Positions 1 to 64,000 of a DNA stretch of 64,000 nucleotides are shown one piece after another. Location: the IMG/VR virus record IMGVR_UViG_3300027608_000010; one strand, 5' to 3'. Made by a program: the position numbers and the translations under genes. This DNA comes from a virus. Taxonomy: Duplodnaviria > Caudoviricetes. Under the pieces are notes generated by a model, which searched no databases, was not told where the DNA came from, and was given only the letters and a program-made list of their open reading frames with translations. How positions within the stretch are numbered: the first letter of the stretch is position 1; the number at the start of each line of letters is the position of its first letter.

Positions 1-2
1 AT

Positions 3-3000
3 ATTGGTGGCGGAATTATATCTATCGGAACGGCAACGGTAGGCAATGTAGTAACAGCTAATGCTAATATCACAGGTATTGCTAATGTTGGTTCGTTGTC
101 ATCTCAGGGTAATGTCAATGTAACACAGCAAATATTTGCTGACGGTAATATCAATGCATCAACAGCATGGGTTAATGCACAGAATGCTAGTTTGGGGAAT
201 GTAACATCTACTGGTAATATCGGAACAACTGGTAATATTAATGCAAGTAGTGGTTGGATTAATGCAGCCAATGCAAATTTCACTTCAATGCTTGTTGGCA
301 ATATTACGGGTAATATTTCTGGTAACACAATGCGAAGTAATGCACTAACTGTTTCCGGCACTTCTAATTTCTCACACGTAGTTCTACCTACAATAGCGTC
401 AGTGTCAATGGCATCTATATCAGCAAGTAGTACTACTATTACAGTTACAACTACAGCCGATCATGGCATGACAGTGGCAGGAGCACAGATAACACTATCA
501 GGTGTTTCTGGTACCAATGCTCCAAGTGGACCTTATACAGTTGCTACAGTTCCCACTAATACAACATTTACATTTACTGCAACTGTAGCGCCATCGGGTG
601 GTATTTCTGGTGGAACATTAACTATTAGACCATTATTAACAAGTACAGGATCAGGATCATTTGGCGGTACAATGACTGTTACGGGTACTGGTACATTTGG
701 TAATGCTGCTACTACTCACCTAACAGCATCGGGTGATTTGTATGCAAATGGTGGTTTAATAAAATCTGCTAATGCAAACTTTACCGGAACTGCATCTTTA
801 TTACACATTGATTCAACAGGTAATGCTAACTTTAGTGGATCTGTATTCAAAGTAACAGCTTCTGCCTCATTCGCTGAAGTACCTACTGCGGGTAACATTA
901 CTTCACAAGCAAATATTCAGGCTGCGAACCTAGTTGCAACAAATACATTGACCGGAGGTAATTTATCTACTCCGGGACAATTAACAGTCGCTGGTACAGC
1001 TAATGTATCTCACATGACTTTACCATCAGTTGTATTAACTGGTACGTCAGCAATCACATCAATTCTATACAATACTGTTACTATTCGTGTAACCACTGTT
1101 AATTCGCACGGTATGGCAGTAATTGGAGCAACTGTTGTTGTAACCAATGCAAGCACAACAACCAATGGTACTTGGATTGTTTCTAATATTGTCGATTCAA
1201 AAAGATTTGAATTTGTAGTTAACGTAGCACCATCAGCATCAATAACCGTAGGAGCAACTACATCTATAACAATTAAACCAATATTATCTAGTTCTGGGTC
1301 AGCATCTATTGCCGGAACAATGTCTGCTGGTAACGTTGGAACAACTCACGTTGATGCTAGTGGTAATATATCTGCCTCATCTGGGTATGTATTCTCAAAA
1401 AATGCAAACGTTACTGGATTAGCCAACGTAGGCAATTTAGTAACAGGCGGAAACTTATATGCAAATTCTGGATTAATTAAAGCACTGAGTTCAAACATAA
1501 CCGGTACATTAACCTCATTACACATTGATTCAACAGGTAATGCTAACTTTAGTGGATCTGTATTCAAAGTAACAGCAAATGCAAATATTGGTAATATCAG
1601 TAATATCATGCACATTGTGTCTACTGGTACTATTTCTACTAGTGGTTTACTAAAATCCGCAAATGCCAATATTACTGGTTTAGCTACTCTTGCAAGTGCT
1701 AATGTCACTGGAAATAGCTCACACGGTAATATTGAGTCACTTGGTATATTAAACGTTGTCGGCAATGCTAGTGTAGGTAACTTCAGTACTGCAATAATAA
1801 GTGCTACTGGTAGTGCTAGTATTGGTGGAGGATTATCCGTTACTGGTAGTGCTAATGTTGGTAACTTACAATTCCCTGCATCAGCTACTGTATTAGGAAC
1901 AATTTCTGCAACATATGCATCTACTACTATTACGATTATTAGTACAATTGCACACCAACTAAGTGTTGGTAATGAAGTTGTATTATCAGGTATAACAGCA
2001 GCAACAAATGCACCTAATGGTGTCTATGTGATTGCAACAATCCCAGGAACACCACAAGTAGGTGGACAACCTAGTAGCTTTACAGTCACAGCCGCAGTAG
2101 CACCAACAGGTACATTAGGTGGAACAATTGTTGTAACAGTAAGACCTTTAATCTCTAGTGCAGGTTCTGGTATCTTTGATGGTCGATTAAAAGTAGGCGG
2201 CAATGCAGAAATTTTAGGTAGTTTAACTGGATTAACTTCATTGTCAGTAAGTACATTGATTTCAGGAGCTACTTTCCAAGCATCTGATTTTAACGGATCA
2301 AATGCTAATATAACAGGTAACGCAAAATTTGGTAATTTGTCAACACCTGGATTAGCAAACATAACAGGTCAAATTATTGCAGGTGGTAACTTAACAATCA
2401 CTAGTACTAATCAATCTAACTTTAGTGGTAATCTTGGCATCCCTCACTTATTTGCATCAGGCAACGTACAGGGAAATGTTCTAGTATCTTCAACTATAAT
2501 CACTGCGATAGGAAATGTTTCCGGTGGTAATTTAACTACCAATGGAATGTTAAAGGTAGACGGCAATGCAAGTGTAGGTAACATCACTACAAAAGATATC
2601 AATGGTACATTAGTTTCTGTGTCAGGAAACGTATCCGGTGCTAACTTAATTGCTAGTGGTATATTGACTGTTGCAGGTACTGCTAACATAGCAAGTTTAT
2701 CGTTACCAAGTACCCTTAAAGGAATTACTTCAATTACTAATTCTGGTACTACGGTAACTGTTACTACAACTACTGATCATGGCGGAAGTATGGGCACTGA
2801 ATTTACATTGACCGGTACAACAGCAACTACATTCCCGCCAAATATTAATGCAGGTGGAAATCCAGCATGGTTTGTAATTGCTACTGCCACATCAAATACA
2901 TTTACATTTACTGTGGCATCAGCACCTACAGGCACAATTGGTATTTCAGTTGCCTCATTAAACTTCAGACCATTCTTAGTTAGCACTGGTTCAGCAACCT

Positions 3001-3809
3001 TTGGTGGTGGATTAACTGCAACAGGGACAGTTATAGCTGGTCAATTCACTGGATATGCAAATGGTCTTCAAAATATACCAGCAGCAAATATAACTGGTTA
3101 TGCTCCATTAGCTAATGTGGCTAATACAGCAGTTACTGCTGGATCTGCTACAACGGTTACCGGTGCTTCACAGACAAATATTACTGAAGTTGGTAATCTA
3201 CTTAAATTATTTGTAGGTAATGCAACAGCTAATACTAATTTTGGAAATGGAACAATATCGTTAACTGGCAATTTGAATGCAGGTAACATACTTGGAAACG
3301 GATTCTTCTTAGCATCTGCAAATGGAGCAAACGTTTTAGGCAATGTAGCAGGTGCAACATTAGCTTACGGTCTATCCCCAGGACCGTATACTAGTATTAA
3401 TGCAGTAGGTACATTAAGTTCTTTAACTATAACCGGTGACACAGTTACTGGTTTAGCAAATGTTAACGGTCTTATAGTTAGAGATGCAACAGGTAGTCAC
3501 GTTAATTTTAGCACCAATCAAACACTAACTGCTCAATCTACTGCACCTGCAATGAATAAAACAATTAACATTATATCTGGAGTTGGAGTAGCTCCATATA
3601 ACGTCACGATGCCTACAATAGCTTTGGGTAGAAGTATATTTGTGTTTAATGATTCAGCACAGACAATCAATATATTACCAATTGGTGCTGGTGTGAATTT
3701 GGATGGGTTTACAGGCGGTGCATCCTTTCCATTGGGTGCAGGAGCAAGAATTCAATTTGTAGCCGGCACATTAACAAAATGGTATGCTCTAACAGGAGTT
3801 TATTCTTAA
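3..3809 (+). CDS. Very long G/N/T/S-rich tail fibre or adhesin-like virion protein, 5' end outside the window, with four ~50-aa 'TITVTT..HG' beta modules (E1-FCCH-like modules seen in phage virion proteins)
   Basis: The frame of ORF 96..3809 is open back to base 3 (IGGGIISIGTATVGN...). It has repetitive GN/ANI/TG composition and four copies of T(I/V)xVTTxxxHG...G.Y.V...FTFT near 430, 1080, 1925 and 2750. Confidence 0.75.
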   Translation: MGGGIISIGTATVGNVVTANANITGIANVGSLSSQGNVNVTQQIFADGNINASTAWVNAQNASLGNVTSTGNIGTTGNINASSGWINAANANFTSMLVGNITGNISGNTMRSNALTVSGTSNFSHVVLPTIASVSMASISASSTTITVTTTADHGMTVAGAQITLSGVSGTNAPSGPYTVATVPTNTTFTFTATVAPSGGISGGTLTIRPLLTSTGSGSFGGTMTVTGTGTFGNAATTHLTASGDLYANGGLIKSANANFTGTASLLHIDSTGNANFSGSVFKVTASASFAEVPTAGNITSQANIQAANLVATNTLTGGNLSTPGQLTVAGTANVSHMTLPSVVLTGTSAITSILYNTVTIRVTTVNSHGMAVIGATVVVTNASTTTNGTWIVSNIVDSKRFEFVVNVAPSASITVGATTSITIKPILSSSGSASIAGTMSAGNVGTTHVDASGNISASSGYVFSKNANVTGLANVGNLVTGGNLYANSGLIKALSSNITGTLTSLHIDSTGNANFSGSVFKVTANANIGNISNIMHIVSTGTISTSGLLKSANANITGLATLASANVTGNSSHGNIESLGILNVVGNASVGNFSTAIISATGSASIGGGLSVTGSANVGNLQFPASATVLGTISATYASTTITIISTIAHQLSVGNEVVLSGITAATNAPNGVYVIATIPGTPQVGGQPSSFTVTAAVAPTGTLGGTIVVTVRPLISSAGSGIFDGRLKVGGNAEILGSLTGLTSLSVSTLISGATFQASDFNGSNANITGNAKFGNLSTPGLANITGQIIAGGNLTITSTNQSNFSGNLGIPHLFASGNVQGNVLVSSTIITAIGNVSGGNLTTNGMLKVDGNASVGNITTKDINGTLVSVSGNVSGANLIASGILTVAGTANIASLSLPSTLKGITSITNSGTTVTVTTTTDHGGSMGTEFTLTGTTATTFPPNINAGGNPAWFVIATATSNTFTFTVASAPTGTIGISVASLNFRPFLVSTGSATFGGGLTATGTVIAGQFTGYANGLQNIPAANITGYAPLANVANTAVTAGSATTVTGASQTNITEVGNLLKLFVGNATANTNFGNGTISLTGNLNAGNILGNGFFLASANGANVLGNVAGATLAYGLSPGPYTSINAVGTLSSLTITGDTVTGLANVNGLIVRDATGSHVNFSTNQTLTAQSTAPAMNKTINIISGVGVAPYNVTMPTIALGRSIFVFNDSAQTINILPIGAGVNLDGFTGGASFPLGAGARIQFVAGTLTKWYALTGVYS
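800..859 (+). repeat. 60-bp perfect direct repeat, copy 1 (copy 2 at 1517..1576)
   Basis: attacacattgattcaacaggtaatgctaactttagtggatctgtattcaaagtaacagc is identical at both positions and encodes LHIDSTGNANFSGSVFKVTA. Confidence 0.95.
1517..1576 (+). repeat. 60-bp perfect direct repeat, copy 2
   Basis: Identical to 800..859. Confidence 0.95.
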
Positions 3810-3819
3810 AAGGAAAATT

Positions 3820-4443
3820 ATGATAACATTGGAATTATTACAGGCATTATGCCCAAAAACTAAAGTAGCAGTACTAAAAGTATATGCTCAACCCTTACAT
3901 GAAGTAGCAGAATACTATGACATGTATGATAACATGCGTAGAGCGGCAGCATTTGTTGCACAAACTGCACATGAATCAGGTGGCTTTAACTTTGTTAAAG
4001 AAAATCTAAACTACAGTGCTAAAGGATTGATGGGTACTTTTAAAAAGTATTTCCCTACTGATGACTTAGCAAGACAGTATGAACGCAAGCCAGAAAAGAT
4101 TGCAAATCGTGTTTACGGTGGACGTATGGGCAATGGTCCAGAAGAATCAGGTGATGGTTATAAGTTCTGTGGTCGTGGATTGATTCAGTTAACAGGTAAA
4201 CAAAATTATACTAAGTTTGCCGCAGATTTAGGTATCAGTATTGACGAGACTGTTGCATATTTAGAAACACCTGAAGGTGCAGTAAGCAGTGCAGGTTGGT
4301 TCTGGGATAACAACAACTTAAATCAATATTGTGATAGTGATGATTTTGTTACATTGACAAAACGAATCAACGGCGGAACTATTGGGCTTGAAGATAGACA
4401 ACATCATTATCATCTTGCATTAGATTTATTACAAGGACATTAA
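3820..4443 (+). CDS. Glycoside hydrolase family 19 lysozyme (endolysin)
   Basis: AAFVAQTAHESGGF, ENLNYS, IANRVYGGRMGNG, GRGLIQLTGKQNY and TKRINGG match the GH19 phage endolysin motifs. Confidence 0.92.
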   Translation: MITLELLQALCPKTKVAVLKVYAQPLHEVAEYYDMYDNMRRAAAFVAQTAHESGGFNFVKENLNYSAKGLMGTFKKYFPTDDLARQYERKPEKIANRVYGGRMGNGPEESGDGYKFCGRGLIQLTGKQNYTKFAADLGISIDETVAYLETPEGAVSSAGWFWDNNNLNQYCDSDDFVTLTKRINGGTIGLEDRQHHYHLALDLLQGH

Positions 4444-4444
4444 T

Positions 4445-6607
4445 ATGTCACAGCCGGTTTGGAAAACCCCCGCAGGAGATTTAGGAACCTATAATATAGG
4501 AACCCCAATAAATTTAACATTGAGTGCGGCAGCAACATTTCCTGCAAGTTATTTAGAATATAAATTATTAAGCGGAGAATTACCAACAGGTGTATCTTTA
4601 GACGCATTTGGAAATATTAACGGTATTCCCTCAAATAGTTTAGTTGAAAAAAATTTCACTTTCACAATACGTGCTACTGATGAGTTAAATAAAATACGTG
4701 ATAGAACATTTAACCTAGCAACGTCAAGTGTAATTAATAAACCAAAAATAACTACGCTGCCAGGTGAAATCATAAACGTAATTGATAGTTTGTATGTAGA
4801 TTATAAAATTCAATATTCAAATGTCGTTTCGTCAAATAACATATCATTTACTATCCTGGCAGGAAATTTACCACCGGGATTATATTTAAATCCTGAGGGA
4901 ATAATTAAAGGTTATCCCAAAAAACCGTTTTTAGCTAACAAAAGCCCAACAACTATAAAATATACCTTTACAGTGTTATTGACAAGTGATTTGGGAAATG
5001 ATATTGCTATTTTTTCAATCGTGGTAAGAAATAAACAATTATCAAGTCCACTCAATAATAGAATTCCGGTAATCTTAAATAAAAAACCATTACATGAACC
5101 TATTAGGGTCGATGATCCATACACTGATTATTATTTGTTAGAAGGTGAATCAATATCTACTATCAAAGCTAATGAATATTTTGCTTTTAAAATAATTGCA
5201 GTAGATTTTGATAACTCGCTCATCGATTATCAATTTGGTGGACTGCCACCTGGACTAGTTGGTAATAGTACTACTGGTTGGATTACGGGCATCCCAAAAG
5301 AACCTAGAAAAAATATTGTAACATATGATATTTCAGTCAGTGTAGCAAAAAGAAATAATCAAACATTAGTTTCTGCCCAAGAAATTTTTAGAATTAGTAT
5401 ACGTAAAGATATTGAAGAAGATATTGCATGGAATACCGGTAGTGATTTAGGAACAATATTCAATGGTACAATAAGTATGCTTAAAGTTTCAGCTACTGCT
5501 ACTGAATCATTAGTGTATGAAGTTGTCAGTGGTTCTTTACCTAAAAACTTAGTTTTATTAGAAACTGGTGAAATTGCAGGAAGAGTGGCTCAACAACCTG
5601 ACGTTTACAAAATATTAACAATAGGTGATACTATTGAATTCAATTTTACTATTAGAGCATTTAGCAGAACTTATCCGTTACTAACAAAAAGTAAACAATT
5701 TAAAATTACGGTATATCAATACTACCCTGAACCGTTAGAGAATGTATATTTCAAAGCATTCCCTAATACTTATGGAAAACGAGTAATTTTATCATTATTG
5801 ACAGATACCAGTTTAATACCAACTGACTATCTATATAGACCCAATGACATGTATTTTGGAAAAGCAACAGATGTTAGATTTGTTCATGTATATGGAATAA
5901 CTGCTAGTTCAATGCAGAGTTATATTAACGCTACACAGAAAAATTACTATGAACGTAAAATTACGTTAGGTGAAATAAAAACAGCGATAGCCACTGATTC
6001 TGACGGTACTGTATTGTATGAAGTAGTATACAGTAATATTATAGATAATTTACAAAATGAAAACGGTAAGGGAGTATCAGATAAATTAACTTTTAATAAT
6101 CCAATAAGTTTACGATTGGGCCCTTGGTTCATTAATAACTCCTCACTATTAATCAATACGTCTACTGTTAAAATTAATGCGAGTCCCGGAACAACTATGT
6201 TTGTATATCCTGCAGGATTGCATAACATGAGATCAGCATTAACATCAAATATTACTCAAAATTTTGATAATAGATTGATGCCGTTGTGGATGACCTCACA
6301 ACAAACGGATACAACACTAGATTCTACTTTGGGCTATGTACAGGGATGGATTATATGTTATACTAAACCTGGATATGCTGAGATTATTAAAAATAATATC
6401 AATGAAAATTGGAATTATACGCTAAATGAAATTGATTTTACTATAGATCGATTCATAGTTGACAAGAGTGCAACATATAACTGGAATACTAACTTGACTA
6501 TTCCTTCTTGGAGTGATTTACCAAGTGCAACACCTGTACCGGACCCATTCGATTCGAATGATGCAGTTGTTCTTTTCAGCAAAAAAACTATTTTACCAAA
6601 TAGTTAA
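4445..6607 (+). CDS. Virion structural protein with repeated putative Ig (He_PIG-like) domains, baseplate/tail
   Basis: Repeated Y.LLSG.LP.G.SL...G.I.G.P units and W.T..G.LG motifs; lies in a structural gene context. Confidence 0.65.
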   Translation: MSQPVWKTPAGDLGTYNIGTPINLTLSAAATFPASYLEYKLLSGELPTGVSLDAFGNINGIPSNSLVEKNFTFTIRATDELNKIRDRTFNLATSSVINKPKITTLPGEIINVIDSLYVDYKIQYSNVVSSNNISFTILAGNLPPGLYLNPEGIIKGYPKKPFLANKSPTTIKYTFTVLLTSDLGNDIAIFSIVVRNKQLSSPLNNRIPVILNKKPLHEPIRVDDPYTDYYLLEGESISTIKANEYFAFKIIAVDFDNSLIDYQFGGLPPGLVGNSTTGWITGIPKEPRKNIVTYDISVSVAKRNNQTLVSAQEIFRISIRKDIEEDIAWNTGSDLGTIFNGTISMLKVSATATESLVYEVVSGSLPKNLVLLETGEIAGRVAQQPDVYKILTIGDTIEFNFTIRAFSRTYPLLTKSKQFKITVYQYYPEPLENVYFKAFPNTYGKRVILSLLTDTSLIPTDYLYRPNDMYFGKATDVRFVHVYGITASSMQSYINATQKNYYERKITLGEIKTAIATDSDGTVLYEVVYSNIIDNLQNENGKGVSDKLTFNNPISLRLGPWFINNSSLLINTSTVKINASPGTTMFVYPAGLHNMRSALTSNITQNFDNRLMPLWMTSQQTDTTLDSTLGYVQGWIICYTKPGYAEIIKNNINENWNYTLNEIDFTIDRFIVDKSATYNWNTNLTIPSWSDLPSATPVPDPFDSNDAVVLFSKKTILPNS

Positions 6608-6609
6608 AC

Positions 6610-6617
6610 TATAAATA
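6610..6617 (+). promoter_or_regulatory. T4-type late promoter TATAAATA
   Basis: Exact TATAAATA in the intergenic gap upstream of 6637. Confidence 0.7.
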
Positions 6618-6636
6618 GAAGACGGAATTAAAAATT

Positions 6637-7455
6637 ATGAGTTCAATTAACACTAGTGCAATTAACACAGCTTACCCAATCCCTGGAGTGAATAATAGCA
6701 CCCAAGGATTCAGGGATAACTTTACCAGTATTAAGAATAACTTAGATACTGCAAAAACAGAGTTAAATGACCTACAAAATAAAGTTCTTGTAAAATCTGC
6801 ATTAGCTGGTAGAACATTAGATAATAATATGGCAGGCGTATTGATATCTAATGCTAGTATTAAAGGATTTCGCCAACCAATGCATAATATGGGTTCTAGC
6901 ATAAGTGATACTCTATTAATTGATGTAACTAAAGGTGATGTACAATACGGAACTATTGTTGGTGACACTACTATTAGTTTTGCTGGCTGGGCCACTACTG
7001 GTACATTGTGTAGTGTTCAACTTAATTTGACTATTGATTGGAACGCTGGATATACTATCTATTTACCTAGTACAGTTTATAATGCACAAGCAACCATTGC
7101 CAATGGAATGGATGCTACGGTAACTATATTAGAAAATTACGGGTTCATCGGTACTCCTGGAGTAAATGCTACCGTAACTAATCAAATTACTGCACCTGCA
7201 GGTGTTACTGAATTACAGTTAAAATTTAGTACAGTAAATTGTGGCACAACAATAAGTGTACAGCCATTAAATAGAAATCAAACTACTTCTTATATAAATT
7301 TAAGACAACCTACCAACAAGGGTGTGCCTGGTGACATGCCCGGAGCTATTTGTTTCGATGGATATGATTTGTATATATGTATTGGAGCATATGACGGTTC
7401 TACTACTATCTGGGGTAAACCTGGTTGGTCATTAGTTCCGGCAGAGACAACTTAA
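6637..7455 (+). CDS. Virion structural protein (tail/baseplate-like)
   Basis: N-terminal YPIPGVNNSTQGFRDNFTSIK followed by a short coiled segment and a beta-rich C-terminus; downstream of a late promoter. Confidence 0.5.
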   Translation: MSSINTSAINTAYPIPGVNNSTQGFRDNFTSIKNNLDTAKTELNDLQNKVLVKSALAGRTLDNNMAGVLISNASIKGFRQPMHNMGSSISDTLLIDVTKGDVQYGTIVGDTTISFAGWATTGTLCSVQLNLTIDWNAGYTIYLPSTVYNAQATIANGMDATVTILENYGFIGTPGVNATVTNQITAPAGVTELQLKFSTVNCGTTISVQPLNRNQTTSYINLRQPTNKGVPGDMPGAICFDGYDLYICIGAYDGSTTIWGKPGWSLVPAETT

Positions 7456-7691
7456 TGGAACACCCTTTCATGCCAGATTTGTCAAATAAAACAATAGATG
7501 AACTACAAACATCTATTCAAGATTTAACTAGTAAATTAACTTTTGCACATCGTATTGGTAAAGAGTTTATGGTAAATCAAATACATATGGTTCTTGAAGG
7601 CTATAACAAAGAATATGCCAAGAGAATGGATGAACTGTACAAGAAGCAAAACATCCAAAACAATATCAAAATTGACAATAATAAAGCCTAA
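7455..7691 (+). CDS. Hypothetical protein (78 aa, MEHPFMPDL...)
   Basis: ATG overlaps the upstream stop (TAATG), which is a better start than 7425. Confidence 0.6.
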   Translation: MEHPFMPDLSNKTIDELQTSIQDLTSKLTFAHRIGKEFMVNQIHMVLEGYNKEYAKRMDELYKKQNIQNNIKIDNNKA

Positions 7692-7706
7692 AAGGGCAAA
7701 TAGCTA

Positions 7707-7735
7707 TTGTATTTTTGTAGAAACTATGTTATCAT
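7707..7735 (+). promoter_or_regulatory. Sigma70-like promoter
   Basis: TTGTAT-17 nt-TATCAT upstream of 7742. Confidence 0.45.
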
Positions 7736-7741
7736 AGCACA

Positions 7742-8248
7742 ATGCAAATTGATATATACGGTCAGCAAATTTTAGATGAAATGGACTTATGCAGTGCCTT
7801 TCTATCTGACCCCAACATAAAAATCAAAAACGCATTAGTCTCTGATGATATCTATTTTGATAAAGATTTAGAGATAGAAAATATACCCACATTCAAGAAA
7901 TATGTCAAGCAATCTATAACTAAGGAAGAGTTTGACAATCAATTACAACGTAATTGGTTTATTCCAGAAGAATACAATCAATTAGATATAGCCAAACATG
8001 TACTAGACTTATGTCAAACTGACGCAGAATTACAACGAGTTGGGCAAGAGTTAATATTATATCAGCAACGAGATTTGTTTCAATTATTGCGTTATTGTAA
8101 GTATCTAGTTGATACTATGAGAGCAAATAAAGTTGTTTGGGGAGTAGGTCGTGGTAGTAGTGTATCCAGTTATGTTCTGTATTTGATGGGGATACACAGA
8201 ATAAATAGTTTGCATTATGACTTGTCCATTGACGAGTTCTTAAAATAA
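7742..8248 (+). CDS. Stand-alone fragment homologous to the DNA polymerase III alpha (DnaE) region around the GRGS motif, ending before the catalytic aspartates
   Basis: QRVGQEL...YLVDTMRANKVVWGVGRGSSVSSYVLYLMGIHRINSLHYDLSIDEFLK aligns with DnaE 'GPGRGSAAGSLVAY.L.IT..DP..Y.LLFERFLN'. It stops before PDxD. Confidence 0.8.
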   Translation: MQIDIYGQQILDEMDLCSAFLSDPNIKIKNALVSDDIYFDKDLEIENIPTFKKYVKQSITKEEFDNQLQRNWFIPEEYNQLDIAKHVLDLCQTDAELQRVGQELILYQQRDLFQLLRYCKYLVDTMRANKVVWGVGRGSSVSSYVLYLMGIHRINSLHYDLSIDEFLK

Positions 8249-8258
8249 GGAGAAAATT

Positions 8259-8627
8259 ATGCATAGATCAGCATTAGGTAAAACAGTAGATATGTCTTCA
8301 TTGGTTTCAAAAAATGAAAAAGTACGTGCCGTGGGTAACATGAACGTAAATGCTAGAGGTGATATTATCGACAGTCACGGCAGAGTGGTACAGGATAATA
8401 CACAACGAGTTAAAAGACAATATAGTAATACTGTTAATAAACCATCAATTCAAGAAGATGTACAACCAGAAGTTGTAACTCCTGTAGTTACTCCTCCACC
8501 GGTAGTAGAAGTAATAGCACCTGACTTGAATCCAGAAGAACAAAAAATGTTTGAAGAATTTGATGATTACGAAGAAGTTGAAGAAATCAAGCAAACCGAA
8601 ACAGAGAAACCGAAAGCAAAGAAATGA
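8259..8627 (+). CDS. Hypothetical protein
   Basis: RBS GGAG, 122-aa ORF with an acidic, Pro-rich C-terminus. Confidence 0.6.
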   Translation: MHRSALGKTVDMSSLVSKNEKVRAVGNMNVNARGDIIDSHGRVVQDNTQRVKRQYSNTVNKPSIQEDVQPEVVTPVVTPPPVVEVIAPDLNPEEQKMFEEFDDYEEVEEIKQTETEKPKAKK

Positions 8628-8992
8628 AATTAGCGTTTGAACCACATAAGTTTAGTAAAGAGAGTTTTAAACCCGTTGGAAAACATATCATTGTAAGTGA
8701 TATGGAATTTGATGAGCGAATCACGACAGGTGGAATCGTGTTGTTATCTGATAATCGTAAGGATCATGGTATCAGACCACGCTGGGCGCAAGTATATGCA
8801 TTGGGTTCTGACTTCAATGATGATGAGATACAAGTGGGTAAATGGATTTGTATTAGTCATGGAAGATGGACACGGGGCATTGATGTTGAAGATGAAACGG
8901 GAGAAAAGACGTTGCGTAGAGTCGATGAAAATGATATACTACTAGTATCAGACGAACCCGTCTATGATTTAACAATTGGTGAAAAAGGATAA
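8624..8992 (+). CDS. groES: GroES/Cpn10-family co-chaperonin (functional analogue of T4 gp31)
   Basis: FKPVGKHIIV...ERITTGGIVL mobile-loop motif, AQVYALG, VGKWI and ENDILLV match the Cpn10 pattern. Confidence 0.75.
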   Translation: MKLAFEPHKFSKESFKPVGKHIIVSDMEFDERITTGGIVLLSDNRKDHGIRPRWAQVYALGSDFNDDEIQVGKWICISHGRWTRGIDVEDETGEKTLRRVDENDILLVSDEPVYDLTIGEKG

Positions 8993-8994
8993 AA

Positions 8995-9324
8995 ATGAAA
9001 TGGTTAGATAATTGGTTCTTAAAGAAAGTACGTTGGGCTTGGGATCATCAAGAAGCAGACGAAGGACCCAATCTTGTTATGACTGGTAGTAAAAGACAAA
9101 ACATCGGTCGTGCGATTTCAACAAGACATGATTCTTCTGGTGAATTAGAAAGTCGTGGGGTATCATTCAATCTATATTCTGCTAACGGCGGGCATGTAGT
9201 TGAACTGCGTAACTATGATGATAAAGCAGACAGAATAAAAAACTCATTACATATCATACCACATGACAAAGACTTGGGTGAAGCACTTAACCACATTATC
9301 ACTTACGAAGCATTAAAACGATGA
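8995..9324 (+). CDS. Hypothetical protein
   Basis: 109-aa ORF coupled to its neighbours. Confidence 0.6.
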   Translation: MKWLDNWFLKKVRWAWDHQEADEGPNLVMTGSKRQNIGRAISTRHDSSGELESRGVSFNLYSANGGHVVELRNYDDKADRIKNSLHIIPHDKDLGEALNHIITYEALKR

Positions 9325-10244
9325 AAAATCAACTCTGGGTAGAAAAATATAGACCTCATTCTGTAGAAGATTATGTCTTTGTAGATGACAGACAGAAAGA
9401 GCAAGTTAACGGTTGGATAGAAACTGAAAGCATCCCTCATCTATTGTTAAGTGGCGAACCCGGTACAGGTAAGACTACACTTGCAAAAGTTCTTATACAA
9501 GAATTAGGTGTAGAAGAATATGATGTATTGGAAATCAATGCATCACGTGAGAATAGTGTTGACGTAGTGCGAAACAAAATCATTGGCTTTGTGCAAACAA
9601 TGCCATTTGGTAAATTCAAAGTCGTATTATTAGATGAGGCAGATTATCTAACTCCAGCAGGTCAGGCAGCATTGCGTAATGATATGGAAGCATATCACAT
9701 GACTGCACGATTTATTCTAACTTGTAACTATGAACACAGAATTATCCCTGCACTTAAAAGCAGATGTCATGAATTTAGAATAACTAAAACGGATAAGACA
9801 GAATTTACTGCACGTGCCGCAACAGTATTGGTTGCTGAGAACATAGACTTTGATTTAGATATACTAGATAGCTATGTCAGTGCTACATATCCTGACTTGC
9901 GTAAGTGTTTGAATCAGATTCAAGTAAATAGTAGTACGGGTAAATTGTTACCTCCAGTAGATGCTGGCAAAGGTGAAGATGAATTGCTTTTTGAAGCAAC
10001 ACAATTGTTTAAAGCAGGTAAAATTTTAGAAGGTCGTCAGCAATTACTACAACATTTAAGTTTATATCCTAGTAGATTAGAAGATATCTATCGTTGGCTG
10101 TATAATAATTTAGATTTGTGGGGTAATTCAAACGAGAAGCGTGATGCTAGTATCATTATCATTCGTAATGGTCTAGCGAATCTATCAATGGTTGGCATCC
10201 CTGAGATCAGTCTTGCAGCCACAATGGTAGAATTAACAAGTTGA
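9321..10244 (+). CDS. Clamp loader ATPase subunit (RFC small / T4 gp44-like)
   Basis: LWVEKYRP, Walker A GEPGTGKTT, EINAS, Walker B LLDEAD, and the SRC arginine finger (LKSRC). Confidence 0.93.
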   Translation: MKNQLWVEKYRPHSVEDYVFVDDRQKEQVNGWIETESIPHLLLSGEPGTGKTTLAKVLIQELGVEEYDVLEINASRENSVDVVRNKIIGFVQTMPFGKFKVVLLDEADYLTPAGQAALRNDMEAYHMTARFILTCNYEHRIIPALKSRCHEFRITKTDKTEFTARAATVLVAENIDFDLDILDSYVSATYPDLRKCLNQIQVNSSTGKLLPPVDAGKGEDELLFEATQLFKAGKILEGRQQLLQHLSLYPSRLEDIYRWLYNNLDLWGNSNEKRDASIIIIRNGLANLSMVGIPEISLAATMVELTS

Positions 10245-10251
10245 GAACAAT

Positions 10252-10503
10252 ATGAGATATTTTTTAGTAACATACGTAACTAAGCCTGATGGCAAGATTG
10301 ATGAACAAGTAGAGATTTCTAAAAATCTAAAGGATAGAGATATTACTATGTGTAATATTATTTTAGATTTTAAAGAAAAGAATGTTCAGAAGAATGTAGT
10401 TCAAGGTAATGTGATGAATCTATCATGGAGTACACTGCTAGAATATTACAAAAAAGTATATCCAGACCAAATTGATCAATTAGAAAAAATTAACGGAATA
10501 TAA
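10252..10503 (+). CDS. Hypothetical protein
   Basis: 83-aa ORF following the clamp loader. Confidence 0.55.
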   Translation: MRYFLVTYVTKPDGKIDEQVEISKNLKDRDITMCNIILDFKEKNVQKNVVQGNVMNLSWSTLLEYYKKVYPDQIDQLEKINGI

Positions 10504-10531
10504 AAAAATAGGGATGTTATGAGCACCCCTA
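10502..10531 (-). terminator. Rho-independent terminator of phoH (possibly bidirectional)
   Basis: Minus strand reads taggggtg-ctcataa-catcccta followed by a T7 run. Confidence 0.7.
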
Positions 10532-10538
10532 AACCCGA

Positions 10539-11327
10539 TTAAGCGTACAGTCTAAGTACGTGCTCTATAATTTTGTGGCGTTGAACATCTTTCAGTTCAA
10601 AGTTACACAATTGCAACCCTGGAATCACCCCCTTCCCCAATCGATTTTGTAAGTCTAGTAGCCCATTGTCGGCTTTTTTTCTATCAGCTTGTTCTATGTC
10701 GCCAGTAATTACAATCTTACTGCCGATACTGATTCTAGTCATAATCATCTTGAGTTGACTGGGGGTTGCGTTTTGAGCCTCATCTAATACGATATAGCTA
10801 TGTTTAAAGTTTCGACCTCGACAGAATGCTAGGGGTGCAATTTCCACTATCTGTTCTTCTAGCATGTGGGCGATTTCCTTTACCGTATAATACTCTCTCA
10901 ATACATCAAGCAAAGGTCTTGTCCAAGGTTCCATCTTAGCGTTCAGATCACCTGGCAAGAAGCCATGCTTTTCATCATCTACCCCAACGGCGGGTCGTGT
11001 AAGAATGATACGAGAAACTTCACCTGCTTTTAGTGCTTTGATTGCAGCTAACATAGCAAGATAAGTTTTTCCCGTTCCTGCAGGTCCACCGACCACGACA
11101 ATATCAGTCTCTTGGTCTAGTAGTGCGAGGATATATTTTTCTTGGTTTACTGATTTGGGCACCATGACAATGGGCTTACTATTCAGCTTAGGACGACTTT
11201 GGTCAAAGTTGATTGTTTTTGATTCGTGTGTGTAGTATGTTTTCTGTGTGTTATCGTATTTTTTACTGTGTGCGTATCTTGTATCTTGATCCTGAGTGCG
11301 TAAAGCACTTGTTTTGCGTTTGCTCAA
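10539..11327 (-). CDS. phoH: PhoH-family ATPase
   Basis: GPAGTGKTYLA, IILTRPAV, GFLPGDL..K..PW, PLAFCRGRNF, LDEAQN, ITGD..QAD. TTG start with AGGAG RBS at 11334..11338. Confidence 0.95.
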   Translation of the reverse strand: MSKRKTSALRTQDQDTRYAHSKKYDNTQKTYYTHESKTINFDQSRPKLNSKPIVMVPKSVNQEKYILALLDQETDIVVVGGPAGTGKTYLAMLAAIKALKAGEVSRIILTRPAVGVDDEKHGFLPGDLNAKMEPWTRPLLDVLREYYTVKEIAHMLEEQIVEIAPLAFCRGRNFKHSYIVLDEAQNATPSQLKMIMTRISIGSKIVITGDIEQADRKKADNGLLDLQNRLGKGVIPGLQLCNFELKDVQRHKIIEHVLRLYA

Positions 11328-11348
11328 AATATTCTCCTTTTTAGAGCC

Positions 11349-11365
11349 GAATGCTCATAACATTC
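11349..11365 (-). promoter_or_regulatory. Hairpin in the phoH 5' leader whose loop is complementary to the phoH terminator loop
   Basis: Minus strand gaatg-ttatgag-cattc. The 12-bp inverted repeat 10514..10525 / 11352..11363 flanks phoH. Confidence 0.6.
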
Positions 11366-11481
11366 AAGAGTATTTAAGGTGAAACGGTCCACGCAATATA
11401 GCATACTTTTAACACATCATCTGGTGATAAATATTAGGCTACGCTACAAAAAATCTAATTGCTCATTATCATTGCAAGAAT

Positions 11482-11489
11482 GATAAATA
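11482..11489 (+). promoter_or_regulatory. Late promoter-like GATAAATA (a second copy lies at 11426..11433)
   Basis: NATAAATA immediately upstream of ATG 11495. Confidence 0.55.
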
Positions 11490-11494
11490 CAACT

Positions 11495-12118
11495 ATGAGT
11501 AAACTTCCATCTGACGACTTTTTTAAAGATATAGATTATCCAAATATTATTGATAATATCAAGGGTATCTTCACCAGCGACGGTACCATTAATACATTGC
11601 TTGACTTTGAGCGTGTATTAGATGAGGCAGACTTGTACGCATACCAGAACTGGGAACTAGGTGAACTTGTCAACGGTCCTATTAGCAAAAAATACACAGT
11701 AACCTGTGTGTTTATGTATCCCGAGAAACTAATGCCCAATCCAAAAGGTGGAAAGAGATTAACACACTTAGGATGTACTATACATTTCAAGAAAACATCA
11801 ATTGAAGTTCCAGTAAAAATCGAAGGACATGAAGATTTTGAACCAGGCACACATTATCCTAAGATGGTTGAGAAGCCGGTATGGTTAGTACGTATTGAAA
11901 TACCAAGAGAATTAATGAATGATGTCCGTGAAGGTAGTATTGACTTAGCAGGACAGACAATTGAACTAGATGATTTAGATTCAGCATACGAAGATGACCT
12001 AGATAAAGAAGGTACTGAAGAACAAGGTAATGCGCCAGCCAATCAGGCTATGGGTCAACCACCAATGGCGGGCGGTATGCCACCGCAACCAATGGCACCC
12101 CCTCAGGGAGCAATGTAA
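11495..12118 (+). CDS. Hypothetical, probably virion/head-associated protein
   Basis: Likely start is ATG 11495 after the late promoter; acidic protein with a Met/Pro-rich tail. Confidence 0.55.
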   Translation: MSKLPSDDFFKDIDYPNIIDNIKGIFTSDGTINTLLDFERVLDEADLYAYQNWELGELVNGPISKKYTVTCVFMYPEKLMPNPKGGKRLTHLGCTIHFKKTSIEVPVKIEGHEDFEPGTHYPKMVEKPVWLVRIEIPRELMNDVREGSIDLAGQTIELDDLDSAYEDDLDKEGTEEQGNAPANQAMGQPPMAGGMPPQPMAPPQGAM

Positions 12119-12696
12119 TGAGACTAGTTGAAAACTTAGATTATCGTGATTTAGTTGGACAAGTAATCCCAACATTATCTATTGATGAATATGAAGCAAA
12201 AGCAGGAAGCAATGATGAGATTATCACATTAGCTTTTAAAGTTGTCGGTAAAGCAGCTAGTACAGATTTGGTTGATTGGTTTGAACGTGGTTACGAGTGG
12301 GTACTAGATGCACAAGTAAGTGAAGGTGAGTATACTGCTGGAAAATATTTAGTTTTTGTTGAGATTGAAAGAAGAACTAAAGCAGTTGAACGTATTGTTG
12401 AATTGATTGATGACTTAGAAACACTAACAAACATGTCATTAGCAGATTGGACAGTTACAGTTGATGGTTCAGAATATGGTGCAGATATTTCAGAGTTAAA
12501 AGGTTTGTTCGAATTAAGTCCTCATTCTTACCGTGAAAGCAATCCGGAAGATACTGAAGAAGATGAAGAAGATGAAAAAGAAAATATTGAACCTGAATTA
12601 AATGAAATGCGTAGACAAGCTGGATTAGAACCAGCTAAGATGAATAAACAAAAAGATAGTTTATTAAAAGATTTTATTGCAAAGGCAGGATTATAA
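12118..12696 (+). CDS. Hypothetical acidic protein, putative head-internal (MRLVE| leader, LNEMRRQAGL motif)
   Basis: ATG overlaps the upstream stop; xxE leader present. Confidence 0.5.
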   Translation: MRLVENLDYRDLVGQVIPTLSIDEYEAKAGSNDEIITLAFKVVGKAASTDLVDWFERGYEWVLDAQVSEGEYTAGKYLVFVEIERRTKAVERIVELIDDLETLTNMSLADWTVTVDGSEYGADISELKGLFELSPHSYRESNPEDTEEDEEDEKENIEPELNEMRRQAGLEPAKMNKQKDSLLKDFIAKAGL

Positions 12697-12697
12697 C

Positions 12698-13297
12698 ATG
12701 GCAACATTATTAGCAAAAAAAGCAGACGGTACTATACCATTAGCAAAGACAGACGATCACCACGAAGCATTAGCGGCTGATCCTAGTATATCAGCATTCC
12801 CGCAAGGTAGCTCATTCGGAGGAACATCTTCAAACGGATTCGGTACAACCGCACCCGGCTTTGGTGCAGTTCCCCCAGCATCAAGCTCCAGTGGACTCGG
12901 AAGTTTTGGAGCAGTTATTCCAGGAAAAGACTCAGGAGGAAATATGGCAGGATCAGTACAAGTAACACACAATCAAGCAGAGTCACTAAAAAGTGGCGGT
13001 GGTGCAATGAGTGAAGGTGGAGAATCTACTGTAGCATTGGATCAAAGTTCTACAGATTGGATCAACAAGAAAATGCGCCCAATGATGGGTTGGATTTATA
13101 TGTTGACATGTACATGTGACTTTGTTATCTTCCCGGTACTATGGTCAGTGTTACAAGCAATGAGTCATGGCTCAGTAACAAGTCAATGGCAACCATTGAC
13201 ATTACAAGGTGCAGGACTTTACCATATTGCAATGGGCGCAGTTCTAGGTATTGCCGCATACGGTCGTACAAAAGAAAAAGTAGCCGGCGTAGCTTAA
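12698..13297 (+). CDS. Holin of the 3TM gene-transfer-agent type with a long low-complexity N-terminal extension
   Basis: C-terminal WINKKMRPMMGWIY..C..DFVIFPVLW...WQPLTLQGAGLYHIAMGAVLGIAAYGRTKEK matches the GTA 3TM holin pattern. Confidence 0.7.
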   Translation: MATLLAKKADGTIPLAKTDDHHEALAADPSISAFPQGSSFGGTSSNGFGTTAPGFGAVPPASSSSGLGSFGAVIPGKDSGGNMAGSVQVTHNQAESLKSGGGAMSEGGESTVALDQSSTDWINKKMRPMMGWIYMLTCTCDFVIFPVLWSVLQAMSHGSVTSQWQPLTLQGAGLYHIAMGAVLGIAAYGRTKEKVAGVA

Positions 13298-13303
13298 TAA
13301 ATA

Positions 13304-13332
13304 TTGACTTAGCACACAAACTGTGCTATACT
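13304..13332 (+). promoter_or_regulatory. Sigma70-like promoter for dnaJ-clpA
   Basis: TTGACT-17 nt-TATACT. Confidence 0.75.
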
Positions 13333-13339
13333 CAATACT

Positions 13340-14152
13340 ATGGAACACTATCAAACTTTAGGGGTAGACAGAAATGCCTCCTCCGATGACATTAAAAAAG
13401 CATATCGCAAATTAGCAGGAGTTCATCACCCGGACAAGGGTGGTGATACTGCTACATTTCAAAAAATTCAAAGTGCTTATGAAACACTAAGCGATCCACA
13501 AAAGAAACAAGAATACGATAATCCAAATCCGTTTGGTCAAGGCGGTGGCCCTGGTGGCTTTCACTTTACTACAGGTGGAGGAGGGTTTAATATGCAGTTC
13601 AATGATATTTTTGGGCAGATGTTTGGGGGACAACGTAATAATCCTTTTGGTCATTCTTTCCAACAAACATTTAAGACAACCATTTGGGTATCGTTAGAAC
13701 AAGTATTCAATGGGGCTGAACAACTATTACAACTACAAGGTCAGGGCGGCCCTCAAACTATTAAAGTTGAGATTCCAAAAGGAATAGAGAACGGTGCTCA
13801 AATGAGATATGATAATCTCATTGCCGGCGGAGTTCTTATTGTTGAATTCAGAGTTCATGTACATCCTAAGTTTGACCGTGTGGGGCAAGACTTAGTTTCA
13901 CAACATAGAATTAGTGTATTAGATTTGATTGTGGGTACGTCATTTGATTTCACTACTATTAGTGGGAAAACATTTCAAGTCCAAGTCAAACCAGGAACAC
14001 AACCTGATAGTACATTAAGAGTTTCGGGTCAGGGATTACCTCACATGAATGAACAAGGCAACGGTGACCAATTGCTATTGCTTAAACCATTTATTCCTGA
14101 TAAAATAGACAACAAGATAACTGCTAGCATTTTGCAGAGTCGAAGTAATTAA
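13340..14152 (+). CDS. dnaJ: DnaJ/CbpA-type co-chaperone (J domain, G/F region and C-terminal domain; no Zn finger)
   Basis: YQTLGV..NAS.DDIKKAYRKLA..HHPDKGG (HPD motif), GGGGF region, and C-terminal PGTQP...LRVSGQGLP. Confidence 0.93.
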   Translation: MEHYQTLGVDRNASSDDIKKAYRKLAGVHHPDKGGDTATFQKIQSAYETLSDPQKKQEYDNPNPFGQGGGPGGFHFTTGGGGFNMQFNDIFGQMFGGQRNNPFGHSFQQTFKTTIWVSLEQVFNGAEQLLQLQGQGGPQTIKVEIPKGIENGAQMRYDNLIAGGVLIVEFRVHVHPKFDRVGQDLVSQHRISVLDLIVGTSFDFTTISGKTFQVQVKPGTQPDSTLRVSGQGLPHMNEQGNGDQLLLLKPFIPDKIDNKITASILQSRSN

Positions 14153-14176
14153 ATAAGATTTTAAAAGGAAATCATT

Positions 14177-16459
14177 TTGCACTCACCGGAAATCGAATCA
14201 ATTATTGAAAAAGCAGTTGATTTAGCAAAACAACGCAACCATCAATATTGCACAGTAGAACATCTACTATTAGCATTAATTTCTTATGCACCATTTCAGA
14301 AATGTATAGGCAGCTTTGGTATTGATGCAGATACTATGAGTAAAGAAGTAATTACATATTTAGATAATTTAAAATATATCGAATTATCAGTATCTGAAGG
14401 ACAAGAAATTCAGCCACGCAAAACTAATAGCTTAGAACGTGTAATGAATCGTAGCGTTACTCAAGTATTATTTACCGGTCGTAAAGTTGTAACAACTATT
14501 GACTTGTATCTTAGTATTATGGCTGAAGGCAATAGTCATGCACAGTATTTCTTATTGAAACATGGTTTTGTTAAGAATGAATTTGTTCCTTTTTGGCAAA
14601 AACATTACAAAGGCACACAAGCTGATGTTAAACTAACAGACGAACAAGCAGATAATATCCTAGAAGAATACACTATCAATTTAACACAACTGGCTAAGTT
14701 GCAGAAACTAGAGCCTGTGATTGGTCGTAGTAAAGAAGTTGATGACATTATCAATGTATTAGCTAAACGATTCAAGTCAAATGTATTGATGGTAGGTGAT
14801 CCTGGTGTTGGTAAAACTGCAATTGCAGAAGGTCTAGCACAAATGATTGTCAATGATGAAGTCCCTGAATTCTTAAAAGACCATGAACTTTACAGTTTAG
14901 AGATCGGTAGTCTATTAGCAGGTAGTAAGTATCGCGGTGACTTTGAAGAAAAAGTTAAAGCAGTACTTGATGCACTGACTGTTAAGAAAGATGCAATTCT
15001 GTTCATTGACGAAGCACATACAATGCGTGGCGCCGGTGGTGCAACAAATGGTGCAGTTGATTTTGCTAACATGATTAAACCTGCAATTACTAAGGGTACA
15101 TTAAAAGTTATTGCAAGTACAACTTGGGAAGAGTACTACGAATCATTTGAAAAGGACCGCGCATTGATGCGAAGGTTCTATCGTGTGAGTATTGATGAAC
15201 CAAGTCGTGAATCTACAGTTAGTATTCTTAAAGGTCTAAGTGTACGATTGAATGACTTCCACAGTGTGGAGATTACAGATGAAGCGATTGAAGCCGCAGT
15301 TGAAGGTGCAACACGATACATTCAGGATCGTAAGAATCCAGACAAGTCTATTGATTTGTTAGATGCCGCTTGTGCTAAACAACGAGTAGCAGAGAACAAG
15401 GGCGCTATCATTACTAAAGAATTAGTGTTTGATCAGATTGAAAAATACACCGGAGTTCCTGCTGATAAATTAACTGATGATAACTCAGAACGTATTATTA
15501 ACCTTGAGTCTAATGTAAAATCAAAACTATATGGACAAGAAGAAACAGTTAATAAGGTACTTGAACGTGTATATGTTAGTTTTGCTGGTATCGGCAATCA
15601 AACTAAACCACAAGCGAGTTTCTTATTCTTAGGCCCAACCGGTACAGGTAAAACTGAATTAGCTAAATTATTGTCTAAGAACCTTGACATGAAACTACTC
15701 AAGTACGATATGTCAGAGTATGGTGAAAAGTTTTCGGTATCAAGTTTGATTGGCGCGCCCCCGGGCTATGTTGGCTTTGGTGAGGGATCACTAGGTGGTG
15801 GACGACTGATTAATGACTTAAGCAAGAACCCACATTCAATTCTATTATTTGACGAAGTTGAAAAGGCTCACCCAGATATCTTTAATATCTTCTTGCAATT
15901 GCTTGATGAAGGTCGTGTTACCGGTAGCAATGGTAAAGAAGTCAATGCTAAAAACTGTATTATCATTATGACTAGTAACTTAGGTAGTGGTGACAGTGAA
16001 CGAAATGTAATTGGTTTTGGTAGTCAAGAACGTAGCGGGGAAGATGACAAAGCATTAAAAGAATTCTTTAAGCCAGAATTCAGAAATCGAATTGACTTGG
16101 TATGTAAGTTTGGTAAACTAGATATGTTGGCAATCAAAAAAATTGTTATTAAATTTGCTGATGACTTGAAGAAATCTCTCAGAGAGGCACATAATATTAC
16201 ACTACACTTGAGCGAACCAGTAGTTGAGTATCTAGCAGAAAAGGGTTATGATAATAAAATGGGAGCCCGCCCACTAGCAAGAAAGATTGATGAACTAATT
16301 CGGGTACCTCTGAGCAAGAAACTCTTGTTTGAGCGTATCAAAAATAGTACAATCAATGCTAACTTAGAGAACGGAGAAATTGTTTTTGATGTTCAACAAA
16401 AATTAATAGCAGAAGTAGGTGAAGATGGCATTATTAAAGTTACAACAGACACGCAGTGA
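14177..16459 (+). CDS. clpA: ATP-dependent Clp protease ATP-binding subunit ClpA-like
   Basis: Clp N domain (TVEHLLLAL), NBD1 GDPGVGKT / LFIDEAH, NBD2 GPTGTGKTE / LFDEVEKAHP, ClpP-docking IGF loop (NVIGFG), and MGARPL. Confidence 0.93.
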   Translation: MHSPEIESIIEKAVDLAKQRNHQYCTVEHLLLALISYAPFQKCIGSFGIDADTMSKEVITYLDNLKYIELSVSEGQEIQPRKTNSLERVMNRSVTQVLFTGRKVVTTIDLYLSIMAEGNSHAQYFLLKHGFVKNEFVPFWQKHYKGTQADVKLTDEQADNILEEYTINLTQLAKLQKLEPVIGRSKEVDDIINVLAKRFKSNVLMVGDPGVGKTAIAEGLAQMIVNDEVPEFLKDHELYSLEIGSLLAGSKYRGDFEEKVKAVLDALTVKKDAILFIDEAHTMRGAGGATNGAVDFANMIKPAITKGTLKVIASTTWEEYYESFEKDRALMRRFYRVSIDEPSRESTVSILKGLSVRLNDFHSVEITDEAIEAAVEGATRYIQDRKNPDKSIDLLDAACAKQRVAENKGAIITKELVFDQIEKYTGVPADKLTDDNSERIINLESNVKSKLYGQEETVNKVLERVYVSFAGIGNQTKPQASFLFLGPTGTGKTELAKLLSKNLDMKLLKYDMSEYGEKFSVSSLIGAPPGYVGFGEGSLGGGRLINDLSKNPHSILLFDEVEKAHPDIFNIFLQLLDEGRVTGSNGKEVNAKNCIIIMTSNLGSGDSERNVIGFGSQERSGEDDKALKEFFKPEFRNRIDLVCKFGKLDMLAIKKIVIKFADDLKKSLREAHNITLHLSEPVVEYLAEKGYDNKMGARPLARKIDELIRVPLSKKLLFERIKNSTINANLENGEIVFDVQQKLIAEVGEDGIIKVTTDTQ

Positions 16460-17141
16460 TGGCGTAGGGTATATCGACCATAGAGACTTGTATTTCGGTA
16501 AATTTAATTACCGTGCAAGAGTTCATATGATCGGTGCATATTTATGTTCATATGCTACGAAAAAAGAAGATTTTCAAAAGCGAATAAAAATCAATAAGAA
16601 AACCATGGCAGGAGCCAAGGTCGATGAACTAGTTCTTTTTGCTGATTGGAAGAATACTCAAAAGAAAGAAAAGAAAAGTGATATCACTTTTCGTATTGAG
16701 GGACAGTCTGCTAGTGTGTTTTCTAATAACCTAGAGTTTTTAAGAGAATTAGAATCACTAGGATTCAATGTTGATTTTACTGCAATTGAAGATGTAGTAC
16801 CTGTAGGTATAAAATACTTTGTCAATGAACCCAAATTCAAGTATCGTATCTATTTAAAAAGCAAACGAGTTTCTGAAGATTTTCCTAAGAAATTGAAGAA
16901 TATGTTTGATAGGTATAAAGGTACAGGCACTAAAATTTCTCCCAGCCCCTCATTAAATGACTGGTTAACTGAAAGGGGAACTCCTAGTTTAGGTGGATAC
17001 CTCTCTTGGAAACGCAGTTATTGTAGCAGTCATTACTTTATTGAATACAATGATGAGAGTTTTATTACGATTTTTGCACTTACCTTTACCGGGATTATTT
17101 CTAGGAAATACACTTTAGAAAAACGCCCAGAGTCAACATAA
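16419..17141 (+). CDS. Hypothetical protein
   Basis: 240-aa ORF overlapping the end of clpA; exact start uncertain. Confidence 0.55.
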   Translation: MKMALLKLQQTRSDGVGYIDHRDLYFGKFNYRARVHMIGAYLCSYATKKEDFQKRIKINKKTMAGAKVDELVLFADWKNTQKKEKKSDITFRIEGQSASVFSNNLEFLRELESLGFNVDFTAIEDVVPVGIKYFVNEPKFKYRIYLKSKRVSEDFPKKLKNMFDRYKGTGTKISPSPSLNDWLTERGTPSLGGYLSWKRSYCSSHYFIEYNDESFITIFALTFTGIISRKYTLEKRPEST

Positions 17142-17144
17142 AAT

Positions 17145-17152
17145 GATAAATA
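17145..17152 (+). promoter_or_regulatory. Late promoter-like GATAAATA
   Basis: Followed by a GGAG RBS and ATG 17174. Confidence 0.6.
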
Positions 17153-17173
17153 CTCTATAATGGAGTGTTTACC

Positions 17174-17341
17174 ATGGCAAAGATTGTCGAAACTGTATTT
17201 GTAGTAAAATTAAGTCAATTAGTAAGAGATAATCCAGCATCTATAGAGACTGCTGGGTTTGATGAGCTTCCAAAAACTATTGAAGAAGTCGTGCAACAGT
17301 TAGTTGCAGGTGATGTTTTAGTGGAAGTTGAAAAAGCATAA
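17174..17341 (+). CDS. Small hypothetical protein (55 aa, MAKIVETVFVVKLSQLVRD...), missed by the ORF track
   Basis: GGAG RBS; TAA overlaps the next ATG; fills the gap exactly. Confidence 0.7.
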   Translation: MAKIVETVFVVKLSQLVRDNPASIETAGFDELPKTIEEVVQQLVAGDVLVEVEKA

Positions 17342-17697
17342 TGAGCCAAACAACCGCACTTACCCTATTACCAACAACTATTGCAGTAGTAACCGGGGAC
17401 AAACAACCCGGGGTAAGTTATTACACCTCTGGAAAAACCCTACAAACTATTACTTGGAAACTTTCAGCATTCTTAGGAACTGTAATTGTTCAAGCAAGTC
17501 TAGTTGAGAATCCAACAACTGATTCTGATTGGTTCCCTGTATATAATTTAATTTGTACTACAGGTAATAATAATGGCGGGTCAATACCTAATCCAGCAGT
17601 AAGTTTTGTAAATATCACTGGTAATTTTGCATGGGTAAGAGCAAAAGTATCGGCATACACTTCTGGAACAATTAATTATGTAAAGGTCTGTTATTAA
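17341..17697 (+). CDS. Small beta-rich protein, probably virion
   Basis: 118 aa, Thr/Val-rich, in a late operon. Confidence 0.5.
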   Translation: MSQTTALTLLPTTIAVVTGDKQPGVSYYTSGKTLQTITWKLSAFLGTVIVQASLVENPTTDSDWFPVYNLICTTGNNNGGSIPNPAVSFVNITGNFAWVRAKVSAYTSGTINYVKVCY

Positions 17698-17698
17698 A

Positions 17699-18634
17699 AT
17701 GTTTAAGTCAACATTAATCGCAGAACAACTTAAAAAGATTCGTCCTTTATTAAAGGAAGCCAATCCACAGCAAAAACTTAAATTAATGAAACTAATGAAG
17801 GTTGCATTGAAAGAGAATTTTGATGAACGTATGGCATTGATTCGTAAATTAGTCAGAACTGGTAAATATGACGCAAGTGATTTAGAATTAGCTACTACTG
17901 AACAACTGCGTGAATTATTAGATGGTCAACATGGTTTAGATGAAGACCAAGCTATACCACTGTCAGGAAAGATATCAGCAAGACCTAATCAAGATCCAAA
18001 CTCATTTGAGGATTGGGATTATTACCATCAAGGTGAACCAATACAACCAGGGTCCGATATACATACAAAAGTAAAAGATGTGCATTTACGCCAACGGGAA
18101 CCTGCATATGATACAATGAGAAATGCTTTTGATAACCCTATACAACCAGGACCAATACTTCCGCAAAATCAATCAGGTGATACAATAATTCCATCACGTC
18201 CTAAACCTGCAGAAAAGATAAAAGATGCGGATGGTAAGCCAATTAGATTAAAAGATTTTGTCCCACATGATCCTGACATAATGGAAGATGATTTAAAATC
18301 AATTGATCCTGACGATCATGGAGAGACAGAAGGTCGTTTTGTAAAGAATCAAATACAAACTATGCTACGTGTTTTATCACATTTAGAAAATGCAATAGGT
18401 GATGACGAAAATTTACCTGAATGGGTACAAATGTTACTTAGCCAATCACAAGATAAGATTGTAGGTGTCATGGATTATATGATTAGTGCCAAAGAACTTG
18501 CCAAAAAAGAACAAACGGGTAATCAAAGTATAATATCAGCATTAAGTATGCTGGAGGGGGAAAAACGTACTAAAACCGTTATCCCTAACAAGAAAAAAGT
18601 AAAAGAATCTAAAGATTTTCTACAAGAAAAATAA
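17699..18634 (+). CDS. Putative head-internal modular protein (MFKSTLIAE| leader) carrying an 85-aa module duplicated in the gene at 30156
   Basis: xxE sites (LIAE, LLKE, ALKE, GLDE, DIME); module 17942..18196; C-terminal ENLPEWVQ domain. Confidence 0.55.
   Translation: MFKSTLIAEQLKKIRPLLKEANPQQKLKLMKLMKVALKENFDERMALIRKLVRTGKYDASDLELATTEQLRELLDGQHGLDEDQAIPLSGKISARPNQDPNSFEDWDYYHQGEPIQPGSDIHTKVKDVHLRQREPAYDTMRNAFDNPIQPGPILPQNQSGDTIIPSRPKPAEKIKDADGKPIRLKDFVPHDPDIMEDDLKSIDPDDHGETEGRFVKNQIQTMLRVLSHLENAIGDDENLPEWVQMLLSQSQDKIVGVMDYMISAKELAKKEQTGNQSIISALSMLEGEKRTKTVIPNKKKVKESKDFLQEK
17942..18196 (+). repeat. 255-bp dispersed repeat, copy 1 (copy 2 at 33516..33770)
   Basis: EDQAIPLSGKISARPNQDPNSFEDWDYYHQG...DQSGDTIIPS is colinear without indels in both genes. 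Confidence 0.92.
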
Positions 18635-18684
18635 TTCGGGGTGGTCCTCAGTGTGTAAATAATTACATCATTTAAGAGGACCAA

Positions 18685-19653
18685 ATGGCAACTAAAAAAA
18701 CTAAAGTAACACCCGAAGCAGCACCCGTAGCAGCACCGGTAGCCGAGGCAGCCCCTACTGCAAAAAAGGCAACAAAATCAATTAAATCTACTAAAGAACC
18801 CAAAACGGTTCCTGTAGAAAAGGTTCAAGAAATTGCTGAACAGGCAGCTAAAGAACAAGCTCCACAACCCGGACAGATTCAAGTTAACGTTGACTATCTA
18901 AAAACAACCAAAGTACACATTGCAATGCCATGTTACGGTGGTATGTTGACTGAAAGTACATTCATGTCATTTATTAAGTGGGCTAATACTGCCCGTCAAC
19001 TTGGTATTGACTGGACATTGGAAACAATGGTTAATGAATCATTAATCAGTCGTGCTCGTAATACACTAACAGCTAAGTTCTTAGAACAAGAAGGCTCAAC
19101 GCATTTATTCTTTGTTGATGCTGATATTGGTTGGGAACCATGGCACTTGTTAGTATTAATCAACCGTGACGTTGACGTTATCGGTGGATTGTATCCAATG
19201 AAAACTATGCCGATCAAGTGGGTAGTTAATGGATTTGATGGTGCTGAAGAAGGTCCAGATGGATTCCAAGAAGTAAGTAAAGCAGGTACCGGATTCTTGT
19301 TAATGAAGCGTCATGTATTTGAAAAACTTAAAGCACATCCTGCTGTTAAGCAATACAAGAACGACATTGGATTAGATCCAAAATTTGACGCACATTTAAA
19401 GACATATTTTGATACAGCAGTTCGTCAAAATCGTTACTACAGTGAAGACTGGACATTCTGTGAAAACTGGCGTGATCTAGGTGGTAAAATCTATGTTGAT
19501 AAACGTGTATTATTGCGCCATAGTGGTAGCTATGTATTCTGTATGGAAAATCAGGATCATTTGATGAATTCAATTGGTCCTATGTATGTTCAAGAATTAC
19601 AGAAGAAACAAGCTGAAGCCGCTCAACAAGCAGCCGCAACCCCAGCACAATAA
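18685..19653 (+). CDS. GT-A-fold glycosyltransferase-like protein with a Lys/Ala/Pro-rich N-terminal arm
   Basis: IAMPCYGG, NESLISRARN, HLFFVDADIGW (DxD), AGTGFLLMKR, SEDWTFC, H.G. Confidence 0.75.
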   Translation: MATKKTKVTPEAAPVAAPVAEAAPTAKKATKSIKSTKEPKTVPVEKVQEIAEQAAKEQAPQPGQIQVNVDYLKTTKVHIAMPCYGGMLTESTFMSFIKWANTARQLGIDWTLETMVNESLISRARNTLTAKFLEQEGSTHLFFVDADIGWEPWHLLVLINRDVDVIGGLYPMKTMPIKWVVNGFDGAEEGPDGFQEVSKAGTGFLLMKRHVFEKLKAHPAVKQYKNDIGLDPKFDAHLKTYFDTAVRQNRYYSEDWTFCENWRDLGGKIYVDKRVLLRHSGSYVFCMENQDHLMNSIGPMYVQELQKKQAEAAQQAAATPAQ

Positions 19654-19672
19654 TAGAATTTAATTCTATTTT

Positions 19673-19707
19673 AATGGCTATCACACACCGTGATAGCCAT
19701 TTTTTTA
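19673..19707 (+). terminator. Rho-independent terminator
   Basis: aatggctatcac-acacc-gtgatagccatt followed by a T run. Confidence 0.85.
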
Positions 19708-19715
19708 TATAAATA
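19708..19715 (+). promoter_or_regulatory. T4-type late promoter TATAAATA
   Basis: Exact match immediately after the terminator. Confidence 0.7.
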
Positions 19716-19738
19716 CTATATACTAAGGATTATCTACT

Positions 19739-20044
19739 ATGTTCTCATTTTTATTTTCTAACCCGCCGTTTAGTAAAGCACCACCGTATAATATATCTAT
19801 GCCAATTTCAGCACCAAACTTAAATGATAAGATGGAACCAACAGCACCTAAAGTTAACACTAATTTTAACAGTTGGTTTGGGGTCTCTATAGGTTATTCT
19901 GCATCGTTATTTGGAAAACCGTCAACTCCTCCTACGAAACCGGCTTCCACAACCATACCAACAACAAGCCGTATTGCAACACCGTCAACTATTGCTACAA
20001 ATTCAAAGATGACTATAACTAAAAAAGGTTTATTTAATTGGTAA
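19739..20044 (+). CDS. Ser/Thr/Pro-rich hypothetical protein
   Basis: 101-aa ORF after a late promoter and AAGGA. Confidence 0.5.
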   Translation: MFSFLFSNPPFSKAPPYNISMPISAPNLNDKMEPTAPKVNTNFNSWFGVSIGYSASLFGKPSTPPTKPASTTIPTTSRIATPSTIATNSKMTITKKGLFNW

Positions 20045-20050
20045 AATACA

Positions 20051-20917
20051 ATGAATTTTAATGAATTAAATAGTTTCAACATGTCGGATGCTGTTCGTTT
20101 TCACGAACATTTGAATCCTGCCATATTTAACGGTGACCACATGAAAGAAAACGTAAGAGAGCAATTATTATTGATTGCTAGCGATTTTATAGAACATCTT
20201 GGCTTATCTGATTTAGCAATTCAAGATATCACTATCTCTGGAAGTAATGCAGCCTATAGTTATACTAATCTAAGTGATATTGATTTACATCTATTGGTTG
20301 ATATGACTCAGTTCAACGAAGATGATGTTTACCGTGAACTGTTTGACGCTAAAAAGACTGTATATAATGATAACCACGACATATTGATTGATGGGTATGA
20401 AGTAGAATTATATGTACAGGATAGTAATGAACCTGTTATTAGTCTTGGTGAGTACTCAGTAATGAATGATAAATGGTTAAAGCTACCTAGAAAACGCAAA
20501 GCAGACTTTGACCAAGTTGCTACTAAATTGAAATATCGCAAGTTATACAAGTTAGCAGGATATGCATTAAAGTCTGATGATCCAGAAAAGATTAATAGAT
20601 TAATTAATACTGTTAAGAAATATAGAAGAATTGGATTAGATTATAATGGTGAGTTTGGCCCAGAAAATATTGCATTTAAAGCATTGCGTAATAAAGGTAT
20701 AATTAAGAAATTATATGAGAAATTACAATTACTACACAGTCAACGATTAAGTTTACCTGAGTCCAGCGGGTACATCCCAAGCCCAAATGAAAAGAATGAT
20801 AGACGATGGATGACTGCATTAACCGCAGATATCACACCATTTACAATGCAACAAAATGCTAAGAAATTAGGAAGTAAAATAAGTCGTGCGGGTATCCCAC
20901 CGTTACTTAGACCATAA
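20051..20917 (+). CDS. Pol-beta-superfamily nucleotidyltransferase
   Basis: ITISGSNAAYSYTNLSDIDLHL (GS...DxD) with a third acidic residue in YEVELYVQD. Confidence 0.75.
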   Translation: MNFNELNSFNMSDAVRFHEHLNPAIFNGDHMKENVREQLLLIASDFIEHLGLSDLAIQDITISGSNAAYSYTNLSDIDLHLLVDMTQFNEDDVYRELFDAKKTVYNDNHDILIDGYEVELYVQDSNEPVISLGEYSVMNDKWLKLPRKRKADFDQVATKLKYRKLYKLAGYALKSDDPEKINRLINTVKKYRRIGLDYNGEFGPENIAFKALRNKGIIKKLYEKLQLLHSQRLSLPESSGYIPSPNEKNDRRWMTALTADITPFTMQQNAKKLGSKISRAGIPPLLRP

Positions 20918-20936
20918 GAATAAGAAGGAAGATTAA

Positions 20937-23900
20937 ATGTCAAAAATTTGGATAAAACCGCAACAAGTAGATATAACTCAAGACCCAGGACTTAGTCCTC
21001 CTGTTGTACCTAAAGAAGATTTAGGTCTTGGATTTGTAGATGCTAACTCAACGTTTACTACCTCAACACCGTCAACACCTTTAACCAATACGGTTAATAA
21101 CATTTATATCACCCGAGGTCCTAGAGGACGTGATGGACAAGTTCAATTTAATGAAGATGGTTCTTATACAGGTGATCCTGGATTGTTATATGAGCCGAAT
21201 TCAGATACATTGACTACTGGAACATTAGACGTTAACCAGCTTAATGCAAATCGTGCAAATTTAGGTTCTATCAATTATCTAACTATATTAGGTGGAAACA
21301 ATAGAGATGTATTAAAAACAAATGGTAGTGGTGTTATTACTTGGGCAAGTGCATTCCCATCAGATGTAGGTAATAGTGGTAAATTCTTAATGACCAATGG
21401 CATTAGTCAGCAATGGGCACATCCTAGCTATACGAATTTAGTTGATGTCCCATCAAATATTGCTACTCAAAGTTATGTTGGAAATGCTATTGCTAATCTA
21501 GTAGATAGTTCACCGGCAGCATTGAATACATTAAATGAACTTGCAACTGCTTTAGGTAATAACGCAAATTACGCAACTGATATTACAAATATTTTAGCAA
21601 ATAAAGCAAACGTTACTTATGTAGATAATAAACTTGCAAACATTACGTGGGCTAATTTAACTGGTAGACCCACTATACCGGATGCACAAATCAACAGTGA
21701 TTGGACTGAAACAAATGTAGCCAGTAAAGCATTTATTCAAAATAAACCAACACTAGGTAATATTTCTAATATCAATATTAGTGGCAGTAGTTCTCAGGTA
21801 TTTTATGGTAATGGTATTTTTGCTAGTTTGCCTGCCGAAGTTAATTTAGGTAATCTAACTTTTAATGGAAATAATTTATCATCTACTAGCAATGTGGTTA
21901 TCATTACTACTAATGGAGCTGATGGATTAACTCAGTTAGAAAATAAACATATCAATGGTGATACATATGTTTGGTTAGACGAAGGTAATGTAAAAATAGA
22001 AGCCGACGGAAATGTTTGGACTTTTGCTAATAGTGGTAATTTAATGTTACCAGCTGGTGGTGACATCTTAGATAGTACAGGTAATAGTGTATTGGGTGTT
22101 AGTGGCGCAAACACAGGCAATATTACATTTAGTGGCAACGAAATTGGATCTACTGGCAATTTTATTAATATTACGTCAACGACTGGATATGTTCAATTAG
22201 AAAACTTAGATTCAACCAATGGTTCTACTTATATTTACCTACAAGAAGGTAATGTATTTGTAGAAAACAATGAGGGAACTTGGACATTTCATAACACTGG
22301 ATCATTATTATTTCCAGAAACGTCAAATGTTGAATTTGCTATAGTAATAAATGACACACTTGGTGAAATGAGTATTAGTACTGATAGTGGAAATATAGCT
22401 ATATGGCCGGAAAATAGTAAGTGGTTGTTTGGCGCAGATGGTAACTTAACATTACCGGCTAATACATTTAGTGTTAACTATGCTAATGGTACTCAAGTGT
22501 CCTTAGGTGGAGGCGGTGGAGCGAACACCGGCAATATTACATTCAGTGATACTACAATGGCTAGTACAAATGGTAATGTTAAGATTGGGTTTTCCCCTTC
22601 AGCAAGTCCTGCAGTAGAATTTACGTTTACTGATAATGGTAACTTAGTGTTACCACAAGGTACTATCTTAAGTGAAACAGCCAACTCAACAACCATCACA
22701 CCACCGAATGCATTAGCTGGACAGGGTTTAGTAGTTCGCTTAACAGGGGTTCAAGGAATTGTTTCCGATCATCCAGGTGGATTTACTGACGGTGATACTA
22801 TAACTCTAACTGTAACTCCTGATTATGGCAGTGCCCAAGTTACTGGAACATTAGATTATACATTTACTGGAGCTACTAGTGTACAATTAGGTAGAGCGTT
22901 AACAGGCACATTGACATTTACTAATGAAGTTTCTAAACCAATAAGTTGGACTATACCAGTATCAAGTACTATGACAACTTTCACTGTCACCATTAGCAAT
23001 GCATCAGGGTTTACTATTACTAGTGTTGATAACACACTTACACTGTCAACTACCGGTAGTACTGAAGACCATCATATTCACTTAATAGCAGGTGATCCTT
23101 CAATCACTGACATATATTTAGGTGATGATGACCAGTATGTTAAAATTGAAAAGAACGGTGGTAATGTAGTTATCGGAACTGATACAAATAATAAGCAATG
23201 GACCTTTGACACAAACGGTGCGCTAACATTCCCAGGTGGTGAAACATTTGAAAATGGACAAATAACAGCGACTGCAAATGGACAGGCTATGTTAGCCGAC
23301 AATGCACTTAATAATTTTATCTGGGTTGATAGTAATGGTGCGTATATTGAAACAGATGATGGCACAGAAAATACCTGGACATTCGGTGATGATGGTAATT
23401 TATCAATGCCAGGCAATACTGTTGTCTCAACTCCTGATAATACATCATTGAGATTACGCACTTCAAACAATGAATACGGTTCGACTAGTATTGAATTTGT
23501 TAGTGATATCAACGGACCTCATCCTTATACCTCTAAAGTTGAGGTTGACGGTGATGGTGTAAAGGTACATAACAGTGGTGATACTGTAGTTTGGAGTTTT
23601 AGTGGTGGTACATTTAACTTACCAAATGATAGTACAGGAAATGGTGTAATTTATTCTAACGTTGCTAATGCACAGTTATACACTGATAGAACTGGTAATG
23701 CTCAGGTAAGTATTCGTTCTAAAGGTATCGCCGGTGACAAGACCTGGGCATTCAAAGACAACGGAGAAGTACAGTTTCCGGACAACACATTACAAACTAC
23801 TGCATACAGAAACAGACCATTAACTAATCTGAACCTAGATGGCGGTAGTGCAAGTGTAGTTTTTGAAATTGATATGGCATTTGTTGATGGTGGCGGAAGT

Positions 23901-23999
23901 TTCTTACGTGGCATTCTATCACAAGATATATATGACGGCAATGATGGTGGTGCAACCATAACACAATTTGATAAAATATTAGACGGAGGCCAATCATAA
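20937..23999 (+). CDS. Long modular tail fibre protein
   Basis: DSSPAALNTLNELATALGNNANY fibre-anchor motif, about eight W.F..xG.L..P junction motifs, and C-terminal DGG repeats. Confidence 0.8.
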   Translation: MSKIWIKPQQVDITQDPGLSPPVVPKEDLGLGFVDANSTFTTSTPSTPLTNTVNNIYITRGPRGRDGQVQFNEDGSYTGDPGLLYEPNSDTLTTGTLDVNQLNANRANLGSINYLTILGGNNRDVLKTNGSGVITWASAFPSDVGNSGKFLMTNGISQQWAHPSYTNLVDVPSNIATQSYVGNAIANLVDSSPAALNTLNELATALGNNANYATDITNILANKANVTYVDNKLANITWANLTGRPTIPDAQINSDWTETNVASKAFIQNKPTLGNISNINISGSSSQVFYGNGIFASLPAEVNLGNLTFNGNNLSSTSNVVIITTNGADGLTQLENKHINGDTYVWLDEGNVKIEADGNVWTFANSGNLMLPAGGDILDSTGNSVLGVSGANTGNITFSGNEIGSTGNFINITSTTGYVQLENLDSTNGSTYIYLQEGNVFVENNEGTWTFHNTGSLLFPETSNVEFAIVINDTLGEMSISTDSGNIAIWPENSKWLFGADGNLTLPANTFSVNYANGTQVSLGGGGGANTGNITFSDTTMASTNGNVKIGFSPSASPAVEFTFTDNGNLVLPQGTILSETANSTTITPPNALAGQGLVVRLTGVQGIVSDHPGGFTDGDTITLTVTPDYGSAQVTGTLDYTFTGATSVQLGRALTGTLTFTNEVSKPISWTIPVSSTMTTFTVTISNASGFTITSVDNTLTLSTTGSTEDHHIHLIAGDPSITDIYLGDDDQYVKIEKNGGNVVIGTDTNNKQWTFDTNGALTFPGGETFENGQITATANGQAMLADNALNNFIWVDSNGAYIETDDGTENTWTFGDDGNLSMPGNTVVSTPDNTSLRLRTSNNEYGSTSIEFVSDINGPHPYTSKVEVDGDGVKVHNSGDTVVWSFSGGTFNLPNDSTGNGVIYSNVANAQLYTDRTGNAQVSIRSKGIAGDKTWAFKDNGEVQFPDNTLQTTAYRNRPLTNLNLDGGSASVVFEIDMAFVDGGGSFLRGILSQDIYDGNDGGATITQFDKILDGGQS

Positions 24000-26515
24000 T
24001 GGCAAATAGAATACAAATAAGACGAGACAGTGAAGAAAACTGGGTTGATGCTGACCCAGTATTAGCTGACGGAGAACTAGGATTAAACTACGATAATAAT
24101 CAAATCAAGATTGGTGATGGGACAAACACTTGGACTAGCTTATCTTATAGTGGTTCTAGTACAGGTAATGTTACATTCAGTGACCAAGTTATAGTAGGTA
24201 CCGGCGACATTGATGGTGGTGGTAGCGGATTATATTTGTCTCCGGGCGCTAACAGCACAGCTAATCTACAATATCTCAGAGTGCGTGGTGGAGATGACAG
24301 TGGTCACATTCATTTGGACACAGGCAACAACACAATATATGACCAATTCTTCGGCAATGATAACAAGTATCTTAAATTAGAAGCTGGCGACACCGGTAAT
24401 ATAGTAATAAGCACAGACGGAACCTATGAATGGCAATTTGGCAGCAATGGCAATTTAACACTGCCACAAGGTACTACTATAAGTGAAGCAACAAATATTG
24501 TTACTGTTACATTAGACCAGTTAACTGCTATCTCAGCCTGGACTGGAACTTTGGTTTTTACCAAAGTCAGTGACACATTATATCAAGCATTACCGAGTGG
24601 TCCAACTATGGAACTGGTTGTTGGTATTTGGAGACTTAGGTCTAATACTGCTACTTACTATGACTCAACAGACCTTATAACTTGGGGAACTGTTGCCGGT
24701 TCGTTGCCTGCGCCGGTTGGTACTACAGAGATATTGGAAACAATGAACCTAACAGTGGGTAGTAATGTTTGGACCTTTGGCGACGATGGCAACTTAACAC
24801 TACCAGGCAATGCTTTTGCAGTTAACTATGCTAACGGTACACAAGTATCAATCGGCGGTGGTGGTAATGCTAACACAGGCAATATTACATTTGACGATAA
24901 TATTGTTATTGGCACAGGCGATGAATTTGGCAGTACCGGATTGTATTTGGCCCCTGGAAATGCTAGTATTGCTAATAGTGCAGTACAATATTTAAGAGTG
25001 CGTGGAGGTGATGTTGCCACACACATTCACCTTGATACAGGCAACAACGCTTATTTTGACCAATACTTTGGTGATGACGACAAGTATGTAAAACTGGCTA
25101 ATACCGGCAATGTCGTAATCGGTACTGATGATGCCAATGGAAACTCAGCACAATGGACATTTGGCACAGATGGTAACTTAACTACACCAAGTAATTTAGT
25201 GATTGGCACAGGAGCTGGTAGTGGTTCAAGGATATTTCAATATGACGATGGTCTAGAAATTGTAGGAGAAGGTGCTAACTCCGTTGTACTAATGGGTTGG
25301 ACAGCAAATATAAGCGCACCCGATAGTGTTGCAACAATAGCAATGAATTACCCAAGTGGTGGCGAAGGTAATATATTGATTGCTGTAGGTAATAACGCAA
25401 CCACTGTACACAGCTGGCTTTTTGGCAATGATGGTGACTTAAAATTACCTGCAGGCGGTGATATTGTAGACAGTACTGGTACTAGTGTATTAGGCGGTGG
25501 CGCGGGTGGCGGTATAGCATTAACAGATTTAAGTATTGGTACTGATGGTACACCAACTGGTGGTGGTAATATTTCATATGCCAATTCAACTGGTGTATTT
25601 ACATATACTCCGCCGGTAATACCTGATGTTAGTGGATTTGCATTAACAAGTGATATACCTGATGTTAGTGGGTTCGTAACAGGCACGCCTTGGACGAGTG
25701 CAGGTTATTTAACAACTATCACAAATATATTCAATCAAGACTTGAATACAACTAACAATGTTACATTTAGTAGTGTAATCACTAGCAATGTACAAGCAAC
25801 TAACGGCTCACCCGCTGTGGCAAGTCCAGTGGCTGTCGGTGGTGCCGGCTCTTTGTTAACAATCAGTGCAGGTGATGGCGGCATTGCGGCTACCGGTGTT
25901 AATGCTGGGGCAGGTGGTAATCTAACAATCACTGCAGGTGATGCTGGTTCTGATATAGGTAACCCAAGTTGGGGAGAGATAGGCGGTACTCTTGTTATAA
26001 GAGGTGGAAATTCCTCAAGACCTTATCATGGTAGTGATGTTCAAATTCACAGCGGTAATGCTGTAGCATCACCCGGTGCAATATCTTTATACACTGGCAC
26101 AAATCAATGGACATTTGGCAAAACTGGTAACTTAACATTACCAGTTGGTGGCAACATTTTAGATAGTACAGGTACTAGTGTATTGTTCAGTGGTGACTAT
26201 ACTGACTTGACCAACAAACCAACTATATTAGCTGAACCTGCGTTCAGTGTTCAAACAACAGACTTCAATGCAACAGCAGGTTCTAGATATGGTTTTGATA
26301 CAACAACAGGAGTAGTAACTGCAACATTACCAGCAAGCCCAGCAACAGGTGATGCAATTTATTTTGCAGATGCAAGTGGTACAACGTCAACTAATAATTT
26401 CATAATTGCTAGAAACAGTCAAACAATTATGGGTTCAGCAAGTAATATGACAGTTAATGTCAACGACCAAAGTTTTGGGTTGTTCTATAATGGAACAACT
26501 TGGAGAGTTTATTGA
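23999..26515 (+). CDS. Modular tail fibre with an N-terminal Mtd_N-type anchor
   Basis: MANRIQIRRD...W...DPVLADGELG; internal duplication QYLRVRGGD..HIHLDTGNN; W.FG.DGNL.LP junctions; C-terminal TATLPASPATGD..YFAD domain. Confidence 0.82.
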   Translation: MANRIQIRRDSEENWVDADPVLADGELGLNYDNNQIKIGDGTNTWTSLSYSGSSTGNVTFSDQVIVGTGDIDGGGSGLYLSPGANSTANLQYLRVRGGDDSGHIHLDTGNNTIYDQFFGNDNKYLKLEAGDTGNIVISTDGTYEWQFGSNGNLTLPQGTTISEATNIVTVTLDQLTAISAWTGTLVFTKVSDTLYQALPSGPTMELVVGIWRLRSNTATYYDSTDLITWGTVAGSLPAPVGTTEILETMNLTVGSNVWTFGDDGNLTLPGNAFAVNYANGTQVSIGGGGNANTGNITFDDNIVIGTGDEFGSTGLYLAPGNASIANSAVQYLRVRGGDVATHIHLDTGNNAYFDQYFGDDDKYVKLANTGNVVIGTDDANGNSAQWTFGTDGNLTTPSNLVIGTGAGSGSRIFQYDDGLEIVGEGANSVVLMGWTANISAPDSVATIAMNYPSGGEGNILIAVGNNATTVHSWLFGNDGDLKLPAGGDIVDSTGTSVLGGGAGGGIALTDLSIGTDGTPTGGGNISYANSTGVFTYTPPVIPDVSGFALTSDIPDVSGFVTGTPWTSAGYLTTITNIFNQDLNTTNNVTFSSVITSNVQATNGSPAVASPVAVGGAGSLLTISAGDGGIAATGVNAGAGGNLTITAGDAGSDIGNPSWGEIGGTLVIRGGNSSRPYHGSDVQIHSGNAVASPGAISLYTGTNQWTFGKTGNLTLPVGGNILDSTGTSVLFSGDYTDLTNKPTILAEPAFSVQTTDFNATAGSRYGFDTTTGVVTATLPASPATGDAIYFADASGTTSTNNFIIARNSQTIMGSASNMTVNVNDQSFGLFYNGTTWRVY

Positions 26516-26533
26516 TAAAATAAGGAATAGGAA

Positions 26534-27508
26534 ATGTCAAATTTATCAGATTACAAATTAACAATATCAACTAATGATGATTTATCATTAACCGGTAATA
26601 TCACTACTACACAGGACATTACCGCTAATAATATCAGCGCAACTAGTATCATAGTCAACGGTCAAACTTTAACTGCTACTGGTGCTGTTAATCCTGACTA
26701 CATCAATATGACAACATCTGCGGCGGTAAATGTAGCCGCAAGTGGAACAGACCTTACTTGGGATGTAAACAATGGTAGTTCGGGTATCGCATATAGCGCA
26801 GGCAAATTTTCTCTTACAGCAGGAAAAACATATCACATTTTAGCTGAACTAGCAATGCAAGAGTACAGTGCCAACGGATATCTACTAGTAGAACTAGTTG
26901 ACGGTACTACAAACGCACGAATTGGTTCTCAGACAGTGACTTTACCTTATAATTCAGGATTCAATGAAACTAACAATCCTACTCTTGATGTAGTATACAC
27001 ACCCGTAGCAAATCAAGATGTTAAATTAAGAGTCACTGGTGGCACAGGCGGATTAACTGCTCAATTAAGAGGCGGCGGATTTGCTAGAATGAGTATTGTT
27101 CAACTGAATCCTACAGCAAGTTTAAGTGCGGTATCTACAATTAGTGCCAGTGGCAATGTCACAGTTGGTGGCAACTTGACTGTTACTGGTGGCATACGCA
27201 AGAGTGCAAGAGTGCTTACTACAACCACTACATTGACAGTGGCAGATGCCAGTGGCTTTATTCAGTGCACCGGTGGACCATACACAGTTACATTACCCAA
27301 TCCGACTCAAGCCGCTAATGCAGGCATTGGTTATAGATTTTGGCAAAATACTGCCAGTAATATCACTCTAAGCACTCCGGCTGGAGCCTTCTTTGGTCCA
27401 AGTGGCACCACTACAAGCACAGTAGTTCTAGTACAGGCTACTACAAGTTATTGGGATGTTTGGAGCGATGGCTTTAACTGGGCTGTGTTTGGAATAAAGA
27501 TAGCATAA
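26534..27508 (+). CDS. Tail fibre-associated / receptor-binding protein
   Basis: Beta-rich; TVTLPNPTQAAN...RFWQN C-terminal fibre motif. Confidence 0.6.
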   Translation: MSNLSDYKLTISTNDDLSLTGNITTTQDITANNISATSIIVNGQTLTATGAVNPDYINMTTSAAVNVAASGTDLTWDVNNGSSGIAYSAGKFSLTAGKTYHILAELAMQEYSANGYLLVELVDGTTNARIGSQTVTLPYNSGFNETNNPTLDVVYTPVANQDVKLRVTGGTGGLTAQLRGGGFARMSIVQLNPTASLSAVSTISASGNVTVGGNLTVTGGIRKSARVLTTTTTLTVADASGFIQCTGGPYTVTLPNPTQAANAGIGYRFWQNTASNITLSTPAGAFFGPSGTTTSTVVLVQATTSYWDVWSDGFNWAVFGIKIA

Positions 27509-27570
27509 TATGAAACATACTAAAAATGGTATAATAACTCAGTGGGAAACCGCAAGTTGTTGAGAAAAAC

Positions 27571-27578
27571 TATAAATA
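27571..27578 (+). promoter_or_regulatory. T4-type late promoter TATAAATA
   Basis: Exact match followed by a GGAG RBS. Confidence 0.7.
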
Positions 27579-27597
27579 TAACAAATGGAGACATTAA

Positions 27598-28959
27598 ATG
27601 GCAAGTAAAATACAATTAAGACGAGATACAGCAATCAATTGGTCTAACAACAGTTCAGTTGTACTATCATCCGGAGAACCCGGATTTGAAACAGATACCG
27701 GTAAATTCAAAATTGGTAACGGTGTTGACAACTGGAATAGTTTAGACTATGCTGGTGGTGCAGTCACAAACAACGGTTCAGTATATATAGGTGATGGTGC
27801 AGGTAGTTGTAGTAGCGCATGTTGCTCAGTTGGTATTGGAAATTGTGCAGGTAATTGTTGTCAAGGATGTTGTGCAGTTGCTATCGGCGATCAAGCAGGA
27901 GAATACTGTCAAGGATCTAATGCAGTTGCTATTGGAAATTGTGCAGGACAATGCTGTCAAGGATCTTATGCAGTTGCTATAGGTTCTTGTGCGGGTGAGT
28001 GCTGTCAAGGATGCAATGCTATTGCTATTGGTCAATGTGCAGGACATTACTGTCAAGGATCTAACGCTATTGCAATTGGTCAATGTGCAGGATATGGCTG
28101 CTGTTGCGAAAGTGGTCAATCAGATTATGCAATTGCAATAGGTAATGACGCAGGTTATTGTGACCAAGGGACTTATGCTATTGCAATTGGTAAAAATGCA
28201 GGTTATTGTTCTCAGGGAGATTGTGCTATTGCTATAGGTCATTGTGCAGGTAATTGTTGTCAAGGTTTTGGTGCTGTGGCTGTAGGAGATATTGCAGGTA
28301 ATTGTGATCAAGGTGATCACGCTGTAGCGATAGGTTATGCTACAGGAAATTGTAATCAAGGTCACGGTGCTGTTGGTATAGGTGTATCAGCAGGTCGAAA
28401 CTCTCAAGGTGAATACGGTATAGCTATTGGGTATCGTACAGCTAGATGTAATCAACAAACAAACGCTATTGCAATTGGTACATACGCAGCCGAAGCAGAT
28501 GTATTTTATACTGTTGAGCATGACGGTGCTTATGTTGGAACTAACGACGGTTCAGACAGTACAATAACATTAACTAATGCATTTGATTTTAGTTCGGTGC
28601 GCCCAGGCATGGTACTTACTAATAACGGGTATAACAATATGTTAATATTATCTATTAGTGGAAATACATTAACATTAGCAGGAACACCCAATAACGGATC
28701 AGTGATTTCCGGTAATCAGTTCAATGTTGATGGTCGTCAAGGTACGAATGCTATTGCTATTGGTGCATATGCCGCAAGATATTCTCAATCACCTAATAGT
28801 ATCGTAATCAATGCAACAGGAAGCGAATTACGAAGTCAAGGTACTGGTACAACAGTAATTCAATCATTAAGACAGGTATCAGGTGGAACTGCACCGAGTG
28901 GATTTACTCCGGTATACTGGAACCCAACAACAGGTGAATTAATCACTGTTACAGCATAA
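27598..28959 (+). CDS. Tail fibre with an Mtd_N-type N-terminus and Cys-rich YadA-head-like 14-residue repeats
   Basis: MASKIQLRRDTA.NW....VVLSSGEPGFETDTGKFKIGNG followed by (xxQGxxAIAIGxxAG)n. Confidence 0.82.
   Translation: MASKIQLRRDTAINWSNNSSVVLSSGEPGFETDTGKFKIGNGVDNWNSLDYAGGAVTNNGSVYIGDGAGSCSSACCSVGIGNCAGNCCQGCCAVAIGDQAGEYCQGSNAVAIGNCAGQCCQGSYAVAIGSCAGECCQGCNAIAIGQCAGHYCQGSNAIAIGQCAGYGCCCESGQSDYAIAIGNDAGYCDQGTYAIAIGKNAGYCSQGDCAIAIGHCAGNCCQGFGAVAVGDIAGNCDQGDHAVAIGYATGNCNQGHGAVGIGVSAGRNSQGEYGIAIGYRTARCNQQTNAIAIGTYAAEADVFYTVEHDGAYVGTNDGSDSTITLTNAFDFSSVRPGMVLTNNGYNNMLILSISGNTLTLAGTPNNGSVISGNQFNVDGRQGTNAIAIGAYAARYSQSPNSIVINATGSELRSQGTGTTVIQSLRQVSGGTAPSGFTPVYWNPTTGELITVTA
27790..28490 (+). 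repeat. Degenerate 42-bp (14-aa) tandem repeat array, about 16 units
   Basis: Recurring caaggatctaatgc..ttgctattgg...tgtgcagg units. Confidence 0.85.
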
Positions 28960-28984
28960 TTTAAATATATAAAAGGAAATAAAA

Positions 28985-29197
28985 ATGGCACAATATAACA
29001 TCACAGCTACATCAGCTAAAGCAAATAACAATGCAGGTATGACTGTATCTAATACTAAAACTAATAAGCACCCTAGTCCAGCAGAGTTTGAGACTCAAGT
29101 ATTAGCACAAAAAAATGCTGACAAGTACGCTAAACGTCTAAGTAGCAACGACCACGAAGGCGTTCAGGACTGGGTTGGTCACGCTACCCCAGTTTAA
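28985..29197 (+). CDS. Small hypothetical protein
   Basis: AAGGA RBS, 70 aa. Confidence 0.6.
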   Translation: MAQYNITATSAKANNNAGMTVSNTKTNKHPSPAEFETQVLAQKNADKYAKRLSSNDHEGVQDWVGHATPV

Positions 29198-29442
29198 TCT
29201 TTAGTTGAACTTATAATGACCGTAGATGATTCTTTGTCTACGGTCATATATCCCTCACACGCAAAGTTCCAATCGTCTCCGCCTGCACCGTTACCAGTAA
29301 CTTCATCCTGTACAGGTACGTTAATCTTTACATGTTTAACGAGATATTCTACCCCATTCTCAAACACACGCCATGCGTGATCCACCGAACCACGGCCGGG
29401 TTGTCCCCTAGACTTGTTGAATCTTATATGATACTTGTTCAT
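29194..29442 (-). CDS. Hypothetical protein (MNKYHIRFNKSRGQPGRGS...)
   Basis: 82-aa ORF coupled to 29439..30071; the + strand has no competing ORF. Confidence 0.65.
   Translation of the reverse strand: MNKYHIRFNKSRGQPGRGSVDHAWRVFENGVEYLVKHVKINVPVQDEVTGNGAGGDDWNFACEGYMTVDKESSTVIISSTKD
29216..29247. terminator. Hairpin at a convergent gene junction (possible bidirectional terminator)
   Basis: atgaccgtaga-10 nt-tctacggtcat is an 11-bp perfect stem where the + and - genes converge. Confidence 0.55.
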
Positions 29443-30071
29443 ATAATAATAGGGCCCGCTTTTACTGGCTTAGTGCTAGGTCTAACACCAAGATTAAAGT
29501 GAACTAATCGTGTTGGGTCTTTACTAGGATTACGAGTAACGCTATGCGGTAACCAACTGTTAATAAAGTACATTCTTCCCGGTTGAGGAACAAACAATAT
29601 TGTTTCACTAGAATCAGTTATTTTATTTAAATTGGCTTCACGTAAATTAACCAATCTACGACCTTGTCTTGGGTCGTGAATAGCAACTTTACAACTATCC
29701 TTAGGTGTATCAATAAAATAGAATCCAGTAATTTGATTCCCATCACCGTGAACATGTTCTTCATGGCCTTGCATATAATGATGTTCTTGTGCCCACATTT
29801 CTGTAAAATATGTTTCCTTGTCACTCATAGCATGACCTTGATTATCTAAGATAGTCCAAGCACTTTGTGCTATAAAAGCAGTAAAATCACTAATCATTTC
29901 TTCATGGAAGATACTTTCAGTCTGTACCGGGTATATCGGGTTTACTTCAGACTTCTTTCTTTCAAACAGATATTGCATTGAAATTAGTGTAACCATGTCT
30001 AAGAATTCCGGTTTATCTACAGAATAGATTGTACTAGGAAAATGTTGATGGGGGGTTAGTGTCGTAGTCAT
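29439..30071 (-). CDS. 2OG-Fe(II) oxygenase (TIGR02466-like)
   Basis: WAQEH...HEEHVHG..ITGFYFID, IHDPR, PQPGRMYFINSWLPHSV, HFN. Confidence 0.8.
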   Translation of the reverse strand: MTTTLTPHQHFPSTIYSVDKPEFLDMVTLISMQYLFERKKSEVNPIYPVQTESIFHEEMISDFTAFIAQSAWTILDNQGHAMSDKETYFTEMWAQEHHYMQGHEEHVHGDGNQITGFYFIDTPKDSCKVAIHDPRQGRRLVNLREANLNKITDSSETILFVPQPGRMYFINSWLPHSVTRNPSKDPTRLVHFNLGVRPSTKPVKAGPIII

Positions 30072-30127
30072 AGATAATACTTATCTTTCCTAGGATATCC
30101 TCACAAATTTTAAACTTATGGATTTGT

Positions 30128-30135
30128 GATAAATA
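30128..30135 (+). promoter_or_regulatory. Late promoter-like GATAAATA
   Basis: Upstream of ATG 30156. Confidence 0.6.
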
Positions 30136-30155
30136 TAAGATATACGGAATTTACT

Positions 30156-33100
30156 ATGAAAATAAGTCATTTACAAGAAAATCTTACACCTTCTTCTGCA
30201 CCAAGCGCATCAGTTCCTGGACCTAAGTTTGGCCGCAGTGATGAAATGTTAGAGTCTGACACAGGATCTAGCGCAAGCACAACTGCAGGTACTATAGCTA
30301 CGAGAACGGGCGAACAGCGTAAAGGTAAAAAGAGTATATTTCAAGGTATCAAAAATGCAGGTGGATTTGCTAATAGCAGAAAAGCAGGTATTGTTGGTGA
30401 GGGTGCTATCAATGAAGATGACTTAAGCGAAGAACAACTACAAGCAAAGAAAAAACGAGAAGATTTATTCAACAGAGCAAAAGACCGCGATATAGGTAAT
30501 AAACCAAAGTCACGTGAAATCATGGCAAGAGAATCTGACACTGATGATAATCCTAAACCAGGTAGCTGGCAAGAAATAGCAAAATTAAATAACATTACTG
30601 ATCCTAGAAAATTACAAGCTGACAAGTCAATTACTTTACCTAACGGTGACAGTTATTATGTGAATAAAGGTGATACACTTAGTGGTATTGCACAAAGATT
30701 AAGAACAACAGTGTATCCACAATACGGAGAACCTGGATCATCTACTGAGAAAACATCTACTGGAGATTCATCTAGTTTAACTAAACCAGCAATGTATGTA
30801 GGTGGTGTTAATAAACGAATGGCCACGCCTGTTGTACAACCAGACCCAAGAGATTTAGAAAAAGGAAATAGTAGAGGCACACGACCAGATGTTGCGCTTC
30901 CACGATATCCTGATTCAGTATATGATTATAAACCAGAAGTATCAACATCTTCATCTAACACGATACATCCTCCGGGAACATCAATCACAGCTAAAATCAA
31001 AGATCCAAAAGCACCAAATTGGCCATTGGATGTGAATTTAACAAAAGGTGATGACGGTAAGTGGCGCAATGAAAAGGGGCAATTACATAACTTTAATAAA
31101 CCAGGCGATAAAGAACAATTAGAAAAGATGCCAGCACTCCCGCCAAATCAGTCTAGTGCTGAGACCAAGCGTCTTAATAGTATCCCAAAGAATAAAGAGC
31201 CTGATATTCATAGTCAAGCCGCACAAGATGCACAATGGGAAAAAGATAAAGAAAATATGGGCAATGCATGGGATGAGTTTAAAGGCTGGGTTAAGAAACC
31301 TAGGTCTTTTACTATAGTACCTGGAAAAGATAAACCTCCAGTTGATCCAGCACATGATATTGGTCAACGTGCAGGACTATCACCGGATGAAATAGTTAAA
31401 AGACTTAAGTCAGCACCTGGTGGTAAAGATGATACTCCACCAGCTAAACCTCAGAAATCAACGACAAGTAAAGCATCTTCTGCATCACCTAATCTTTCTC
31501 CTGACCACAAAGTTATTGCTGGAATAGAAAGCGGTAATAAAGATTATAAAGATGACGGCACTCCAGTTGTTTCTCCTAAAGGTGCACAGTTTGCAATGCA
31601 GGTTATGAAAGATACAAACAGAGATCCAGGATTTGGAGTAGTTCCAGCTAAAAATAATAGTCCTGAAGAATCAAACAGAGTTGGAAGAGATTATTTTGAT
31701 GCAATGATGAAAAAATATAATGGGGATAAGGAAAAGGCTTCAGCCGCATATAACGCCGGTCCTGGCAGAGTAGATAGTAAAATAGCAAAAGCTGAAAAAA
31801 CCGGTAAAGATTGGAAAGATTTGTTACCAAGAGAAACAAGAAATTACATAAAGAAATTCAATAAAGGAACTCAAGTGGCCTCAAGTAATGATGATACAAT
31901 GAATGAAGATATTAGTCAAAAATATGCAAGAGACTATGAATATATTCTTACTTACTTATTGTCTGAGGTAAAACAACTTCCGAGTAGACCATTTGATTTA
32001 CCACCATTAGAAGGTGGCAGTAAAATTACTGAATTATTAGAGTTTGATGTTAGCAGTGCTGCTAAACGAGCAGGTAAAAAACTTGTACCCGGATTTGGAT
32101 TCGTTGATGCTGGTATAAGAGCAAAAGACGGTGATTATACTGGTGCGGCGATCGGTACATTAGCAGGCATTGCTGGTTTAATACCGGGAGGTCAGGGAGT
32201 ATCATTGGGTGCAGATGCAGTAAATCAATTACGGGATTATGCTCAAGAAAAAGGTGGATGGGGTAACTTGGCCAAAGAAGTTGGACAATCAATGTCAGAT
32301 TATTATGGTCAGCAAGGTAACTTAATTCCCGAGGATCTAGAAATACTAGATGAGCAAGGATTTCTTAGATGGTTGGAAGAACAAGATTTACATAATTTAA
32401 GTGAAGCCGGGGGACTCCGAGGATTGGTCTGGGATGCTGTTAAAGCAGGAGCTGGGAAGTTAAAAAATTTAGTCAAACCTGCTGAAAGAGAAGTTGACAA
32501 TCTTAAAAGATTAGATCAAAGAGTAGAACCCGGATTTACACCTCCAGCTGTACAAGTTCCGCCTGCACCGACCGGAACAACAGCGGCAACTAAAGTGACA
32601 CCTCCAAAACCTGCTCCAGTTGATACCAGACAGTCACCGATACTTGGACCCGACGGAAAACCTCTTAACGTTCCTGTCAATCCCAAAATTACAAATACTA
32701 ATGTAGGTCCGGGAGGTAGCAGAGAAGCTCAAGCATATAGGGCACAACAATCAGCACCGGCAGCTCAAGCAGCACCAGTAGATAAACCACAACCAACAGC
32801 AGGCGTACTTAGCCCGGAAGACTCGGCTGCCATACAGGCCTTGAGAAGAAAAAATGCTCCTCAAGGCTGGGAACATGTAGTTGATTTCGGAAAAAACGCA
32901 ATTGGCACAGGGACCAAATTGGGCACAGGTGCCGGTCTCGGGGCATTAATATATAATTATGCACCGGAGATAAAAAAGAAATGGGACGATGGGGTGGATG
33001 CAGTGGGTTCTGCTTATAATGAATTTTTTCCAGCACCTCCAAACCAGGACGAGGTTCAACGACAGGTTGACGATTATACCAAGCCCAAGACACCACCAGT

Positions 33101-34259
33101 AGAAATAAAAAAGCCAGATAATGAAGTTACTAACGGAAAAGATACTGCACCACCAAAAATAGAAAAGTCAGATGATACTACTAACGGTAAAGATTCCGCA
33201 TCGCCAGACACTGACACGCCGGATGCTGACGAGGTTGCTAGACAGGTGAAAGCTATGACAGATAAAACAAACGAATCTACAGTATCACGTATGGTTGATG
33301 AGTATGAACAAATTCTTGAATCGTTAATGGGTAAGTTAAGTTTATCAGAAGAACGCACTGAAACTAAAAATGAAAAAGGTGAAGTTACGAGCTGGAGAGA
33401 TGAATCTGATTGGCGCAAGGTCAAAAAAGTTAAAGACGGCCGCGGTCGGGTAACAAATCTAAGCGATAAGGCACGTAGAGAAACCGAAACGCTAACACAG
33501 AAAAAAGATGTGACAGAAGAACAAGCTGTACCACTATCAGGAAAGATATCAGCAAGACCTAACCAGGATCCAAACTCATTTGAAGATTGGGATTATTACC
33601 ATCAAGGTAAACCAATACAACCAGGTACTGATATACACACAAAAGTAAAAGATTTACATATGCGTCAATCAGATCCAGCATATGATACAATGAGAAATGC
33701 ATTTGATAATCCTATACAACCAGGATCAACACTTCCCCAAGATCAATCAGGTGATACGATTATTCCATCACATCAGAAGCAGCCAAGAGGAGTAAAAGGA
33801 CCGAATGGTGAAAAATTTCAATTCGATACAGATGAAAAAGCAAAATATTTTTTAGACAACATGCAACGATTACATCAACAAGATCAAGAGAGAGAGAGTC
33901 CTGATGCGATCAGATCCGAATCAACAAGTGCTAAGAAGAAAGGCATGGGCGGACAAGTTGTATTCTCTGGTACAGGAGACAACGGTGGTAAGTATGAAAT
34001 CATCCAATCTGGAGATGATTTTATGATTCACGCCAATGGTAAACACATTGATTCTTATGGAAGTCTACAACGAGCAATGAGTGTTCTACAAAATGAAGTG
34101 CCAGGATTAACTAAAACTGTAGCAGAAGAAAAGCCAGGACTATGGGCTAATATAGCTGCCAAAAGAAAACGTATTGCTGCAGGTAGTGGTGAACACATGC
34201 GTAAGCCAGGCAGCAAGGGCGCACCAACAGCAGACGCATTAAGAAAGTCAGCAAAATGA
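30156..34259 (+). CDS. Large modular virion-internal (ejection-type) polyprotein with LysM and soluble lytic transglycosylase domains
   Basis: Leader MKISHLQE; LysM (YYVNKGDTLSGIAQ); SLT (IAGIESGN, SPKGAQFAMQVM, AAYNAGPGRV, ETRNYIKK); C-terminal basic peptide KPGLWANIAAKRKRI...; many xxE sites. Confidence 0.8.
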   Translation: MKISHLQENLTPSSAPSASVPGPKFGRSDEMLESDTGSSASTTAGTIATRTGEQRKGKKSIFQGIKNAGGFANSRKAGIVGEGAINEDDLSEEQLQAKKKREDLFNRAKDRDIGNKPKSREIMARESDTDDNPKPGSWQEIAKLNNITDPRKLQADKSITLPNGDSYYVNKGDTLSGIAQRLRTTVYPQYGEPGSSTEKTSTGDSSSLTKPAMYVGGVNKRMATPVVQPDPRDLEKGNSRGTRPDVALPRYPDSVYDYKPEVSTSSSNTIHPPGTSITAKIKDPKAPNWPLDVNLTKGDDGKWRNEKGQLHNFNKPGDKEQLEKMPALPPNQSSAETKRLNSIPKNKEPDIHSQAAQDAQWEKDKENMGNAWDEFKGWVKKPRSFTIVPGKDKPPVDPAHDIGQRAGLSPDEIVKRLKSAPGGKDDTPPAKPQKSTTSKASSASPNLSPDHKVIAGIESGNKDYKDDGTPVVSPKGAQFAMQVMKDTNRDPGFGVVPAKNNSPEESNRVGRDYFDAMMKKYNGDKEKASAAYNAGPGRVDSKIAKAEKTGKDWKDLLPRETRNYIKKFNKGTQVASSNDDTMNEDISQKYARDYEYILTYLLSEVKQLPSRPFDLPPLEGGSKITELLEFDVSSAAKRAGKKLVPGFGFVDAGIRAKDGDYTGAAIGTLAGIAGLIPGGQGVSLGADAVNQLRDYAQEKGGWGNLAKEVGQSMSDYYGQQGNLIPEDLEILDEQGFLRWLEEQDLHNLSEAGGLRGLVWDAVKAGAGKLKNLVKPAEREVDNLKRLDQRVEPGFTPPAVQVPPAPTGTTAATKVTPPKPAPVDTRQSPILGPDGKPLNVPVNPKITNTNVGPGGSREAQAYRAQQSAPAAQAAPVDKPQPTAGVLSPEDSAAIQALRRKNAPQGWEHVVDFGKNAIGTGTKLGTGAGLGALIYNYAPEIKKKWDDGVDAVGSAYNEFFPAPPNQDEVQRQVDDYTKPKTPPVEIKKPDNEVTNGKDTAPPKIEKSDDTTNGKDSASPDTDTPDADEVARQVKAMTDKTNESTVSRMVDEYEQILESLMGKLSLSEERTETKNEKGEVTSWRDESDWRKVKKVKDGRGRVTNLSDKARRETETLTQKKDVTEEQAVPLSGKISARPNQDPNSFEDWDYYHQGKPIQPGTDIHTKVKDLHMRQSDPAYDTMRNAFDNPIQPGSTLPQDQSGDTIIPSHQKQPRGVKGPNGEKFQFDTDEKAKYFLDNMQRLHQQDQERESPDAIRSESTSAKKKGMGGQVVFSGTGDNGGKYEIIQSGDDFMIHANGKHIDSYGSLQRAMSVLQNEVPGLTKTVAEEKPGLWANIAAKRKRIAAGSGEHMRKPGSKGAPTADALRKSAK
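33516..33770 (+). repeat. 255-bp dispersed repeat, copy 2 (copy 1 at 17942..18196)
   Basis: Begins right after aaagatgtgaca (KDVT|EE), a degenerate form of the GGTGTGGCGGA junction. Confidence 0.92.
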
Positions 34260-35791
34260 AAATTAAAGATATTCTATTAGAAAGCGCACAAGGCAAAATG
34301 GTGCGCGGCATGCTAGTACAAACACTAGACCAATTTGTAAAAACTAGTAAAGTAGAAACTGTTGAAGAGGAATTAGATACTGCACCATCTGAAGAACCTA
34401 AACAACAACCGGTAAGATTTAGTCCTTCAATCAAAGCAAATTATTCTGATCAACCAAAACAACAACCTACACAATTAGACCCATCAAGAAGTGGCTATAG
34501 TAAAATACTTAATCCAGATGATGTTGCTAAAATGGTTCATCACAAAAATAGTTTTGTTATCTATTATGAATATAAGGCTCCTGATGATCCAGGTAGAACA
34601 TTAGAAAAACGTGTAACAACTGAACCTATCTATATTCCTCAAGAAAGAATTGGTGAATTAACTGCACAAGCTAATGCATTTATTGAAGAAAAATTTCCAA
34701 CAGCTACTGATAAGGCAAAGAAAACTAAAGCATATTCAATATTAGGTCGCTTAATGGAAAAGTTAGCCGTTGATGAGGCTATTAAGAATAGTGCAGAAGT
34801 ACAATACGCACTTGAGAAGGGCGTATTACCACAAAAGTTAAAAGCAAAAGCATTTACCACTACTGGCGCAAAAGCATCAAATCCATCAGTGCATAAAGGT
34901 TCAGTTCCTATTCTTAATGAAGAAGGTGAAATCATTTATGATTTAGATGGATTGGCAGCAAGTATCACACGCCGACCAGATAGACTTTTAAAAGTAAATG
35001 CTAAAATGGTAAAGAGTTCCGGTGACTCAGTGCAAATGGCAAACATTGGTATTCCTGCTATTGCTGGATTGGTAGTGGATGAAAAGACAAAAACATTTAT
35101 TCGTATCAATACATGTCCGGGCGCAGGTAAATGTAAAGATTATTGTTATGCGACACGCGGTGGATATGTACAGTATGCCGCAAGTTCAGAAAGTCAAGCA
35201 AGAGTATTAAATTATTGGTATAATGATCCTGAAGGATTCAAACAACAAGTAATTGCTGAATTCAAAAAATTAGTCAAGCCGGGTGTTAAGGCATATTTAC
35301 GTTGGCACGATTCGGGTGACTTCTTTGTTGATGCATACTTACACTTGGCATTTGAAGTTGCACATGCTGTTCCTGATGCAACTATCTATGCTTATACAAA
35401 AATTGCTAAGGTTGCACAAGACCCAATGATGCCACCAAACTTCTTAATTAACTTTAGTGACGGTGCTAAACCAGATGAAACTAAACAAATTGATTATAAG
35501 AAAGTTAAACATAGTATCGTTGTTCCTGGCGAATTATTCAAAGATGAAAAATCAACTGGGATTGGTTTAGAAAAACTACAAAATCAAGATCCAACTGCAC
35601 AGCAAAAAATGAAAGAAGTGATTGGTAAACAATATGATGTTGATCCTAAATCAGTATTAACATATGATGAAATGATGGATATGCCTGAGGGCAGTAAACT
35701 AAAATACAATGTAATTGTTGTTCCGGGACTAGACGGCGACTTAGGCGCCGCACGTAGAGATATTTTAGGTAGCTACTTACTATATCATTAA
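34256..35791 (+). CDS. GP88-like protein with a Cys3 cluster motif and an MKIKDILLE| leader
   Basis: NTCPGAGKCKDYCYA, LRWHDSGDFF and YAYTK resemble the phage 'gene product 88' family. Confidence 0.65.
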   Translation: MKIKDILLESAQGKMVRGMLVQTLDQFVKTSKVETVEEELDTAPSEEPKQQPVRFSPSIKANYSDQPKQQPTQLDPSRSGYSKILNPDDVAKMVHHKNSFVIYYEYKAPDDPGRTLEKRVTTEPIYIPQERIGELTAQANAFIEEKFPTATDKAKKTKAYSILGRLMEKLAVDEAIKNSAEVQYALEKGVLPQKLKAKAFTTTGAKASNPSVHKGSVPILNEEGEIIYDLDGLAASITRRPDRLLKVNAKMVKSSGDSVQMANIGIPAIAGLVVDEKTKTFIRINTCPGAGKCKDYCYATRGGYVQYAASSESQARVLNYWYNDPEGFKQQVIAEFKKLVKPGVKAYLRWHDSGDFFVDAYLHLAFEVAHAVPDATIYAYTKIAKVAQDPMMPPNFLINFSDGAKPDETKQIDYKKVKHSIVVPGELFKDEKSTGIGLEKLQNQDPTAQQKMKEVIGKQYDVDPKSVLTYDEMMDMPEGSKLKYNVIVVPGLDGDLGAARRDILGSYLLYH

Positions 35792-35853
35792 ATATATGGA
35801 CAAAGTTTTTGAATTCTATTGGAAAAATAAAGGAAACCCACCTGGGAAATAAA

Positions 35854-36294
35854 ATGTTATCAGACGATTTAAAAATATTATTAGCTTCAACAGAAGCATT
35901 CTCATTGAAGTCACGAAACTTCCATTGGAATATTGAGGGAAGTGATTTCCCACAATATCACGCATTCTATGAGTCATTGTATACTGAATCATACGAGACA
36001 GTAGATAAGATTGCAGAATACATCAGGGTATTGGGTAGCTATGCACCAGCAAGTTTAACTCGCTATGCCGAACTATCAATCATAGAAGATCAAACATTGA
36101 TACCACGTGCTGAGTTAATGTTTACTGAAACTTATGTTGATATACAAAAAATGATTGAACTTGTTGTTGCAATGTTTGACATTGCTACAGAAGAACGTCA
36201 ACAAGGTATTGCTAATTTTATGGCCGAACTACAAGACTTCTATGGTAAGAAAGCCTGGATGGTTCGCAGTATTCTTAAAAAAGAACGTGAATAA
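35854..36294 (+). CDS. dps: Dps-family ferritin-like DNA-protection protein
   Basis: NFHWNIEG.DF.QYH..YE..Y......D.IAE.IR.LG; likely start ATG 35854. Confidence 0.88.
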   Translation: MLSDDLKILLASTEAFSLKSRNFHWNIEGSDFPQYHAFYESLYTESYETVDKIAEYIRVLGSYAPASLTRYAELSIIEDQTLIPRAELMFTETYVDIQKMIELVVAMFDIATEERQQGIANFMAELQDFYGKKAWMVRSILKKERE

Positions 36295-36299
36295 ATTAC

Positions 36300-37322
36300 A
36301 TGCACCTCAATGAAGTCACATCACCTCTAAAAAAGTTTAAAGTAACCGTAAAAGTTAACGGTTCTTCAATAAAAACGATAATTCATGCTGAGTCACAAAG
36401 TCAAGCAAGACAATTGTTGGTCAAGTTATACGGCAAAGACAATGTACAGTCAATCTCTGAATCAATTCATCATATTACAACAGATGAAATGGCTCTTAAG
36501 CAGTTTACACCAATGGGTGACTTTGAGAAACCTGGACCATTTAGAGGTGTTGATAAAAGATTAATACCTCATCCAACTAATCAATTAAAGACACAACGAT
36601 TTTTAGAAAAAACTCCCTATGATTTTAGATTATTTTTTAGTAACATTCCTGGCACAGGTCGTTATAGTGAATACGGCCCAATGGATTCAGAAAATGTAAA
36701 AATTATATTCGGAGATGCAGGCGAACAGATTATTGCTGGACATCAAGATGCAATCACTATTGTATTTGTTGGTAATAAAGGTGATAGTAAAGTAATGATG
36801 ACCCCATGGATTATGGCACATAGATTTGGTCATGCTATTCAAGCAGGTCATCGTAATAGTGGAAGTAGCAAATCAGGTGCATGGCCAGAAGCAGAACAAT
36901 ATTTCTTTAATACAGTTAATCAAGTGTTAGAACGTTGCTATGGTAAGATAGCAAAAGACCAATATGGTCGTCCTGCACGAAGCGGTATGTCATTTAATTT
37001 AACACCAGAATATAATGCATTATTCAATGCTATTGGCACACAACGTAGCAGTCGCAGTAATGAAATTAAAAGACCATATGAATTCTTGTACGAATTGTTT
37101 GCACAGTATCTAGGTACAGGAACAATCACATTAAACCCATTACCGACTAACTTAGGTTACGGTCGGCAAGCATGGGGAAATCCAAGTAAATACCTTAATC
37201 TAAAATCAGAATTTCGTGATGAAGAAACAAGACAATATGAATCTCAAGGTATGGGTGATGATTTAACCGAATACTTTGCTGAAGTTTTAAGAAGTTGTGT
37301 AGGCAATATTTATGTTATGTAA
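36300..37322 (+). CDS. Hypothetical protein with an MHLNE| leader and a zincin-like HRxGH motif
   Basis: WIMAHRFGHAIQ ... YEFLYELFAQYL. Confidence 0.5.
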   Translation: MHLNEVTSPLKKFKVTVKVNGSSIKTIIHAESQSQARQLLVKLYGKDNVQSISESIHHITTDEMALKQFTPMGDFEKPGPFRGVDKRLIPHPTNQLKTQRFLEKTPYDFRLFFSNIPGTGRYSEYGPMDSENVKIIFGDAGEQIIAGHQDAITIVFVGNKGDSKVMMTPWIMAHRFGHAIQAGHRNSGSSKSGAWPEAEQYFFNTVNQVLERCYGKIAKDQYGRPARSGMSFNLTPEYNALFNAIGTQRSSRSNEIKRPYEFLYELFAQYLGTGTITLNPLPTNLGYGRQAWGNPSKYLNLKSEFRDEETRQYESQGMGDDLTEYFAEVLRSCVGNIYVM

Positions 37323-37325
37323 TTT

Positions 37326-38033
37326 ATGATTCTATATACTCTAATAGTAACCCACATCACAATCATTTGTGTCACACTTTTCTTACACAGAGGTCAAGCA
37401 CACAAAGGATTAATATTTCATCCTGTACTAAGTCACTTTATGAGATTCTGGTTGTGGCTGACAACCGGTATGGTTACTAAACAATGGGTTGCTATACATC
37501 GCAAACACCATAGACATAGTGACGTAGAGGGTGATCCACATAGCCCTCATGTATATGGGATTATGAGAGTATTTTTTAAAGGAGCGATACTATACCATGA
37601 CGCAAGTAAAGATAAAGATATGGTTGATTCATATGGTGTTGGTACTCCTTCTGATTGGATTGAGCACAACTTATACAGTGCTCACTCCAGACTTGGCATT
37701 GGCATTCTCTTTTTGTTCAACACGCTAGTATTTGGATATTGGGGTATACTAATATGGTTAATTCAGATGATATGGATACCATTCTGGGCTGCCGGAGTAA
37801 TCAACGGCATCGGACATTGGTGGGGGTATCGTAATGGTGAAACTAAAGATAAAAGTAAAAACATTAGTCCTTGGGGCATTATTATTGGCGGTGAATGTCT
37901 GCACAATAATCATCATTTGGAACCCGCGAATCCTCGTCTTAGTCGCCGATGGTTTGAATTTGATATAGGATGGATGTACATTAATATATTCAGTAGTTTA
38001 CGACTATTGAAAGTCAGAAACACACTACCTTAG
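37326..38033 (+). CDS. Acyl-lipid/acyl-CoA delta-9-type fatty acid desaturase
   Basis: His boxes LHRGQAH, HRKHH..SD..GDPHSP and LHNNHH, plus transmembrane segments. Confidence 0.92.
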   Translation: MILYTLIVTHITIICVTLFLHRGQAHKGLIFHPVLSHFMRFWLWLTTGMVTKQWVAIHRKHHRHSDVEGDPHSPHVYGIMRVFFKGAILYHDASKDKDMVDSYGVGTPSDWIEHNLYSAHSRLGIGILFLFNTLVFGYWGILIWLIQMIWIPFWAAGVINGIGHWWGYRNGETKDKSKNISPWGIIIGGECLHNNHHLEPANPRLSRRWFEFDIGWMYINIFSSLRLLKVRNTLP

Positions 38034-38110
38034 GACCTTTGCGTTATAAAGTGTGGCCCGGCTGCTGGGCTGAGAAAGCGATTCGCTACCGTGGACTCAA
38101 AAGTGAGCAA
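38031..38110 (+). other. GC-rich intergenic element with several short hairpins (candidate structured RNA)
   Basis: gcccgg-ctg-ctgggc, agcg-att-cgct and ctca-aaag-tgag in an otherwise AT-rich genome. Confidence 0.35.
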
Positions 38111-38122
38111 TATCCTTTCTGA

Positions 38123-38130
38123 GATAAATA
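38123..38130 (+). promoter_or_regulatory. Late promoter-like GATAAATA
   Basis: Upstream of ATG 38154, preceded by AGGA. Confidence 0.6.
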
Positions 38131-38153
38131 CACTATTACTCAGGATTTTTAAT

Positions 38154-38915
38154 ATGATTTTATTAGAAGGTGGAAACATTTGGCCAGACGTTGAGACTAA
38201 CTTTGACCCGTCTGTTGTCGGAAAACCACTAAGCGACACTACACAAAAATACCTAGAACCTTTGGGAGTCAAACTAGAGGTTATTGGTTCATGCTGGAAG
38301 CCTCGTTATGATGCGAACGGTAATGTTGTACCATCAAATGATTTAGATGCAATGGTGGAATTATCTACATTAATGCAACAGTTCCAAACAGAAGATTCAT
38401 CAACTACTCGCAAAACACTGGCAGCTTACTTTGAAAAGCAAGGAATTTCAACTAGGTTAGCAGGTGTAACTGTGCATGTTAGAATGCCAATGGGAAATAA
38501 GTTCTATCAAGCTGATATCAAAGTTGTAAAGAATGCTCATAAAGTAGCACAGTTTCACAGACACGATATTCCAAAAGGTAGTCCATATAAAGGTGTAAAC
38601 AAACAACTAGTTATGAATGCACTTGCTAGCACACAAGGTATGTTATGGAGTCCTGATGAAGCATTATACAAACGTGATGCGGCAGGGAAAAAAGCTGACA
38701 TGTTAAGTGATGATTGGGATATGATTGCTCAATACTTATTAGGTAGAGGTGCAAAAGGTTCTGACTTGGGTAGTGTAGAATCTATCATGGCAAAGATACC
38801 TGACAAAAGACGCAAAGAAGAAATTATGAACATGGCACGTGCTGGCCATAGTTGGCAACAAGCCACACCTAATGTAACCGAATGGTTTCGTAGAACAATG
38901 GAGATGTTAAAATGA
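38154..38915 (+). CDS. Pol-beta-like nucleotidyltransferase with an MILLE|G leader
   Basis: EVIGS......SNDLDAMV (GS..DxD) with a third Asp in YQADIKV; likely start ATG 38154. Confidence 0.6.
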   Translation: MILLEGGNIWPDVETNFDPSVVGKPLSDTTQKYLEPLGVKLEVIGSCWKPRYDANGNVVPSNDLDAMVELSTLMQQFQTEDSSTTRKTLAAYFEKQGISTRLAGVTVHVRMPMGNKFYQADIKVVKNAHKVAQFHRHDIPKGSPYKGVNKQLVMNALASTQGMLWSPDEALYKRDAAGKKADMLSDDWDMIAQYLLGRGAKGSDLGSVESIMAKIPDKRRKEEIMNMARAGHSWQQATPNVTEWFRRTMEMLK

Positions 38916-40225
38916 GAATAACTGAGATTATAGCTGAAGCAGCCAATCGTAAGAAACAGGCTGCGATTGCTATTGCTAAGAAAAAGAAGAAAGGTGTGGC
39001 GGAAGGCCTAAACGAACAAACATTTACAGGTGAGTATGATTCAGAGGACATGCAGGATGCACGTGACCAGGCAGAATTTCAAGCAAAGCATTTACTAGGT
39101 CAATCAATTCACGGTGCTAACTGGGATGGTAACGTCTTCTCCCTGCCCTTAGATGATTACGATGGCCAGCATGAGCGCACCACTTCTGACGGTAAAGGTA
39201 AATTTATTGCAAAGTATACATATACAAAAAAAGTTCTACCAAAAGTTCAAGAACAGGGTGTGGCGGAAGGCTCATTAAATGAATTTGCGATACCCGGTGG
39301 TGGAGATGGTGACTCAGGACGTTGGTATAACGATGACGAGCTTGCTGATATCATTGGTGATGATTGGTTTGAGGACTTTGATGTCAGCAACGATGGGTTT
39401 AATATTGATGCCTACGGCGAAAAAGCCAAGAAGAATTTAGTGGGCTATGCAAATACATGGTTTGATGATAAAGGTTATAATGTTAACGTAATGGGTGTAG
39501 AACACAATGATGTTGATCATGATTTACAATGGTACATTGTTGGTAGTTTCCATAATCCTCGCTTTGCCAACGAAGGTGTGGCGGAGGCTGGCTTTCCAGG
39601 TGCTCCAGACGTTGAAATGCCGCCAATGAAGCCAAGTGGTGATCCACAAAGAGACAAACTTAAACAAGAGTACGTGGACTTGCATCGTGAAATTAAAAGT
39701 TTGGTTGATTTACAGTATAATAGCAAATCAACAGAAGAAAAAATGCAGGCTAAAGCACGAATTAAACAACTCAATGACAGAGCAGACCAAATAAGGGCAA
39801 TTCTAGAACCTAGACAGCCACCCAACGAATGGCAGAAAAAAACATATGGGTTTGATGACAACTGGAACAAAGTGAATCAAGGTGTGGCGGAAGACTGGAA
39901 TAAAGTCAACAAGAAAGACAAGACTTCTGGAATGAGTCAAAAGGCGGTGAATGCTTATCGTAGAGAAAATCCAGGTAGTAAGTTAAAAACTGCTGTAACA
40001 ACTAAGCCAAGTAAATTAAAGAAAGGCAGCAAAGCTGCCAACCGTCGTAAAAGTTTCTGTGCTAGAATGGGCGGTAACAAAGGTCCCATGAAAAAACCTA
40101 ATGGTAAACCTACTCCCAAAGCATTGGCACTACGTAGATGGAATTGCGAGAGTATAGAAGAATTACAAGAATTAGTAATGCTTGCTGAACAATTTGTAAA
40201 CAAGAAAAAAAATGAGAGTATCTGA
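38912..40225 (+). CDS. Cassette-like polyprotein: five modules joined by GVAE junctions, ending in a basic DUF6321-like module
   Basis: Leader MRITEIIAE; four GVAE sites; last module AYRRENPGSKLK...RRKSFCARM...ALRRWNC. Confidence 0.7.
   Translation: MRITEIIAEAANRKKQAAIAIAKKKKKGVAEGLNEQTFTGEYDSEDMQDARDQAEFQAKHLLGQSIHGANWDGNVFSLPLDDYDGQHERTTSDGKGKFIAKYTYTKKVLPKVQEQGVAEGSLNEFAIPGGGDGDSGRWYNDDELADIIGDDWFEDFDVSNDGFNIDAYGEKAKKNLVGYANTWFDDKGYNVNVMGVEHNDVDHDLQWYIVGSFHNPRFANEGVAEAGFPGAPDVEMPPMKPSGDPQRDKLKQEYVDLHREIKSLVDLQYNSKSTEEKMQAKARIKQLNDRADQIRAILEPRQPPNEWQKKTYGFDDNWNKVNQGVAEDWNKVNKKDKTSGMSQKAVNAYRRENPGSKLKTAVTTKPSKLKKGSKAANRRKSFCARMGGNKGPMKKPNGKPTPKALALRRWNCESIEELQELVMLAEQFVNKKKNESI
38993..39893 (+). 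repeat. Four copies of GGTGTGGCGGA at 38993, 39257, 39575 and 39881
   Basis: Identical 11-mer (GGTGTGGCGGAAG in three copies); spacings of 264, 318 and 306 bp, all multiples of 3. Confidence 0.95.
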
Positions 40226-41387
40226 TTTATTACTTGAAGCCGCAGGTCCTGCTGTTGGTCGTAAGTACCAACATATTGAAGACCTTGTAGTCACTAACGG
40301 AAGTGGTGGTGGACTACATGCGGCTGAACGTATGAAGCATATGGTTGATAACTATGATTCTATTGAATTGAAATGGGACGGCATGCCAGTTGTATACTGG
40401 GGTCGTGATGAAAAAGGTATCTTTAGAATGATACCAAAGAATGCATGGGCGTATTTAAAATCTGGCAAGACACAAACAAGTAGCGGTGCACCGACGGTGA
40501 TGAATAGCTATAAAGATGTTTATGCTTTTGTAATGGGTACAGGTAATGCTGATCCTAATGACGAGAAACGAGTTCAGTTTGCAACACAATTTGCAAAGAT
40601 GTGGCCTTATTTTGAAAAGATTAGTCCACAAAAAGGATTTTTAGAAGGCGGGTTATTATTCTATCCAGGCACTAAACCTGATGGACAAAGTGCAATGCCA
40701 GTGTTTAATAAGAAAACACAAACATTTGATTTTCAGCCAAACATAACTAAATTTCACATTCCAATAAGTAGTGAATTAGGTAAAAGAATAGGTAGACCAG
40801 AACAATTAAATGCAAAGTTAATGGTAGCAGCCACTGGATGGTACGCTACATTAGGTAGCAGTGATGAACAACGTTATCCAAACGCAGAAAGTTTATCTAC
40901 AAAAGATGTTATTGTACAAGGCACTACATACGTAGAAGAAATGCCAGGGGTTGATACAAGTTATATTGATAAGATGATTCAGTTCATTAGTGGTAACGCA
41001 CAGATTATTGATACGTATCTATCACCTAAGAAAGGTCTATCTAGACCAAGCGGCATACTTTATACATATCTTAACAATCATCTAAGAGGTGATGGATTAG
41101 TAAGAGACTTCCCACAATGGACACAAGCTAATCTAAGTGAAGGTCAAGCACAAGGCATGTTAGCAGACAAAAAAGGTTATCAGACTGTACTTGGTGCAGT
41201 TGAAGGACTAAGTAGAGCTAAGATGCAATTAATTAAGTCATTGAGTTTAGGATTACACGGTGGTATAATGCAAACTAATCCAGAAGGATATGTGCAAGCA
41301 CATCCTGAAGTTAATTTTGATAATCCATTACCCGGCCAGTTCTTAAAGTTAATTGACCAACAAAACTGGGCACCAAAGAAGATATGA
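40212..41387 (+). CDS. ATP-dependent ligase-fold (covalent nucleotidyltransferase) protein with an MRVSDLLLE| leader
   Basis: Motif I ELKWDG, motif III-like LEGGLLF, motif IV PEGYV, motif V FLKLID; N-terminal HIEDL. Confidence 0.65.
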   Translation: MRVSDLLLEAAGPAVGRKYQHIEDLVVTNGSGGGLHAAERMKHMVDNYDSIELKWDGMPVVYWGRDEKGIFRMIPKNAWAYLKSGKTQTSSGAPTVMNSYKDVYAFVMGTGNADPNDEKRVQFATQFAKMWPYFEKISPQKGFLEGGLLFYPGTKPDGQSAMPVFNKKTQTFDFQPNITKFHIPISSELGKRIGRPEQLNAKLMVAATGWYATLGSSDEQRYPNAESLSTKDVIVQGTTYVEEMPGVDTSYIDKMIQFISGNAQIIDTYLSPKKGLSRPSGILYTYLNNHLRGDGLVRDFPQWTQANLSEGQAQGMLADKKGYQTVLGAVEGLSRAKMQLIKSLSLGLHGGIMQTNPEGYVQAHPEVNFDNPLPGQFLKLIDQQNWAPKKI

Positions 41388-42604
41388 GATACATAGAATT
41401 TTACGAATCAACACAAAACACAGCCGTAGTCGGTTGGGGTCGTGGTATGGGTCACAAAGGGCATATGTTGTTGGCAAGAGCAGTTATCATGCAAGCAGAA
41501 CAAATGAATGCAACACCATTCTTTTTTGTCTCAGCGACAATGGGCAAAGAAGATCCATTAACACCAGAAGAAAAATTATCAATATACAAAAAAGTATTTC
41601 CTAAACAAGCAGGTATATTTAATTTTGGACAAACACTTGGGCAAGTATTGAGTGATGTAGGTAAACAATATAAAAACGTTGTTTTAGTTTTAGGTGAGAC
41701 CGAAGTACCCTCATTTCAATGGTTATTGAATCCAGATAAGTCAGGTGTGTCCCCTTATAAAAATTATGGATTGAACAGTTTAAAAATCATAGCAAGACAA
41801 CAAGTTAACGATCCAGCACAAAAGATTGAAGGACCAAGAGCAACACCGATGCGTGAGATTCTATTGAATCCTCAAGCAAGTGAAGAACAAAAATTTGCAA
41901 TATGGCGTAGAGATATGCCTGATGCATTAAGTGATGAAGAAGTATTGTCATTGATGAATACTGCACAACAACGATTGAATGTAGCACATGCACCTAAAGT
42001 ACGTAAGTCACCAGTAAAAGCATTGAAGAAGAAAACAATGGCTGAATCAGCAGTAAGTGATTTGGCTGATAAATTACCTTCATTAAAGAAATATGATTAC
42101 AGCACTATTGATAATCTAATGAAACGTATCAGTGTTCGTTATAAAATTAGTGGTGATAAATTACATGACATGTTTGTTAGTAAGTATGGTCATACACCTG
42201 ATACTTGGATAAAGAAAATTAAGAATAGATTAAGTGAAGGTATTGAATCAAATGAAGATATGCAACAGGTTAATAATTTTGTTGAATGGTGTATTAAAAC
42301 CCTACATATTAAAAAACCATACCCAGTAATCACTTACAGTAAGAATTCAGAAGAAGCACAAGAAGGTCATCATACCGGTCGTCATACCAGTGATGGTAAG
42401 ATTTGGGTATATGTTGAGAATCGTAATATGGTAGATATCTTTAGAACAATCTTCCATGAATTAGTACATCACAGACAGGATCAATTGAATATGATTGGAC
42501 CCGACGATAGCTATCCAGGTAGCCCTGTTGAAGCAATGGCTGATATGCTTGCGGGTAAATACATTAAGATTTACGGCAAAGATCACCCAGAAATCTTTCA
42601 ATAA
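41384..42604 (+). CDS. HxGH cytidylyltransferase/NMNAT-like domain fused to a C-terminal HExxH metallopeptidase-like domain, with an MRYIEFYE| leader
   Basis: VVGWGRGMGHKGH, DPLTPEEK and RATPMRE; C-terminal RTIFHELVHHRQ...EAMAD. Confidence 0.65.
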   Translation: MRYIEFYESTQNTAVVGWGRGMGHKGHMLLARAVIMQAEQMNATPFFFVSATMGKEDPLTPEEKLSIYKKVFPKQAGIFNFGQTLGQVLSDVGKQYKNVVLVLGETEVPSFQWLLNPDKSGVSPYKNYGLNSLKIIARQQVNDPAQKIEGPRATPMREILLNPQASEEQKFAIWRRDMPDALSDEEVLSLMNTAQQRLNVAHAPKVRKSPVKALKKKTMAESAVSDLADKLPSLKKYDYSTIDNLMKRISVRYKISGDKLHDMFVSKYGHTPDTWIKKIKNRLSEGIESNEDMQQVNNFVEWCIKTLHIKKPYPVITYSKNSEEAQEGHHTGRHTSDGKIWVYVENRNMVDIFRTIFHELVHHRQDQLNMIGPDDSYPGSPVEAMADMLAGKYIKIYGKDHPEIFQ

Positions 42605-42628
42605 GGTTACCGCAATTACGTAAACTGT

Positions 42629-42656
42629 TTGACTTCTTAGCGAATTAGTGTATAAT
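42629..42656 (+). promoter_or_regulatory. Sigma70-like promoter for the DNA polymerase operon
   Basis: TTGACT-16 nt-TATAAT. Confidence 0.7.
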
Positions 42657-42679
42657 AACTACTTCACTAAGGAGTAAAC

Positions 42680-42943
42680 ATGAACGATGTTAAAACATTC
42701 AACGGCGATCAAAAAATCAAACTAACACAACTCATTAATGAGGGTATGCTAGTTATGAATGAAATTGATACATTAAACGGTGGACTCACCGATACAGTAA
42801 AAGCAATAGCAGAAGAACTAGAAGTTAAACCTAGTGTACTTAAAAAGGCAATACGAATTGCCCATAAAGCAAGTTTAACACAATCAAATCAAGAACACGA
42901 ACAACTCAACACTATTTTGGAAACTGTGGGCAAAACACTTTGA
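42680..42943 (+). CDS. T4 DsbA-like dsDNA-binding protein
   Basis: 87-aa helical protein, KAIAEELEVKPSVLKKAIRIAHK, similar to the C-terminus of T4 DsbA. Confidence 0.5.
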   Translation: MNDVKTFNGDQKIKLTQLINEGMLVMNEIDTLNGGLTDTVKAIAEELEVKPSVLKKAIRIAHKASLTQSNQEHEQLNTILETVGKTL

Positions 42944-45657
42944 GTTATGTAGATGCCATCCATTCACGGGATGAAGATAGAATTTATGTAGTAGAACGAG
43001 GTACTGACGGTAAGCGTCATTACAAAGAGTTCCCTGCCAATTATGTTTTCTACTATCCAGATAACAAGGGTAAGCATCGTAGCATTTATGGCAAACCAGT
43101 AAGTAGATTCAGTACTCGCAAGCGTACAGAGTTTGAGAAGGAACGCAGGATACACGGTGGTAAGGAACTCTTTGAGAGTGACATTAACGTAGTGTTTCGT
43201 TGTCTAAGTGAAAACTATTTGGGTATAGATCCTCCCAAACTACACACTTGTTTCTTTGACATTGAAGTAGACTTTGATCCAGAAAAAGGTTTCAGTCCTA
43301 CTACTGACCCATTCAATCCCGTAACAGCTATTTCATTGTATTTGGATTGGCAAGACACATTGATAACATTGTGTATTGCACCAAAGCACATGAGTAATGA
43401 AACAGCATGGGAAATTACACGTAAGTTTGAGAATACATTGCTTTTCAAAAATGAAACGGAAATGTTTGAGACATTCTTTCAATTGATTGAAGATGCAGAT
43501 GTGTTGACTGGCTGGAACTCAGAAGGATACGACATACCATATATGGTTAATCGTGTCACACGTGTAATGAGTAAAGACGATACACGTAAATTCTGTTTAA
43601 TGGGTCAACTACCCAAGCCAAGAGAGTATGAACGATTTGGTAAGTCAGAACAGACTTATGATTTAATCGGTCGTATTCACATGGACTATTTGCAACTCTA
43701 CAAGAAATACAACTACGAAAGTCGCCATAGCTATAAACTAGATGCTATTGGTGAAATGGAAGTTGGTGAAAACAAAACACAATACGAAGGTACTCTTGAC
43801 CAATTGTATAACAAGGACTGGCAAAAGTTCTTAGAGTATAACAGACAAGATACTATGTTGTTGGTTAAGATTCACAACAAACTTAAATTCTTAGATTTGG
43901 CTAATGCATTGGCACATGAAAACACAGTACTGTTACCAACAGTTATGGGTTCAGTGGCAATGATTGAAATGGCTATCTATAATGAGGCGCATGAGCGTGG
44001 ATTAGTTGTACCAGATAAAAAACGGAGAAATATAAATGCAGATGAAACACAGCAAGCCGCAGGTGCCTTTGTTGCTACGCCGAAAAGAGGTATGCACGAA
44101 TACGTCGGGGCAGTCGATATTAACTCACTCTATCCTTCGGTCATCCGAGCAGTTAACATGGCGGGCGAGACTATTGTTGCCCAAGTCAGACAAACTTTAA
44201 CCGATCAGTACATGAAAGACAAGGGTCTTAGATTAGCACAAGAAAAGAAACGTTATAAAGAAGGTGACGATGATGTGGGTGGTGCTATTCTATGGGAAGG
44301 TTTGTTTGGTGCGTTAGAGTATACTGCTATTATGAACCAAGAGCGTGGCACTATGCTTACTGTTGACTATGAAGATGGTCGCTGTGAAGAAATGTCTGCG
44401 GCAGAGATATGGAAGATGGTCTTTGACAGTCACAAGCCTTGGATGCTTAGTGCAAATGGTACAATCTTTACATACGAGAAAGAGGGCGTAGTTCCAGGAC
44501 TATTGTCTCGCTGGTACTCGGATCGTAAAGCAATGCAGAAGAAACTAAAAGAATCAACTACTGATGAAGACCGTGATTATTGGGACAAGCGTCAGTTAGT
44601 ACGTAAGATTTTATTGAACTCTGCATATGGCGCATTGTTGAATGAGCATTGTCGTTTCTATGATAAACGCATTGGGCAAAGTGTTACATTGTGTGGTCGT
44701 CAGATTGTTAAACACATGATGAGTACTATCAATGAAACAATCGCAGGTGAATATGCACACGACGGTGAAGCTATCGTATATGGTGATACTGACTCATGTT
44801 ATTTTACTGCATATCCTATTCTCAATTCGCAAATAGCAAATGGTGAACTAGTTTGGAATAAGGAAACTTGTATTGGATTGTATGATAGTATTGCTGACCA
44901 AGCAAACGAATCATTCCCTGCATTTATGGAGAAAGCATTTCACTCACCACGCAAGAATGGGGAAATCATTAAAGCAGGTCGTGAATTGATTGGTGATCGT
45001 GCTATCTTTATTACAAAGAAACGCTATGCTATCAATATCTTTGATAAAGAGGGCAAGCGTAAAGATAAAGATGGTAAACTAGGTGATATCAAAGCTATGG
45101 GTCTTGACTTGAAACGTGCTGATACTCCTAAATACGTACAAGAATTCTTAATGAGTGTTCTCAGTATGGTCATTCAACAAGGTAAAGGTCGTGATGAAGT
45201 CATTGAAACTATCAAAGACTTCAAGCGAACATTATCCGAGCAAGATAGTTGGACAAAAGGTTCACCTAAATCAGTGAACAAGTTAACAATGTATGGTGAG
45301 AAAGAAGCAAACAGTAGTAAAGGTCGTGAGAACATGCCCGGTCATGTACGTGCGGCATTGAATTACAACTATCTACGTAGAGTCAATGGTGACCAATACA
45401 GTCAAAAAATTGTTGATGGTATGAAGGTAGTAGTTTGCAAAATGAAATCTAATCCATTGAACTTTACAAGCATTGCTTACCCAACAGACGAACTGCGACT
45501 ACCTAAATGGTTTACAGAATTGCCATTTGATGATAAGGCAATGGAACAAACACTTGTTGATGAAAAGATTGACAACTTACTCGGAGTATTAAGTTGGGAT
45601 ATCAAAACCAACATTGATACTGATTCAACATTTAGTGATTTATTTACTTTCGGTTAA
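42940..45657 (+). CDS. Family B DNA polymerase with a 3'-5' exonuclease domain (T4 gp43-like)
   Basis: ExoI FFDIEVD, ExoII GWNSEGYD, ExoIII YNRQD; DINSLYPS, KILLNSAYG, YGDTDS, KKRY. Confidence 0.97.
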   Translation: MSYVDAIHSRDEDRIYVVERGTDGKRHYKEFPANYVFYYPDNKGKHRSIYGKPVSRFSTRKRTEFEKERRIHGGKELFESDINVVFRCLSENYLGIDPPKLHTCFFDIEVDFDPEKGFSPTTDPFNPVTAISLYLDWQDTLITLCIAPKHMSNETAWEITRKFENTLLFKNETEMFETFFQLIEDADVLTGWNSEGYDIPYMVNRVTRVMSKDDTRKFCLMGQLPKPREYERFGKSEQTYDLIGRIHMDYLQLYKKYNYESRHSYKLDAIGEMEVGENKTQYEGTLDQLYNKDWQKFLEYNRQDTMLLVKIHNKLKFLDLANALAHENTVLLPTVMGSVAMIEMAIYNEAHERGLVVPDKKRRNINADETQQAAGAFVATPKRGMHEYVGAVDINSLYPSVIRAVNMAGETIVAQVRQTLTDQYMKDKGLRLAQEKKRYKEGDDDVGGAILWEGLFGALEYTAIMNQERGTMLTVDYEDGRCEEMSAAEIWKMVFDSHKPWMLSANGTIFTYEKEGVVPGLLSRWYSDRKAMQKKLKESTTDEDRDYWDKRQLVRKILLNSAYGALLNEHCRFYDKRIGQSVTLCGRQIVKHMMSTINETIAGEYAHDGEAIVYGDTDSCYFTAYPILNSQIANGELVWNKETCIGLYDSIADQANESFPAFMEKAFHSPRKNGEIIKAGRELIGDRAIFITKKRYAINIFDKEGKRKDKDGKLGDIKAMGLDLKRADTPKYVQEFLMSVLSMVIQQGKGRDEVIETIKDFKRTLSEQDSWTKGSPKSVNKLTMYGEKEANSSKGRENMPGHVRAALNYNYLRRVNGDQYSQKIVDGMKVVVCKMKSNPLNFTSIAYPTDELRLPKWFTELPFDDKAMEQTLVDEKIDNLLGVLSWDIKTNIDTDSTFSDLFTFG

Positions 45658-45665
45658 ACTAATGT

Positions 45666-45694
45666 TTGACATTCGTAAAATATTCCACTATAAT
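45666..45694 (+). promoter_or_regulatory. Consensus sigma70 promoter
   Basis: TTGACA-17 nt-TATAAT. Confidence 0.85.
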
Positions 45695-45732
45695 ACACAG
45701 ATAATCTTCCTAAATAACTTAAAGGACATAAA

Positions 45733-46464
45733 ATGAAAGATACATTACTAGACATTATTCAACACACTTCAGCATTAGGAAACATTGACCTAATCAAAGT
45801 GACAGGCACTGATACATCAACTGTTATCAATGCAGTGGCAGAAGATAAGACAGTTATCATTACTGGTACATTCAAAATACCCCATCCCGAATTCATCGGT
45901 GTGTTTGGTATGCCTAATCTAGGTAAACTTAAAACTATTTTGGGTTTTGATGAATATGATGATACATCAAAAATTTCAATGACACGTGTAATGCGTGACG
46001 GTGTTGATACTCCGGATAGTATTCACTTTGAGACATTGGACAAATCATTCATTAATGATTATCGTTTGATGCCACGTACAGTGACTGAAGACAAAGTTGG
46101 AAATGTTTCATTTAAAGGTACAACTTGGAACGTAGAGTTTGAACCAGCAGTTGCAAATATTTTACGTTTAAAGAAACAAGCAAGTGCAAACAGTGAAGAA
46201 CCAAACTTTATGACTAAAGTTGATGGCACTGACTTGAAGATTTATTTTGGTGACCCTAGCACACACAGCGGTAATTTTGTTTTTCAAAGCAACGTAGGTG
46301 GCTCATTGACTAGCAAATGGTTATGGCCTGTACAAGCTGTTATCAGTATTCTTAGTTTGCCTGGTGACAAGAAATATCGTATCAGTGATAAAGGTGCAAC
46401 TGAAATCATTGTTGACAGTGGTCTTGCAGTTTATCAATATCTATTGCCAGCGAAAACAAAATGA
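45733..46464 (+). CDS. Probable DNA polymerase sliding clamp (gp45-like)
   Basis: 243 aa, alpha/beta pattern with FIGVFGMPNLGKLKTIL, directly after the polymerase. Assigned from size and context. Confidence 0.55.
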   Translation: MKDTLLDIIQHTSALGNIDLIKVTGTDTSTVINAVAEDKTVIITGTFKIPHPEFIGVFGMPNLGKLKTILGFDEYDDTSKISMTRVMRDGVDTPDSIHFETLDKSFINDYRLMPRTVTEDKVGNVSFKGTTWNVEFEPAVANILRLKKQASANSEEPNFMTKVDGTDLKIYFGDPSTHSGNFVFQSNVGGSLTSKWLWPVQAVISILSLPGDKKYRISDKGATEIIVDSGLAVYQYLLPAKTK

Positions 46465-46862
46465 TAGGTAATATCAGTCAAACTGGTAAGTATATTGCAG
46501 TTACCGGCGGCCCTGGTAGTAACTATGTCAACAACTCTGGTTACATGAGTGTTGGGGAATTACGATATAATACTAACAATCAGCAATTAGAACTATATAA
46601 CGGTACTAACTGGCAACCACTTATCATGGGTCAATACAATGTTGGATTAAATCCTGATGCTGAACAAATACTTGATTGGGCTAAGACTAAGATGCGTGAA
46701 GAATACAAACTAGAGCAACTTGCAAAAGAAAATGTTGCTATACAAGACTTAGTAAATCAAATTAATGAGAAGAAGGATCAAATCAAAATGGTTCATATTC
46801 TCACTAAAAAAGAATCAGAACAATCAATTAATTGGGCGCAAGCACCTTATGGATCAAGTTAA
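46461..46862 (+). CDS. Hypothetical protein
   Basis: 133 aa; GELRYNTNNQQLELYNG motif and a coiled C-terminus. Confidence 0.55.
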   Translation: MIGNISQTGKYIAVTGGPGSNYVNNSGYMSVGELRYNTNNQQLELYNGTNWQPLIMGQYNVGLNPDAEQILDWAKTKMREEYKLEQLAKENVAIQDLVNQINEKKDQIKMVHILTKKESEQSINWAQAPYGSS

Positions 46863-48330
46863 TTTATCAGATAGTCATAGCCCTGAATGGGCATTGTTCT
46901 TACCCGCAGTCAGTAGCTTTTATATCTCTGGCTTAGGCAAGCAACGTGAGGGTGAGCCTTACTTTGACTTAGCACGAATCCCTGCGGCCTTTAATGGTGA
47001 TGTAGAGAAACTCAACTTCTTAAACAGTAAAGAAGGTCTTTATTATTACAAATGGGGATTGTATTCTGCTGGTCATGCTAACTTAGATACGAACAAAGTT
47101 GATCATAATGAAAGCATCATTCGCAAACGTGAAGAAGATACATTCATATTAGGTGACTCTGGTGGTTTTCAGATCCTTAAAGGTCAATGGCCAGCAGACT
47201 GGAAGGATCCTAATTGTCCTAAAGCAATGATTAAGCGCAAAGCAGTATTGAATTGGATGGACACATACATGGACTATGGTATGTGTTTAGATATTCCTAG
47301 TCAATCTGAAACTACATTTGGTCTTCAAGATAAGAATGGCAACAGTTTGCATGGCATTAGGAATGTTGATGATGCTATTGTTGCTACTCATATCAACAAT
47401 GAATACTTTATTAAGAATCGTAATGGTAGTTGTAAGTTTCTAAACGTATTGCAAGGTCGTACTCATACTGATAGCGATACATGGTATGATGAGATGAAGA
47501 AATACTGCGACCCAAACATCTACCCAGATAATCATTTCAATGGTTGGGCATTTGGTGGACAAACAAAGATAGATGTCCATCTAATGTTGCGTAGAATGGT
47601 CGATATCATATATGATGGATTGTTACAAGAAGGTAAACATGACTTGATTCACTGTTTGGGTGTATCAATACTTGAGTACGCTGTATTGTTTACTGATATT
47701 CAGAAAGCTATTCGTAAGAATCACAACCCCAAACTACAAATCACATTTGATTGTGCAAGCCCATTCTTCTCTGCGGCTAAAGGTCTGGCTTATTTCAATA
47801 ATAACATTGAACATGAAAAGAAATGGTCATACAGTATGGAGAAAACTGCTGAGAACAAAAACTATGCCACAGATACCCGTAAGTTTAGTGACGGAGTTTT
47901 GGCTGATGGCATCCATAAAGTCTTTACAGATAGTCCAATTACTGATAAACTACTAATGAAGGACTTGTGTTATCGAGGTCAAGGCTTCATTGGTCAACAT
48001 GGTAAAGAAACTAAAACAAGTTGGGATACTTTGAGTTATACGTTGTTACAAAGTCATAATGTCTATCAACATATGTTGGCAGTTCAGGAAGCAAATCGCA
48101 AATATGAAACAGGTGTTATTCCTGCAATGCTTAAGCATAACTTGTCCGGACTAACATTCAAACAAGTTATTGATGATGTATTTGCACAAAATACTAGACA
48201 AGCTAGCCATGATGTTATTGATGCACATAGTAATCTATGGAAACAAATGCAAAGTGGTAGTCAAGGTATGAGTGGTAAGAAAACTGTTAATTCATTAACT
48301 AAATTTAACGAATTGTTTGAGTTTGTATAA
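46849..48330 (+). CDS. dpdA: tRNA-guanine transglycosylase-fold protein, probable DNA 7-deazaguanine insertase (DpdA-like)
   Basis: ILGDSGGFQ, MCLDIP, FLNVLQG, GWAFGG, IHCLG, TFDCASP and SHN. No CxCxxC Zn motif. Clustered with folE/queD/queE. Likely start ATG 46849. Confidence 0.8.
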   Translation: MDQVNLSDSHSPEWALFLPAVSSFYISGLGKQREGEPYFDLARIPAAFNGDVEKLNFLNSKEGLYYYKWGLYSAGHANLDTNKVDHNESIIRKREEDTFILGDSGGFQILKGQWPADWKDPNCPKAMIKRKAVLNWMDTYMDYGMCLDIPSQSETTFGLQDKNGNSLHGIRNVDDAIVATHINNEYFIKNRNGSCKFLNVLQGRTHTDSDTWYDEMKKYCDPNIYPDNHFNGWAFGGQTKIDVHLMLRRMVDIIYDGLLQEGKHDLIHCLGVSILEYAVLFTDIQKAIRKNHNPKLQITFDCASPFFSAAKGLAYFNNNIEHEKKWSYSMEKTAENKNYATDTRKFSDGVLADGIHKVFTDSPITDKLLMKDLCYRGQGFIGQHGKETKTSWDTLSYTLLQSHNVYQHMLAVQEANRKYETGVIPAMLKHNLSGLTFKQVIDDVFAQNTRQASHDVIDAHSNLWKQMQSGSQGMSGKKTVNSLTKFNELFEFV

Positions 48331-48560
48331 TGAATGATTATCTAGTTCAACAAAATAATGATGAGAGTGGTGGCACACATCTTTCTATGAAAGATACAAT
48401 TATATTCAACGGGTCTACGAATGATGAAATGTTAAAAATTACACCTGATGGCTTTTATGTTCGCGGTGTAAAAGTTCATCAAGATGAACATGAAGCAGAA
48501 ACAGTTTACAAAACATTTCATCAATGGCTTACATGGGCAACATTAACAAGGAATTTTTAA
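48330..48560 (+). CDS. Hypothetical protein
   Basis: 76 aa, coupled to the upstream stop. Confidence 0.55.
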   Translation: MNDYLVQQNNDESGGTHLSMKDTIIFNGSTNDEMLKITPDGFYVRGVKVHQDEHEAETVYKTFHQWLTWATLTRNF

Positions 48561-48561
48561 A

Positions 48562-49011
48562 ATGGAACAAAGAGAACAAGCATTAATAGAACAACGTGAA
48601 CGTATTCGTACAATAGCAAACAGATTTATCTGGGTTACTTTTCAACGTGAAGGTATTCATTGCTATCCACAAGCAGGTCATGATCCTGCATTAGCAACAG
48701 GTGACGAATATGATGTTAGCTTTTTAAGTACACCACATCGTCATATATTTCATTTCCGAGTTGGCATTCAAGTAACGCACAACGATCGGGACATAGAGTT
48801 CATTCAATTCAAACGTTGGCTTGAAAGTTTATTTCAAGGCATACTTGAGTTGAATAACAAAAGCTGTGAAATGATTAGTGATGACCTCTATGAAGTCATT
48901 GCAACTCGCTACCCAGACCGTGACATTCAAATCGAAGTCTCAGAAGATGGAGAGAACGGATGTTCAATTAACTATAACACAAAACGACCACATTTGACAG
49001 TCGTAATTTAA
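48562..49011 (+). CDS. QueD/PTPS-like T-fold protein (second paralogue)
   Basis: GIHCYP, PHRHIFHFRV, DIEFIQFKRWL, KSCEMI, EVSEDGENG. Confidence 0.65.
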   Translation: MEQREQALIEQRERIRTIANRFIWVTFQREGIHCYPQAGHDPALATGDEYDVSFLSTPHRHIFHFRVGIQVTHNDRDIEFIQFKRWLESLFQGILELNNKSCEMISDDLYEVIATRYPDRDIQIEVSEDGENGCSINYNTKRPHLTVVI

Positions 49012-49022
49012 GAGGTAATATA

Positions 49023-49235
49023 ATGGCAAAACCAACTTTTCAACCTAATCCTAAAGTTCATCAAATCTTTGAAGACTTGGAAAAGTATTTAGAATTCTGT
49101 GTTGACTTTGGCTATAAGTATGATGAGGCAAGTTTGTACGATATGCGTAGCTATGTGTACCGTCAACATCAAAAACAACTGACAAACAAGTGGCCTAAAG
49201 ACAGTTGGGCAGAAGACCGTAGGCATAATGCGTAG
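49023..49235 (+). CDS. Hypothetical protein
   Basis: GAGG RBS, 70 aa. Confidence 0.6.
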   Translation: MAKPTFQPNPKVHQIFEDLEKYLEFCVDFGYKYDEASLYDMRSYVYRQHQKQLTNKWPKDSWAEDRRHNA

Positions 49236-50403
49236 ACTATATTATATGGGCCTTGAGCCCTATAAAGCACGATATACTCTGCAATTACAAGAGTGGAATC
49301 GTGCTGTCTTTGATAAACGGGGCATTGATTATGTTATTGTCCCGGGCGAAACACTAAGTAACGACCAAGCGATTGTTACTGGTCAAGTATTAGATGCACA
49401 TGGTCGCACATACTTTGGTATGTCGCAACTAATGAATTTGATTCGTATGATGAAAGCCGGTGAACTAAACAATGAAGATGTTATCTACTTTGAAGATATG
49501 TTTCAGCCTGGCATTGAATCTTTACCCTATATTCTTAAACAAATCGACACAGTTAACAGGCCTCGGATTTATGTTCGCTGTCTTGCTCAGTCCATTGATC
49601 CTGATGATTTTGTTCATGTATGGGGTATGGCTAAGTTTATGGGTCACTATGAAAAGATGGTTGACTCATTCGTAGATGGTATGCTTGCAACGAATGAAGA
49701 AATGGTAATGAACATGAAGATTGCAGGCTGGGAAGCCCCAATTTATAATATATCAGGTCTTGCATTTGGTAAAGAAGAAGTACGCGGGCGTGTTGGCGAA
49801 CTAAAGCCATTTAATGAGCGTACACCTCGTATTGTATTTACCGCACGTTGGGATCAAGAAAAGCAACCTGATTTCTTCATGGATGTTATTGAAGAATTCA
49901 ATAATAGATACGGTAATAGAAGTGCAGAGTTTGCGGTATTAAGTGGTGCACCACTACGTAGTAACAATAGTAGTTACATGGAACGCACACATCAAATGCG
50001 TAGAGATGGTAAACTCAAAGTATATGAAGATTTAGAAAAAAATGACTACTATAGTCTCCTTAATGACTCAAGAGTTTTGTTCAACTGCGCCCTCCAAGAT
50101 TGGGTCAGCAATACGGTCAGTGAAGCAGATACTCTTGGTTGCAATGTACTTTATCCTGCTTATCGCAGTTTCCCCGAAACCTTTGCAAATGATTATACAA
50201 GGCTGTATACTCCATGGAGTGTAGAAGATGCCGCAATCAAGTTATTCAATATGCTACATACACCGCATAAAAAGCAAGGTATGATTAGTGATTGGAATGA
50301 TGGTACTATTGACCGTATCTGTGATATCATGGAGGGCAATGGTGAGCAATGGTTGCGTATGAGTACTGACTATCGCAAGCACACAAGAGAAAGTAAATAT
50401 TAA
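49228..50403 (+). CDS. GT-B-fold glycosyltransferase
   Basis: IVFTARWDQEKQPDFF, YYSLLNDSRVLFNCALQDWVSNTVSEA..LGC.VLYP..RSFPE. Confidence 0.8.
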   Translation: MRRLYYMGLEPYKARYTLQLQEWNRAVFDKRGIDYVIVPGETLSNDQAIVTGQVLDAHGRTYFGMSQLMNLIRMMKAGELNNEDVIYFEDMFQPGIESLPYILKQIDTVNRPRIYVRCLAQSIDPDDFVHVWGMAKFMGHYEKMVDSFVDGMLATNEEMVMNMKIAGWEAPIYNISGLAFGKEEVRGRVGELKPFNERTPRIVFTARWDQEKQPDFFMDVIEEFNNRYGNRSAEFAVLSGAPLRSNNSSYMERTHQMRRDGKLKVYEDLEKNDYYSLLNDSRVLFNCALQDWVSNTVSEADTLGCNVLYPAYRSFPETFANDYTRLYTPWSVEDAAIKLFNMLHTPHKKQGMISDWNDGTIDRICDIMEGNGEQWLRMSTDYRKHTRESKY

Positions 50404-50404
50404 G

Positions 50405-50521
50405 ATGATTATTGAAATATTAATTGCATTAGGGTATACAACAATATCATTTGTTATTGTTATGTTGATATATGCCGCAATCAGTAAATTATCAAAATCA
50501 AAAAGCCAACACAAGGAGTAA
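50405..50521 (+). CDS. Small single-pass membrane protein (38 aa, MIIEILIALGYTTISF...)
   Basis: Fills the gap; hydrophobic N-terminus and basic tail. Confidence 0.45.
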   Translation: MIIEILIALGYTTISFVIVMLIYAAISKLSKSKSQHKE

Positions 50522-50523
50522 AC

Positions 50524-51132
50524 ATGGCAACTTGGAAATTATCAACATACTATAAGAAAAGTGCAATTGAACGACAAATTTGGGTTAAGGATGATAAGGT
50601 AATCATCCGTGAAGAAGGTTATCGTTGGGGAACATTCTATGTTCAATCCGATGAGCGTCCTCTTACTGATGCAGAATTGATTAATGAACATGGATATGAA
50701 CTTGGTTGTCTTGACAATGATGAGTGTTGGGAACTAGATAGTTTAGATGATGGATGTTGGGCTGATTCAACAGCAGGTAGAAATTGTACCGAAGAAGATT
50801 TAGAAGCATTTGAAGAAGCCTGGGAAGAAAATTACAATGAGGGTGTAGAAGAATTGGGTTGGAGTAATGATGATACTGAGTTTGAATTTCAAGGTCCATT
50901 AGTATTGACTAATGAAGATACCGGTGAAGAATTCAATGGTGATGAAATCACAAAACCAGAAGTAACAGAATCAGTTACACTCAAAACACTTAATCCAACA
51001 GCGGCATGGCCTTTTGGTGACGAACCAATTGATTATGTTGAAGTTGACCCAACAACATGGCCCTCTCCAAATAGTAATTTTGTAGAAACTGCTAAATGGC
51101 CCTTCGAAACAAAAACTAAAGAGGAAAAATAA
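50524..51132 (+). CDS. Acidic hypothetical protein with C-terminal WP repeats
   Basis: AGGAG RBS; AAWPF, TTWPS and AKWPF. Confidence 0.6.
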   Translation: MATWKLSTYYKKSAIERQIWVKDDKVIIREEGYRWGTFYVQSDERPLTDAELINEHGYELGCLDNDECWELDSLDDGCWADSTAGRNCTEEDLEAFEEAWEENYNEGVEELGWSNDDTEFEFQGPLVLTNEDTGEEFNGDEITKPEVTESVTLKTLNPTAAWPFGDEPIDYVEVDPTTWPSPNSNFVETAKWPFETKTKEEK

Positions 51133-51311
51133 TGGCTAAGAAAAAAGTAAAAATAGAACTATACGCAGAAGCACCATATATGCAGGGCTATGCATCAGGA
51201 TTGGCAAATGAAGAATTTTTTAATCCATATGCTGATTTAGAAAATGCAGAAGCAGACGCTGAGGACTACGAGCGTGGGTATGAAAACGCCACTGAAACTG
51301 TAGCAGAATAA
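51132..51311 (+). CDS. Small acidic hypothetical protein (59 aa, MAKKKVKIELYAE...)
   Basis: GAGG RBS; ATG overlaps the upstream stop. Confidence 0.6.
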   Translation: MAKKKVKIELYAEAPYMQGYASGLANEEFFNPYADLENAEADAEDYERGYENATETVAE

Positions 51312-51331
51312 TTTAACATAAAGGAAATAAA

Positions 51332-51520
51332 ATGAATGCACATAACGATATTAAAACACACTTTGATGACTACTTGATGGAGAACGAAAAGTTTGACAAA
51401 GGTAATGCATCAGCAGGCACACGTGCCCGCAAAGCATTAGCAGAAATGGCTAAAGCAGTTAAAGCACGCCGCAGCGAAATTACTGCCGAGAAAACTGCAA
51501 GAAAAGAAGCTAAGGCTTAA
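51332..51520 (+). CDS. Histone H1-like Hc1-family small basic protein
   Basis: KGNASAGTRARKAL matches the Hc1-like GNKAAGTRARK motif. Confidence 0.7.
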   Translation: MNAHNDIKTHFDDYLMENEKFDKGNASAGTRARKALAEMAKAVKARRSEITAEKTARKEAKA

Positions 51521-51526
51521 TGCTGT

Positions 51527-51534
51527 GATAAATA
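51527..51534 (+). promoter_or_regulatory. Late promoter-like GATAAATA upstream of folE
   Basis: Lies in the intergenic gap before the folE leader. Confidence 0.5.
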
Positions 51535-51595
51535 CTTGTGAGACACAAAGGTCGCACAACGTCAAAACAAAACACTCACAACGGAGGGTTATCAA

Positions 51596-52273
51596 ATGAG
51601 TTATAATAAGACAAAAACTGATCCTGAATTAGGATTACAAGTACACGAACATCTAGTTAAAATGGGTGTTGAAACGCCAACCACTTATACAGGTCATATG
51701 TCCCGTGTAGGCAAGATTGAATTGATTGAAAGTCATTTCAAAGGTATCATGGAAACATTAGGTTTAGACCTAAGTGATGATAGCTTAATGGACACACCCA
51801 AGCGTGTTGCCAAGATGTATGTCAATGAAATCTTTTGGGGACTTGATTATGAAGCATTCCCTAAATGTACTACTGTTGACAATAAAATGAAATACAATGA
51901 AATGGTATGTGAACGTAACGTTAACGTGCAAAGCAATTGTGAACATCACTTTGTTGTTATTGATGGGCTTGCTACTGTTGCATATGTTCCCAAAGACAGA
52001 GTACTTGGCTTAAGTAAAATCAATCGTATTGTAGAATATTTTTCTAAGCGACCACAAATACAAGAACGATTAACTGAACAAATCTTTCACACACTACAAT
52101 ACATTTTGAACACAGAAGATGTTGCAGTTATGATTGACGCAAAACACTATTGTGTTGCGGCCAGGGGAGTTGAGGATACTGGTAGTAGTACAGTAACCAC
52201 ACGCTTAGGTGGTGGGTTTAAATCTGACCCGGCGGCACGTGCAGAGTTCTATCAAATTGCGAGACAGAAATGA
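51596..52273 (+). CDS. folE: GTP cyclohydrolase I
   Basis: DTPKRVAKMY, SNCEHHF, GLSKINRIV, RPQIQERLT, HYCVAARG. Confidence 0.96.
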   Translation: MSYNKTKTDPELGLQVHEHLVKMGVETPTTYTGHMSRVGKIELIESHFKGIMETLGLDLSDDSLMDTPKRVAKMYVNEIFWGLDYEAFPKCTTVDNKMKYNEMVCERNVNVQSNCEHHFVVIDGLATVAYVPKDRVLGLSKINRIVEYFSKRPQIQERLTEQIFHTLQYILNTEDVAVMIDAKHYCVAARGVEDTGSSTVTTRLGGGFKSDPAARAEFYQIARQK

Positions 52274-52467
52274 ATGAAAAGATTAAAGCATTAGAACAAC
52301 GATGCTGGAGCCATCGTGTTAACGGAGTATTAGTAGATGGTCATTTACATTTTGATGCGGCAAAGTTTGCTGAGTTAATTGTGCTTAAGTGTGCCGAGAT
52401 TGCTGACACTGCGGAACCATTCCTTTCTTCAGATTTGATTAAACAACATTTTGGAGTTAAAGAATGA
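52270..52467 (+). CDS. Hypothetical protein (KFAELIV..C motif)
   Basis: 65 aa, coupled to its neighbours. Confidence 0.55.
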   Translation: MNEKIKALEQRCWSHRVNGVLVDGHLHFDAAKFAELIVLKCAEIADTAEPFLSSDLIKQHFGVKE

Positions 52468-52775
52468 ACTTTATAACATGGATTTTTAGACGAGTTAAAA
52501 ACAGCCAATCAGATTGGGTACGGGGCTATCGCCGTTTAATACTAGAGGAAACTTTCCTGAGCATAATGTTTACACTTATTTGTGGAATCTTATTGTATAT
52601 TGTACCTGTGGGATTTCTGTTGATACCTTACATTGACCGTACAGACACAGCCGTAACGATCATATGGGGTCTTGTAGCATCAGTTGTCATATTCTATGTG
52701 TATCATTGGCTCATGGCCCTGCACGAAGTTTATGAACGAGAAAAACTAAAAACTTGGGAGGCACTAAAGCGATGA
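52464..52775 (+). CDS. Membrane protein (two TM segments)
   Basis: Two hydrophobic stretches. Confidence 0.55.
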   Translation: MNFITWIFRRVKNSQSDWVRGYRRLILEETFLSIMFTLICGILLYIVPVGFLLIPYIDRTDTAVTIIWGLVASVVIFYVYHWLMALHEVYEREKLKTWEALKR

Positions 52776-52972
52776 CAATAGAAGATTTAGAATTTATTTT
52801 TCAAAATCAAATTGAAGAAGGCACAGAGAAGCTATACTTCATGCTGACTGACGGGGATCGTCATCCCCTAATACAACGACATCCTGCTGATGATTTAGCG
52901 GGTTTATTACCTATGCTAGATAGTTTTCATTACGCTGGCTCAGGTGCTGGCATGCCAAGATTTACAAAATGA
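52772..52972 (+). CDS. Hypothetical protein
   Basis: ATG 52772 overlaps the upstream stop (ATGA). Confidence 0.5.
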   Translation: MTIEDLEFIFQNQIEEGTEKLYFMLTDGDRHPLIQRHPADDLAGLLPMLDSFHYAGSGAGMPRFTK

Positions 52973-53235
52973 ATCGTTCACCTTTCAGAAACCAAGAAGA
53001 AGCACTTGCCTTTCTTAAAAAGATAGGCACTAAAAAACGCAGGGTTATTGAAGGTGTTGAACGTGAACACATGTTATTGATTTTTGCATTGATTGGTCCA
53101 ACTGAATCAAGTAACAATCAACGAACATTTACTAATGTCTATCGTCACATTGGTAAAGAATATGAAGTTACATATGGATTCAGTGATTTGGGTGAACCCG
53201 ATCCAATAGTAGAAGAATTGACGGAGTTAGAATGA
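52969..53235 (+). CDS. Hypothetical protein
   Basis: 88 aa, ATGA coupling. Confidence 0.55.
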   Translation: MNRSPFRNQEEALAFLKKIGTKKRRVIEGVEREHMLLIFALIGPTESSNNQRTFTNVYRHIGKEYEVTYGFSDLGEPDPIVEELTELE

Positions 53236-53696
53236 TATTCAATAAGATTAAAGAACTAAAAGAACGTGGATTGATTATTGGTATTACCTTTAGTCAATTT
53301 GACTTATTACACGCCGGTCATATTGCAATGCTAAGTGAAGCAAAGAATCATTGTGATTATTTGATTGCTGGCTTGCAAAACAATGCACAGTGGGATAGAC
53401 CAGAAAAGAATGAACCAATTCAAAGTATTGTAGAACGACAAATCAGTTTAAGTGCGGTACGCACAGTAGATGAAATTGTTATCTATAATACAGAGAAGGA
53501 TTTAGCAGACATTCTACTAACACTACCTATTGATGTGCGTATTCTGGGTATTGAATATGCAGACAAAGATTTCAGTGGTAAGGAAATCTGTGAAAGAAGA
53601 AATATTAAGATTATCTATAACGGGCGTGACCATAGTTTTAGTAGCAGTAGTTTGCGAAAAAGAATTTTGGAAGCAGAGCAGAAAAAAAGTAAATAA
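53232..53696 (+). CDS. Glycerol-3-phosphate cytidylyltransferase (TagD)-like HxGH nucleotidyltransferase
   Basis: GITFSQFDLLHAGH, CDYLIAGL, ERQI.L.AVR.VDEIV, R.H.FSSSSLR. Confidence 0.85.
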   Translation: MIFNKIKELKERGLIIGITFSQFDLLHAGHIAMLSEAKNHCDYLIAGLQNNAQWDRPEKNEPIQSIVERQISLSAVRTVDEIVIYNTEKDLADILLTLPIDVRILGIEYADKDFSGKEICERRNIKIIYNGRDHSFSSSSLRKRILEAEQKKSK

Positions 53697-53740
53697 AGAT
53701 AACCGGCCTTATGGGCTCATCCCGGTATACAAATTCTGCG

Positions 53741-53764
53741 TCCTATGCTATAATTAACATAGGA
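53741..53764 (+). promoter_or_regulatory. SD-sequestering hairpin with an extended -10 promoter in its loop, upstream of queD
   Basis: tcctatg-ctataattaa-catagga overlaps AGGAG; TGcTATAAT at 53746..53754. Confidence 0.55.
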
Positions 53765-53771
53765 GAAAATC

Positions 53772-54311
53772 ATGGCAAACTTAAACGAAAACGAATCTCA
53801 AACACATCGTTGGAATTCAGCAAGACAATATAAATTCACAAGTACTAAAGAATATCACGATGCATTTCCGTGTGCATATCGTCAATGGCGGGCAGATAGT
53901 CATTGCAATATGATTCATGGATATAGTTTCAGTATGCGATTCTATTTCGGTACTGATAGTTTAGATGTTCGTAACTGGGCGGCTGACTATGGTGGACTAA
54001 AAGAATTGAAAAAGATTCTTGAGGATCAATTTGACCACACATTGTTAGTAGCACAAGATGACCCGGAACTTGATACATTCAAAATGCTACAAGAAAAGAA
54101 ATTGGCTAAGTTAACCATTCTACCAAGAATTGGTTGTGAGAGTTTAGCCGATATGCTTTACAAATATGTCAATGGAGTGTATATTCCAGATATGTGGGGT
54201 AACGGTGAAGCAGAACGTTTATGGTGCTATCGGGTTGAAGTACGTGAGACACAAGCTAACATGGCATTCCGTGAAGGTCATCGTGAATGGAATGAAGATT
54301 TATTCGCATAA
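53772..54311 (+). CDS. queD: 6-carboxy-5,6,7,8-tetrahydropterin synthase
   Basis: STKEY...FPCAYRQWRADSHCNMIHGYSF, DYGGLKELK..LEDQFDH, VEVRET. Confidence 0.88.
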   Translation: MANLNENESQTHRWNSARQYKFTSTKEYHDAFPCAYRQWRADSHCNMIHGYSFSMRFYFGTDSLDVRNWAADYGGLKELKKILEDQFDHTLLVAQDDPELDTFKMLQEKKLAKLTILPRIGCESLADMLYKYVNGVYIPDMWGNGEAERLWCYRVEVRETQANMAFREGHREWNEDLFA

Positions 54312-54319
54312 GGTTAAAA

Positions 54320-54538
54320 ATGTGGGCACGTGAACAAAGTTATGTTTATCTCAAGCAGTACATTCAGTGCCGCAACAATACTCCCTGGCCTATGGCAGTG
54401 CCGCAAGCGCATGACCGTGCTAGATGGACACTACAACATCTAGGCGGTCTAGCTAGCAGTTGGGACATACGCCGTAGTGATTGTACATATTATTATCCAC
54501 AGGTAAAAAATGAAAAGAATGTGGAGACTTTGGGCTAA
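54320..54538 (+). CDS. Possible hypothetical protein
   Basis: 72 aa after AAGG; no recognisable motif. Confidence 0.35.
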   Translation: MWAREQSYVYLKQYIQCRNNTPWPMAVPQAHDRARWTLQHLGGLASSWDIRRSDCTYYYPQVKNEKNVETLG

Positions 54539-54668
54539 AAGTTTAGGAGAGAAAGCAGGTAATACGGATAGTGAAGCTAACCGTATTGCTTGTATACGTA
54601 CCTGCATTGTGTTAATATATGTTATCACAAATTTTTTTATTATTGCAGGCATAATAAGACATTGGTAA
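54510..54668 (+). CDS. Small membrane protein (52 aa, MKRMWRLWAKSLGEKAG...IIRHW), missed by the ORF track
   Basis: WRLWAK.LGEKA...IR..I...Y..TN.FI.AG..RHW, a small phage protein pattern; AGGT RBS. Confidence 0.7.
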   Translation: MKRMWRLWAKSLGEKAGNTDSEANRIACIRTCIVLIYVITNFFIIAGIIRHW

Positions 54669-54675
54669 ATATAAA

Positions 54676-55518
54676 ATGAGCAAACTTAAAATATCAGAAC
54701 TGTTTTACAGTATACAAGGTGAAGGTCGTTACATGGGTGTCCCGAGCGTGTTCTTACGCACGTTTGGGTGTAATTTTAAATGTGATGGCTTTGGAATGAC
54801 TAAAGGAGAAAAAAGTGTTGAACGTTTTAAGGTGGACGGAGAAAAGTTTAAATCTTATAAATCACTACCACTTGTATCTACTGGATGCGATAGCTATGCG
54901 AGTTGGGATCCGCGCTTCAAACATCTCAGTCCTGTTCTCGACACCAATACTATTGTTGATACTATTACCAATTTACTTCCTCATGGTCGTTGGAAAGATG
55001 AGCATTTGGTTATCACGGGTGGTGAACCACTACTAGGCTGGCAACGTGCTTATATAGACTTGTTGTCACATGACAATATGCGTGGCTTACAAGAAATAAC
55101 ATTTGAAACTAATGGTACACAATTGTTGGAACCAGAACTAGTTACTTTCTTAAATGAATGGAAGAAACATCGTTTCTTACATTGTCTAACATTTAGTGTT
55201 AGTCCTAAACTAAGCATCAGTGGTGAGAATTGGGAAGATGCAATCTGTGCTGATATTGTTAAACAATATTATAATACTGGTTTTACGTATTTAAAGTTTG
55301 TTGTGGCTTCTAAAGAAGATGCAGAAGAAGCAGAGCAAGCAGTAAACGAATATCGTAAACGAGGCTTTAAAGGTCCTGTATATCTTATGCCATGTGGTGG
55401 TGTTGAAAGTGTTTATAGCATGAACAACAGAACTGTTGCTGAACTTGCAATACAAAAAGGCTGGCGTTATAGTGATAGACTACAAGTGCCACTCTTTAAA
55501 AACGAATGGGGAACTTAA
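54676..55518 (+). CDS. queE: 7-carboxy-7-deazaguanine synthase (radical SAM)
   Basis: ISELFYSIQGEG, VFLRTFGCNFKC...GCDS, VITGGEPLL, TFETNGT, SVSPKL, WRYSDRLQ. Confidence 0.92.
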   Translation: MSKLKISELFYSIQGEGRYMGVPSVFLRTFGCNFKCDGFGMTKGEKSVERFKVDGEKFKSYKSLPLVSTGCDSYASWDPRFKHLSPVLDTNTIVDTITNLLPHGRWKDEHLVITGGEPLLGWQRAYIDLLSHDNMRGLQEITFETNGTQLLEPELVTFLNEWKKHRFLHCLTFSVSPKLSISGENWEDAICADIVKQYYNTGFTYLKFVVASKEDAEEAEQAVNEYRKRGFKGPVYLMPCGGVESVYSMNNRTVAELAIQKGWRYSDRLQVPLFKNEWGT

Positions 55519-55721
55519 TGGAAACTAAAAAACGCACATTAGTAAGGATGCTTACCTATCGTTTAACTGCGTGGCTATTTACGATCTTTTGGACATGGTT
55601 ATTCACCGGCGACATTGCCAGTGCTACCGGATTTGCCACCGCATTACATATTCTTCTCAGTATAGACTATTATATTCACGAACGTATTTGGCTTAAAATT
55701 AAATGGGGTAGAACAGAGTAA
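55518..55721 (+). CDS. DUF2061-like membrane protein
   Basis: ETKKRTLVRMLTYR...YYIHERIWLKIKWG. Confidence 0.75.
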   Translation: METKKRTLVRMLTYRLTAWLFTIFWTWLFTGDIASATGFATALHILLSIDYYIHERIWLKIKWGRTE

Positions 55722-55990
55722 TGTTCGGTAGTAATTACAATGACTATAGAATGAAGTTAGGATATAATCCTAAATCATCAACTGAAGCTGATTGGGTATT
55801 TCACAAAACAGCAATATGGACAAAAGAGTTTGCATGGTTGCCACATCGTTGTATGCTTACTAAAAAAATTATTTGGTTGCAATTTGCCTATCAAGGCATT
55901 GCTAGGTATTATGGGCAGAGTGTTCATGTGGTATATGAATATCACTGGCATCGTTATGACGAACACATTATTTGGGAACTACAAAAATGA
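55721..55990 (+). CDS. Hypothetical protein
   Basis: FAWLPHRC...IWL motif, 89 aa. Confidence 0.55.
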   Translation: MFGSNYNDYRMKLGYNPKSSTEADWVFHKTAIWTKEFAWLPHRCMLTKKIIWLQFAYQGIARYYGQSVHVVYEYHWHRYDEHIIWELQK

Positions 55991-56175
55991 TTGAAATGCG
56001 CTGGTTAATACAAGCTACGTGGGACGGTCCCGAACAAGTATTGCAATATAGACAAAAAGCTGATATAATTGATTATAGCAGAAAAGATAGTAATGGTCAT
56101 TTTGTTAAGACCACAGAAATGACAGATTGGGTTACAGTACCCACAGTAGATGAGGTATGGAATGCGGACATATAA
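55987..56175 (+). CDS. Hypothetical protein
   Basis: MIEMRW...QVLQYRQ...WVTVPTV; ATG overlaps the upstream stop. Confidence 0.55.
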   Translation: MIEMRWLIQATWDGPEQVLQYRQKADIIDYSRKDSNGHFVKTTEMTDWVTVPTVDEVWNADI

Positions 56176-57508
56176 TAAACGAATTGCTTTTATGATTAGT
56201 GACCAGCACTTTATACCCCATGGGGGTATTGGTTCTTTTTGTAAAAGTTTTACTGAGATGTGCGACCGTATCAACTGGAAGGTTGATATTATATTAGATA
56301 AAGCACCTACTGGTACATTTGATAAAGTGATTGACAATGCAAATATTGTATACCCAGAAGAAGCATTACGATATAGCGACCATACTGCTACCTTTGCATT
56401 TAGTGACACAATAAATTTTGAAAAGATTATAAATTTCCGTAAAGCATTATTGAAAGCATTCGAAACAAATATCTATGACATGGTTGTGTGCAACACACAA
56501 GAAGCAATGACTGCGGCATATGCAATGACAATCAATGCATATATTCCGGTTGTATTTTATACACATTTACATAGTATGATTTTCCGCGAGAGTCAGGGTA
56601 GTGATGTATTTCTAAGTAGCTATCACAATTTTTTTAACAAGCATATGGAGTTCACTGATATTGTTATCGGTACGCAAAGTCAAAAGAATATTGATGAATT
56701 AAATAAGTATGGTGCAACTAACTGTGTTAAATTACCTATGCCAATGAGTGAGCGTGGGTTGTTAGAACCTAATACAAATACTAATCGTAAAGGTGTACTA
56801 TTCATTGGACGATGGGAAGAAGGTAAAAACCCTGAATCATATATCAAAGCAATGAAGGAAGCCAAACTTCCATGTAAAGTTATGACTAACTCAAATGGCG
56901 AAAAGAAATTTATCAAAGCATTTGAAGAAGCCGGTATAACTGACTACGAAATCAAAGCTGGAATTACTGGTCAAGAAAAAGTAGACTTCATTAAAGGTTG
57001 TAAAGTATTTTTCATGCCTAGCTTGCGTGAAAATTATCCATTTGCATTTTTAGAATGTCTAGGTCATATGCCATGTGTAGTACTAGACAAACAAGATTGG
57101 TCTGATAACTTCAACGAAAATCTTTTTTATAAGTGTAAGCAAGATGAAGTACCCGAAGTACTGAATAGACTATACAATGAACCAGAATCTGTAGTTGGGT
57201 TAAAATATGTAAATCAACTTGATGAATTAGTAGCGGAGAGTTGGATTAAGTTCTTAGATAACTTTGTAACCAAAAAGAGCAATACAAATGCCGCAAAGAT
57301 TAACTCATACGAAACAATTAAGTACAGTGACTACATCAAAGAATTGGATCGTAGTCATTTAGCAAGGGAAGATTTTGAAAGTGTGTTGGGTAATAGACAT
57401 AAATTTTTACATGTAGTTTATACAGACAAGAACACATATCTTTCAAAAGTTCCAACATTCAAACCAACAGAGGAGGAAATAGGTTTTGACCTATTTAGTT
57501 TTACATGA
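56162..57508 (+). CDS. GT-B (GT4-like) glycosyltransferase
   Basis: PHGGIGSF N-terminal motif, VLFIGRWEEGKNP, FFMPSLRENYPFAFLECLGHMPCVV. Confidence 0.85.
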   Translation: MRTYNKRIAFMISDQHFIPHGGIGSFCKSFTEMCDRINWKVDIILDKAPTGTFDKVIDNANIVYPEEALRYSDHTATFAFSDTINFEKIINFRKALLKAFETNIYDMVVCNTQEAMTAAYAMTINAYIPVVFYTHLHSMIFRESQGSDVFLSSYHNFFNKHMEFTDIVIGTQSQKNIDELNKYGATNCVKLPMPMSERGLLEPNTNTNRKGVLFIGRWEEGKNPESYIKAMKEAKLPCKVMTNSNGEKKFIKAFEEAGITDYEIKAGITGQEKVDFIKGCKVFFMPSLRENYPFAFLECLGHMPCVVLDKQDWSDNFNENLFYKCKQDEVPEVLNRLYNEPESVVGLKYVNQLDELVAESWIKFLDNFVTKKSNTNAAKINSYETIKYSDYIKELDRSHLAREDFESVLGNRHKFLHVVYTDKNTYLSKVPTFKPTEEEIGFDLFSFT

Positions 57509-58338
57509 AAAAAGTTTTAATCACGGGTAATTCAGGCTACATTGGTAGTCATCTAAGTAAGATGTTAAATGACGAATATGAAGTCTATGGATTAGATATA
57601 GTAGGTCCTCAATTCAAAATTAAGAAACATTATAATCTTGATATCAAAAGTCAACTAAAGGTCAAGGAAGAGTTTGATGCTATCATTCATTTGGCCGCAT
57701 TAGTTAATGTAGGTGAGAGTGAACTAGAACCCACAGATTATTACATGACTAATCTGTTTGGTACACTAAACATATTACAAAATATTAAGACAAAGAACTT
57801 TATCTTTGCGAGTACAGGTGCAGCCGAAAAGTGTGAAAGTGCTTATGGTGTAAGTAAACGGGCAACAGAAGATTGTATACGAGAATTTTGTCAAGTAAAC
57901 AAAGTTCCACACACAACTTTTAGATTCTACAACGTTATAGGTAGTGATGGATTCAAACCCACTAACCCTGATGGTCTGATGTATAATCTAATGCAAGCCC
58001 CGATAAAGGGAGACTTCACTATATTCGGTAAAGACTATAACACATTAGATGGAACTTGCATACGAGACTATGTTCATGTGAATGAGATTTGTCATGCCCT
58101 TAAGTTGGCAATAGAAGAACCTAGCAACAGTTTAGAGAATTTGGGTCATGGTGTCGGACATAGTGTTGGGGAAATGGTTCAAATCTTTGAAATCATAAAT
58201 AACGTGAAATTCTTCACTTTATACGGTCCTAGGCGTAAAGGTGACATAGAAGTATCTGTTTTAGCAAATCCTTCAAAATATATGAAAAAACTCTATACAA
58301 TAGCGGAATTATTGACGGTTGACACTAAATATGCATAG
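57505..58338 (+). CDS. NAD-dependent epimerase/dehydratase (UDP-glucose 4-epimerase-like)
   Basis: LITGNSGYIGSHL, IHLAA, FASTGA, YGVSK, FRFYNVIG, DGTCIRDYVHV. Confidence 0.92.
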   Translation: MKKVLITGNSGYIGSHLSKMLNDEYEVYGLDIVGPQFKIKKHYNLDIKSQLKVKEEFDAIIHLAALVNVGESELEPTDYYMTNLFGTLNILQNIKTKNFIFASTGAAEKCESAYGVSKRATEDCIREFCQVNKVPHTTFRFYNVIGSDGFKPTNPDGLMYNLMQAPIKGDFTIFGKDYNTLDGTCIRDYVHVNEICHALKLAIEEPSNSLENLGHGVGHSVGEMVQIFEIINNVKFFTLYGPRRKGDIEVSVLANPSKYMKKLYTIAELLTVDTKYA

Positions 58339-58347
58339 TGATATACT
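58319..58347 (+). promoter_or_regulatory. Sigma70-like promoter for uvsE
   Basis: TTGACA-17 nt-TATACT. Confidence 0.75.
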
Positions 58348-58376
58348 CAAGACTTCACATACTTTACATAATATAT

Positions 58377-59396
58377 ATGACTATTAAACGCATTGGTTTT
58401 GCTTGCAAATTTGCCGAGATTAACCACAAGGGTGAAATCGTAAGTGTTGAGGGACTAAACACTGGTGGTACTACACTTGCATGGGCACGTCGCCAAACTC
58501 GGCCTGTAGCAGAAGATAAGATACTAGAAGTTGCACACCGCAATATCACTAATACCCATAATCTAATTAAAAAGGTTAGTACTCTTGATCCAAGTTTGCG
58601 TATGCTACGTATAACTAGCGACATGCTTAGTTTCTATACTCATCCTGAATTTCTTGACTTTTGGAAATCAAGTGACAATCAGAAATTTCTCAGTGACATG
58701 TTTGCACCCTTAGGTGAGACTGCACGTGCTAACAATGTTCGTCTTAGTATGCACCCCGATCAGTTTGTTGTTCTAGCAAGTGACAGGGAAGAAGTTGTAA
58801 CTAACAGTATTCGGGAGTTTGAGTATCATGCAGACATGGTTAGATTTATGGGCTATGGCAAAACATTTCAAGATTTCAAAATCAATGTGCATATCAGTGG
58901 ACGACAAGGTCCTGAAGGTATACGTAAAACCTATACCAAACTCTCACCGGAAGCACGTAATTGTATTACTATCGAAAACGAAGAAATTAGCTGGGGGCTA
59001 GATGACTGCTTAGAGTTGGCAGACTTACTACCCATTGTATTAGACATTCATCATCATTGGATTAAAACTGGAGAATATATTGAACACGATAGCGACTTGG
59101 TTAAAAAGGTTATTGATAGTTGGCGTGACCGTAGGCCTACTATGCACTATTCCGTATCTCGGGAAGATGTACTTGTTGACCATGACAGACATATCGCACC
59201 CGATCATGGTACGCTAATCGCTGCCGGACATAACAAACAAAAACTACGTGCCCATAGTATCTACTATTGGAACGAGGCTGTTAACGACTGGGCATTGACA
59301 TTCAATGACAACTTTGATATCATGTGCGAGTCAAAGGCAAAGAATTTAGCCAGCTTTAAATTATACGAAAGAGCAAAACAAAATGGGACTATTTGA
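58377..59396 (+). CDS. uvsE: UV DNA damage endonuclease (UvsE/UVDE)
   Basis: RIGFACK, LRITSD, VRLSMHPDQF, INVHISG, ITIENEE, VLDIHHH, MCESKAKNLA; likely start ATG 58377. Confidence 0.92.
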   Translation: MTIKRIGFACKFAEINHKGEIVSVEGLNTGGTTLAWARRQTRPVAEDKILEVAHRNITNTHNLIKKVSTLDPSLRMLRITSDMLSFYTHPEFLDFWKSSDNQKFLSDMFAPLGETARANNVRLSMHPDQFVVLASDREEVVTNSIREFEYHADMVRFMGYGKTFQDFKINVHISGRQGPEGIRKTYTKLSPEARNCITIENEEISWGLDDCLELADLLPIVLDIHHHWIKTGEYIEHDSDLVKKVIDSWRDRRPTMHYSVSREDVLVDHDRHIAPDHGTLIAAGHNKQKLRAHSIYYWNEAVNDWALTFNDNFDIMCESKAKNLASFKLYERAKQNGTI

Positions 59397-59808
59397 TATA
59401 TTTAAAAAGAAGCCAGTAGAACAGGTCGTAGCACCTGTTAAGGAAAAGAAACCTCGCACTCCCAAAGTAAAAGAACCCATCAAGGAATTAACCGAGAAGG
59501 AAAAAGCAACCGCGGCAGGTGAACCTTACGTTCAGATTTTAAGTATGGATGTTGATCCTGAGAACATCAATGCAGGTTCTTTTGACCTTGACTATAATGA
59601 CAAATTCATTTTGAATCTGATTCGTGCAGGATACAAGATGCGTGATGACGATACTGATTATGATATACTAGATCGTTGGTGGGTCGAAATTTGTAGGAAT
59701 ACAGTTTTAGCTGTATATGAACAATCAATTGCGGGCGAACCTGAGCATAGAGATTTGCGTAAGATGAACTCAAAAGATATTGGAAATGGGCGAACAGAAG
59801 TAAGTTAA
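59383..59808 (+). CDS. Hypothetical protein
   Basis: 141 aa; EKEKATAAGEPYV..LDYNDKFI.NL.RAGY. Confidence 0.6.
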   Translation: MGLFDIFKKKPVEQVVAPVKEKKPRTPKVKEPIKELTEKEKATAAGEPYVQILSMDVDPENINAGSFDLDYNDKFILNLIRAGYKMRDDDTDYDILDRWWVEICRNTVLAVYEQSIAGEPEHRDLRKMNSKDIGNGRTEVS

Positions 59809-59854
59809 TCAACTTGTTAATGTTGAAATAAAACAACAGTATTACATTTTTCGG

Positions 59855-59883
59855 TTGACTACATATCCATACTGTGTTACATT
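59855..59883 (+). promoter_or_regulatory. Sigma70-like promoter for a two-gene cassette
   Basis: TTGACT-17 nt-TACATT. Confidence 0.55.
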
Positions 59884-59900
59884 AATGATTGTATTAATTC

Positions 59901-60518
59901 ATGCGGGGTAGAATGTCTGTAAATCAACAAACTGATGTTGAGGTGCTTTCAAAGTTAAAGTCTTTTGAATGGGATTTTATCATTGATTTTGCCTTGAACC
60001 ACGTTAATAACATTAGAGGCAATCAATACAACTTTTTACGAGGTGGATTGATTGAAGATGTTATTGCTGAACAAGATGATGAACTTGAATTTGTGGGTGA
60101 AAATCACAAAGATTTTGAATGGCATCGTTTTGGTATATCACTTGAATGTAAGTCATTGTTAAACAATACAATGTACGACAGACGAGGAAAATTAAAGGAT
60201 AATTTTGCAATTAAATTATGTAGCCTGCGTTCTAAACGTAAAATAAAACCAAATGAAATTTGTGATATAATTTTAGTTATTATGAAAGACGGTTCATTCA
60301 TAATTCCCAAACACGTTGCTATTCATAATACTATACAAAAAGGCAATCAAATTGATATCGTCATTGGATCAAAACATATCATTGAAATTTCAGGACCGAA
60401 AAACTTATCAACGGTAACTCAAAAAATTGATATTAATGAAATGGTAAAGAATTTTCAAAAAACACTAATTGACAAAGCAAGACAAAATTTCAATCGTAGA
60501 ACTAAACTTGAGGTATAA
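59901..60518 (+). CDS. Putative PD-(D/E)xK restriction-endonuclease-fold protein
   Basis: RGGLIE.VIAE...HKDFE......LECKS (E...D...ExK) and CDIILVI. Confidence 0.45.
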   Translation: MRGRMSVNQQTDVEVLSKLKSFEWDFIIDFALNHVNNIRGNQYNFLRGGLIEDVIAEQDDELEFVGENHKDFEWHRFGISLECKSLLNNTMYDRRGKLKDNFAIKLCSLRSKRKIKPNEICDIILVIMKDGSFIIPKHVAIHNTIQKGNQIDIVIGSKHIIEISGPKNLSTVTQKIDINEMVKNFQKTLIDKARQNFNRRTKLEV

Positions 60519-60521
60519 TTT

Positions 60522-61742
60522 ATGACTAATCAAACAGGAACTCCAATGACACAGAAAAAACGCACATTTACTCCACGTAAGGGTAAATCTACATTTAGTA
60601 AAATTGATAATGTTTTTATTAAAGAAATTCACGAATTTGTCAAATATAGTATATCTGATGTGGGCGATGATTTATTGAAAATTCAAAAGTTAAAAAATGC
60701 TTTAACAACTAATAAAGCAAATGATGTTGCTGGTACTGATCCCAACTATGATCCAAAAAATATGGGTAAAGCCTGTGAGACTAAATTGGGTGACCATCAT
60801 TGGCTTGAGATGATTCAGAGGCTTGTTGATTTTCGAAATTTGTTAAAAATTGTACAAAATTTCAGATTTAGTTCCTTCACTACTGTTTATGCTGTTAAAC
60901 ATCCTTGGCTTAACTATTTAATTACAGTAGATGGCTTTCATCATTTGTTAGCTCTTTATGTTAATATCCGAGCAGGTAATATTAAGGGTTGGGATCCAGA
61001 AGATTGGAGAGATTTCCCTATACCTACTATGCTATGGGAAAATGATGATGCAAGTTTCCCTCTGCGTATTGCATGTGAAATTAATGGCGGAACCCAATTG
61101 ATATGGGGTGAGATTGAACATTTGCGATGCAATAGTGCTATTGCACGACTTTTCCCTAAATATGCTAAACCAGAAGATATACTAGCACTTGAGCAGGTTT
61201 CGGCATGCTTAAACGAAGGGCATAGCGTTCCACTTCACTATAAGCATAAAAATGCTCAGATTAAAGAAGCAATTACTCATATTGGTGCAATCGTCAGCAA
61301 CAAAAATATTACTAGACTGAAATATATTTTACAAGAAAATTATAATCACTGGCCTCAAGATTCACGAAAATCAGGTATGTTTGGTTTTTACGGTAATATC
61401 TTTGACCACTTACCCGGAATTTCAAAAAGTCAGATGAATGATTACCATTACATTATTGAAAATGTATTTGGTTCACTAGACAAAGCTAAATCTGCTGTTA
61501 CAAAAGCAATGACCAAATTGTCAGCCTTATCAAATGATAATTGGCAACCTTCAGGGAAAGATAATGCATTGTTAGCAATGGTAGAAATAATTTACAAAGA
61601 CTATCTATTGGGTTCGTGTAAAATCACCGGTGCTAGAGGTGGTTATGCATACGTAAATTCTAAAAATATTACAATTAATGTTGTTGATGCACTTATGCAA
61701 TTACCAAATACAATACATGCTGTAAAAATTAACTCCTTGTGA
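60522..61742 (+). CDS. Protein with a ParB/DGQHR-like domain
   Basis: IQRLVD...LLKIVQNF.....VYAV......ITVDGFHHLLAL resembles ParB-like QR..D...KI..NF...DGQHR. Confidence 0.5.
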   Translation: MTNQTGTPMTQKKRTFTPRKGKSTFSKIDNVFIKEIHEFVKYSISDVGDDLLKIQKLKNALTTNKANDVAGTDPNYDPKNMGKACETKLGDHHWLEMIQRLVDFRNLLKIVQNFRFSSFTTVYAVKHPWLNYLITVDGFHHLLALYVNIRAGNIKGWDPEDWRDFPIPTMLWENDDASFPLRIACEINGGTQLIWGEIEHLRCNSAIARLFPKYAKPEDILALEQVSACLNEGHSVPLHYKHKNAQIKEAITHIGAIVSNKNITRLKYILQENYNHWPQDSRKSGMFGFYGNIFDHLPGISKSQMNDYHYIIENVFGSLDKAKSAVTKAMTKLSALSNDNWQPSGKDNALLAMVEIIYKDYLLGSCKITGARGGYAYVNSKNITINVVDALMQLPNTIHAVKINSL

Positions 61743-61743
61743 C

Positions 61744-61772
61744 TTGACAATATTTAAATATACGTATATAAT
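61744..61772 (+). promoter_or_regulatory. Consensus sigma70 promoter
   Basis: TTGACA-17 nt-TATAAT. Confidence 0.85.
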
Positions 61773-61778
61773 ACACAC

Positions 61779-62786
61779 ATGACAAAACGTTACGCACTCA
61801 TCGATACGGCAAATACCTTCTTCCGTGCTAGACACGTTGCTAGTCGCAACTCTACATTAGAAGAAAAAATCGGCATGGCCCTACACTTGACACTTGCTAG
61901 TGTTAATCAAGCAGTAAGACGCTATGGAATTGACCATGTTGTATTTTGCTTGGAGGGGAAATCGTGGAGGAAGGCAGTATACGGTCCTTACAAAAAAAAT
62001 CGTGTGGTTGATGCAATGTCAGTCACTGAGGAAGAAAAAGAAGAATCGGCTATGTTTTGGGATACTTACGAAAAGTTTACCACATACATACGAGAGAAAA
62101 CTAACGTCAGTGTACTCAGGCACGAACGGGCTGAGGCTGATGATTTGATTGCCCGTTTTATCCATCTACATCCAAATGACACGCATTATATTATTAGCAC
62201 TGATTCCGATTATGTTCAGCTTATTACTGATAAAGTGTTCCAGTACAATGGAGTCGCAAATGAACTCATCACACTCTCCGGATATCTTAAAGATACGGGT
62301 AAGCCGATACTAGATAAGAAAACTAAACAGCCTAAATTGTTAGAGGATCCACAGTACTTACTTTTTAAAAAATGTATGAGGGGAGACAGTTCCGACAACG
62401 TATTCAGTGCGTATCCGGGTGTGCGTGAAAAAGGTTCTAAGAATAAGGTTGGTTTGATTGAAGCATACGAAGATAGAATGAAGCAAGGTTTTTCGTGGAA
62501 CAATCTAATGTTGCAACGCTGGCTGGACCACGAAAATGTCGAGCATCGGGTTAAAGATGACTATGAACGTAATCGTATGCTGATTGACTTAACTGCACAA
62601 CCTGACGAGATTAAACAATTGGTTGATGAATCAATTCGCAATGGTGTTCGTACAACTACAACATCTCAAGTTGGTATACACTTTATGAAATTTTGTAACA
62701 AATACGAATTGACTAAGCTCAGTGAACAATCAGAAACATATTCACGGTGGCTTAACAATCCCTATACAGGTGTACTCAATGGATAA
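61779..62786 (+). CDS. rnh: T4 RNase H-like 5'-3' exonuclease (FEN-1/PIN fold)
   Basis: LIDTANTFFR, YKKNR, EADDLIA, ISTDSDYVQL, GDSSDNV..AYPGV. Confidence 0.88.
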   Translation: MTKRYALIDTANTFFRARHVASRNSTLEEKIGMALHLTLASVNQAVRRYGIDHVVFCLEGKSWRKAVYGPYKKNRVVDAMSVTEEEKEESAMFWDTYEKFTTYIREKTNVSVLRHERAEADDLIARFIHLHPNDTHYIISTDSDYVQLITDKVFQYNGVANELITLSGYLKDTGKPILDKKTKQPKLLEDPQYLLFKKCMRGDSSDNVFSAYPGVREKGSKNKVGLIEAYEDRMKQGFSWNNLMLQRWLDHENVEHRVKDDYERNRMLIDLTAQPDEIKQLVDESIRNGVRTTTTSQVGIHFMKFCNKYELTKLSEQSETYSRWLNNPYTGVLNG

Positions 62787-62982
62787 GAAAATTAGAATTA
62801 ATTTAGCCGGCATTGATGAACTTGACGAACAAACATTGGGTATGTTGATTGACGGGCTTGTTGAACTATATCAAGAAAAATATGGATTAGATATTTTACT
62901 TGACGAACCAGACAAACCCGAGTATGATGCAGAGAACTTGGATGTTGTAAAAGATTACTTGAAAAAATTTAGATTACAATGA
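62779..62982 (+). CDS. Small acidic hypothetical protein
   Basis: ATG 62779 after AGGTG. Confidence 0.55.
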   Translation: MDKKIRINLAGIDELDEQTLGMLIDGLVELYQEKYGLDILLDEPDKPEYDAENLDVVKDYLKKFRLQ

Positions 62983-63461
62983 ATGAGAAAATAACTTATT
63001 ATAAAAAAGTGGGTCGTAGATACAGGGCCGTGTATGAGTACGACCAAAAACTTAGTGATGCATTACCAAAAGGTACTCATCTAATACAGGTTTATCCAGG
63101 TGGAAAATTAACACGTTACAATATAAACCCTGCACATGCACCAATGATTGCGGCTGGTCGTGTAGCAGAGGATAAGATTAGTGAGGTAATTAGAAAAGCC
63201 ACTGACATGCGTCCTGCTAGTAAAGAAACAAAATTAACAGAAGAACAAATACGTTGCTGGAATGAACTAAGCAAAGCGTTTGGTGAAGATAACCACGCAT
63301 TACAATGGCCCAGTGCTAGGGAAGCCTGTGAGGAAGCAGTCAAAGCAATGCAACAGGAAGCAGAAAAACTACTAGCTGTACCAGCAGTTAGAAAAGCCTA
63401 TGAACATTTCTTGTTTGTAGCAGAATTAACTAAGGATACTAAAAATGAATCTAATAGCTAA
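62979..63461 (+). CDS. Hypothetical protein
   Basis: 160 aa, coupled to its neighbours. Confidence 0.6.
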   Translation: MNEKITYYKKVGRRYRAVYEYDQKLSDALPKGTHLIQVYPGGKLTRYNINPAHAPMIAAGRVAEDKISEVIRKATDMRPASKETKLTEEQIRCWNELSKAFGEDNHALQWPSAREACEEAVKAMQQEAEKLLAVPAVRKAYEHFLFVAELTKDTKNESNS

Positions 63462-63906
63462 ACCAATTATTAAAAATCAATATTGGGTAGTCACTGATGG
63501 TGACAAAAAAGTCGGTAATGTTATTCAAGAGGGTAGTGAATACAAAGTTAAACTCAACAACAAAACCGAACTCTATGATAGCACCAAGGCTATTGAAAAA
63601 CTTAAGCATATAGAATTTGAGAAACTTGCAAAGGTCAAACCCAAGGACACTAGCCCGCCCTTTGCAGTCTTCCCAACTAATAGAAATAAAATCTATAACA
63701 GCGTATTAGATGTCAAGCGTAAGTTACATTTGTACACTACTACCCCAAAAAGCAAGTGTTACTATGTTGCTGGTTGGTTTGCTATCAAGACCGGTGCTGA
63801 GTATGTTGCTACTTTTTGTCCTAAATACATATTTGTTCAACGGTATAATTACAAAGGACCGTTTAACTCTGAGGTCGAAGCAAATAGTAGCATAAATACT
63901 CTATGA
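63445..63906 (+). CDS. Hypothetical protein
   Basis: AAGGA RBS; LIAKPII...WVV...KKVGN, YYVAGWF, FCPKYIFVQRY. Confidence 0.6.
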   Translation: MNLIAKPIIKNQYWVVTDGDKKVGNVIQEGSEYKVKLNNKTELYDSTKAIEKLKHIEFEKLAKVKPKDTSPPFAVFPTNRNKIYNSVLDVKRKLHLYTTTPKSKCYYVAGWFAIKTGAEYVATFCPKYIFVQRYNYKGPFNSEVEANSSINTL

Positions 63907-64000
63907 ATCAAATAAAAAAATTTATTGATAAAATAACGGTCATAGAAGGACGTCAAGCACGGGAAGTTGTACTTACACTCAATGATGCCAAAGAATTACG
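63903..64000 (+). CDS. Start of a hypothetical protein running off the window (MNQIKKFIDKI...)
   Basis: CATAAATA at 63891, ATGA overlap, frame open to the end of the window. Confidence 0.5.
   Translation, partial: MNQIKKFIDKITVIEGRQAREVVLTLNDAKEL

Follow-up and report, generated by a model that had tools for sequence, protein, structure and literature searches.

A DnaE-like protein of 168 residues from a lake phage as the probable N-terminal subunit of a two-piece minimal family C DNA polymerase

Cyanobacterial DnaE (Ssp, Npu) is encoded by two distant genes, the products of which are spliced into a full-length enzyme by a split intein. In jumbo phages of group 2.2, Iyer, Anantharaman, Krishnan, Burroughs and Aravind described, on computational grounds, a split minimal Pol III alpha (Iyer et al. 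2021, Viruses 13:63, PMC7824862). Our literature search found no published biochemical or experimental study of this split mini-polymerase. In bacterial DnaE, D401, D403 and D555 make up the active site and H760 is the presumed steric gate (PMC8485763); the E. coli GRGS motif provides R362 and the GS nucleotide pocket, and R390, R709 and R710 are reported to contact the dNTP (PMC4374717). The gene analysed here belongs to the split Pol III alpha that has already been described, with PHROG_11127 as one half and PHROG_11778 as the other.

We analysed 64,000 nucleotides of a tailed phage genome (IMG/VR record IMGVR_UViG_3300027608_000010), referred to as the window. The product of the open reading frame at 7742-8248 is very probably the N-terminal subunit of a minimal family C (DnaE-derived) DNA polymerase that consists of two pieces and has no intein. 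We call this product the N-half and the separately encoded catalytic part the C-half. The features of the window on which the analysis draws are the following:

7697..7702, + strand: AAATA-type motif just 5' of the -35 box, possibly an UP element or a second, late-type promoter
7707..7735, + strand: probable sigma70-type promoter, TTGTAT, 17 nt, extended -10 TG-n-TATCAT (sequence and ortholog pattern)
7742-8248, + strand: N-half ORF, 168 aa, probable N-terminal (nucleotide-binding) subunit of the split minimal DNA Pol III alpha
7742..7948, + strand: variable phage-specific extension, aa 1-69 (the structural match begins at aa 69-70)
7949..8245, + strand: aa 70-168, equivalent to DnaE 277-393 (PHP-palm linker and first part of the palm)
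8147..8158, + strand: GRGS motif (aa 136-139), equivalent to E. coli G361-S364
8231..8248, + strand: DEFLK-stop, the fixed split point, equivalent to ERFLN 389-393
8246..8252, + strand: Shine-Dalgarno (SD) sequence TAAGGAG overlapping the N-half stop and coupling the next gene (pattern common to most orthologs)
8259..8627, + strand: conserved downstream gene, PHROG_14844, not DnaE (PHROG match, synteny)
8624..8992, + strand: GroES/gp31-like co-chaperonin (PHROG_931 and PHROG_3188)
9321..10244, + strand: RFC/gp44-type clamp loader ATPase (PHROG_168, E 2.4e-71), in the same gene run as the N-half
42940..45657, + strand: complete family B DNA polymerase (PolB), 905 aa, with exonuclease domain (PF00136, E 1.3e-41; PF03104; PHROG_262)

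The 168-aa reading frame reported in a first-pass annotation of the sequence was confirmed. Residues 97-167 match Pfam family PF07733 (DNA_pol3_alpha; E 9.4e-09) at model positions 24-94 of 260 only, and the full-length protein matches PHROG_11127 (E 5.7e-40). Because the PHROG spans the whole length and the Pfam model is only partly covered, the fragment represents a recognized phage family. An AF2 model of the N-half (pLDDT 89) superposes aa 70-168 on E. coli DnaE 277-393 (Z 10.0, rmsd 2.5 A, 96 residues) at approximately 22% sequence identity. The best seven matches of a structure search with this model were all family C polymerases, the next one scoring Z 3.1. Foldseek returned nothing at E <= 0.001 for either half, whereas VIA-align did match the N-half model to family C. 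The annotation had traced the likeness to DnaE from 'RL..EL' through GRGS to ERFLN; the motifs and the end stand, and the start has to be moved upstream, to aa 70. For aa 1-69 we obtained no significant DnaE match, only a non-significant one to DnaE 238-271; aa 1-32 belong to the interface predicted between the two halves.

In E. coli DnaE, GRGS begins at 361, ERFLN at 389 and PDFD at 400, which places D401 8 positions past N393. The N-half has GRGS at 136 and DEFLK at 164-168 and so retains the DnaE spacing. It therefore ends 8 positions short of D401, just before the catalytic aspartates, as the annotation had stated. The near-invariant N-half residues are R99, E103, G134, G136, R137, G138, S139, E165 and F166. 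Glu occupies the R390 position, and the split point carries no intein segment; Pfam searches gave no intein match.

The search for further DnaE segments that had been proposed as a check led to the catalytic half, gene P0252. It lies 38.7 kb upstream of the N-half gene on the same strand, approximately 31.0-31.6 kb before window base 1. Its sequence was read from a near-identical contig, ENA ERZ27247453 k141_148793 (99.995% to the window over 18,248 nt), where the two genes are placed as follows:

46297-45791 of k141_148793 (ERZ27247453): N-half
85634-85041 of k141_148793 (ERZ27247453): C-half

P0252 encodes 197 aa with the catalytic Asp motifs that the N-half does not contain, starts at the position of DnaE 396-400, i.e. 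where the N-half leaves off, and lies two genes away from the primase and DnaB genes. A DxDxD motif scan of G001, a collinear relative with 76-91% nucleotide identity, found a C-half, likewise of 197 aa, that starts five residues before DIDID. PF07733, PF17657 and phmmer searches with pieces of E. coli DnaE missed the C-half or barely scored it; an ortholog 89% identical to P0252 matches PHROG_11778 with E 9.8e-55. PF17657 was absent from 5 relatives (2 of them complete); a PF07733 search gave a single match per genome.

The C-half retains equivalents of the DnaE active site: D6, D8 and D71 correspond to D401, D403 and D555, H37 to H511, K69 to K553 and H171 to H760. D10, the RP motif (R139-P140), K142 and K168 are retained as well, as is, in most cases, Y175; P0252 has the equivalent of DnaE Y764. 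Every aligned diverse C-half has D6, D8 and D71, and 91 of 92 have H171. The near-invariant K142 and K168 have no counterpart in DnaE. Residue conservation was assessed on 57 N-half and 97 C-half diverse representatives, plus cultured phages. A structure search with the C-half model (pLDDT 67) gave family C matches at only Z 5.7-8.0. In this phage and some relatives, a DEDD exonuclease gene (PF16473; L210:7444-8004) overlaps the C-half start. We considered this exonuclease as a fixed third subunit and rejected it: it is three genes further upstream in G001 and is not annotated beside the C-half of Paride or GAP32.

The N-half family comprises 7,031 clusters of near-constant length. It occurs in 90 cultured phage records, nearly all of them jumbo phages (PA5oct/Paride, GAP32, RaK2, Atu_ph07, SCTP-2), and the C-half occurs in 96, with genus counts that match those of the N-half. 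Reciprocal profile searches found the partner in 5/5 genomes in each direction, and four IMG/VR relatives carry both halves. The distance between the two genes ranges from approximately 4 kb (RsoM2USA) to approximately 180 kb (Atu_ph07). The C-terminal boundary and dN/dS, both suggested as checks by the first-pass annotation, pointed to a maintained gene. An xEF(L/I)K end was found in 120/120 top homologues, the N-half stop lies exactly 33 aa from the GRGS Gly in 31 of 52 diverse representatives, and nearly all C-halves begin 1-11 residues ahead of their first catalytic Asp. Among close relatives, dN/dS fell between 0.07 and 0.10 (0.076-0.102 for the N-half, 0.070-0.084 for the C-half). On these comparisons both halves are evidently under purifying selection. 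In Ralstonia phage RsoM2USA (L226, L239), the C-half begins one residue before the first catalytic Asp. Alishewanella phage Slicko01 (OQ508956.1; L227, L234), at 141 kb below jumbo size, carries both halves approximately 11 kb apart, its C-half located between an RFC gene and primase/helicase genes.

Structure prediction of the two chains together gave a high-scoring heterodimer. The ipSAE was 0.91, compared with 0.00 for the best control, and the mark used is reached by 58/80 solved complexes and 2/110 mismatched pairs; the score measures likeness rather than binding, since halves of a split gene can pass by resembling solved DnaE. The runs agreed in at least 97% of contacts, with a partner pLDDT of at least 91. 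Residues 1-72 of the C-half, mostly at pLDDT <50 in the single-chain model, reached a mean of 90 in the complex. In the best predicted contacts, residues 133-134 of the N-half meet the catalytic strand at 9-11 of the C-half, and residues 68-73 of the N-half meet residues 43-46 of the C-half. According to this model, the two chains would bind non-covalently as a heterodimer, in which the N-half strand at aa 133-134 would pack on the catalytic strand of the C-half and complete the palm sheet. The dimer would then act as a DNA-templated, dNTP-selective polymerase.

The main doubt about activity comes from the missing arginines that are reported to contact the dNTP. Of 55 aligned diverse N-halves, 53 have Glu at the R390 position and two have Asp. 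R396 disappears at the split point, and the stretch around R709/R710 has been deleted. The D401-H511 spacing is 110 aa in DnaE and 31 aa here; the approximately 80 aa that are deleted are what we take to be the thumb. The R639-H760 spacing is likewise reduced, from 121 aa to 32 aa, a deletion of approximately 90 aa that includes R709/R710. The C-half chain stops approximately 25 aa past the H760 equivalent, all C-terminal domains being gone. A PolC, however, has Thr at the R390 position. Since PolC also does without R390, the missing arginines weigh more against calling the protein a DnaE than against its being active. K142 or K168 may stand in for the arginines that are gone, and the part played by E389 in DnaE may fall to the invariant Glu.

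The two halves also occur as natural single chains. P0265 (376 aa) is an N-C fusion found with identical sequence in two assemblies, possibly of one sample (L241:1827-2957 and L242:1292-2422), and P0266 (375 aa; L244:1066-2193), 81% identical to P0265, is a fusion from another sample. Both have the order of DnaE, N then C, with a linker three residues longer than that of DnaE. These fusions independently support the assembly of N- and C-halves, and would ease a biochemical test of the mini-polymerase. They are located on short contigs (L241 has 26% GC), followed by an overlapping reverse-strand gene as after C-halves.

P0391 (336 aa; L245:1516-4181), from a single contig, is an unsplit mini Pol III core with Arg in the junction. 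Its gene overlaps the stop codon of a PF03090 Replicase (ColE2-type Rep) gene of 552 aa on an 8-kb contig of 59% GC. This contig may be a plasmid or mobile element that carries a primer-extending polymerase of its own. No relatives of P0391 were found in GTDB, IMG/VR or PLSDB, and a search for further fused forms in IMG/VR, GTDB, plasmids and JGI metagenomes gave only one weak partial match and ordinary DnaE. The ESM Atlas holds PF07733 clusters of 360-460 aa near P0391, which are a lead. In a quick N-half tree (103 columns, with a long-branch warning and without a clade test), P0265 and P0266 lie deep among the split forms, and P0391 is placed outside them, together with DnaE, on a long branch. 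This nesting suggests a single chain first, then the split, then occasional re-fusion. The tree, a weak one, thus gives some preference to a single-chain ancestor of the split forms over a primordial two-piece state. P0259 (L255:2501-3652), an N-half seemingly fused to the next gene, was rejected: the two are joined only if TAG is read as Gln, so that the fusion is probably a product of gene calling or may come from a recoded marine phage. P0258 looks like P0259, and P0260-P0264 look like chimeric or extended calls.

We weighed four other explanations against a two-piece polymerase. The first-pass annotation had favoured a non-catalytic mimic that would act on the host Pol III holoenzyme as decoy or inhibitor, and the N-half could have this function alone or as a second job. 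A fragment with the fold of DnaE 277-393, transcribed from a host-type sigma70 promoter that suggests early expression, would suit such an inhibitor. The complementary C-terminal gene on the near-identical contig speaks against it, as do the dedicated phage partner always present alongside the N-half, the natural N-C fusions and the conservation of the family across phages of unrelated hosts. The fragment, moreover, has only about a fifth of its residues in common with DnaE, and the surface it fills would already be occupied in a one-chain host DnaE. The clamp-, tau- and epsilon-binding domains of DnaE lie outside the retained fragment. We found no clamp-box motif in the N-half, and the tau- and epsilon-binding regions are absent, although one would expect a holoenzyme decoy to retain all of these. 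With the partner always present and no host-binding region kept, little is left of this reading, and we consider it very unlikely. The alternative that the annotation had also offered, a subunit whose partner half is encoded by another gene, is the one borne out: the C-half co-occurs, is predicted to dock and is naturally fused to the N-half in some lineages.

A heterodimer with another task is less easily dismissed, although we still regard it as improbable. The two chains could form some other nucleotidyltransferase of the Pol-beta fold, active in terminal addition or in RNA or protein nucleotidylation, or a primer-binding scaffold. The loss of R390, R396, R709, R710 and the thumb and the presence of a full PolB in the same phage would fit such a function. 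It accords poorly with the retained steric-gate His and finger-helix Tyr, with the conserved replication-cluster context and with PolC, which likewise lacks R390. A decayed remnant of a captured dnaE could explain why a short fragment of a large enzyme is found. The annotation had named a pseudogene as an alternative, which is excluded by the fixed ends and a dN/dS of approximately 0.09; near-constant length in all those clusters and conserved promoter and synteny leave the remnant reading hardly any credit. We give just as little to a covalent joining of the halves by a split intein or RNA trans-splicing, for which Ssp DnaE would be the precedent. The N-half ends at K168 with nothing appended, neither boundary has extra residues, and C-halves start so close to the catalytic Asp that there is no room for intein pieces.

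The N-half gene has a conserved transcriptional setting. The promoter boxes upstream of the N-half are TTGTAT at 7707-7712 and a TG-extended TATCAT at 7730-7735, the end of which is 6 nt 5' of the ATG. A simple promoter scan does not list this candidate, whose -35 box matches at 3/6 positions, and reports no excess of promoter sites in the region (22 vs 19.5 +/- 4.8). A -10 box 4-8 nt 5' of the ATG together with TTG at -35 was nevertheless present in 35 of 47 distinct ortholog upstream regions, compared with 1.3% of all + strand ATGs in the window, so that the sigma70-like promoter assigned to this gene in the first-pass annotation is probably real. None of the 47 regions has an SD upstream of the N-half ortholog. 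The N-half mRNA is probably leaderless, with a predicted start at or beside the ATG. The AAAT[AG] motif occurs 33-55 nt 5' of the ATG in 30 of the 47 regions, a raw count.

The same leaderless TTG/-10/ATG pattern precedes two more genes of the window, a DnaJ-like gene at 13340 and a 5'-3' exonuclease gene at 61779, amounting to 3 of 42 gene starts tested. Lake metatranscriptome contigs, mostly from a relative approximately 91% identical, cover parts of the N-half gene; such contigs cannot reveal start, strand or level, and DNA carry-over is possible. In all four lake RNA libraries (4/4), the deepest contigs fell on a PhoH-like gene on the reverse strand (10539-11327), a depth that cannot rank genes as other organisms may contribute.

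Downstream of the N-half, the ribosome-binding site that had been annotated is present as TAAGGAG. The gene behind it is indeed not DnaE, and it is a conserved operon neighbour rather than an unrelated gene. Linkage of the N-half to the clamp loader is retained in Paride, GAP32, RaK2, Atu_ph07 and SCTP-2, and the C-half adjoins primase and DnaB in Paride, GAP32, Atu_ph07 and Slicko01. The phage does encode a complete family B polymerase, as the annotation had said, presumed to be the main replicase. An RFC clamp loader, a UvsW-like helicase, DnaB and primase make up a group 2 jumbo-phage background; close relatives are found on contigs of 359-367 kb, and a group 2 jumbo genome has approximately 350 kb. 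DnaJ-like and ClpA/ClpB-like chaperone genes adjoin one another at 13340-16459, near the GroES-like gene at 8624, their labels being Pfam labels from the near-identical locus L110. By eye, positions 48562-55518 hold genes resembling a 7-deazaguanine pathway (QueD-like, FolE, QueE, glycosyltransferase), which suggests DNA modification.

The predicted dimer would have no thumb, PHP, clamp-binding, tau-binding or proofreading parts and would work beside PolB. Since these parts are absent, it would be distributive and uncorrected on its own. Judging from gene neighbourhood, our best guess, a tentative one, is a role in short-patch extension of primase-made primers followed by hand-off to clamp-loaded PolB. 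This is suggested by the C-half beside primase/DnaB, the N-half beside the clamp loader, and P0391 overlapping a Rep gene. Gap filling, repair or lesion bypass, judged on the same neighbourhood, is a somewhat weaker candidate. A fully Pol-alpha-like extender, in which an active family C dimer of approximately 365 residues adds a DNA patch to the RNA primer and the RFC-type loader hands over, is conceivable, and we hold it doubtful. If it is true, a minimal family C core works without R390, R396, R709, R710 or a thumb. An active mini-polymerase, approximately one third of the size of DnaE, would show what the bacterial replicase core can do without. Although they encode a complete PolB, these phages maintain a thumbless Pol III core in two pieces, on which strong purifying selection acts.

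Compared with bacterial DnaE (E. coli 5fku, M. tuberculosis 5lew and 7pu7, Taq 2hpi), the mini-polymerase shares the palm fold, GRGS and the three catalytic Asp, as well as H511, K553, the RP motif and H760 across both halves. It differs in size, with 365 aa in two chains against approximately 1160 aa in one, and lacks PHP, thumb, most of the fingers, HhH, OB and the clamp- or tau-binding parts. Glu replaces R390, and R396, R709 and R710 are missing. PolC (G. kaustophilus 3f2b) has the same fold (Z 8.1 for the N-half, 8.0 for the C-half) and also has no Arg at R390; unlike the mini-polymerase, it combines exonuclease, OB and PHP domains of its own in one large chain. In contrast to the cyanobacterial split DnaE, there is no intein here, the cut lies inside the palm, and the enzyme is miniaturized.

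The closest likeness is to the system of Iyer et al. In both, the N-terminal NTP-binding part and the C-terminal Mg/template-binding part are encoded by two genes that lie far apart, with a family B polymerase alongside, and we see no essential difference. Clear orthologs with the same neighbourhoods are found in RaK2, GAP32, PA5oct/Paride, Atu_ph07 and SCTP-2; the copy analysed here is from an uncultured freshwater (giant lake) phage. Beyond what the available sections of their paper contain (PMC7824862), our analysis adds the re-fused forms, the presence of both halves in a phage of 141 kb and a conserved, probably leaderless promoter, along with an unsplit relative coupled to a plasmid-type Rep protein.

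Follow-up and report, generated by a model that had tools for sequence, protein, structure and literature searches.

The phoH gene of an uncultured lake phage has a leader that would fold into a small stem-loop, and the 7-nt loop of this hairpin is exactly complementary to the loop of the gene's own intrinsic terminator. Comparison with related phages points to a leader element that is common to a large family and to a complementary terminator that is confined to five lineages. The joint reading we favor, and consider rather better than an even bet, is that the leader stem-loop is specific to phoH and that in these five lineages the complementary terminator loop has been selected, most likely because it kisses the 5′ loop.

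The phoH transcription unit

The window (the whole 64,000-nt stretch of DNA that was analyzed) belongs to an uncultured freshwater (lake) T4-like jumbo phage. The sequencing runs that contain its DNA are freshwater or lake metagenomes. A search against 50,697 phage records by megablast and blastn found no DNA similarity to cultured phages, and the closest cultured-phage matches by protein are below 50% identity. Relatives number in the hundreds in IMG/VR and JGI lake metagenomes, with PhoH identities of 74–100%, and some are complete contigs of about 350 kb carrying 24–33 tRNA genes.

phoH encodes a PhoH-like P-loop ATPase of 262 aa (PF02562, E 6e-68; phrog_170, E 2e-67) with a basic N-terminal extension of 55 aa. 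A preliminary description of this DNA had the gene reversed relative to its neighbors, as indeed it is: among the non-overlapping ORFs of 120 aa or longer in the window, the minus strand has just phoH and one other, and almost all other ORFs of this size lie on the plus strand. The neighbors comprise a gp44-like clamp loader, a GroES/gp31-like protein, virion proteins, a DnaJ-like protein, a holin-like protein, and an 83-aa ORF without a Pfam match. phoH probably forms a self-contained transcription unit, read leftward within a region that is otherwise transcribed rightward. Its elements, listed here in their order on the mRNA strand and followed by the two arms of an inverted repeat that overlaps both hairpins, are:

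11371–11377, minus strand: TTAAATA box resembling a T4 late promoter, about 5 nt upstream of the 5′ hairpin
11349–11365, minus strand: 5′ stem-loop GAAUG, loop UUAUGAG (11360–11354), CAUUC (from covariation, RNAalifold, and a covariance model)
11344–11347, minus strand: GCUC box between the hairpin and the Shine-Dalgarno sequence, with C44, T45, and C46 at least 90% conserved
11325–11340, minus strand: Shine-Dalgarno sequence AAAGGAG (11340–11334) and UUG start codon (11327–11325), conserved in the leaders of relatives
10539–11327, minus strand: phoH coding sequence (from PF02562 and phrog_170)
10502–10531, minus strand: intrinsic terminator UAGGGGUG, loop CUCAUAA (10523–10517), CAUCCCUA, and U7 (10508–10502) (from the fold and a terminator scan)
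10514–10525, no strand: left arm of the 12-nt exact inverted repeat
11352–11363, no strand: right arm of the same repeat

The UUG start codon (TTG in the DNA) and the Shine-Dalgarno sequence before it are a constant feature of the family. Among the 79 listed leaders of the first set, 78 have TTGAGCAAA with AAGGAG 6–9 nt upstream, the exception reading TTGGGC, and the later leader sets have the same arrangement; the leader of L077 is 5′-truncated, and some sequences of the later sets end immediately before the start codon.

The box upstream of the hairpin had been called late-like, a label consistent with its conservation. Across the family, TAAATA hardly varies (T14, A15, A16, T18, and A19 are invariant in an alignment of 55 leaders, where TAAATA ends 3–5 nt before the stem), and TATAAATA, the canonical T4 late box, is present in some relatives. 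In the window the box also stands before other genes, whose short leaders have no hairpins. The box would function as the promoter of phoH and set its start site; by analogy with T4 late promoters, where the start would be expected at about the first base of the stem, the hairpin would lie at the 5′ terminus of the mRNA. Metatranscriptome contigs with phoH end at 11329–11357, where DNA contigs continue past, a pattern that transcription starting near the hairpin could produce; these metatranscriptome contigs are unstranded and may derive from contaminating DNA, and we did not count them as evidence for transcript ends.

Both loops fall within the inverted repeat, ATGTTATGAGCA at 10514–10525 and its exact reverse complement at 11352–11363, which flanks phoH with the sequence and coordinates previously reported. 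Seven of its 12 nt are the loop, and the remaining five are the top base pairs common to both stems. Taken alone, the repeat is not beyond chance, as the window contains 16 exact inverted repeats of at least 12 nt within 1.5 kb (8.2 ± 3.4 in Markov simulations). Since such repeats are common here, the case for a functional link between the two hairpins must rest on their placement and on comparative data. The abundance of 12-nt repeats also lends some support to an alternative that we consider unlikely, namely that the hairpins are independent, the 5′ one a stabilizer or protein-binding operator and the 3′ one a plain terminator, their complementarity being a relic of, for example, an old inverted duplication, with no contact in vivo.

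The leader stem-loop

The 5′ hairpin GAAUG-UUAUGAG-CAUUC, previously described from the window, was recovered at 11365–11349, about 5 nt past TTAAATA, and comparison with relatives supports it as an RNA structure. In 55 distinct leaders, 97% of the cells at the five stem pairs are paired, against 6–45% in slid-column controls, and four of the five pairs show compensatory changes (GAAUG/CAUUC, GAGUN/NACUC, GUGUU/AACAC, AUGCU/AGCAU). RNAalifold applied to 71 leaders returned the same stem. Wobbles on the mRNA strand amount to 19 G·U cells and about 5 A·C cells, an excess which argues for structure in RNA, and in the sense strand of phoH. A covariance model of the leader matches once in the window (E 3e-11) and, in the records of three relatives (two of which are complete genomes of 350 kb), a single time per record, in every case before phoH. 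A search of Rfam across 10400–11520 returned nothing relevant at E values up to 10. As far as sequence comparison can tell, this stem-loop is a leader RNA that the family conserves and that belongs to phoH alone.

Taken alone, the hairpin is thermodynamically weak (−5.4 kcal/mol) and is not the minimum-energy fold of its 66-nt context (z −0.66), so its reality rests on the covariation. A closing U·G pair could shrink the loop from 7 to 5 nt. The loop is conserved above the neighboring spacer positions, even in relatives without a 3′ partner: about 70% of the distinct loci have the core UAUGAG, and the others have unrelated loops such as GAAA, CAAAG, UUCACAG, and UUCAUCA. Downstream, RNAalifold pairs the CUC of the GCUC box with the GAG of the Shine-Dalgarno sequence, without covariation, and in the fold of the window leader the box pairs with GAGC of the 5′ loop; the box presumably has a role in the leader.

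Several explanations of the loop were considered and rejected. Its AUG is not a start codon of phoH or of an upstream ORF, as it falls at random into the three frames set by the UUG start (12/13/16) and the upstream ORF would run from 3 to more than 27 codons across leaders. A RegA-type operator was dismissed because no RegA homologue (PF01818) was found in three relatives, two of them complete. Another CUCAUA partner within the phoH mRNA is absent in most relatives. Variant loops of the form UU-NNN-AG (CAC, UAC), which would complement other anticodon loops, are too few and look like drift.

Short hairpins at or near the 5′ end and upstream of the Shine-Dalgarno sequence are familiar from ompA-type 5′-terminal stabilizer stem-loops and from the T4 gene 43 operator, a translational operator hairpin that is bound by protein and has a layout like that of the phoH leader. 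The phoH hairpin is likewise short and near the 5′ end, and its conserved loop suggests a specific partner. A 5-bp stem with a 7–9-nt loop upstream of the Shine-Dalgarno sequence is thus the layout of a protein-bound operator, which favors independent hairpins. Unlike ompA-type and gene 43 hairpins, the phoH loop has an RNA partner in cis in some lineages, and no binding protein is known for it.

Complementary terminator loops in five lineages

The terminator UAGGGGUG-CUCAUAA-CAUCCCUA-U7, also described previously, is borne out by its fold (−10.4 kcal/mol) and by a terminator scan match. Its 8-bp stem, 7-nt loop, and U7 tract, 7 nt past the TAA stop, are those of an intrinsic terminator, and its loop CUCAUAA is, as claimed, the exact complement of UUAUGAG in the leader. 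We compared it with about 240 related phoH loci, 143 of them distinct, from lake viromes and metagenomes; for the metagenome relatives, the best 80 of more than 530 were examined. The usual phoH terminator of these relatives is of the GGGGC type, AAAAGGGGC-N3–5-GCCCCUUUU, with short, freely varying loops that do not pair with the 5′ loop. A complementary terminator loop (CUCAUAA or CUCAUAU) was found in 12 of the 143 distinct loci, in five lineages:

Lineage of the window, L002, and L461
Lineage of L011, L013, and L507
Lineage of L010, L472, L463, and L474
Lineage of L059, L060, and L510
Lineage E, with loop CUCAUAU: L478, L484, and L491

Exact complementarity between leader and terminator extends over 7–13 nt in these 12 loci and over 3–6 nt (7 in one case) in the 131 others. 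In the phoH tree, the complementary-terminator lineages lie at the base of a 45-row clade, with one in its sister clade, and the tree requires at least four changes of label; L474 has the complementary terminator, and the near-identical L022 and L024 do not. The complementary terminator looks ancestral to a large clade and repeatedly lost or replaced. Recent recombination moving the terminator between lineages was considered and rejected, as the flanks are not unusually similar. We also rejected the idea that the CUCAUAA hairpin is a generic terminator, since in the relatives' genomes it occurs only at phoH and at tRNA-Met genes.

Among the five lineages, whose flanks are only 60–70% identical, the terminator stems have undergone about 12 changes, most of them compensated (GGGAUG/CAUCCC, AGAGGUG/CACCUCU, GAGGGG/CCCCUC, GAGGGU/ACCCUC). 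The loops have changed at 2 of their 14 positions; both changes arose on a single branch, at positions that would pair with each other, and are complementary: in lineage E, whose three members differ in their stems, UUAUGAG/CUCAUAA has become AUAUGAG/CUCAUAU, a 5′ U to A change accompanied by a 3′ A to U change. The AUAUGAG loop is found in no locus that lacks the matching terminator, and a search of IMG/VR for the lineage E 5′ loop pattern gave no contig beyond the one already in the set. The constancy of the hairpin is also apparent between L011 and L059, which are identical at 21 of 21 positions of the hairpin core, with 78% identity in phoH and 63% in the downstream flank. The 5′ loop motif has been lost in none of the 12 loci with a complementary terminator and in 44 of the 131 without; this confinement of loss to partnerless loci fits relaxed constraint, to which we give little weight because the lineages are not independent. 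At the level of sequence, these comparisons demonstrate that purifying selection acts on the two loops and that they underwent one compensatory double change, a single event in a single clade.

This pattern weighs against independent hairpins. A relic of an old duplication would decay, and the terminator loop has instead stayed frozen between such divergent flanks; the loops of GC-type terminators vary freely, unlike CUCAUAA; and the sole loop changes are a complementary pair, in a terminator of a type found only at phoH. In favor of independence, the 5′ hairpin persists with its loop in most relatives, which have no complementary terminator. The preliminary description had proposed kissing between the 5′ and 3′ ends of the mRNA, to be checked by covariation of the loops across related phoH loci. 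The frozen loops and the compensatory pair, within five lineages, uphold this proposal there, but pairing does not extend to the family at large, as the partner is absent from about 90% of the distinct relatives. Two-thirds of these partnerless loci retain the 5′ loop, so pairing can be neither the sole reason for this loop nor essential to phoH, and the 5′ loop must have another role or partner beyond the terminator, either a protein (possibly PhoH itself) or an RNA acting in trans.

One candidate for such a trans partner is tRNA-Met. The same seven letters, CUCAUAA, form the anticodon loop in both tRNA-Met genes of a close relative and in a tRNA-fMet-like gene of G003, and in a fully scanned complete relative, which has a GC-type terminator, hairpins with a CUCAUAA loop occur only in tRNA-Met genes. 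The terminator loop might then mimic or act as a decoy of the anticodon loop, and UUAUGAG might dock initiator or elongator tRNA-Met or a tRNA-like RNA, the match in cis being secondary; this would explain the survival of the 5′ loop where the terminator partner is missing. Long GUG-CUCAUAA-CAC hairpins are also enriched in unrelated viral contigs, in 13 of 72 distinct contexts compared with 0 of 51 for a reversed-pattern control, but they are found in either orientation and might represent attP-like cores at tRNA-Met genes. Although the 7-nt terminator loop is identical to that of the tRNA-Met anticodon stem-loop and has been compared here with YrlA-type Y RNAs as well, its stem of 8–9 bp followed by a U tract is unlike an anticodon stem, and the hairpin has no anticodon-like 5-bp stem, no tRNA or Y-RNA scaffold, and no Y-RNA handle. 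ARAGORN found no tRNA in the window. In lineage E, moreover, the terminator loop CUCAUAU no longer equals that of tRNA-Met, and the change in the 5′ loop matches the terminator rather than the tRNA. As the idea was also formed post hoc, with the data already seen, we regard tRNA-Met as an improbable explanation of the two loops. The same low standing applies to a more specific version, in which the 5′ loop would dock initiator tRNA-Met or a tRNA-like phage RNA, coupling phoH to the tRNA-Met pool, and the terminator loop would be a built-in competitor or mimic.

Identical spacers are also expected of a pair of tyrosine-recombinase sites, and covariation alone cannot separate an RNA from a DNA cause. 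The preliminary description had raised this second reading too, an invertible phoH segment, in which two short palindromes, each with a 7-bp asymmetric spacer and inverted relative to each other, would serve to flip the gene. The geometry resembles that of lox/FRT-type sites in inverted orientation, identical spacers (the covarying pair included) are what such sites need, and phoH is reversed relative to its neighbors. The comparative data nevertheless leave it unsupported. All 80 loci with 3-kb flanks have phoH in one orientation, as do 156 of 162 loci with flanks of 400–600 nt, the other six giving no neighbor match; orientation is thus fixed in all scorable loci, including every locus with a complementary terminator. 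The DNA contigs contain no inversion joint, and no recombinase is encoded among the phoH neighbors. Most relatives have only one of the two sites, with orientation unchanged, and the arms of the two sites share just 2–3 bp and covary as RNA stems with G·U pairs. We give inversion next to no credence.

For pairing between the mRNA ends, the predicted folds differ among lineages. In the window lineage, the two stems share their top base pairs, which extends complementarity to 12–13 nt, and the full-length fold of the predicted 866-nt window mRNA has a 15-bp end-to-end helix with a pair probability of 0.998 (0.99 in L002). The corresponding probability is about 0 to 0.1 in L011, L010, and L059, whose full-length folds have both hairpins closed and their loops free, the geometry needed for a kiss. 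With RNAduplex, pairing of leader against terminator in 78 loci was strongest for the window and L002; values were also high in the L040–L048 clade, by way of similar purine-rich stems. Judged from these folds and the comparative data, the two ends of this phage's phoH mRNA most likely pair.

Proposed mechanism and related systems

We infer the transcript ends, their actual pairing, and its physiological effect as follows. After termination and release, the terminator loop would kiss the 5′ loop over 7 bp, and in the window lineage the kiss would extend into a 12–15-bp end-to-end helix that closes the mRNA on itself. With the mRNA closed in this way, both ends would be shielded from end-dependent RNases, the 5′ end from 5′-end-dependent entry of RNase E, and the 3′ end would be reinforced. 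Pairing would also fix the conformation of the leader beside the GCUC box, the Shine-Dalgarno sequence, and the conserved weak UUG start. The effect would be to tune the lifetime and translation of phoH, a gene with a weak UUG start. End pairing may be an accessory layer, placed on a 5′ loop that has a further partner.

A precedent for the loops themselves is the kissing of ColE1 RNA I and RNA II and of other 7-nt kissing-loop complexes, in which fully complementary 7-nt loops make a first contact that can progress to an extended duplex. The two phoH stem-loops likewise have fully complementary 7-nt loops, and this complementarity has been maintained in evolution in five lineages only. The ColE1 loops act in trans between antisense transcripts, whereas the two phoH loops belong to a single sense mRNA, with about 830 nt between them.

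For contact between the ends of a single mRNA, the closest precedents come from icaR, described below, and from hok of the plasmid R1 hok/sok system, whose tac/fbi fold-back keeps the full-length transcript stable and silent (PMC9841398, citing Thisted et al., 1995; Franch et al., 1997). The phoH arrangement would resemble that of hok in a long-distance 5′–3′ contact that closes the full-length mRNA, stabilizes it, and fixes the leader, the predicted 15-bp helix of the window being of the same kind, and in a short upstream box adjoining the Shine-Dalgarno sequence. phoH differs in that it encodes an ATPase, and we saw no toxin-antitoxin locus, antisense RNA, or activating 3′ processing; the phoH contact would begin from two hairpin loops, one of them that of the terminator, and would not sequester the Shine-Dalgarno sequence. 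In the icaR mRNA of Staphylococcus aureus, expression is controlled by base pairing of the 3′ UTR with the 5′ UTR of the same molecule (PMC3868564). There an anti-Shine-Dalgarno sequence in the 3′ UTR blocks the ribosome site, whereas phoH would use a hairpin upstream of the Shine-Dalgarno sequence and the loop of its terminator.

The natural variation of the family makes the idea directly testable, as close relatives that have the partner, that lack it, or that carry a matched variant of both loops provide natural controls. phoH is among the most widespread of the phage 'auxiliary' genes and a common marker of phage diversity. Few bacterial-type mRNAs whose 5′ and 3′ ends pair under selection are known to us, hok and icaR among them, and we know of no reported kiss between a leader hairpin and the loop of an intrinsic terminator. 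The comparisons made here provide sequence-level evidence that in some lineages the phoH leader loop pairs with the gene's own terminator loop. Throughout a large family of freshwater jumbo phages, phoH has a conserved, uncatalogued leader RNA of its own, and the data support the view that end pairing in phoH would be a variant of known long-range mRNA pairing, built on a new leader motif.

Shared strings and repeats in the window

An identical string of 12-14 nt is common to the sense strands of three genes that neighbour one another, those for the clamp loader, phoH and a 219-aa virion protein. Its full form, GTATTAGATGAGGC, codes for V-L-D-E-A, which is Walker-B-like in phoH, and its presence in the three genes creates exact inverted repeats at least as long as the repeat reported to flank phoH. 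Two further features lie elsewhere in the window: a 12-nt near-palindrome (CAATTGCAATAG / CTATTGCAATTG), found as four clustered copies within about 400 nt, and, against the rightward direction of the rest of the window, one more non-overlapping minus-strand ORF besides phoH.

9628-9639, plus strand: shared string, copy 1, clamp loader gene
10777-10790, minus strand: shared string, copy 2, phoH
11615-11628, plus strand: shared string, copy 3, 219-aa virion-protein gene
28067-28478: near-palindrome cluster, inside ORF 27598-28959
29439-30071, minus strand: non-overlapping 210-aa ORF

Variant hairpins at related phoH loci

Three related phoH loci of one clade (L020, L028 and L039) carry a 5' hairpin loop of CUCAUCA or UUCAUCA, approximately the reverse complement of the usual 5' loop, and have ordinary terminators. 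This loop looks as if it had been flipped through recombination between the stem arms. In a second clade (L040, L045-L048, L498 and L499) both structures differ: the 5' hairpin is GUGAGAG...CUCUCAU and the terminator is CAGAGGGGGAG...CUUCCCCUCUCCAG. The purine-rich arms of these two structures complement each other, with duplex energies of -19 to -23 kcal/mol, which may represent 5'-3' pairing of another kind or may be fortuitous, the stems being similar.

CUCAUAA hairpins and tRNA-Met

Long hairpins capped by GUG-CUCAUAA-CAC, with stems of 7 or more Watson-Crick bp, were enriched in unrelated IMG/VR contigs, accounting for 13 of 72 distinct contexts (viral contigs L081-L196), whereas the reversed pattern gave 0 of 51 (control contigs L370-L438). 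Their loop is that of the tRNA-Met anticodon; both orientations are seen, T-runs accompany some of them, and the hairpins may serve as terminators, mimic anticodon arms or be attP-like cores. The tRNA clusters of relatives (L223, 2569-2643; L315) include, beside a second tRNA-Met, an initiator-like tRNA-Met that carries a C1-A72 mismatch but whose anticodon stem lacks the usual three G-C pairs.

The phoH start codon

A terminator-like hairpin with a T-run lies antisense to phoH within its 5' end, and could stop rightward read-through ahead of the next gene.

11293-11311, plus strand: terminator-like hairpin and T-run
11325-11327, minus strand: phoH start codon

The phoH start is UUG (TTGAGCAAA), preceded by a strong AAAGGAG, and both are present in essentially all of the relatives for which the start codon was shown. 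Such strict conservation of a weak UUG suggests that phoH translation is regulated and low-level.

Follow-up and report, generated by a model that had tools for sequence, protein, structure and literature searches.

Candidate capsid-targeting leaders on shuffled cassette proteins of an uncultured RaK2/Atu_ph07-like jumbo phage

Seven of the nine adjacent genes (A–I, + strand) at positions 30156–42604 of a 64-kb stretch of viral DNA, hereafter the window, begin with a short leader that reads M-(K/R)-x-x-(E/D/H)-(L/I/F)-x-(x)-E, with M-x-L-x-E as a shorter version. The window is part of an uncultured, freshwater RaK2/Atu_ph07-like jumbo phage of ~350 kb. We think it fairly likely that these leaders and the cassette polyproteins that carry them constitute a T4-like capsid-targeting and internal-protein system, whose products would be packaged, cleaved and injected. 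With these leaders, the phage probably sends a large and shuffled set of protein tools into the host along with its DNA. In T4, the capsid-targeting sequence (CTS) is the textbook route for loading co-injected phage proteins. To our knowledge, its recognized users are limited to a few small T-even internal proteins (IPs) and Alt.

Organization and conservation of the leader cluster

The seven N-termini quoted in the preliminary description were all borne out, each being the first ATG of its own ORF. They belong to gene A (30156–34259, 1367 aa, MKISHLQE↓N, the arrow marking the predicted cleavage point), gene B (34256–35791, 511 aa, MKIKDILLE↓S), gene D (36300–37322, 340 aa, short leader MHLNE↓V), gene F (38154–38915, 253 aa, short leader MILLE↓GGNIW), gene G (38912–40225, a 437-aa cassette polyprotein, MRITEIIAE↓A), gene H (40212–41387, 391 aa, DUF6267, MRVSDLLLE↓AAG) and gene I (41384–42604, 406 aa, MRYIEFYE↓S). 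The leader genes had been described as consecutive; they do form one cluster, but it is interrupted by the leaderless genes C (35854–36294, ferritin/Dps-like) and E (37326–38033, membrane fatty-acid desaturase). All 30 relatives of C retrieved start with ML(S/A)D.LK and lack a leader. C and E are inside the cluster, outside the leader set and clearly not cargo, and their presence there was counted against the best explanation.

Two outlying leaders were also found as described, in the genes at 17699–18634 (+ strand, 311 aa, MFKSTLIAE↓Q) and 12118–12696 (+ strand, 192 aa, MRLVE↓N), the second of which has relatives starting MRKVLVE↓G and is a weak leader carrier when taken alone. The gene at 20051–20917 (+ strand, 288 aa) starts with MNFNE↓LNSF, and in relatives its N-terminal domain heads cassette polyproteins of 1087–1775 aa with GP88, G-type and HExxH modules. 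The window has about 10 leader carriers, with five leaders of the long type and several of the short.

Several of these genes had been placed behind late promoters, which holds for A and F, the only two with a NATAAATA box at promoter distance. The late-promoter-like GATAAATA boxes lie at 30128–30135 (+ strand), 20 nt before A, and at 38123–38130 (+ strand), 23 nt before F. The distance from box to gene, 19–23 nt, is the one at which TATAAATA precedes three fibre-like genes (6637, 19739 and 27598). The box at 38123 falls within an alternative extension of F from GTG-38091, and this position favours ATG 38154 as the actual start codon. As the remaining genes are tightly packed or overlapping, the cluster reads as two operons; A–E and F–I are probably late operons encoding head-internal 'ejection' proteins on the T4 plan.

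Like T4 IP loci, this one is hypervariable between conserved, collinear flanks. G001, an independent complete relative, shares the clamp loader, ClpA-like protease and DNA polymerase of these flanks at 60–64% identity, and has no counterpart of genes A, D and F.

The frequency of leaders was compared with that of similar residues following internal Met positions. A strict 8–9-residue pattern was detected in 5 of the 71 window genes, all of them in the cluster, versus 1 of 398 internal Met positions, and in G001 in 7 of 404 genes versus 1 of 2051 internal Mets. The back-translated DNA pattern retrieved 8, 4 and 4 forward matches in three relatives, and the reversed-pattern control none (0). A loose motif, [LIVFM]-x-E within the first 10 residues, was present in 15 of the 71 genes and at 17% of internal Met positions in the window. 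Because this motif is common, the short leaders are not significant in the window alone. The loose-motif background of 10–17% was counted as a point against the best explanation, and the short leaders MHLNE and MRLVE carry little weight when taken singly.

The leader is kept across hundreds of metagenomic homologues and protein clusters, despite the shuffled cargo behind it. Homologous modules were retrieved from 59 IMG/VR loci in differently assembled proteins, nearly all with a leader (for example, MRITEIITE, MKITELYE, MRILEVITE and MRANEFVTE). Leaders were present in 113 of 116 H-family and 114 of 119 F-family proteins, and in 122 of 145 representatives of 50%-identity clusters of the D family, against an internal-Met background of 9.7% for these three counts. 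The share with the strict pattern was 65% for H, 0% for F and 30% for D, versus a background of 0.03%. The leader is enriched ~100–1000-fold over internal Met contexts. The residue after the leader Glu (P1') was Ala in 90 of 119 cases, and overall mostly A, S or G. The G001 leaders, MRA(Q/R/N)EF(I/V)TE, vary at synonymous positions, which indicates that selection acts on the peptide and not on the DNA.

The cyanophage protein S-SRM01 gp206 starts M-GWSEKYK, and G001 and a second relative (L022) read ...E↓GWSQKYK; leaderless homologues that begin at the predicted cleavage point were counted as support for the leader reading. The leader is not present on the S-CAM9 DUF6267 or the HTVC010P DUF6321 protein, and the leader family was not found in RaK2 or Atu_ph07, cultured relatives for which virion mass spectrometry exists; this absence was counted against the best explanation.

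Cargo domains and inter-module linkers

Pfam confirmed two of the enzymatic or domain assignments made beforehand, the SLT transglycosylase and GP88. Gene A has a partial LysM after the leader, an SLT lytic transglycosylase domain at aa 471–551 and many segments bounded by xxE sites. The closest matches of its SLT domain, ~55% identical, are virion structural proteins of ~52-kb coliphages. A module of ~100 aa after VTE-1121 recurs in the gene at 17699, where aa 83 (after LDE-82) to ~184 are 70% identical to A 1111–1223, and a C-terminal module of ~43 aa follows TVAE-1324. A homologue of A in another relative (L046) starts MKISSLFE. Gene B has a variable N-terminal half followed by the GP88 domain (PF17338, aa 248–438); relatives with this domain start MRFNELQE, MKIRQIVE, MKITELYE and MNLKELYE.

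Gene D encodes a 49-aa alpha/beta module (6–54), ISE-54 and a domain of ~280 aa, in which H174, R175, H178 and E261 are invariant (zincin-like HRxxH..E). This domain was absent from all cultured phage records, which was likewise counted against the best explanation. The 122 leaders of its family have [LIVFM]xE as their last residues, and ...E↓AP(L/I)xDY is the reading of most stand-alone forms. The AlphaFold model of D (pLDDT 90.5) is disordered only at residues 1–6 and 54–62 and that of F (pLDDT 89.4) at residues 1–6; these segments are the proposed leaders and, in D, the ISE-54 linker.

Nucleotidyltransferases had also been predicted, and two of the proteins agree with this. In the F family, the M-x(1-3)-[LFIV]-x-E start of the 114 leader-bearing homologues is followed by invariant GGNIW. 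F is a predicted Pol X-like (pol beta/lambda) nucleotidyltransferase, as its modelled palm/thumb fold has a GS...DxD motif, with G45, S46, D63 and D65 invariant, and Foldseek retrieved pol lambda and pol beta (E ~4e-7 to 3e-6, TM 0.43–0.51; for pol lambda, 4e-7 and ~0.47). Gene I comprises an HxGH nucleotidyltransferase (9–221), TMAE-221, a 64-aa module, LSE-285 and an HExxH domain (286–406). Its N-terminal domain matches the cytidyltransferase phrog_3041 (1.6e-17), and its HSP boundaries with relatives fall at 214–237 and 275–287. Peptidase-like cargo had been suggested as well; I (HExxH) and D (HRxxH..E) have zincin-like motifs, and a fold search with these domains gave no match.

A ligase fold had also been suggested within the cargo set. 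In H, L53-K54-W55-D56-G57 are invariant (ligase-type KxDG motif I); the profile search gave no PDB match, and ESM-Atlas provided only a lead to an RNA_ligase cluster at 0.76. H is, on its motif, a putative KxDG ligase-like enzyme. Leaders of its homologues include MKIRTLLE↓AAGQ and MRAREFLTE↓AAA.

The further xxE sites reported between domains proved real. Homology breakpoints with relatives cluster there (G 119, 225 and 327; I 221 and 285; A 1121 and 1324; 82 in the gene at 17699), and both breakpoints and low-confidence model segments coincide with internal [L/I/V]-x-E sites. Gene G is built as a series of such cassettes, with modules at aa 10–31, 32–119, 120–225, 226–327 and 328–437 (DUF6321) joined by G-V-A-E linkers. 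These linkers are encoded by GGTGTGGCGGA at 38993, 39257, 39575 and 39881, with the same rare-codon DNA each time. Each G module recurs in relatives at 70–98% identity behind different neighbours, with junctions exactly at the linkers. A search with the 18-nt linker DNA alone retrieved ORFs in >120 IMG/VR contigs, among whose 76 distinct N-termini 22 have a strict and 53 a loose leader. Since the linker-only search retrieves leader proteins, it provides an independent link between linkers and leaders.

We suggest, tentatively and as a single proposal, that a combinatorial cargo system is widespread among uncultured T4-related jumbo phages. In it, small effector cassettes, dozens of them, would be strung as polyproteins behind a capsid-targeting leader. 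The DNA-conserved linker of 12–18 nt, (C)AAGGTGTGGCGGAAG(G), encoding Q-G-V-A-E↓G, would be both a prohead-protease cut site and a recombination microhomology. Each phage could thereby package, process and deliver anti-host proteins in an assortment that is reshuffled rapidly.

Head genes of relatives and the proposed fate of the leader proteins

In related contigs that cover the head module, the genes follow the T4 arrangement 20-67-68-21-22-23 and include one for a protease of the gp21 family (Peptidase_S77); in G001, the order is portal, 67-like, 68-like, S77 protease, scaffold and major capsid protein (MCP). Of the 9 large related contigs, 7 encode an S77 protease; the other two also lack the T4-type portal and MCP, so the whole head module is missing there. 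The MCP N-termini of G001 and RaK2 have L-x-E ahead of the conserved core, and the genes at the gp67 position (RaK2 ORF090, starting MLFKDIFE, and G001 223387, starting MILNELY) resemble a second class of cargo leaders.

The N-termini had initially been read as capsid-targeting leaders, and every computational test able to refute that reading favoured the leader. From the leaders and the relatives' head genes, we infer targeting, cleavage, packaging, injection and functions in the host. The propeptide of 5–10 residues, M-(K/R)-x-x-(E/D)-(L/I/F)-x-x-E, would act like the T4 CTS and bring the proteins into the prohead scaffolding core. A gp21-family (Peptidase_S77) prohead protease would then cut after Glu in [L/I/V/F]-x-E, removing the leader, and the same protease would sever the linkers between modules, for example Q-G-V-A-E↓G. 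Pieces of ~50–290 aa would be freed in this way, remain with the packaged DNA and reach the host cell when it is infected. They may include the SLT transglycosylase, the Pol X-like and HxGH nucleotidyltransferases, the KxDG ligase-like enzyme, the zincin-like domains and numerous small, binder-sized modules, and could breach the cell wall and target the host's nucleic-acid or defence systems before phage gene expression.

It is unlikely that the leader proteins are instead cytoplasmic polyproteins that stay out of the head and act late in the infected cell. Leaders and linkers would in that case be cut by a different enzyme, which could be a zincin-like HExxH/HRxxH domain within the polyproteins or a glutamyl endopeptidase of host or phage origin. 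The HExxH domain in I and the invariant H174, R175, H178 and E261 of the D family are in line with this scenario, polyvalent proteins have been proposed to self-process through embedded metallopeptidases (MPTase domains; PMC5512222), and the packaging of the cargo is something that we infer. However, the hydrophobic P3, Glu at P1 and small P1' fit gp21-type sites and no zincin specificity, and D has Arg at the catalytic Glu position. A peptidase domain is missing from most leader proteins, for example F, H, G and, in G001, the small pair 263121/263489; a propeptide of 5–9 residues has no obvious use in a cytoplasmic polyprotein, and the SLT domain of A is of the virion-associated type.

The proteins could also be targeted to the head and cleaved there as components of its core or 'inner body', either degraded and expelled or retained, serving capsid assembly or DNA condensation and not acting as effectors. 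T4 gp22, gp67 and gp68 are degraded core proteins with the same kind of N-termini, which the gp67-position products of RaK2 and G001 share with the cargo. We regard this as quite unlikely, given that the cargo consists of enzymes and hypervariable cassettes, which are unexpected for scaffolds, as these are conserved, and that the locus is completely different between relatives with 60–64% identical core genes. It is very improbable that the leader, instead of signalling targeting or cleavage, serves translation initiation or expression, marks a joint at which DNA recombines during gene shuffling, or resembles the T4 sequences by chance: leader codons are A-rich, several leader genes lack a good Shine-Dalgarno sequence and the DNA-conserved inter-module linker resembles a recombination joint, but the residue pattern is kept under synonymous variation, the conserved Glu is followed by Ala/Gly exactly where leaderless homologues begin, and the leader is strongly enriched over internal Met contexts.

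If the capsid-targeting reading is true, the CTS device has grown into a major part of the biology of one large, abundant group of uncultured lake jumbo phages, with leader-bearing cargo that includes polymerase-like, ligase-like and cell-wall enzymes. The nine-residue motif would be a simple tag to predict which hypothetical proteins of these phages are injected, so that candidates for first-strike anti-defence factors could be listed directly. Platforms for T4-style packaging and delivery of proteins would also gain alternative leaders and cleavable linkers of natural origin.

Comparison with known phage systems

The phiKZ-like phages (phiKZ, 201phi2-1 and SPN3US; S80 protease; PMC5694885, PMC7411985) are also giant phages with a large head-internal protein mass, cleaved after Glu in a three-residue motif at multiple sites per protein, with propeptides proposed as targeting sequences. 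Their proteins are cut at (S/A/G)-x-E or A-x-E, where P3 is small (PMC5694885), whereas P3 is hydrophobic here (L, I, F or V), as it is in T4. We rejected an assignment to the class of S80 substrates on account of this P3, the Peptidase_S77 score of the relatives' protease and the T4 head order. No homology to phiKZ cargo was seen.

T4-like cyanophages share some of the modules. Their cassette proteins (for example, S-SRM01 gp206 and the S-E7 'structural protein T4 GC0119') and the S-CAM9 pair of DUF6267 and cytidyltransferase genes have between them the GWSxKYK cassette, DUF6321, DUF6267, the HxGH nucleotidyltransferase and the H–I gene order. In contrast to the proteins described here, those of the cyanophages, one of which is annotated as structural, lack CTS-like leaders and G-V-A-E linkers.

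Polyvalent proteins (Iyer et al. 2017, PMC5512222) likewise combine unrelated enzymatic and binding domains with extensive domain mosaicism, including peptidoglycan hydrolases, nucleic-acid enzymes and zincin-like peptidases, and delivery with the DNA is proposed for both. A, I and G each combine at least two unrelated effector-type domains, as polyvalent proteins do, in a locus with late-promoter-like boxes. The polyvalent hallmarks MuF, MPTase, ART, ArdC and DarB-type helicase/methylase had no Pfam match in the cluster proteins. The uniform DNA-conserved linker resembling a prohead-protease site and the T4-type leader distinguish the present proteins from them.

The nearest parallel is T4, whose N-termini (NC_000866) read MKTYQEFIAE↓A (ipII/ipIII), MLKEQLIAE↓A (gp22), MEGLIE↓A (gp67), MLLIPE↓T (gp68), MAKINELLRE↓S (gp24) and FLTE↓AEIGG (gp23). 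Leaders of the T4 type have ~5–10 (up to 19) residues. The T4 internal head proteins all join the core via the CTS, and Alt is cut at ITE-6 and LTE-619 (PMC5694885); removal of the CTS of the internal proteins by gp21 is attributed to Mullaney and Black 1996, as cited in PMC5694885. No IPI, IPII, IPIII or Alt family was detected by Pfam and PHROG scans of the nine cluster proteins. Missing homology to these families is not disqualifying, since T-even IPs, diverse apart from the conserved CTS, are unrelated to each other (PMC3012670). Compared with T4, there are many more carriers here, among them multi-domain enzymes as long as 1367 aa and cassette polyproteins in which internal sites recur; the cargo lacks sequence homology to T4 IPs, host and phage lineage differ and the present system is known from sequence alone. 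Two differences were counted against the best explanation: the 1367 aa of A are far above any T4 internal protein, and at P3, where documented T4 sites carry Leu or Ile, the linkers have Val and some leaders Phe. The two systems share late-looking expression, a T4-type head module with a gp21-family protease (here in relatives) and predicted product sizes of ~50–200 aa, like those of IPI*, IPII* and IPIII*, and T4 also packages larger enzymes (Alt). In both, a short N-terminal leader ending in (L/I)-x-E plus a small residue is conserved, and the cargo behind it is hypervariable.

Genomic setting and expression of the cluster

The window has a GC content of about 37% and carries nearly all of its genes on the plus strand. 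Three genes lie on the minus strand: a 2OG-Fe(II) oxygenase gene (PF13759) and its small neighbour (29439-30071), just upstream of the cluster and without a counterpart in the related genome G001, and a gene at 10539-11165. The family-B DNA polymerase (42940-45657) is 42-48% identical to the polymerases of phages Atu_ph07 (Agrobacterium), Phosso (Sinorhizobium), XaC1 (Xanthomonas) and RaK2 (Klebsiella), and a megablast search of the cluster against cultured phages retrieved no DNA-level match. Many related contigs were found in IMG/VR, including four near-complete genomes of 332-355 kb (G001-G004). Core genes are collinear between the window and G001, with identities of 60% for the clamp loader, 64% for the ClpA-like ATPase and 63% for the DNA polymerase, while conservation across the region is lowest in the cluster (genes A to I, 30156-42604, plus strand). 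Genes A, D and F have no counterpart at this region of G001, and the matches of B, G and I are limited to single modules. Such variability within conserved surroundings is the behaviour described for the internal protein (IP) loci of T-even phages (PMC3012670).

A DnaJ-like gene, followed by a gene for a ClpA/ClpB-like 'ATP-dependent protease' ATPase of about 750 aa, is located upstream of the cargo region in the window (13340-16459), and the same pair precedes it in G001 (57624-60746) and Atu_ph07 (gp293-gp292). A role for the two proteins in cargo unfolding or loading is conceivable.

Late promoters had been proposed in front of several cluster genes. A late-promoter-like box, GATAAATA, is located 20 nt upstream of the ATG of gene A and 23 nt upstream of that of gene F. 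The proposal does not extend to the other cluster genes, which abut or overlap, and this arrangement suggests that the cluster comprises two late operons. With the same spacing as the A and F boxes, TATAAATA lies upstream of the fibre-like genes at 6637, 19739 and 27598; in G001, fibre-like genes are preceded by NATAAATA.

Leader peptides ending in glutamate

The seven Glu-ending N-termini quoted in the preliminary description all correspond to the first ATGs of their ORFs, at 30156 (A), 34256 (B), 36300 (D), 38154 (F), 38912 (G), 40212 (H) and 41384 (I), and the outlying leader genes at 17699 and 12118 were confirmed. These seven genes, described as consecutive, do form one block, albeit interrupted by two genes without leaders, encoding a Dps/ferritin-like protein (35854-36294) and a membrane fatty-acid desaturase (37326-38033). 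The Dps gene is kept beside cargo genes in 30 related loci.

A loose motif, [LIVFM]-x-E within the first ten residues, is present in 15 out of 71 window genes and in 17% of internal Met contexts; given a background of 10-17%, it was rejected as evidence on its own. A strict pattern, M-[KRN]-x-x-[EDQHNS]-[LIFVM]-[LIFVYQ]-(x)-E, was found in five of the 71 genes, all of them in the cluster, versus 1 out of 398 internal Mets. G001 had no role in the design of this pattern and served as an independent test, with 7 out of 404 genes matching versus 1 out of 2,051 internal Mets. The back-translated leader DNA pattern matched the coding strand of G001, G002 and G003 at 8, 4 and 4 sites, respectively, and a reversed-pattern control gave none. 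Matches in cultured relatives (2 in RaK2, 3 in Atu_ph07) fell in small hypothetical genes and were near noise, and no leaders were found in the Atu_ph07 genes that lie between those for the ClpA-like protease and the DNA polymerase.

When the cluster proteins were searched by tblastn against 59 related loci, their modules recurred in differently assembled proteins, nearly all of which start with a leader of the same type (for example, MRITEIITE, MKITELYE, MRILEVITE, MRANEFVTE, MNLNNLFE and MKINEIVKE). Among the 120 closest database homologues of H, the leader is kept in 113 of the 116 that start with Met, as in MKIRTLLE↓AAGQ and MRAREFLTE↓AAA (arrows mark predicted cuts). In the F family, M-x(1-3)-[LFIV]-x-E opens 114 of 119 homologues, and the GGNIW next to it is invariant. 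For the domain of about 280 aa in D, 902 relatives were counted at the level of 50%-identity cluster representatives; a leader is present in 122 of the best 145 Met-starting representatives, and stand-alone D-domain proteins mostly read leader-E↓AP(L/I)xDY. The internal Mets of the same homologue proteins gave backgrounds of 9.7% (loose) and 0.03% (strict). Ala directly follows the leader Glu in 90 out of 119 cases.

Seven leaders of the form MRA(Q/R/N)EF(I/V)TE in G001 are spelled with differing synonymous codons, which indicates a constraint on the peptide, not on the DNA. An explanation in which the leader has a non-peptide role is less well supported. A second, longer class of leader is present on some polyproteins of the relatives, for example MLINDLYNNKKFVAE and MNLFDLIRKPKLME↓GGN. 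Two complete relatives (G001 263121-263878; G003 265935-266329) share a pair of neighbouring small genes, of 123 and 129 aa, that lie at a distance from the main cargo locus and start with MRAREFI(A/T)E leaders; in size, their products come closest to the T4 IPs.

Internal junctions and domains of the proposed cargo

Further xxE sites had been noted between domains, and the boundaries of HSPs to relatives indeed cluster at [LIVMF]-x-E, at residues 119, 225 and 327 of G, 221 and 285 of I, 1324 of A and 82 of X17699, the product of the outlying leader gene at 17699-18634. Residues 1111-1223 of A and 72-184 of X17699 are 70% identical, with VTE↓ (A) and LDE↓ (X17699) directly preceding the shared segment. 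In the AlphaFold model of D (pLDDT 90.5), disorder is confined to residues 1-6, the leader, and 54-62, the ISE-54 junction; in that of F (pLDDT 89.4), residues 1-6 and 243-245, near the C-terminus, are disordered.

Gene G contains four junctions of the type Q/K/E-G-V-A-E-G/A/D (linker DNA at 38993, 39257, 39575 and 39881), every one encoded by GGTGTGGCGGA(A/G), in which GTG (9% usage) and GCG (7%) are rare codons. Across the window, G001 and the 59 loci, GGTGTGGCGGAA encodes 71 out of 125 GVAE peptides, compared to about 0.3% expected from codon usage, and only the core (C)AAGGTGTGGCGGAAG is common to 64 distinct linker contexts. The linker DNA is conserved as (C)AAGGTGTGGCGGAAG(G) despite its rare codons and marks cassette-exchange junctions between relatives: the same module is found behind different neighbours, and the junction falls exactly at the linker. 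The linker has the appearance of both a cleavage site and a recombination joint. Its exact 18-mer is present in at least 120 IMG/VR contigs (L096-L174 and others). Among the matches listed, ORFs recovered solely via the linker DNA have 76 distinct N-termini, with 22 strict and 53 loose leaders, and in several that appear leaderless the leader is at the second Met. The two elements, leader and linker, are therefore features of one and the same set of proteins. A domain that starts with MNFNELNSF...LNP, with no Pfam match, forms a 288-aa protein in the window (20051-20917) and in relatives (G001 67037-70300; L011, L018) heads polyproteins of 1087-1775 aa with GP88, G-type and HExxH cassettes.

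Most products have a predicted length of 50-290 aa, which is the size range of mature T4 IPs. Transglycosylase, GP88-like and nucleotidyltransferase cargo, as proposed previously, was recovered. A combines a partial LysM with an SLT lytic transglycosylase domain, whose catalytic part shares about 55% identity with large virion structural proteins of coliphages of about 52 kb, and B contains a GP88 domain. The model of F points to a Pol X-like nucleotidyltransferase fold with invariant GS and DxD, and in I an HxGH nucleotidyltransferase domain (phrog_3041) is followed by a 64-aa module and an HExxH domain. H is a DUF6267 protein whose invariant KWDG is a candidate ligase-type motif, and the ESM Atlas gave a weak RNA-ligase lead. 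The five modules of G measure 22-110 aa, and DUF6321 is the C-terminal one. D joins a small alpha/beta module to the widespread domain of about 280 aa, with an invariant HRxxH...E. Foldseek and VIA-align comparisons of the D model returned no convincing match for the main domain (best Z 3.4, Pro-Pro endopeptidase) and only common small alpha/beta matches for the N-terminal 49-aa module (Z up to 6.2); tblastn detected no match to the domain in cultured phages. The PDB yielded no useful match to F, D, H or I in sequence searches, nor to the H alignment when this was used as a profile.

Head machinery and comparison with known systems

The proposed likeness to T4 leaders is borne out by two window leaders, MRITEIIAE↓AA and MFKSTLIAE↓Q, and by MRAQEFITE↓G of G001, which are very close to T4 capsid-targeting sequences (CTSs) and core-protein N-termini. 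In T4 (record NC_000866), ipII and ipIII start with MKTYQEFIAE↓A and ipI reads MKTFKEF...STITE↓A, while the core proteins start with MLKEQLIAE↓A (gp22), MEGLIE↓A (gp67), MLLIPE↓T (gp68) and MAKINELLRE↓S (gp24), and gp23 is cut at ...FLTE↓AEIGG. The short leaders MHLNE, MILLE and MRLVE resemble the six-residue propeptide of T4 Alt, as well as gp67 and gp68. A role as structural core components is a less well-supported account of the cluster proteins.

A Peptidase_S77 protease of the gp21 family is encoded in all four near-complete relatives (E-values of 1e-23 to 5e-27), in G001 at 224562-225188. G001 has its head genes in T4 order, namely portal, a 72-aa gene at the gp67 position, an acidic one at the gp68 position, protease, scaffold and gp23-like major capsid protein (MCP). 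In both G001 and RaK2, an L-x-E is present in the N-terminus of the MCP, a short distance ahead of the conserved core. The gp67-position genes start with MLFKDIFE↓S in RaK2 (ORF090, 83491-83721) and MILNELY in G001 (223387-223605), resembling the longer leader class of the relatives' polyproteins. Among five further large contigs found via the linker, three encode S77. The other two, whose DNA polymerases are 62-63% identical, likewise lack T4-type portal and MCP, indicating that the head module is absent as a whole. A complex prediction for the G001 protease with the 123-aa leader protein (263121) scored 0.00, with poorly folded chains, and carries no weight in either direction.

The best interpretation of the cluster is a T4-type system of capsid targeting and prohead proteolysis that has grown into a large and shuffled repertoire of packaged proteins, which we infer to be targeted, cleaved, packaged and injected. 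Self-processing of polyproteins in the cytoplasm is less well supported than this T4-type reading.

Judged from sequence, leaderless homologues start at the predicted cleavage position. The GWSxKYK cassette directly follows the leader in G001 and locus L022 (MRANEFVTE↓GWSQKYK), and gp206 of cyanophage S-SRM01 starts with M-GWSEKYK. The DUF6267 homologue of S-CAM9 (locus 129629-131952, which includes both genes of the pair) is without the extension of about 17 residues present in H, and a cytidyltransferase gene follows it, parallel to H and I in the window. A leaderless 93-aa DUF6321 protein is found outside the T4-type myophages, in the podovirus HTVC010P. Between them, T4-like cyanophages (S-CAM9, S-SRM01 and S-E7) carry the DUF6267 and cytidyltransferase pair, the GWSxKYK cassette and DUF6321, in versions with neither leaders nor GVAE linkers. 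Several T4-like cyanophages have a multi-cassette gene in their terminase region: in P-TIM68 and Bellamy it lies shortly before the gene for the large subunit, and in S-E7 and S-SRM01 it lies downstream of that for the small subunit; the S-E7 protein is annotated as 'structural protein T4 GC0119'.

In the searchable literature, we found no description of this leader/linker cargo system. The internal proteins of T-even phages form a very diverse set whose only common feature is a conserved CTS (PMC3012670). Two published concepts overlap with this reading, the 'polyvalent proteins' described by Iyer et al. (PMC5512222) and the ejection proteins known from phiKZ-like phages (PMC5694885); unlike in the phiKZ case, P3 is hydrophobic here and the protease of the relatives is of the S77 type.

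Follow-up and report, generated by a model that had tools for sequence, protein, structure and literature searches.

The reading frame at 38912-40225 on the plus strand of this phage DNA raises the question of how one short nucleotide word, GGTGTGGCGGA, has come to separate unrelated protein modules within a single ORF, and what the word does there. A preliminary description of the 64-kb stretch analysed here (the window) had proposed a double role for it, as a site at which modules are exchanged and as the code for a protease site. The two roles draw on different evidence and are taken in turn below.

Layout of the Polyprotein

The ORF encodes a protein of 437 residues in which four small unrelated modules are joined by one recurrent G-V-A-E linker. 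Its features are as follows.

38912-40225, plus strand: cassette polyprotein ORF (437 aa), the translated frame; its start shares ATGA with the upstream stop and its 3' end runs into the start of the following gene
38912-38938, plus strand: CTS-like leader MRITEIIAE, with hydrophobic-x-E at residues 7-9, assigned by its likeness to the T4 CTS MKTYQEFIAE (PMC9026906)
38939-38992, plus strand: basic spacer of 18 aa (residues 10-27, pI 11.5), the interval from the leader to junction 1
38993-39004, plus strand: junction 1, the motif as GGT GTG GCG GAA (G-V-A-E, residues 28-31); sister-strain homology picks up again at 38987
39005-39256, plus strand: module 1 (residues 32-115, 9.5 kDa, pI 4.8), without known family; 94.3% nucleotide identity in the sister strain (L132)
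39257-39268, plus strand: junction 2, GGT GTG GCG GAA (residues 116-119); the sister-strain identity block stops at 39272, and pieces of metagenome contigs stop here
39269-39574, plus strand: module 2 (residues 120-221, 11.5 kDa, pI 4.1, predicted alpha/beta), without known family; absent from L132
39575-39586, plus strand: junction 3, GGT GTG GCG GAG (residues 222-225); HSP starts cluster at 220-223, and contigs start at 39573
39587-39880, plus strand: module 3 (residues 226-323, 11.4 kDa, pI 8.2, predicted helical hairpin), without known family
39881-39892, plus strand: junction 4, GGT GTG GCG GAA (residues 324-327); identity with the sister strain restarts at 39878
39893-40222, plus strand: module 4 (residues 328-437, 12.4 kDa, pI 10.4), DUF6321 plus a C-terminal helix

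The preliminary count of four in-frame copies within one ORF was correct in number, position and spacing. The 64-kb window has exactly four copies of GGTGTGGCGGA (38993, 39257, 39575 and 39881), always on the plus strand, against 0.27 copies expected by shuffling, and allowing one mismatch leaves the count unchanged. All four copies lie in frame 0 as GGT GTG GCG GA(A/G), placing G-V-A-E at residues 28, 116, 222 and 324, with 88, 106 and 102 codons from junction to junction. No other window ORF of 90 aa or longer contains a G-[VM]-A-E site.

The modules have no mutual similarity, and each recurs independently elsewhere. Residues 335-410 of module 4 match DUF6321 (PF19846) in Pfam with 58.2 bits (cut-off 28.5), and among the four modules only DUF6321 is common to cultured cyanophages and pelagiphages. 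Searches of Pfam and PHROGs returned DUF6321-type families only, with no homology to T4 IPI, IPII, IPIII or Alt. Module 2 recurs in many proteins, before and after differing modules, while module 3 is present in at least 24 proteins of differing architecture at 88-98% identity. In the AlphaFold model the pLDDT is about 74-85 over residues 140-215 of module 2 and 92-96 over residues 245-300 of module 3, and all four GVAE junctions fall in linkers of pLDDT<50 flanked by better-predicted cores. Foldseek found nothing in the PDB at E<=0.001, its matches in BFVD were sequence relatives (DUF6321 proteins) alone, and modules 1 and 2 had no usable match in the ESM Atlas. Contigs from RNA libraries cover the modules, although coverage alone does not show transcription.

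The data are entirely metagenomic and contigs often break at junctions, as if assemblers had joined unrelated sequences at a shared short repeat. We consider the likelihood of such an artefact negligible. The shared identity of 11-21 nt is shorter than the assembler k-mer (k=141 in the contig name), reading frames are preserved throughout, and the identical 437-aa protein, with its exact architecture, is found on 3 contigs from independent assemblies. An alternative architecture of 453 aa is carried by 10 contigs from at least 3 samples, and 97-99% of the sampled words of 38700-40400 are present in runs from three different studies. An exact 54-mer from the locus was not found in IMG/VR.

Conservation of the Junction DNA

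GTG and GCG had been described as rare codons in this genome, and they indeed account for only 9.1% of Val and 6.0% of Ala codons in the 53 other window ORFs. From window codon usage, the probability of GGT GTG GCG given G-V-A is about 0.003 per site, and the junctions are identical in 4/4 cases; the 84 other V-A dipeptides of the window ORFs include none encoded by GTGGCG. IMG/VR was scanned with a degenerate pattern, GARCARGGNGTNGCNGARGG, that is blind to synonymous choice. The scan gave at least 120 loci, with 143 distinct ORFs among the matches listed. In these ORFs, among the matches listed, GGTGTGGCGGA is present at 228 of 312 GVAE sites, whereas about 0.66% would be expected from their own codon usage, and GTGGCG encodes only 6% of the V-A dipeptides elsewhere in the same ORFs. 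The linker DNA recurs letter-perfect across hundreds of phage contigs, and of 234 copies of the motif, all but one are read in frame 0 of a long ORF (233).

The junction consensus spans approximately 21 nt, GAR CAA GGT GTG GCG GAA GGC, with GGTGTGGCGGA as its core. Across 219 distinct junction contexts the information content drops to background past -6 and +14, with approximately 0.1 bit remaining after +14, and the same contexts contain neither an inverted repeat nor extended structure beyond approximately 21 nt; the motif is non-palindromic. Of two conserved residues within DUF6321, Ala345 is encoded by the same GCG in only 11% of relatives and Val346 by the same GTG in only 24%, compared with approximately 73% at the junction. 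In alignments of homologous modules, synonymous conservation at the junction is only moderately above that of other four-fold codons (76% versus 55%). Usable alignments were those of modules 2 and 4 and of module 3; full-length MAFFT alignments misplaced module fragments. The codon comparisons bear out the earlier suggestion that identity at synonymous positions reflects conservation of the DNA, and they support the conclusion that the junction is conserved beyond the needs of the peptide.

Could the synonymous conservation serve the mRNA, for example as a rare-codon or SD-like pause for the folding or cutting of modules? Among the Val and Ala codons, GTG and GCG are here the least used or close to it, and the motif is G-rich and partly SD-like. 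However, GGT is not rare but the commonest Gly codon, selection for pausing seldom fixes one exact 11-mer, and past +14 there is neither a conserved start codon nor a conserved structure. What is more, the breakpoints of real exchanges described below coincide with the motif, which pausing does not predict. A translational role is, in our judgment, very unlikely. An internal translation start was rejected as there is no conserved start codon 3' of the motif, and a Chi-like site was ruled out by the confinement of the motif to module junctions.

Exchange of Modules at the Junction

The clearest view of exchange comes from a sister strain (loci L132-L134) whose flanks are 98.9% and 97.6% identical to those of this locus. 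It keeps module 1 and DUF6321, and one 51-aa module stands where modules 2 and 3 were. Identity stops at 39272 and restarts at 39878, placing these breakpoints at most 5 nt from the motif. One further sister-strain breakpoint lies in conserved leader codons, away from any GVAE site. In lake metagenome contigs (runs X8 and X15) module 3 (39573-39892) is found alone between unlike flanks, and one lake contig has modules 1 and 4 but lacks 39273-39877. The ends of BLASTP segments from 119 homologues cluster at residues 220-223, 225-227, 323 and 327. Among 489 linker-delimited segments, which fall into 363 clusters, recurrent modules are found with differing neighbours.

The sister strain, the lake contigs and the BLASTP ends thus agree with the earlier view that modules are interchangeable at the motif. 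The preliminary description had named, as the pattern that would speak against it, the same modules in the same order with synonymous drift at the junctions, and the relatives examined present the opposite. Taken at the level of sequence comparison, these data support gain, loss and replacement of modules precisely at the junction, among near and remote relatives alike.

The near-duplication noted around the last junction (DNWNKVNQ, GVAE, DWNKVNKK) is real, but its reading as a local footprint did not hold. Module 3 ends in DDNWNKVNQ before many unrelated modules, and the start of DUF6321, (E)DWNKVNKKDK, likewise follows many different and unrelated ones. A target-site duplication or insertion scar at junction 4 was rejected on these grounds, each half recurring beside many unrelated modules.

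The integron- or shufflon-like mechanism suggested earlier found no backing. According to that explanation, extended to a homing-endonuclease-driven process, a dedicated enzyme would recognise GGTGTGGCGGA, as in a site-specific cassette system, and there insert or excise modules. The core is extremely uniform over hundreds of unrelated module contexts, and the very large module repertoire implies that new modules are recruited efficiently. On the other hand, Pfam detected no integrase, invertase or recombinase family in 36 window ORFs, the scanned window ORFs also yielded no endonuclease family, and the motif is without palindromic symmetry, structure or conserved flanking arms. The exchange boundary in the leader codons, not at the motif, also argues against such a system. 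The contigs contain no circular or back-joined forms, an observation that carries no weight because contigs cannot show rare forms; gaps in contig cover are equally uninformative. We therefore regard a site-specific system of this kind as most unlikely. Given the lack of any recombinase among the window ORFs scanned, the lack of attC-like structure in the motif and the one breakpoint in leader codons, which fits ordinary short-homology recombination, the exchange looks homology-driven, like that of T4 PeSL cassettes, and not integron-like. An identity of 11-21 nt is short for canonical homologous recombination, and the motif is a putative recombinogenic site.

The Leader and the Putative Protease Site

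In the T4 CTS, MKTYQEFIAE, residues 8 and 10 govern processing (PMC9026906). The polyprotein begins with MRITEIIAE, an N-terminal CTS-like leader of approximately 10 residues that ends, as a sequence pattern, in hydrophobic-x-Glu. A strict leader motif, M[KRIN]x1-3[DEQ][FILVM]x1-3E, likewise a sequence pattern only, is present in 98 of 120 homologues (82%) versus 5 of 54 window ORFs, and four of these five are adjacent genes. The boundary residues are also kept where the DNA motif is not: hydrophobic-x-E invariably precedes DUF6321 (VAE, IAE, VEE, ISE, VTE, IDE, LSE, LLE, IWE, LAE), and the decayed junctions AVAE and DVAE retain V-A-E.

Peptidase_S77, the family of T4 gp21, is encoded in four of five large linker-bearing contigs of the clade, which have PolB sequences 58-71% identical to that of this phage, and no Peptidase_S77 prohead protease is present in the 64-kb window. 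The Gp23-type capsid proteins of the clade's linker-bearing contigs have L-x-E sites in their N-terminal propeptide. Known T4 gp21 sites have mostly L or I, and to our knowledge V at P3 is undocumented for this protease. By analogy, GVAE is a plausible T4 gp21-type site, and cleavage by the prohead protease after V-A-E, followed by packaging and injection of the pieces, is a plausible reading of the patterns above. DUF6321 is found in podoviral pelagiphages as well, which we do not know to use a gp21-type protease; its presence there means that the module does not depend on gp21-type processing.

Cleavage is a sequence-based inference, and the same junctions might instead belong to an uncleaved multidomain virion or effector chain, a small "polyvalent protein", with GVAE a mere flexible linker, its DNA conserved solely as a recombination patch and hydrophobic-x-E structural or incidental. 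The position of the junctions in predicted disordered linkers would suit this reading, as it would suit cleavage, and phage polyvalent proteins are known as long multidomain chains (PMC5512222). However, a neutral linker needs no Glu at a fixed place, whereas hydrophobic-x-E at the boundary survives in many non-GVAE variants. The CTS-like leaders in 82% of homologues, the gp21-type protease encoded in the clade and the failure of Pfam to find polyvalent-protein hub domains are further points against it. We think an uncleaved chain unlikely.

A Model for the Module Chain

The explanation that we favour, and hold to be probable, is a chain of modules whose linker DNA is a recombination patch and at the same time encodes a predicted gp21-type protease site. 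Independently folding modules of 9.5-12.4 kDa would follow a T4-type capsid-targeting leader, connected through a standard linker, ...Q-G-V-A-E-G..., whose coding sequence would act as a portable identity patch with a constant reading frame. Crossover at the patch, between co-infecting phages or paralogous genes, would therefore delete, insert or replace modules without breaking the frame or the linker. New junctions would arise canonical and then decay through point mutation, which would explain the approximately 75% of exact copies and the one-step variants. The DNA layer of this proposal is shown by the conservation and exchange described above.

The peptide layer we infer from the leader and boundary patterns. 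As hydrophobic-x-Glu, V-A-E would be recognised by the gp21-type prohead protease of the phage. Once the leader had taken the chain into the prohead core, cleavage would follow each Glu and release two acidic modules, one near-neutral module and the strongly basic DUF6321. These would remain associated with the DNA and pass into the host during infection, in the manner of T4 internal proteins.

If true, the model would show giant T4-related phages diversifying injected cargo by domain-sized shuffling at an in-frame linker, not by whole-gene swaps, with each recombinant remaining translatable and processable. Applied as a simple cutting rule, G-V-A-E could divide hundreds of uncharacterised polyproteins of phages into domains that are candidates for effector or anti-defence roles, and the locus offers a testable instance of recombination-driven conservation at synonymous sites. 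The model also suggests a natural multi-cargo packaging design for T4-based capsid delivery vectors, which already employ the capsid-targeting sequence.

A bolder version, which we consider decidedly unlikely, would make the linker the recognition element of a dedicated mechanism, an enzyme or a specialised form of phage recombination, that captures coding segments in frame between protease sites. If true, a whole freshwater giant-phage clade would draw on one combinatorial stock of small injected effectors, numbering in the hundreds, and one word of 11-21 nt would be recombination site, frame keeper and processing signal together, a natural "standard-parts" grammar.

Comparison with Known Systems

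A functional parallel to the favoured chain of cleavable modules is found in T4 IPI, IPII, IPIII and Alt (PMC9026906). In both cases an N-terminal leader of approximately 9-10 residues ends in hydrophobic-x-Glu, and clade relatives of the present phage encode a gp21-type protease; in both the cargo is small, often basic or acidic, belongs to a hypervariable gene set and has a presumed role in injection. T4, however, has a single protein per leader, whereas the present ORF places several unrelated modules after one leader, with a standard site between them. Its sequence is not homologous to the T4 proteins, and its cargo role is a predicted one; the chain therefore "works like" the IP families but is no member of them.

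At the DNA level the parallel is with the PeSL cassettes of T4-type phages (PMC2839356, PMC4122927), in which a short conserved DNA motif flanks variable units as a crossover point, and units are gained, lost or replaced, apparently via the general recombination machinery. Here too the motif stands at both unit ends and exchange breakpoints fall in it. PeSL, on the other hand, is an intergenic early promoter and stem-loop terminator around whole ORFs, whereas the present motif, of approximately 11-21 nt, lies inside one ORF, coding and in frame. The T-even adhesin gp38 (PMC3157838) likewise has conserved coding motifs between variable segments, with exchanges in or near them and roles in both protein and recombination. 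Its glycine-rich motifs, however, form the structural core of one domain with variable loops, whereas the linker here joins autonomous unrelated domains and its proposed protein role is that of a protease site.

Phages and conjugative elements also encode polyvalent proteins (Iyer et al. 2017, PMC5512222), which likewise combine unrelated domains of effector type in one chain, are presumed to travel with the DNA and may be cut into pieces. They differ in being large, with embedded peptidase domains (zincin-like MPTase) and no standard linker described; Pfam at E<=0.01 found here none of the hub domains characteristic of them (zincin-like MPTase, ArdC-N, methylases, etc.). The ejection and inner-body proteins of the giant phages phiKZ, 201phi2-1 and SPN3US (PMC5694885) lie inside the head and are processed on the C-terminal side of Glu in a tripeptide motif, (S/A/G)-x-E, that is often present as several redundant sites. 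P3 is small there but aliphatic here, cleavage there removes propeptides and does not release a string of modules, and conservation of the site at the DNA level is not described there. Integron cassettes and shufflons share with this locus an array of interchangeable units and a recurring short site between them, but they need a site-specific recombinase and structured sites (attC, sfx), of which none was found here, and they move whole ORFs or invert segments. A literature search with the motif, the peptide and DUF6321 found no paper describing the linker system.

Phage Clade, Distribution and Neighbouring Genes

The source is an uncultured freshwater (lake) giant phage of a T4-related jumbo clade. 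Its PolB is 42-48% identical to those of Rak2, Atu_ph07 and Phosso and 58-71% identical to those of uncultured lake contigs. In one clade contig (G001) DUF6321 is 74% identical versus 64% for PolB, a gap too small to argue for recent horizontal transfer of the module.

The 21-nt consensus matched at 4 places when 185,579 prokaryote genomes were scanned. Three of the matches, each a lone copy within a short open frame, come from GC-rich bacterial genomes (64-70%) and most likely reflect chance. The fourth (L137) is an 8.9-kb lake contig with a GC content of 39%, binned as Bacteroidetes and carrying a 4-junction polyprotein; it is probably a mis-binned phage contig. The four matches give no usable clue to the host.

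The following features surround the array.

38123-38130, plus strand: GATAAATA, a 7/8 match to the T4 late-promoter box TATAAATA, 24 nt 5' of the 38154 start
38154-38915, plus strand: translationally coupled upstream gene (253 aa in public assemblies) starting with MILLE and then G; context, outside the array
40212-42604, plus strand: two downstream genes with leaders MRVSDLLLE and MRYIEFYE, of the same type as that of ORF 38912-40225

The window contains three full TATAAATA boxes, none of them directly before ORF 38912-40225, and the octamer at 38123-38130 is, by its sequence and position, the presumed late promoter of the operon. ORF 41384-42604 has a HELVHH motif and no Pfam match. Genes bearing leaders stand in a run from 34256 to 42604, and the octamer GATAAATA occurs again at 30128-30135, before an ATG at 30156.

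Conservation of the linker as DNA

Four copies of the 11-mer GGTGTGGCGGA are present in the window, at 38993, 39257, 39575 and 39881, as against 0.27 expected in shuffled sequence, and no further copy was found in the window with up to one mismatch tolerated. All four belong to a single 437-aa ORF, where they read in frame as GGT GTG GCG GA(A/G) and place G-V-A-E at residues 28, 116, 222 and 324, with spacings of 88, 106 and 102 codons. G-[VM]-A-E is absent from every other window ORF. The polyprotein is laid out as follows:

38912-40225 (+), 437-aa cassette polyprotein with leader MRITEIIAE
residues 32-115, module 1
residues 120-221, module 2
residues 226-323, module 3
residues 328-437, module 4 (DUF6321, PF19846)

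The preliminary description had reported these four in-frame copies and the rarity of their identical codons, and both observations were confirmed. In the window's other 53 ORFs Val is encoded by GTG in 9.1% of cases and Ala by GCG in 6.0%; window codon usage gives the junction codon triplet a probability of 0.003 per site, and none of the 84 other V-A dipeptides in window ORFs is spelled GTGGCG.

The linker is conserved at the DNA level across relatives. Six contigs found via module 3 carry GGT GTG GCG GAR at 13 of 13 GVAE sites, while their GMAE variants, unlike GVAE, differ at synonymous sites. IMG/VR was scanned with GARCARGGNGTNGCNGARGG, a pattern blind to synonymous positions, and at least 120 loci matched. 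The pattern admits 64 synonymous spellings; among the matches listed, 99 of 135 show the exact 11-mer, and 228 of 312 GVAE sites (73%) in 143 distinct GVAE-bearing ORFs are canonical, where the codon usage of the same ORFs predicts ~0.66%. In these listed matches GTGGCG encodes 6% of V-A dipeptides outside GVAE, 233 of 234 motif copies belong to a long ORF and read in its frame 0, and the canonical rate is 49% in ORFs with a single GVAE and ~80% in those with at least two. The 231 junction contexts, also among the matches listed, comprise 219 distinct 53-mers and are therefore not one sequence counted repeatedly. The conserved stretch spans ~21 nt (GAR CAA GGT GTG GCG GAA GGC), beyond which conservation falls to background. 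As an internal control within DUF6321, the GCG of Ala345 is kept in only 11% and the GTG of Val346 in 24% of relatives, whereas the junction codons are kept in ~73%.

Exchange of modules at the linker

Exchange takes place at this DNA-conserved linker. The 437-aa ORF has over 7,400 matches among database proteins, nearly all of them through one module (~25-30% of the query) with identities of 70-100%. The matching proteins have 250-760 residues, and other Pfam domains, such as GP88, LysM, ParB-like or DUF285, occur in some. The BLASTP segment ends cluster at residues 220-223, 225-227, 323 and 327, positions that coincide precisely with the junctions, and module 3 recurs at 88-98% identity in at least 24 proteins with differing neighbours. 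Among the matches listed from the IMG/VR sample, 489 linker-delimited segments form 363 clusters, the median inner module has 74 residues, and recurrent modules are almost always differently neighboured.

The decisive comparison used a sister strain represented in three JGI samples (L132-L134), at its orthologous locus. Its gene order from the GP88 gene to PolB is that of the window, its flanks are 98.9% (36000-38931) and 97.6% (39878-43000) identical, and module 1 is retained at 94.3% (38987-39272). In place of modules 2 and 3 stands a single 51-aa module with a canonical junction on either side. Downstream of the leader, ~185 residues of Cys-rich modules, linked by AVAE (GCA GTG GCG GAA), DVAE (GAT GTG GCG GAA) and ISE sites, replace the window's sequence, and the left breakpoint falls within the leader codons. 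In contigs of two lake metagenome runs, X8 and X15, module 3 (39573-39892) is flanked by unlike sequence; an X8 contig has modules 1 and 4 and lacks 39273-39877. Many lake contig pieces begin or end at 38991, 39257, 39573-6 and 39892. Such joints could have been produced by the assembler, but this is unlikely because the identity shared at the joints is shorter than the assembler k-mer size and each architecture was found repeatedly, in several independent samples. The gain, loss and replacement of modules at the motif anticipated in the preliminary description are thus borne out by the sister-strain loci and the X8 and X15 contigs, which show the opposite of the fixed module order that it had named as counter-evidence.

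One alternative module in the L132 polyprotein (5491-6852, residues ~160-190) has a DnaJ-type zinc-finger pattern (CxxCxGxG twice) and other modules are Cys-rich mini-domains; small zinc-binding units may thus be common among the modules. Elsewhere in the window, a 294-nt copy (17942-18235 versus 33516-33809, 84% identity) is shared by two otherwise unrelated leader-bearing ORFs, 17699-18634 (311 aa) and 30126-34259 (1377 aa, SLT/LysM), and is a case of within-genome module copying without the GVAE linker. The DUF6321 core motif (NPGSKLKTAVTTKP-like) is encoded by a 40-nt segment at 39969-40008 that has a 75% identical counterpart at 34587-34626, close to the N-terminal end of the GP88-domain protein 34256-35791.

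Origin of the DNA conservation

The array had been likened to an integron or shufflon. This analogy is not supported: a scan of 36 window ORFs detected no recombinase or endonuclease family, the motif contains no inverted-repeat structure, and one exchange boundary in the sister strain lies in conserved leader codons, not at a GVAE site. A reading of the near-duplication at the last junction as a "duplication scar" was likewise unsupported. Most variant junctions, taken in part from the IMG/VR matches listed, differ from the canonical word by a single mutational step (for example GTG to GTA, GCG to GCA, GTG to ATG, GCG to GAG, GGT to GAT). The simplest model is one of birth and decay. Each exchange would involve a crossover inside the shared word, newborn junctions would therefore be canonical, and they would later drift under the sole constraint of keeping hydrophobic-x-Glu. 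A translational cause of the junction codons, such as pausing, seems very improbable, as it leaves the exchange breakpoints unexplained and Gly is most often encoded by GGT.

Birth and decay at a short shared motif resembles the evolution of the PeSL (promoter/stem-loop) cassettes of T4-type phages, in which short conserved intergenic motifs recombine, swapping ORFs and making mini-circles with no dedicated recombinase (PMC2839356). The GVAE motif is coding, however, whereas that of PeSL is intergenic, and the two are not the same family. The T-even adhesin gp38 also undergoes exchange at conserved motifs (PMC3157838), but these form the core of a domain, while the GVAE linker connects autonomous domains. 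The nearest concept for chained effectors is that of polyvalent proteins, whose description includes no standard linker (PMC5512222); Pfam detected none of their hub domains in the polyprotein. Our literature search found no paper on the motif, on the peptide in a phage context, or on DUF6321.

A putative protease site and its cargo

Several independent lines, drawn from sequence and structure prediction, point to GVAE as a plausible, putative protease site. The N-terminal leader MRITEIIAE is similar to the capsid-targeting sequence of T4, MKTYQEFIAE, whose residues 4 and 7 control targeting and whose residues 8 and 10 control gp21 processing (PMC9026906). A strict form of this leader is present in 98 of 120 homologues versus only 5 of 54 window ORFs; the five include four neighbouring genes from the 34256-42604 stretch. 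In every context seen, hydrophobic-x-Glu directly precedes the DUF6321 module (VAE, IAE, VEE, ISE, VTE, IDE, LSE, LLE, IWE, LAE), and the peptide constraint therefore outlasts the decayed DNA motif. In some proteins the leader itself is this site, as in MKIQELLE followed directly by DWNKVN. The capsid proteins of the clade have L-x-E sites in their N-terminal propeptides, as does that of T4.

The AlphaFold model of the 437-aa ORF has a mean pLDDT of 60, with values below 50 at residues 22-40, 104-134, 220-241 and 310-343, segments that include all four junctions; the confident cores are an alpha/beta fold in module 2 (pLDDT ~80) and a helical hairpin in module 3 (92-96). Cutting after each Glu would give pieces of 9.5, 11.5, 11.4 and 12.4 kDa with computed pI values of 4.8, 4.1, 8.2 and 10.4, respectively. 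Protease cutting at the junctions and injection of the pieces are plausible. Such working would be shared with the T4 internal proteins, which combine a leader, a Glu-specific head protease and hypervariable cargo, but the polyprotein has no homology to them and is not a family member. Atlas and fold searches for module function gave no result; since DUF6321 is strongly basic, we would guess at DNA binding.

The carrier phage

An uncultured freshwater phage is the source of the window. Sixteen sequencing runs each contain half or more of the words sampled from 38700-40400, all of these runs being freshwater or lake-water metagenomes, listed under different studies, some of which may share one campaign. 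The longest contig with the polyprotein is ~297 kb. The family-B DNA polymerase shares 42-48% identity with its counterparts in jumbo phages of the Rak2, Atu_ph07 and Phosso types and 58-71% with those of large IMG/VR contigs carrying GVAE proteins. In four of five such contigs there are genes for a Gp23-type capsid protein and for a prohead protease of the T4 gp21 type (Peptidase_S77); the 64-kb window has no Peptidase_S77 gene.

In one IMG/VR relative (contig G004, locus L033; 65120-69503) the PolB homologue is divided among three separate open stretches (query residues 1-114, 116-617 and 610-904), which suggests inserted elements or a split gene. An 8.9-kb contig (CAILDT010000116.1, GC 39%) from a lake "Bacteroidetes" MAG contains an ORF of 510 aa that has four canonical junctions; the contig probably belongs to a phage and was placed in a bacterial bin, and it is at best a weak hint of the host.

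Other genes and promoters

Other features of the window are:

13340-14152, phage-encoded DnaJ
14177-16459, ClpB/Hsp104-type double-AAA chaperone, directly after DnaJ
35809-36294, ferritin/Dps-like gene
37326-38033, fatty-acid desaturase gene
41384-42604, 406-aa ORF with leader MRYIEFYE and a cytidyltransferase-like N-terminal half (phrog_3041)
51596-52273, GTP cyclohydrolase I
53232-53696, cytidylyltransferase-like protein
53772-54311, 6-pyruvoyl-tetrahydropterin synthase/QueD-like protein
54676-55518, radical-SAM/QueE-like protein
6610, 19708 and 27571 (+), TATAAATA, just upstream of ORF starts 6637, 19739 and 27598
30128 and 38123, GATAAATA, a 7/8 variant of the T4 late-promoter octamer, preceding leader-bearing gene starts 30156 and 38154

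The genes at 51596-55518 look like a 7-deazaguanine (preQ0-type) pathway, possibly with a role in DNA modification. The ferritin/Dps-like and desaturase genes fall within the run of leader-bearing cargo genes. The 406-aa ORF has a HELVHH zincin-like motif at its C-terminus, a part with no Pfam match, and its residues 221-281 match phrog_10346, a family with a DUF6321 C-terminus; neighbouring cargo genes therefore share pieces. The T4 late-promoter octamer TATAAATA is depleted in the window (3 found versus ~9 expected). The Mtd_N-type tail-fibre-like ORF 27598-28959 contains ~14 tandem 48-nt (16-residue) Cys-rich repeats at 27779-28787.
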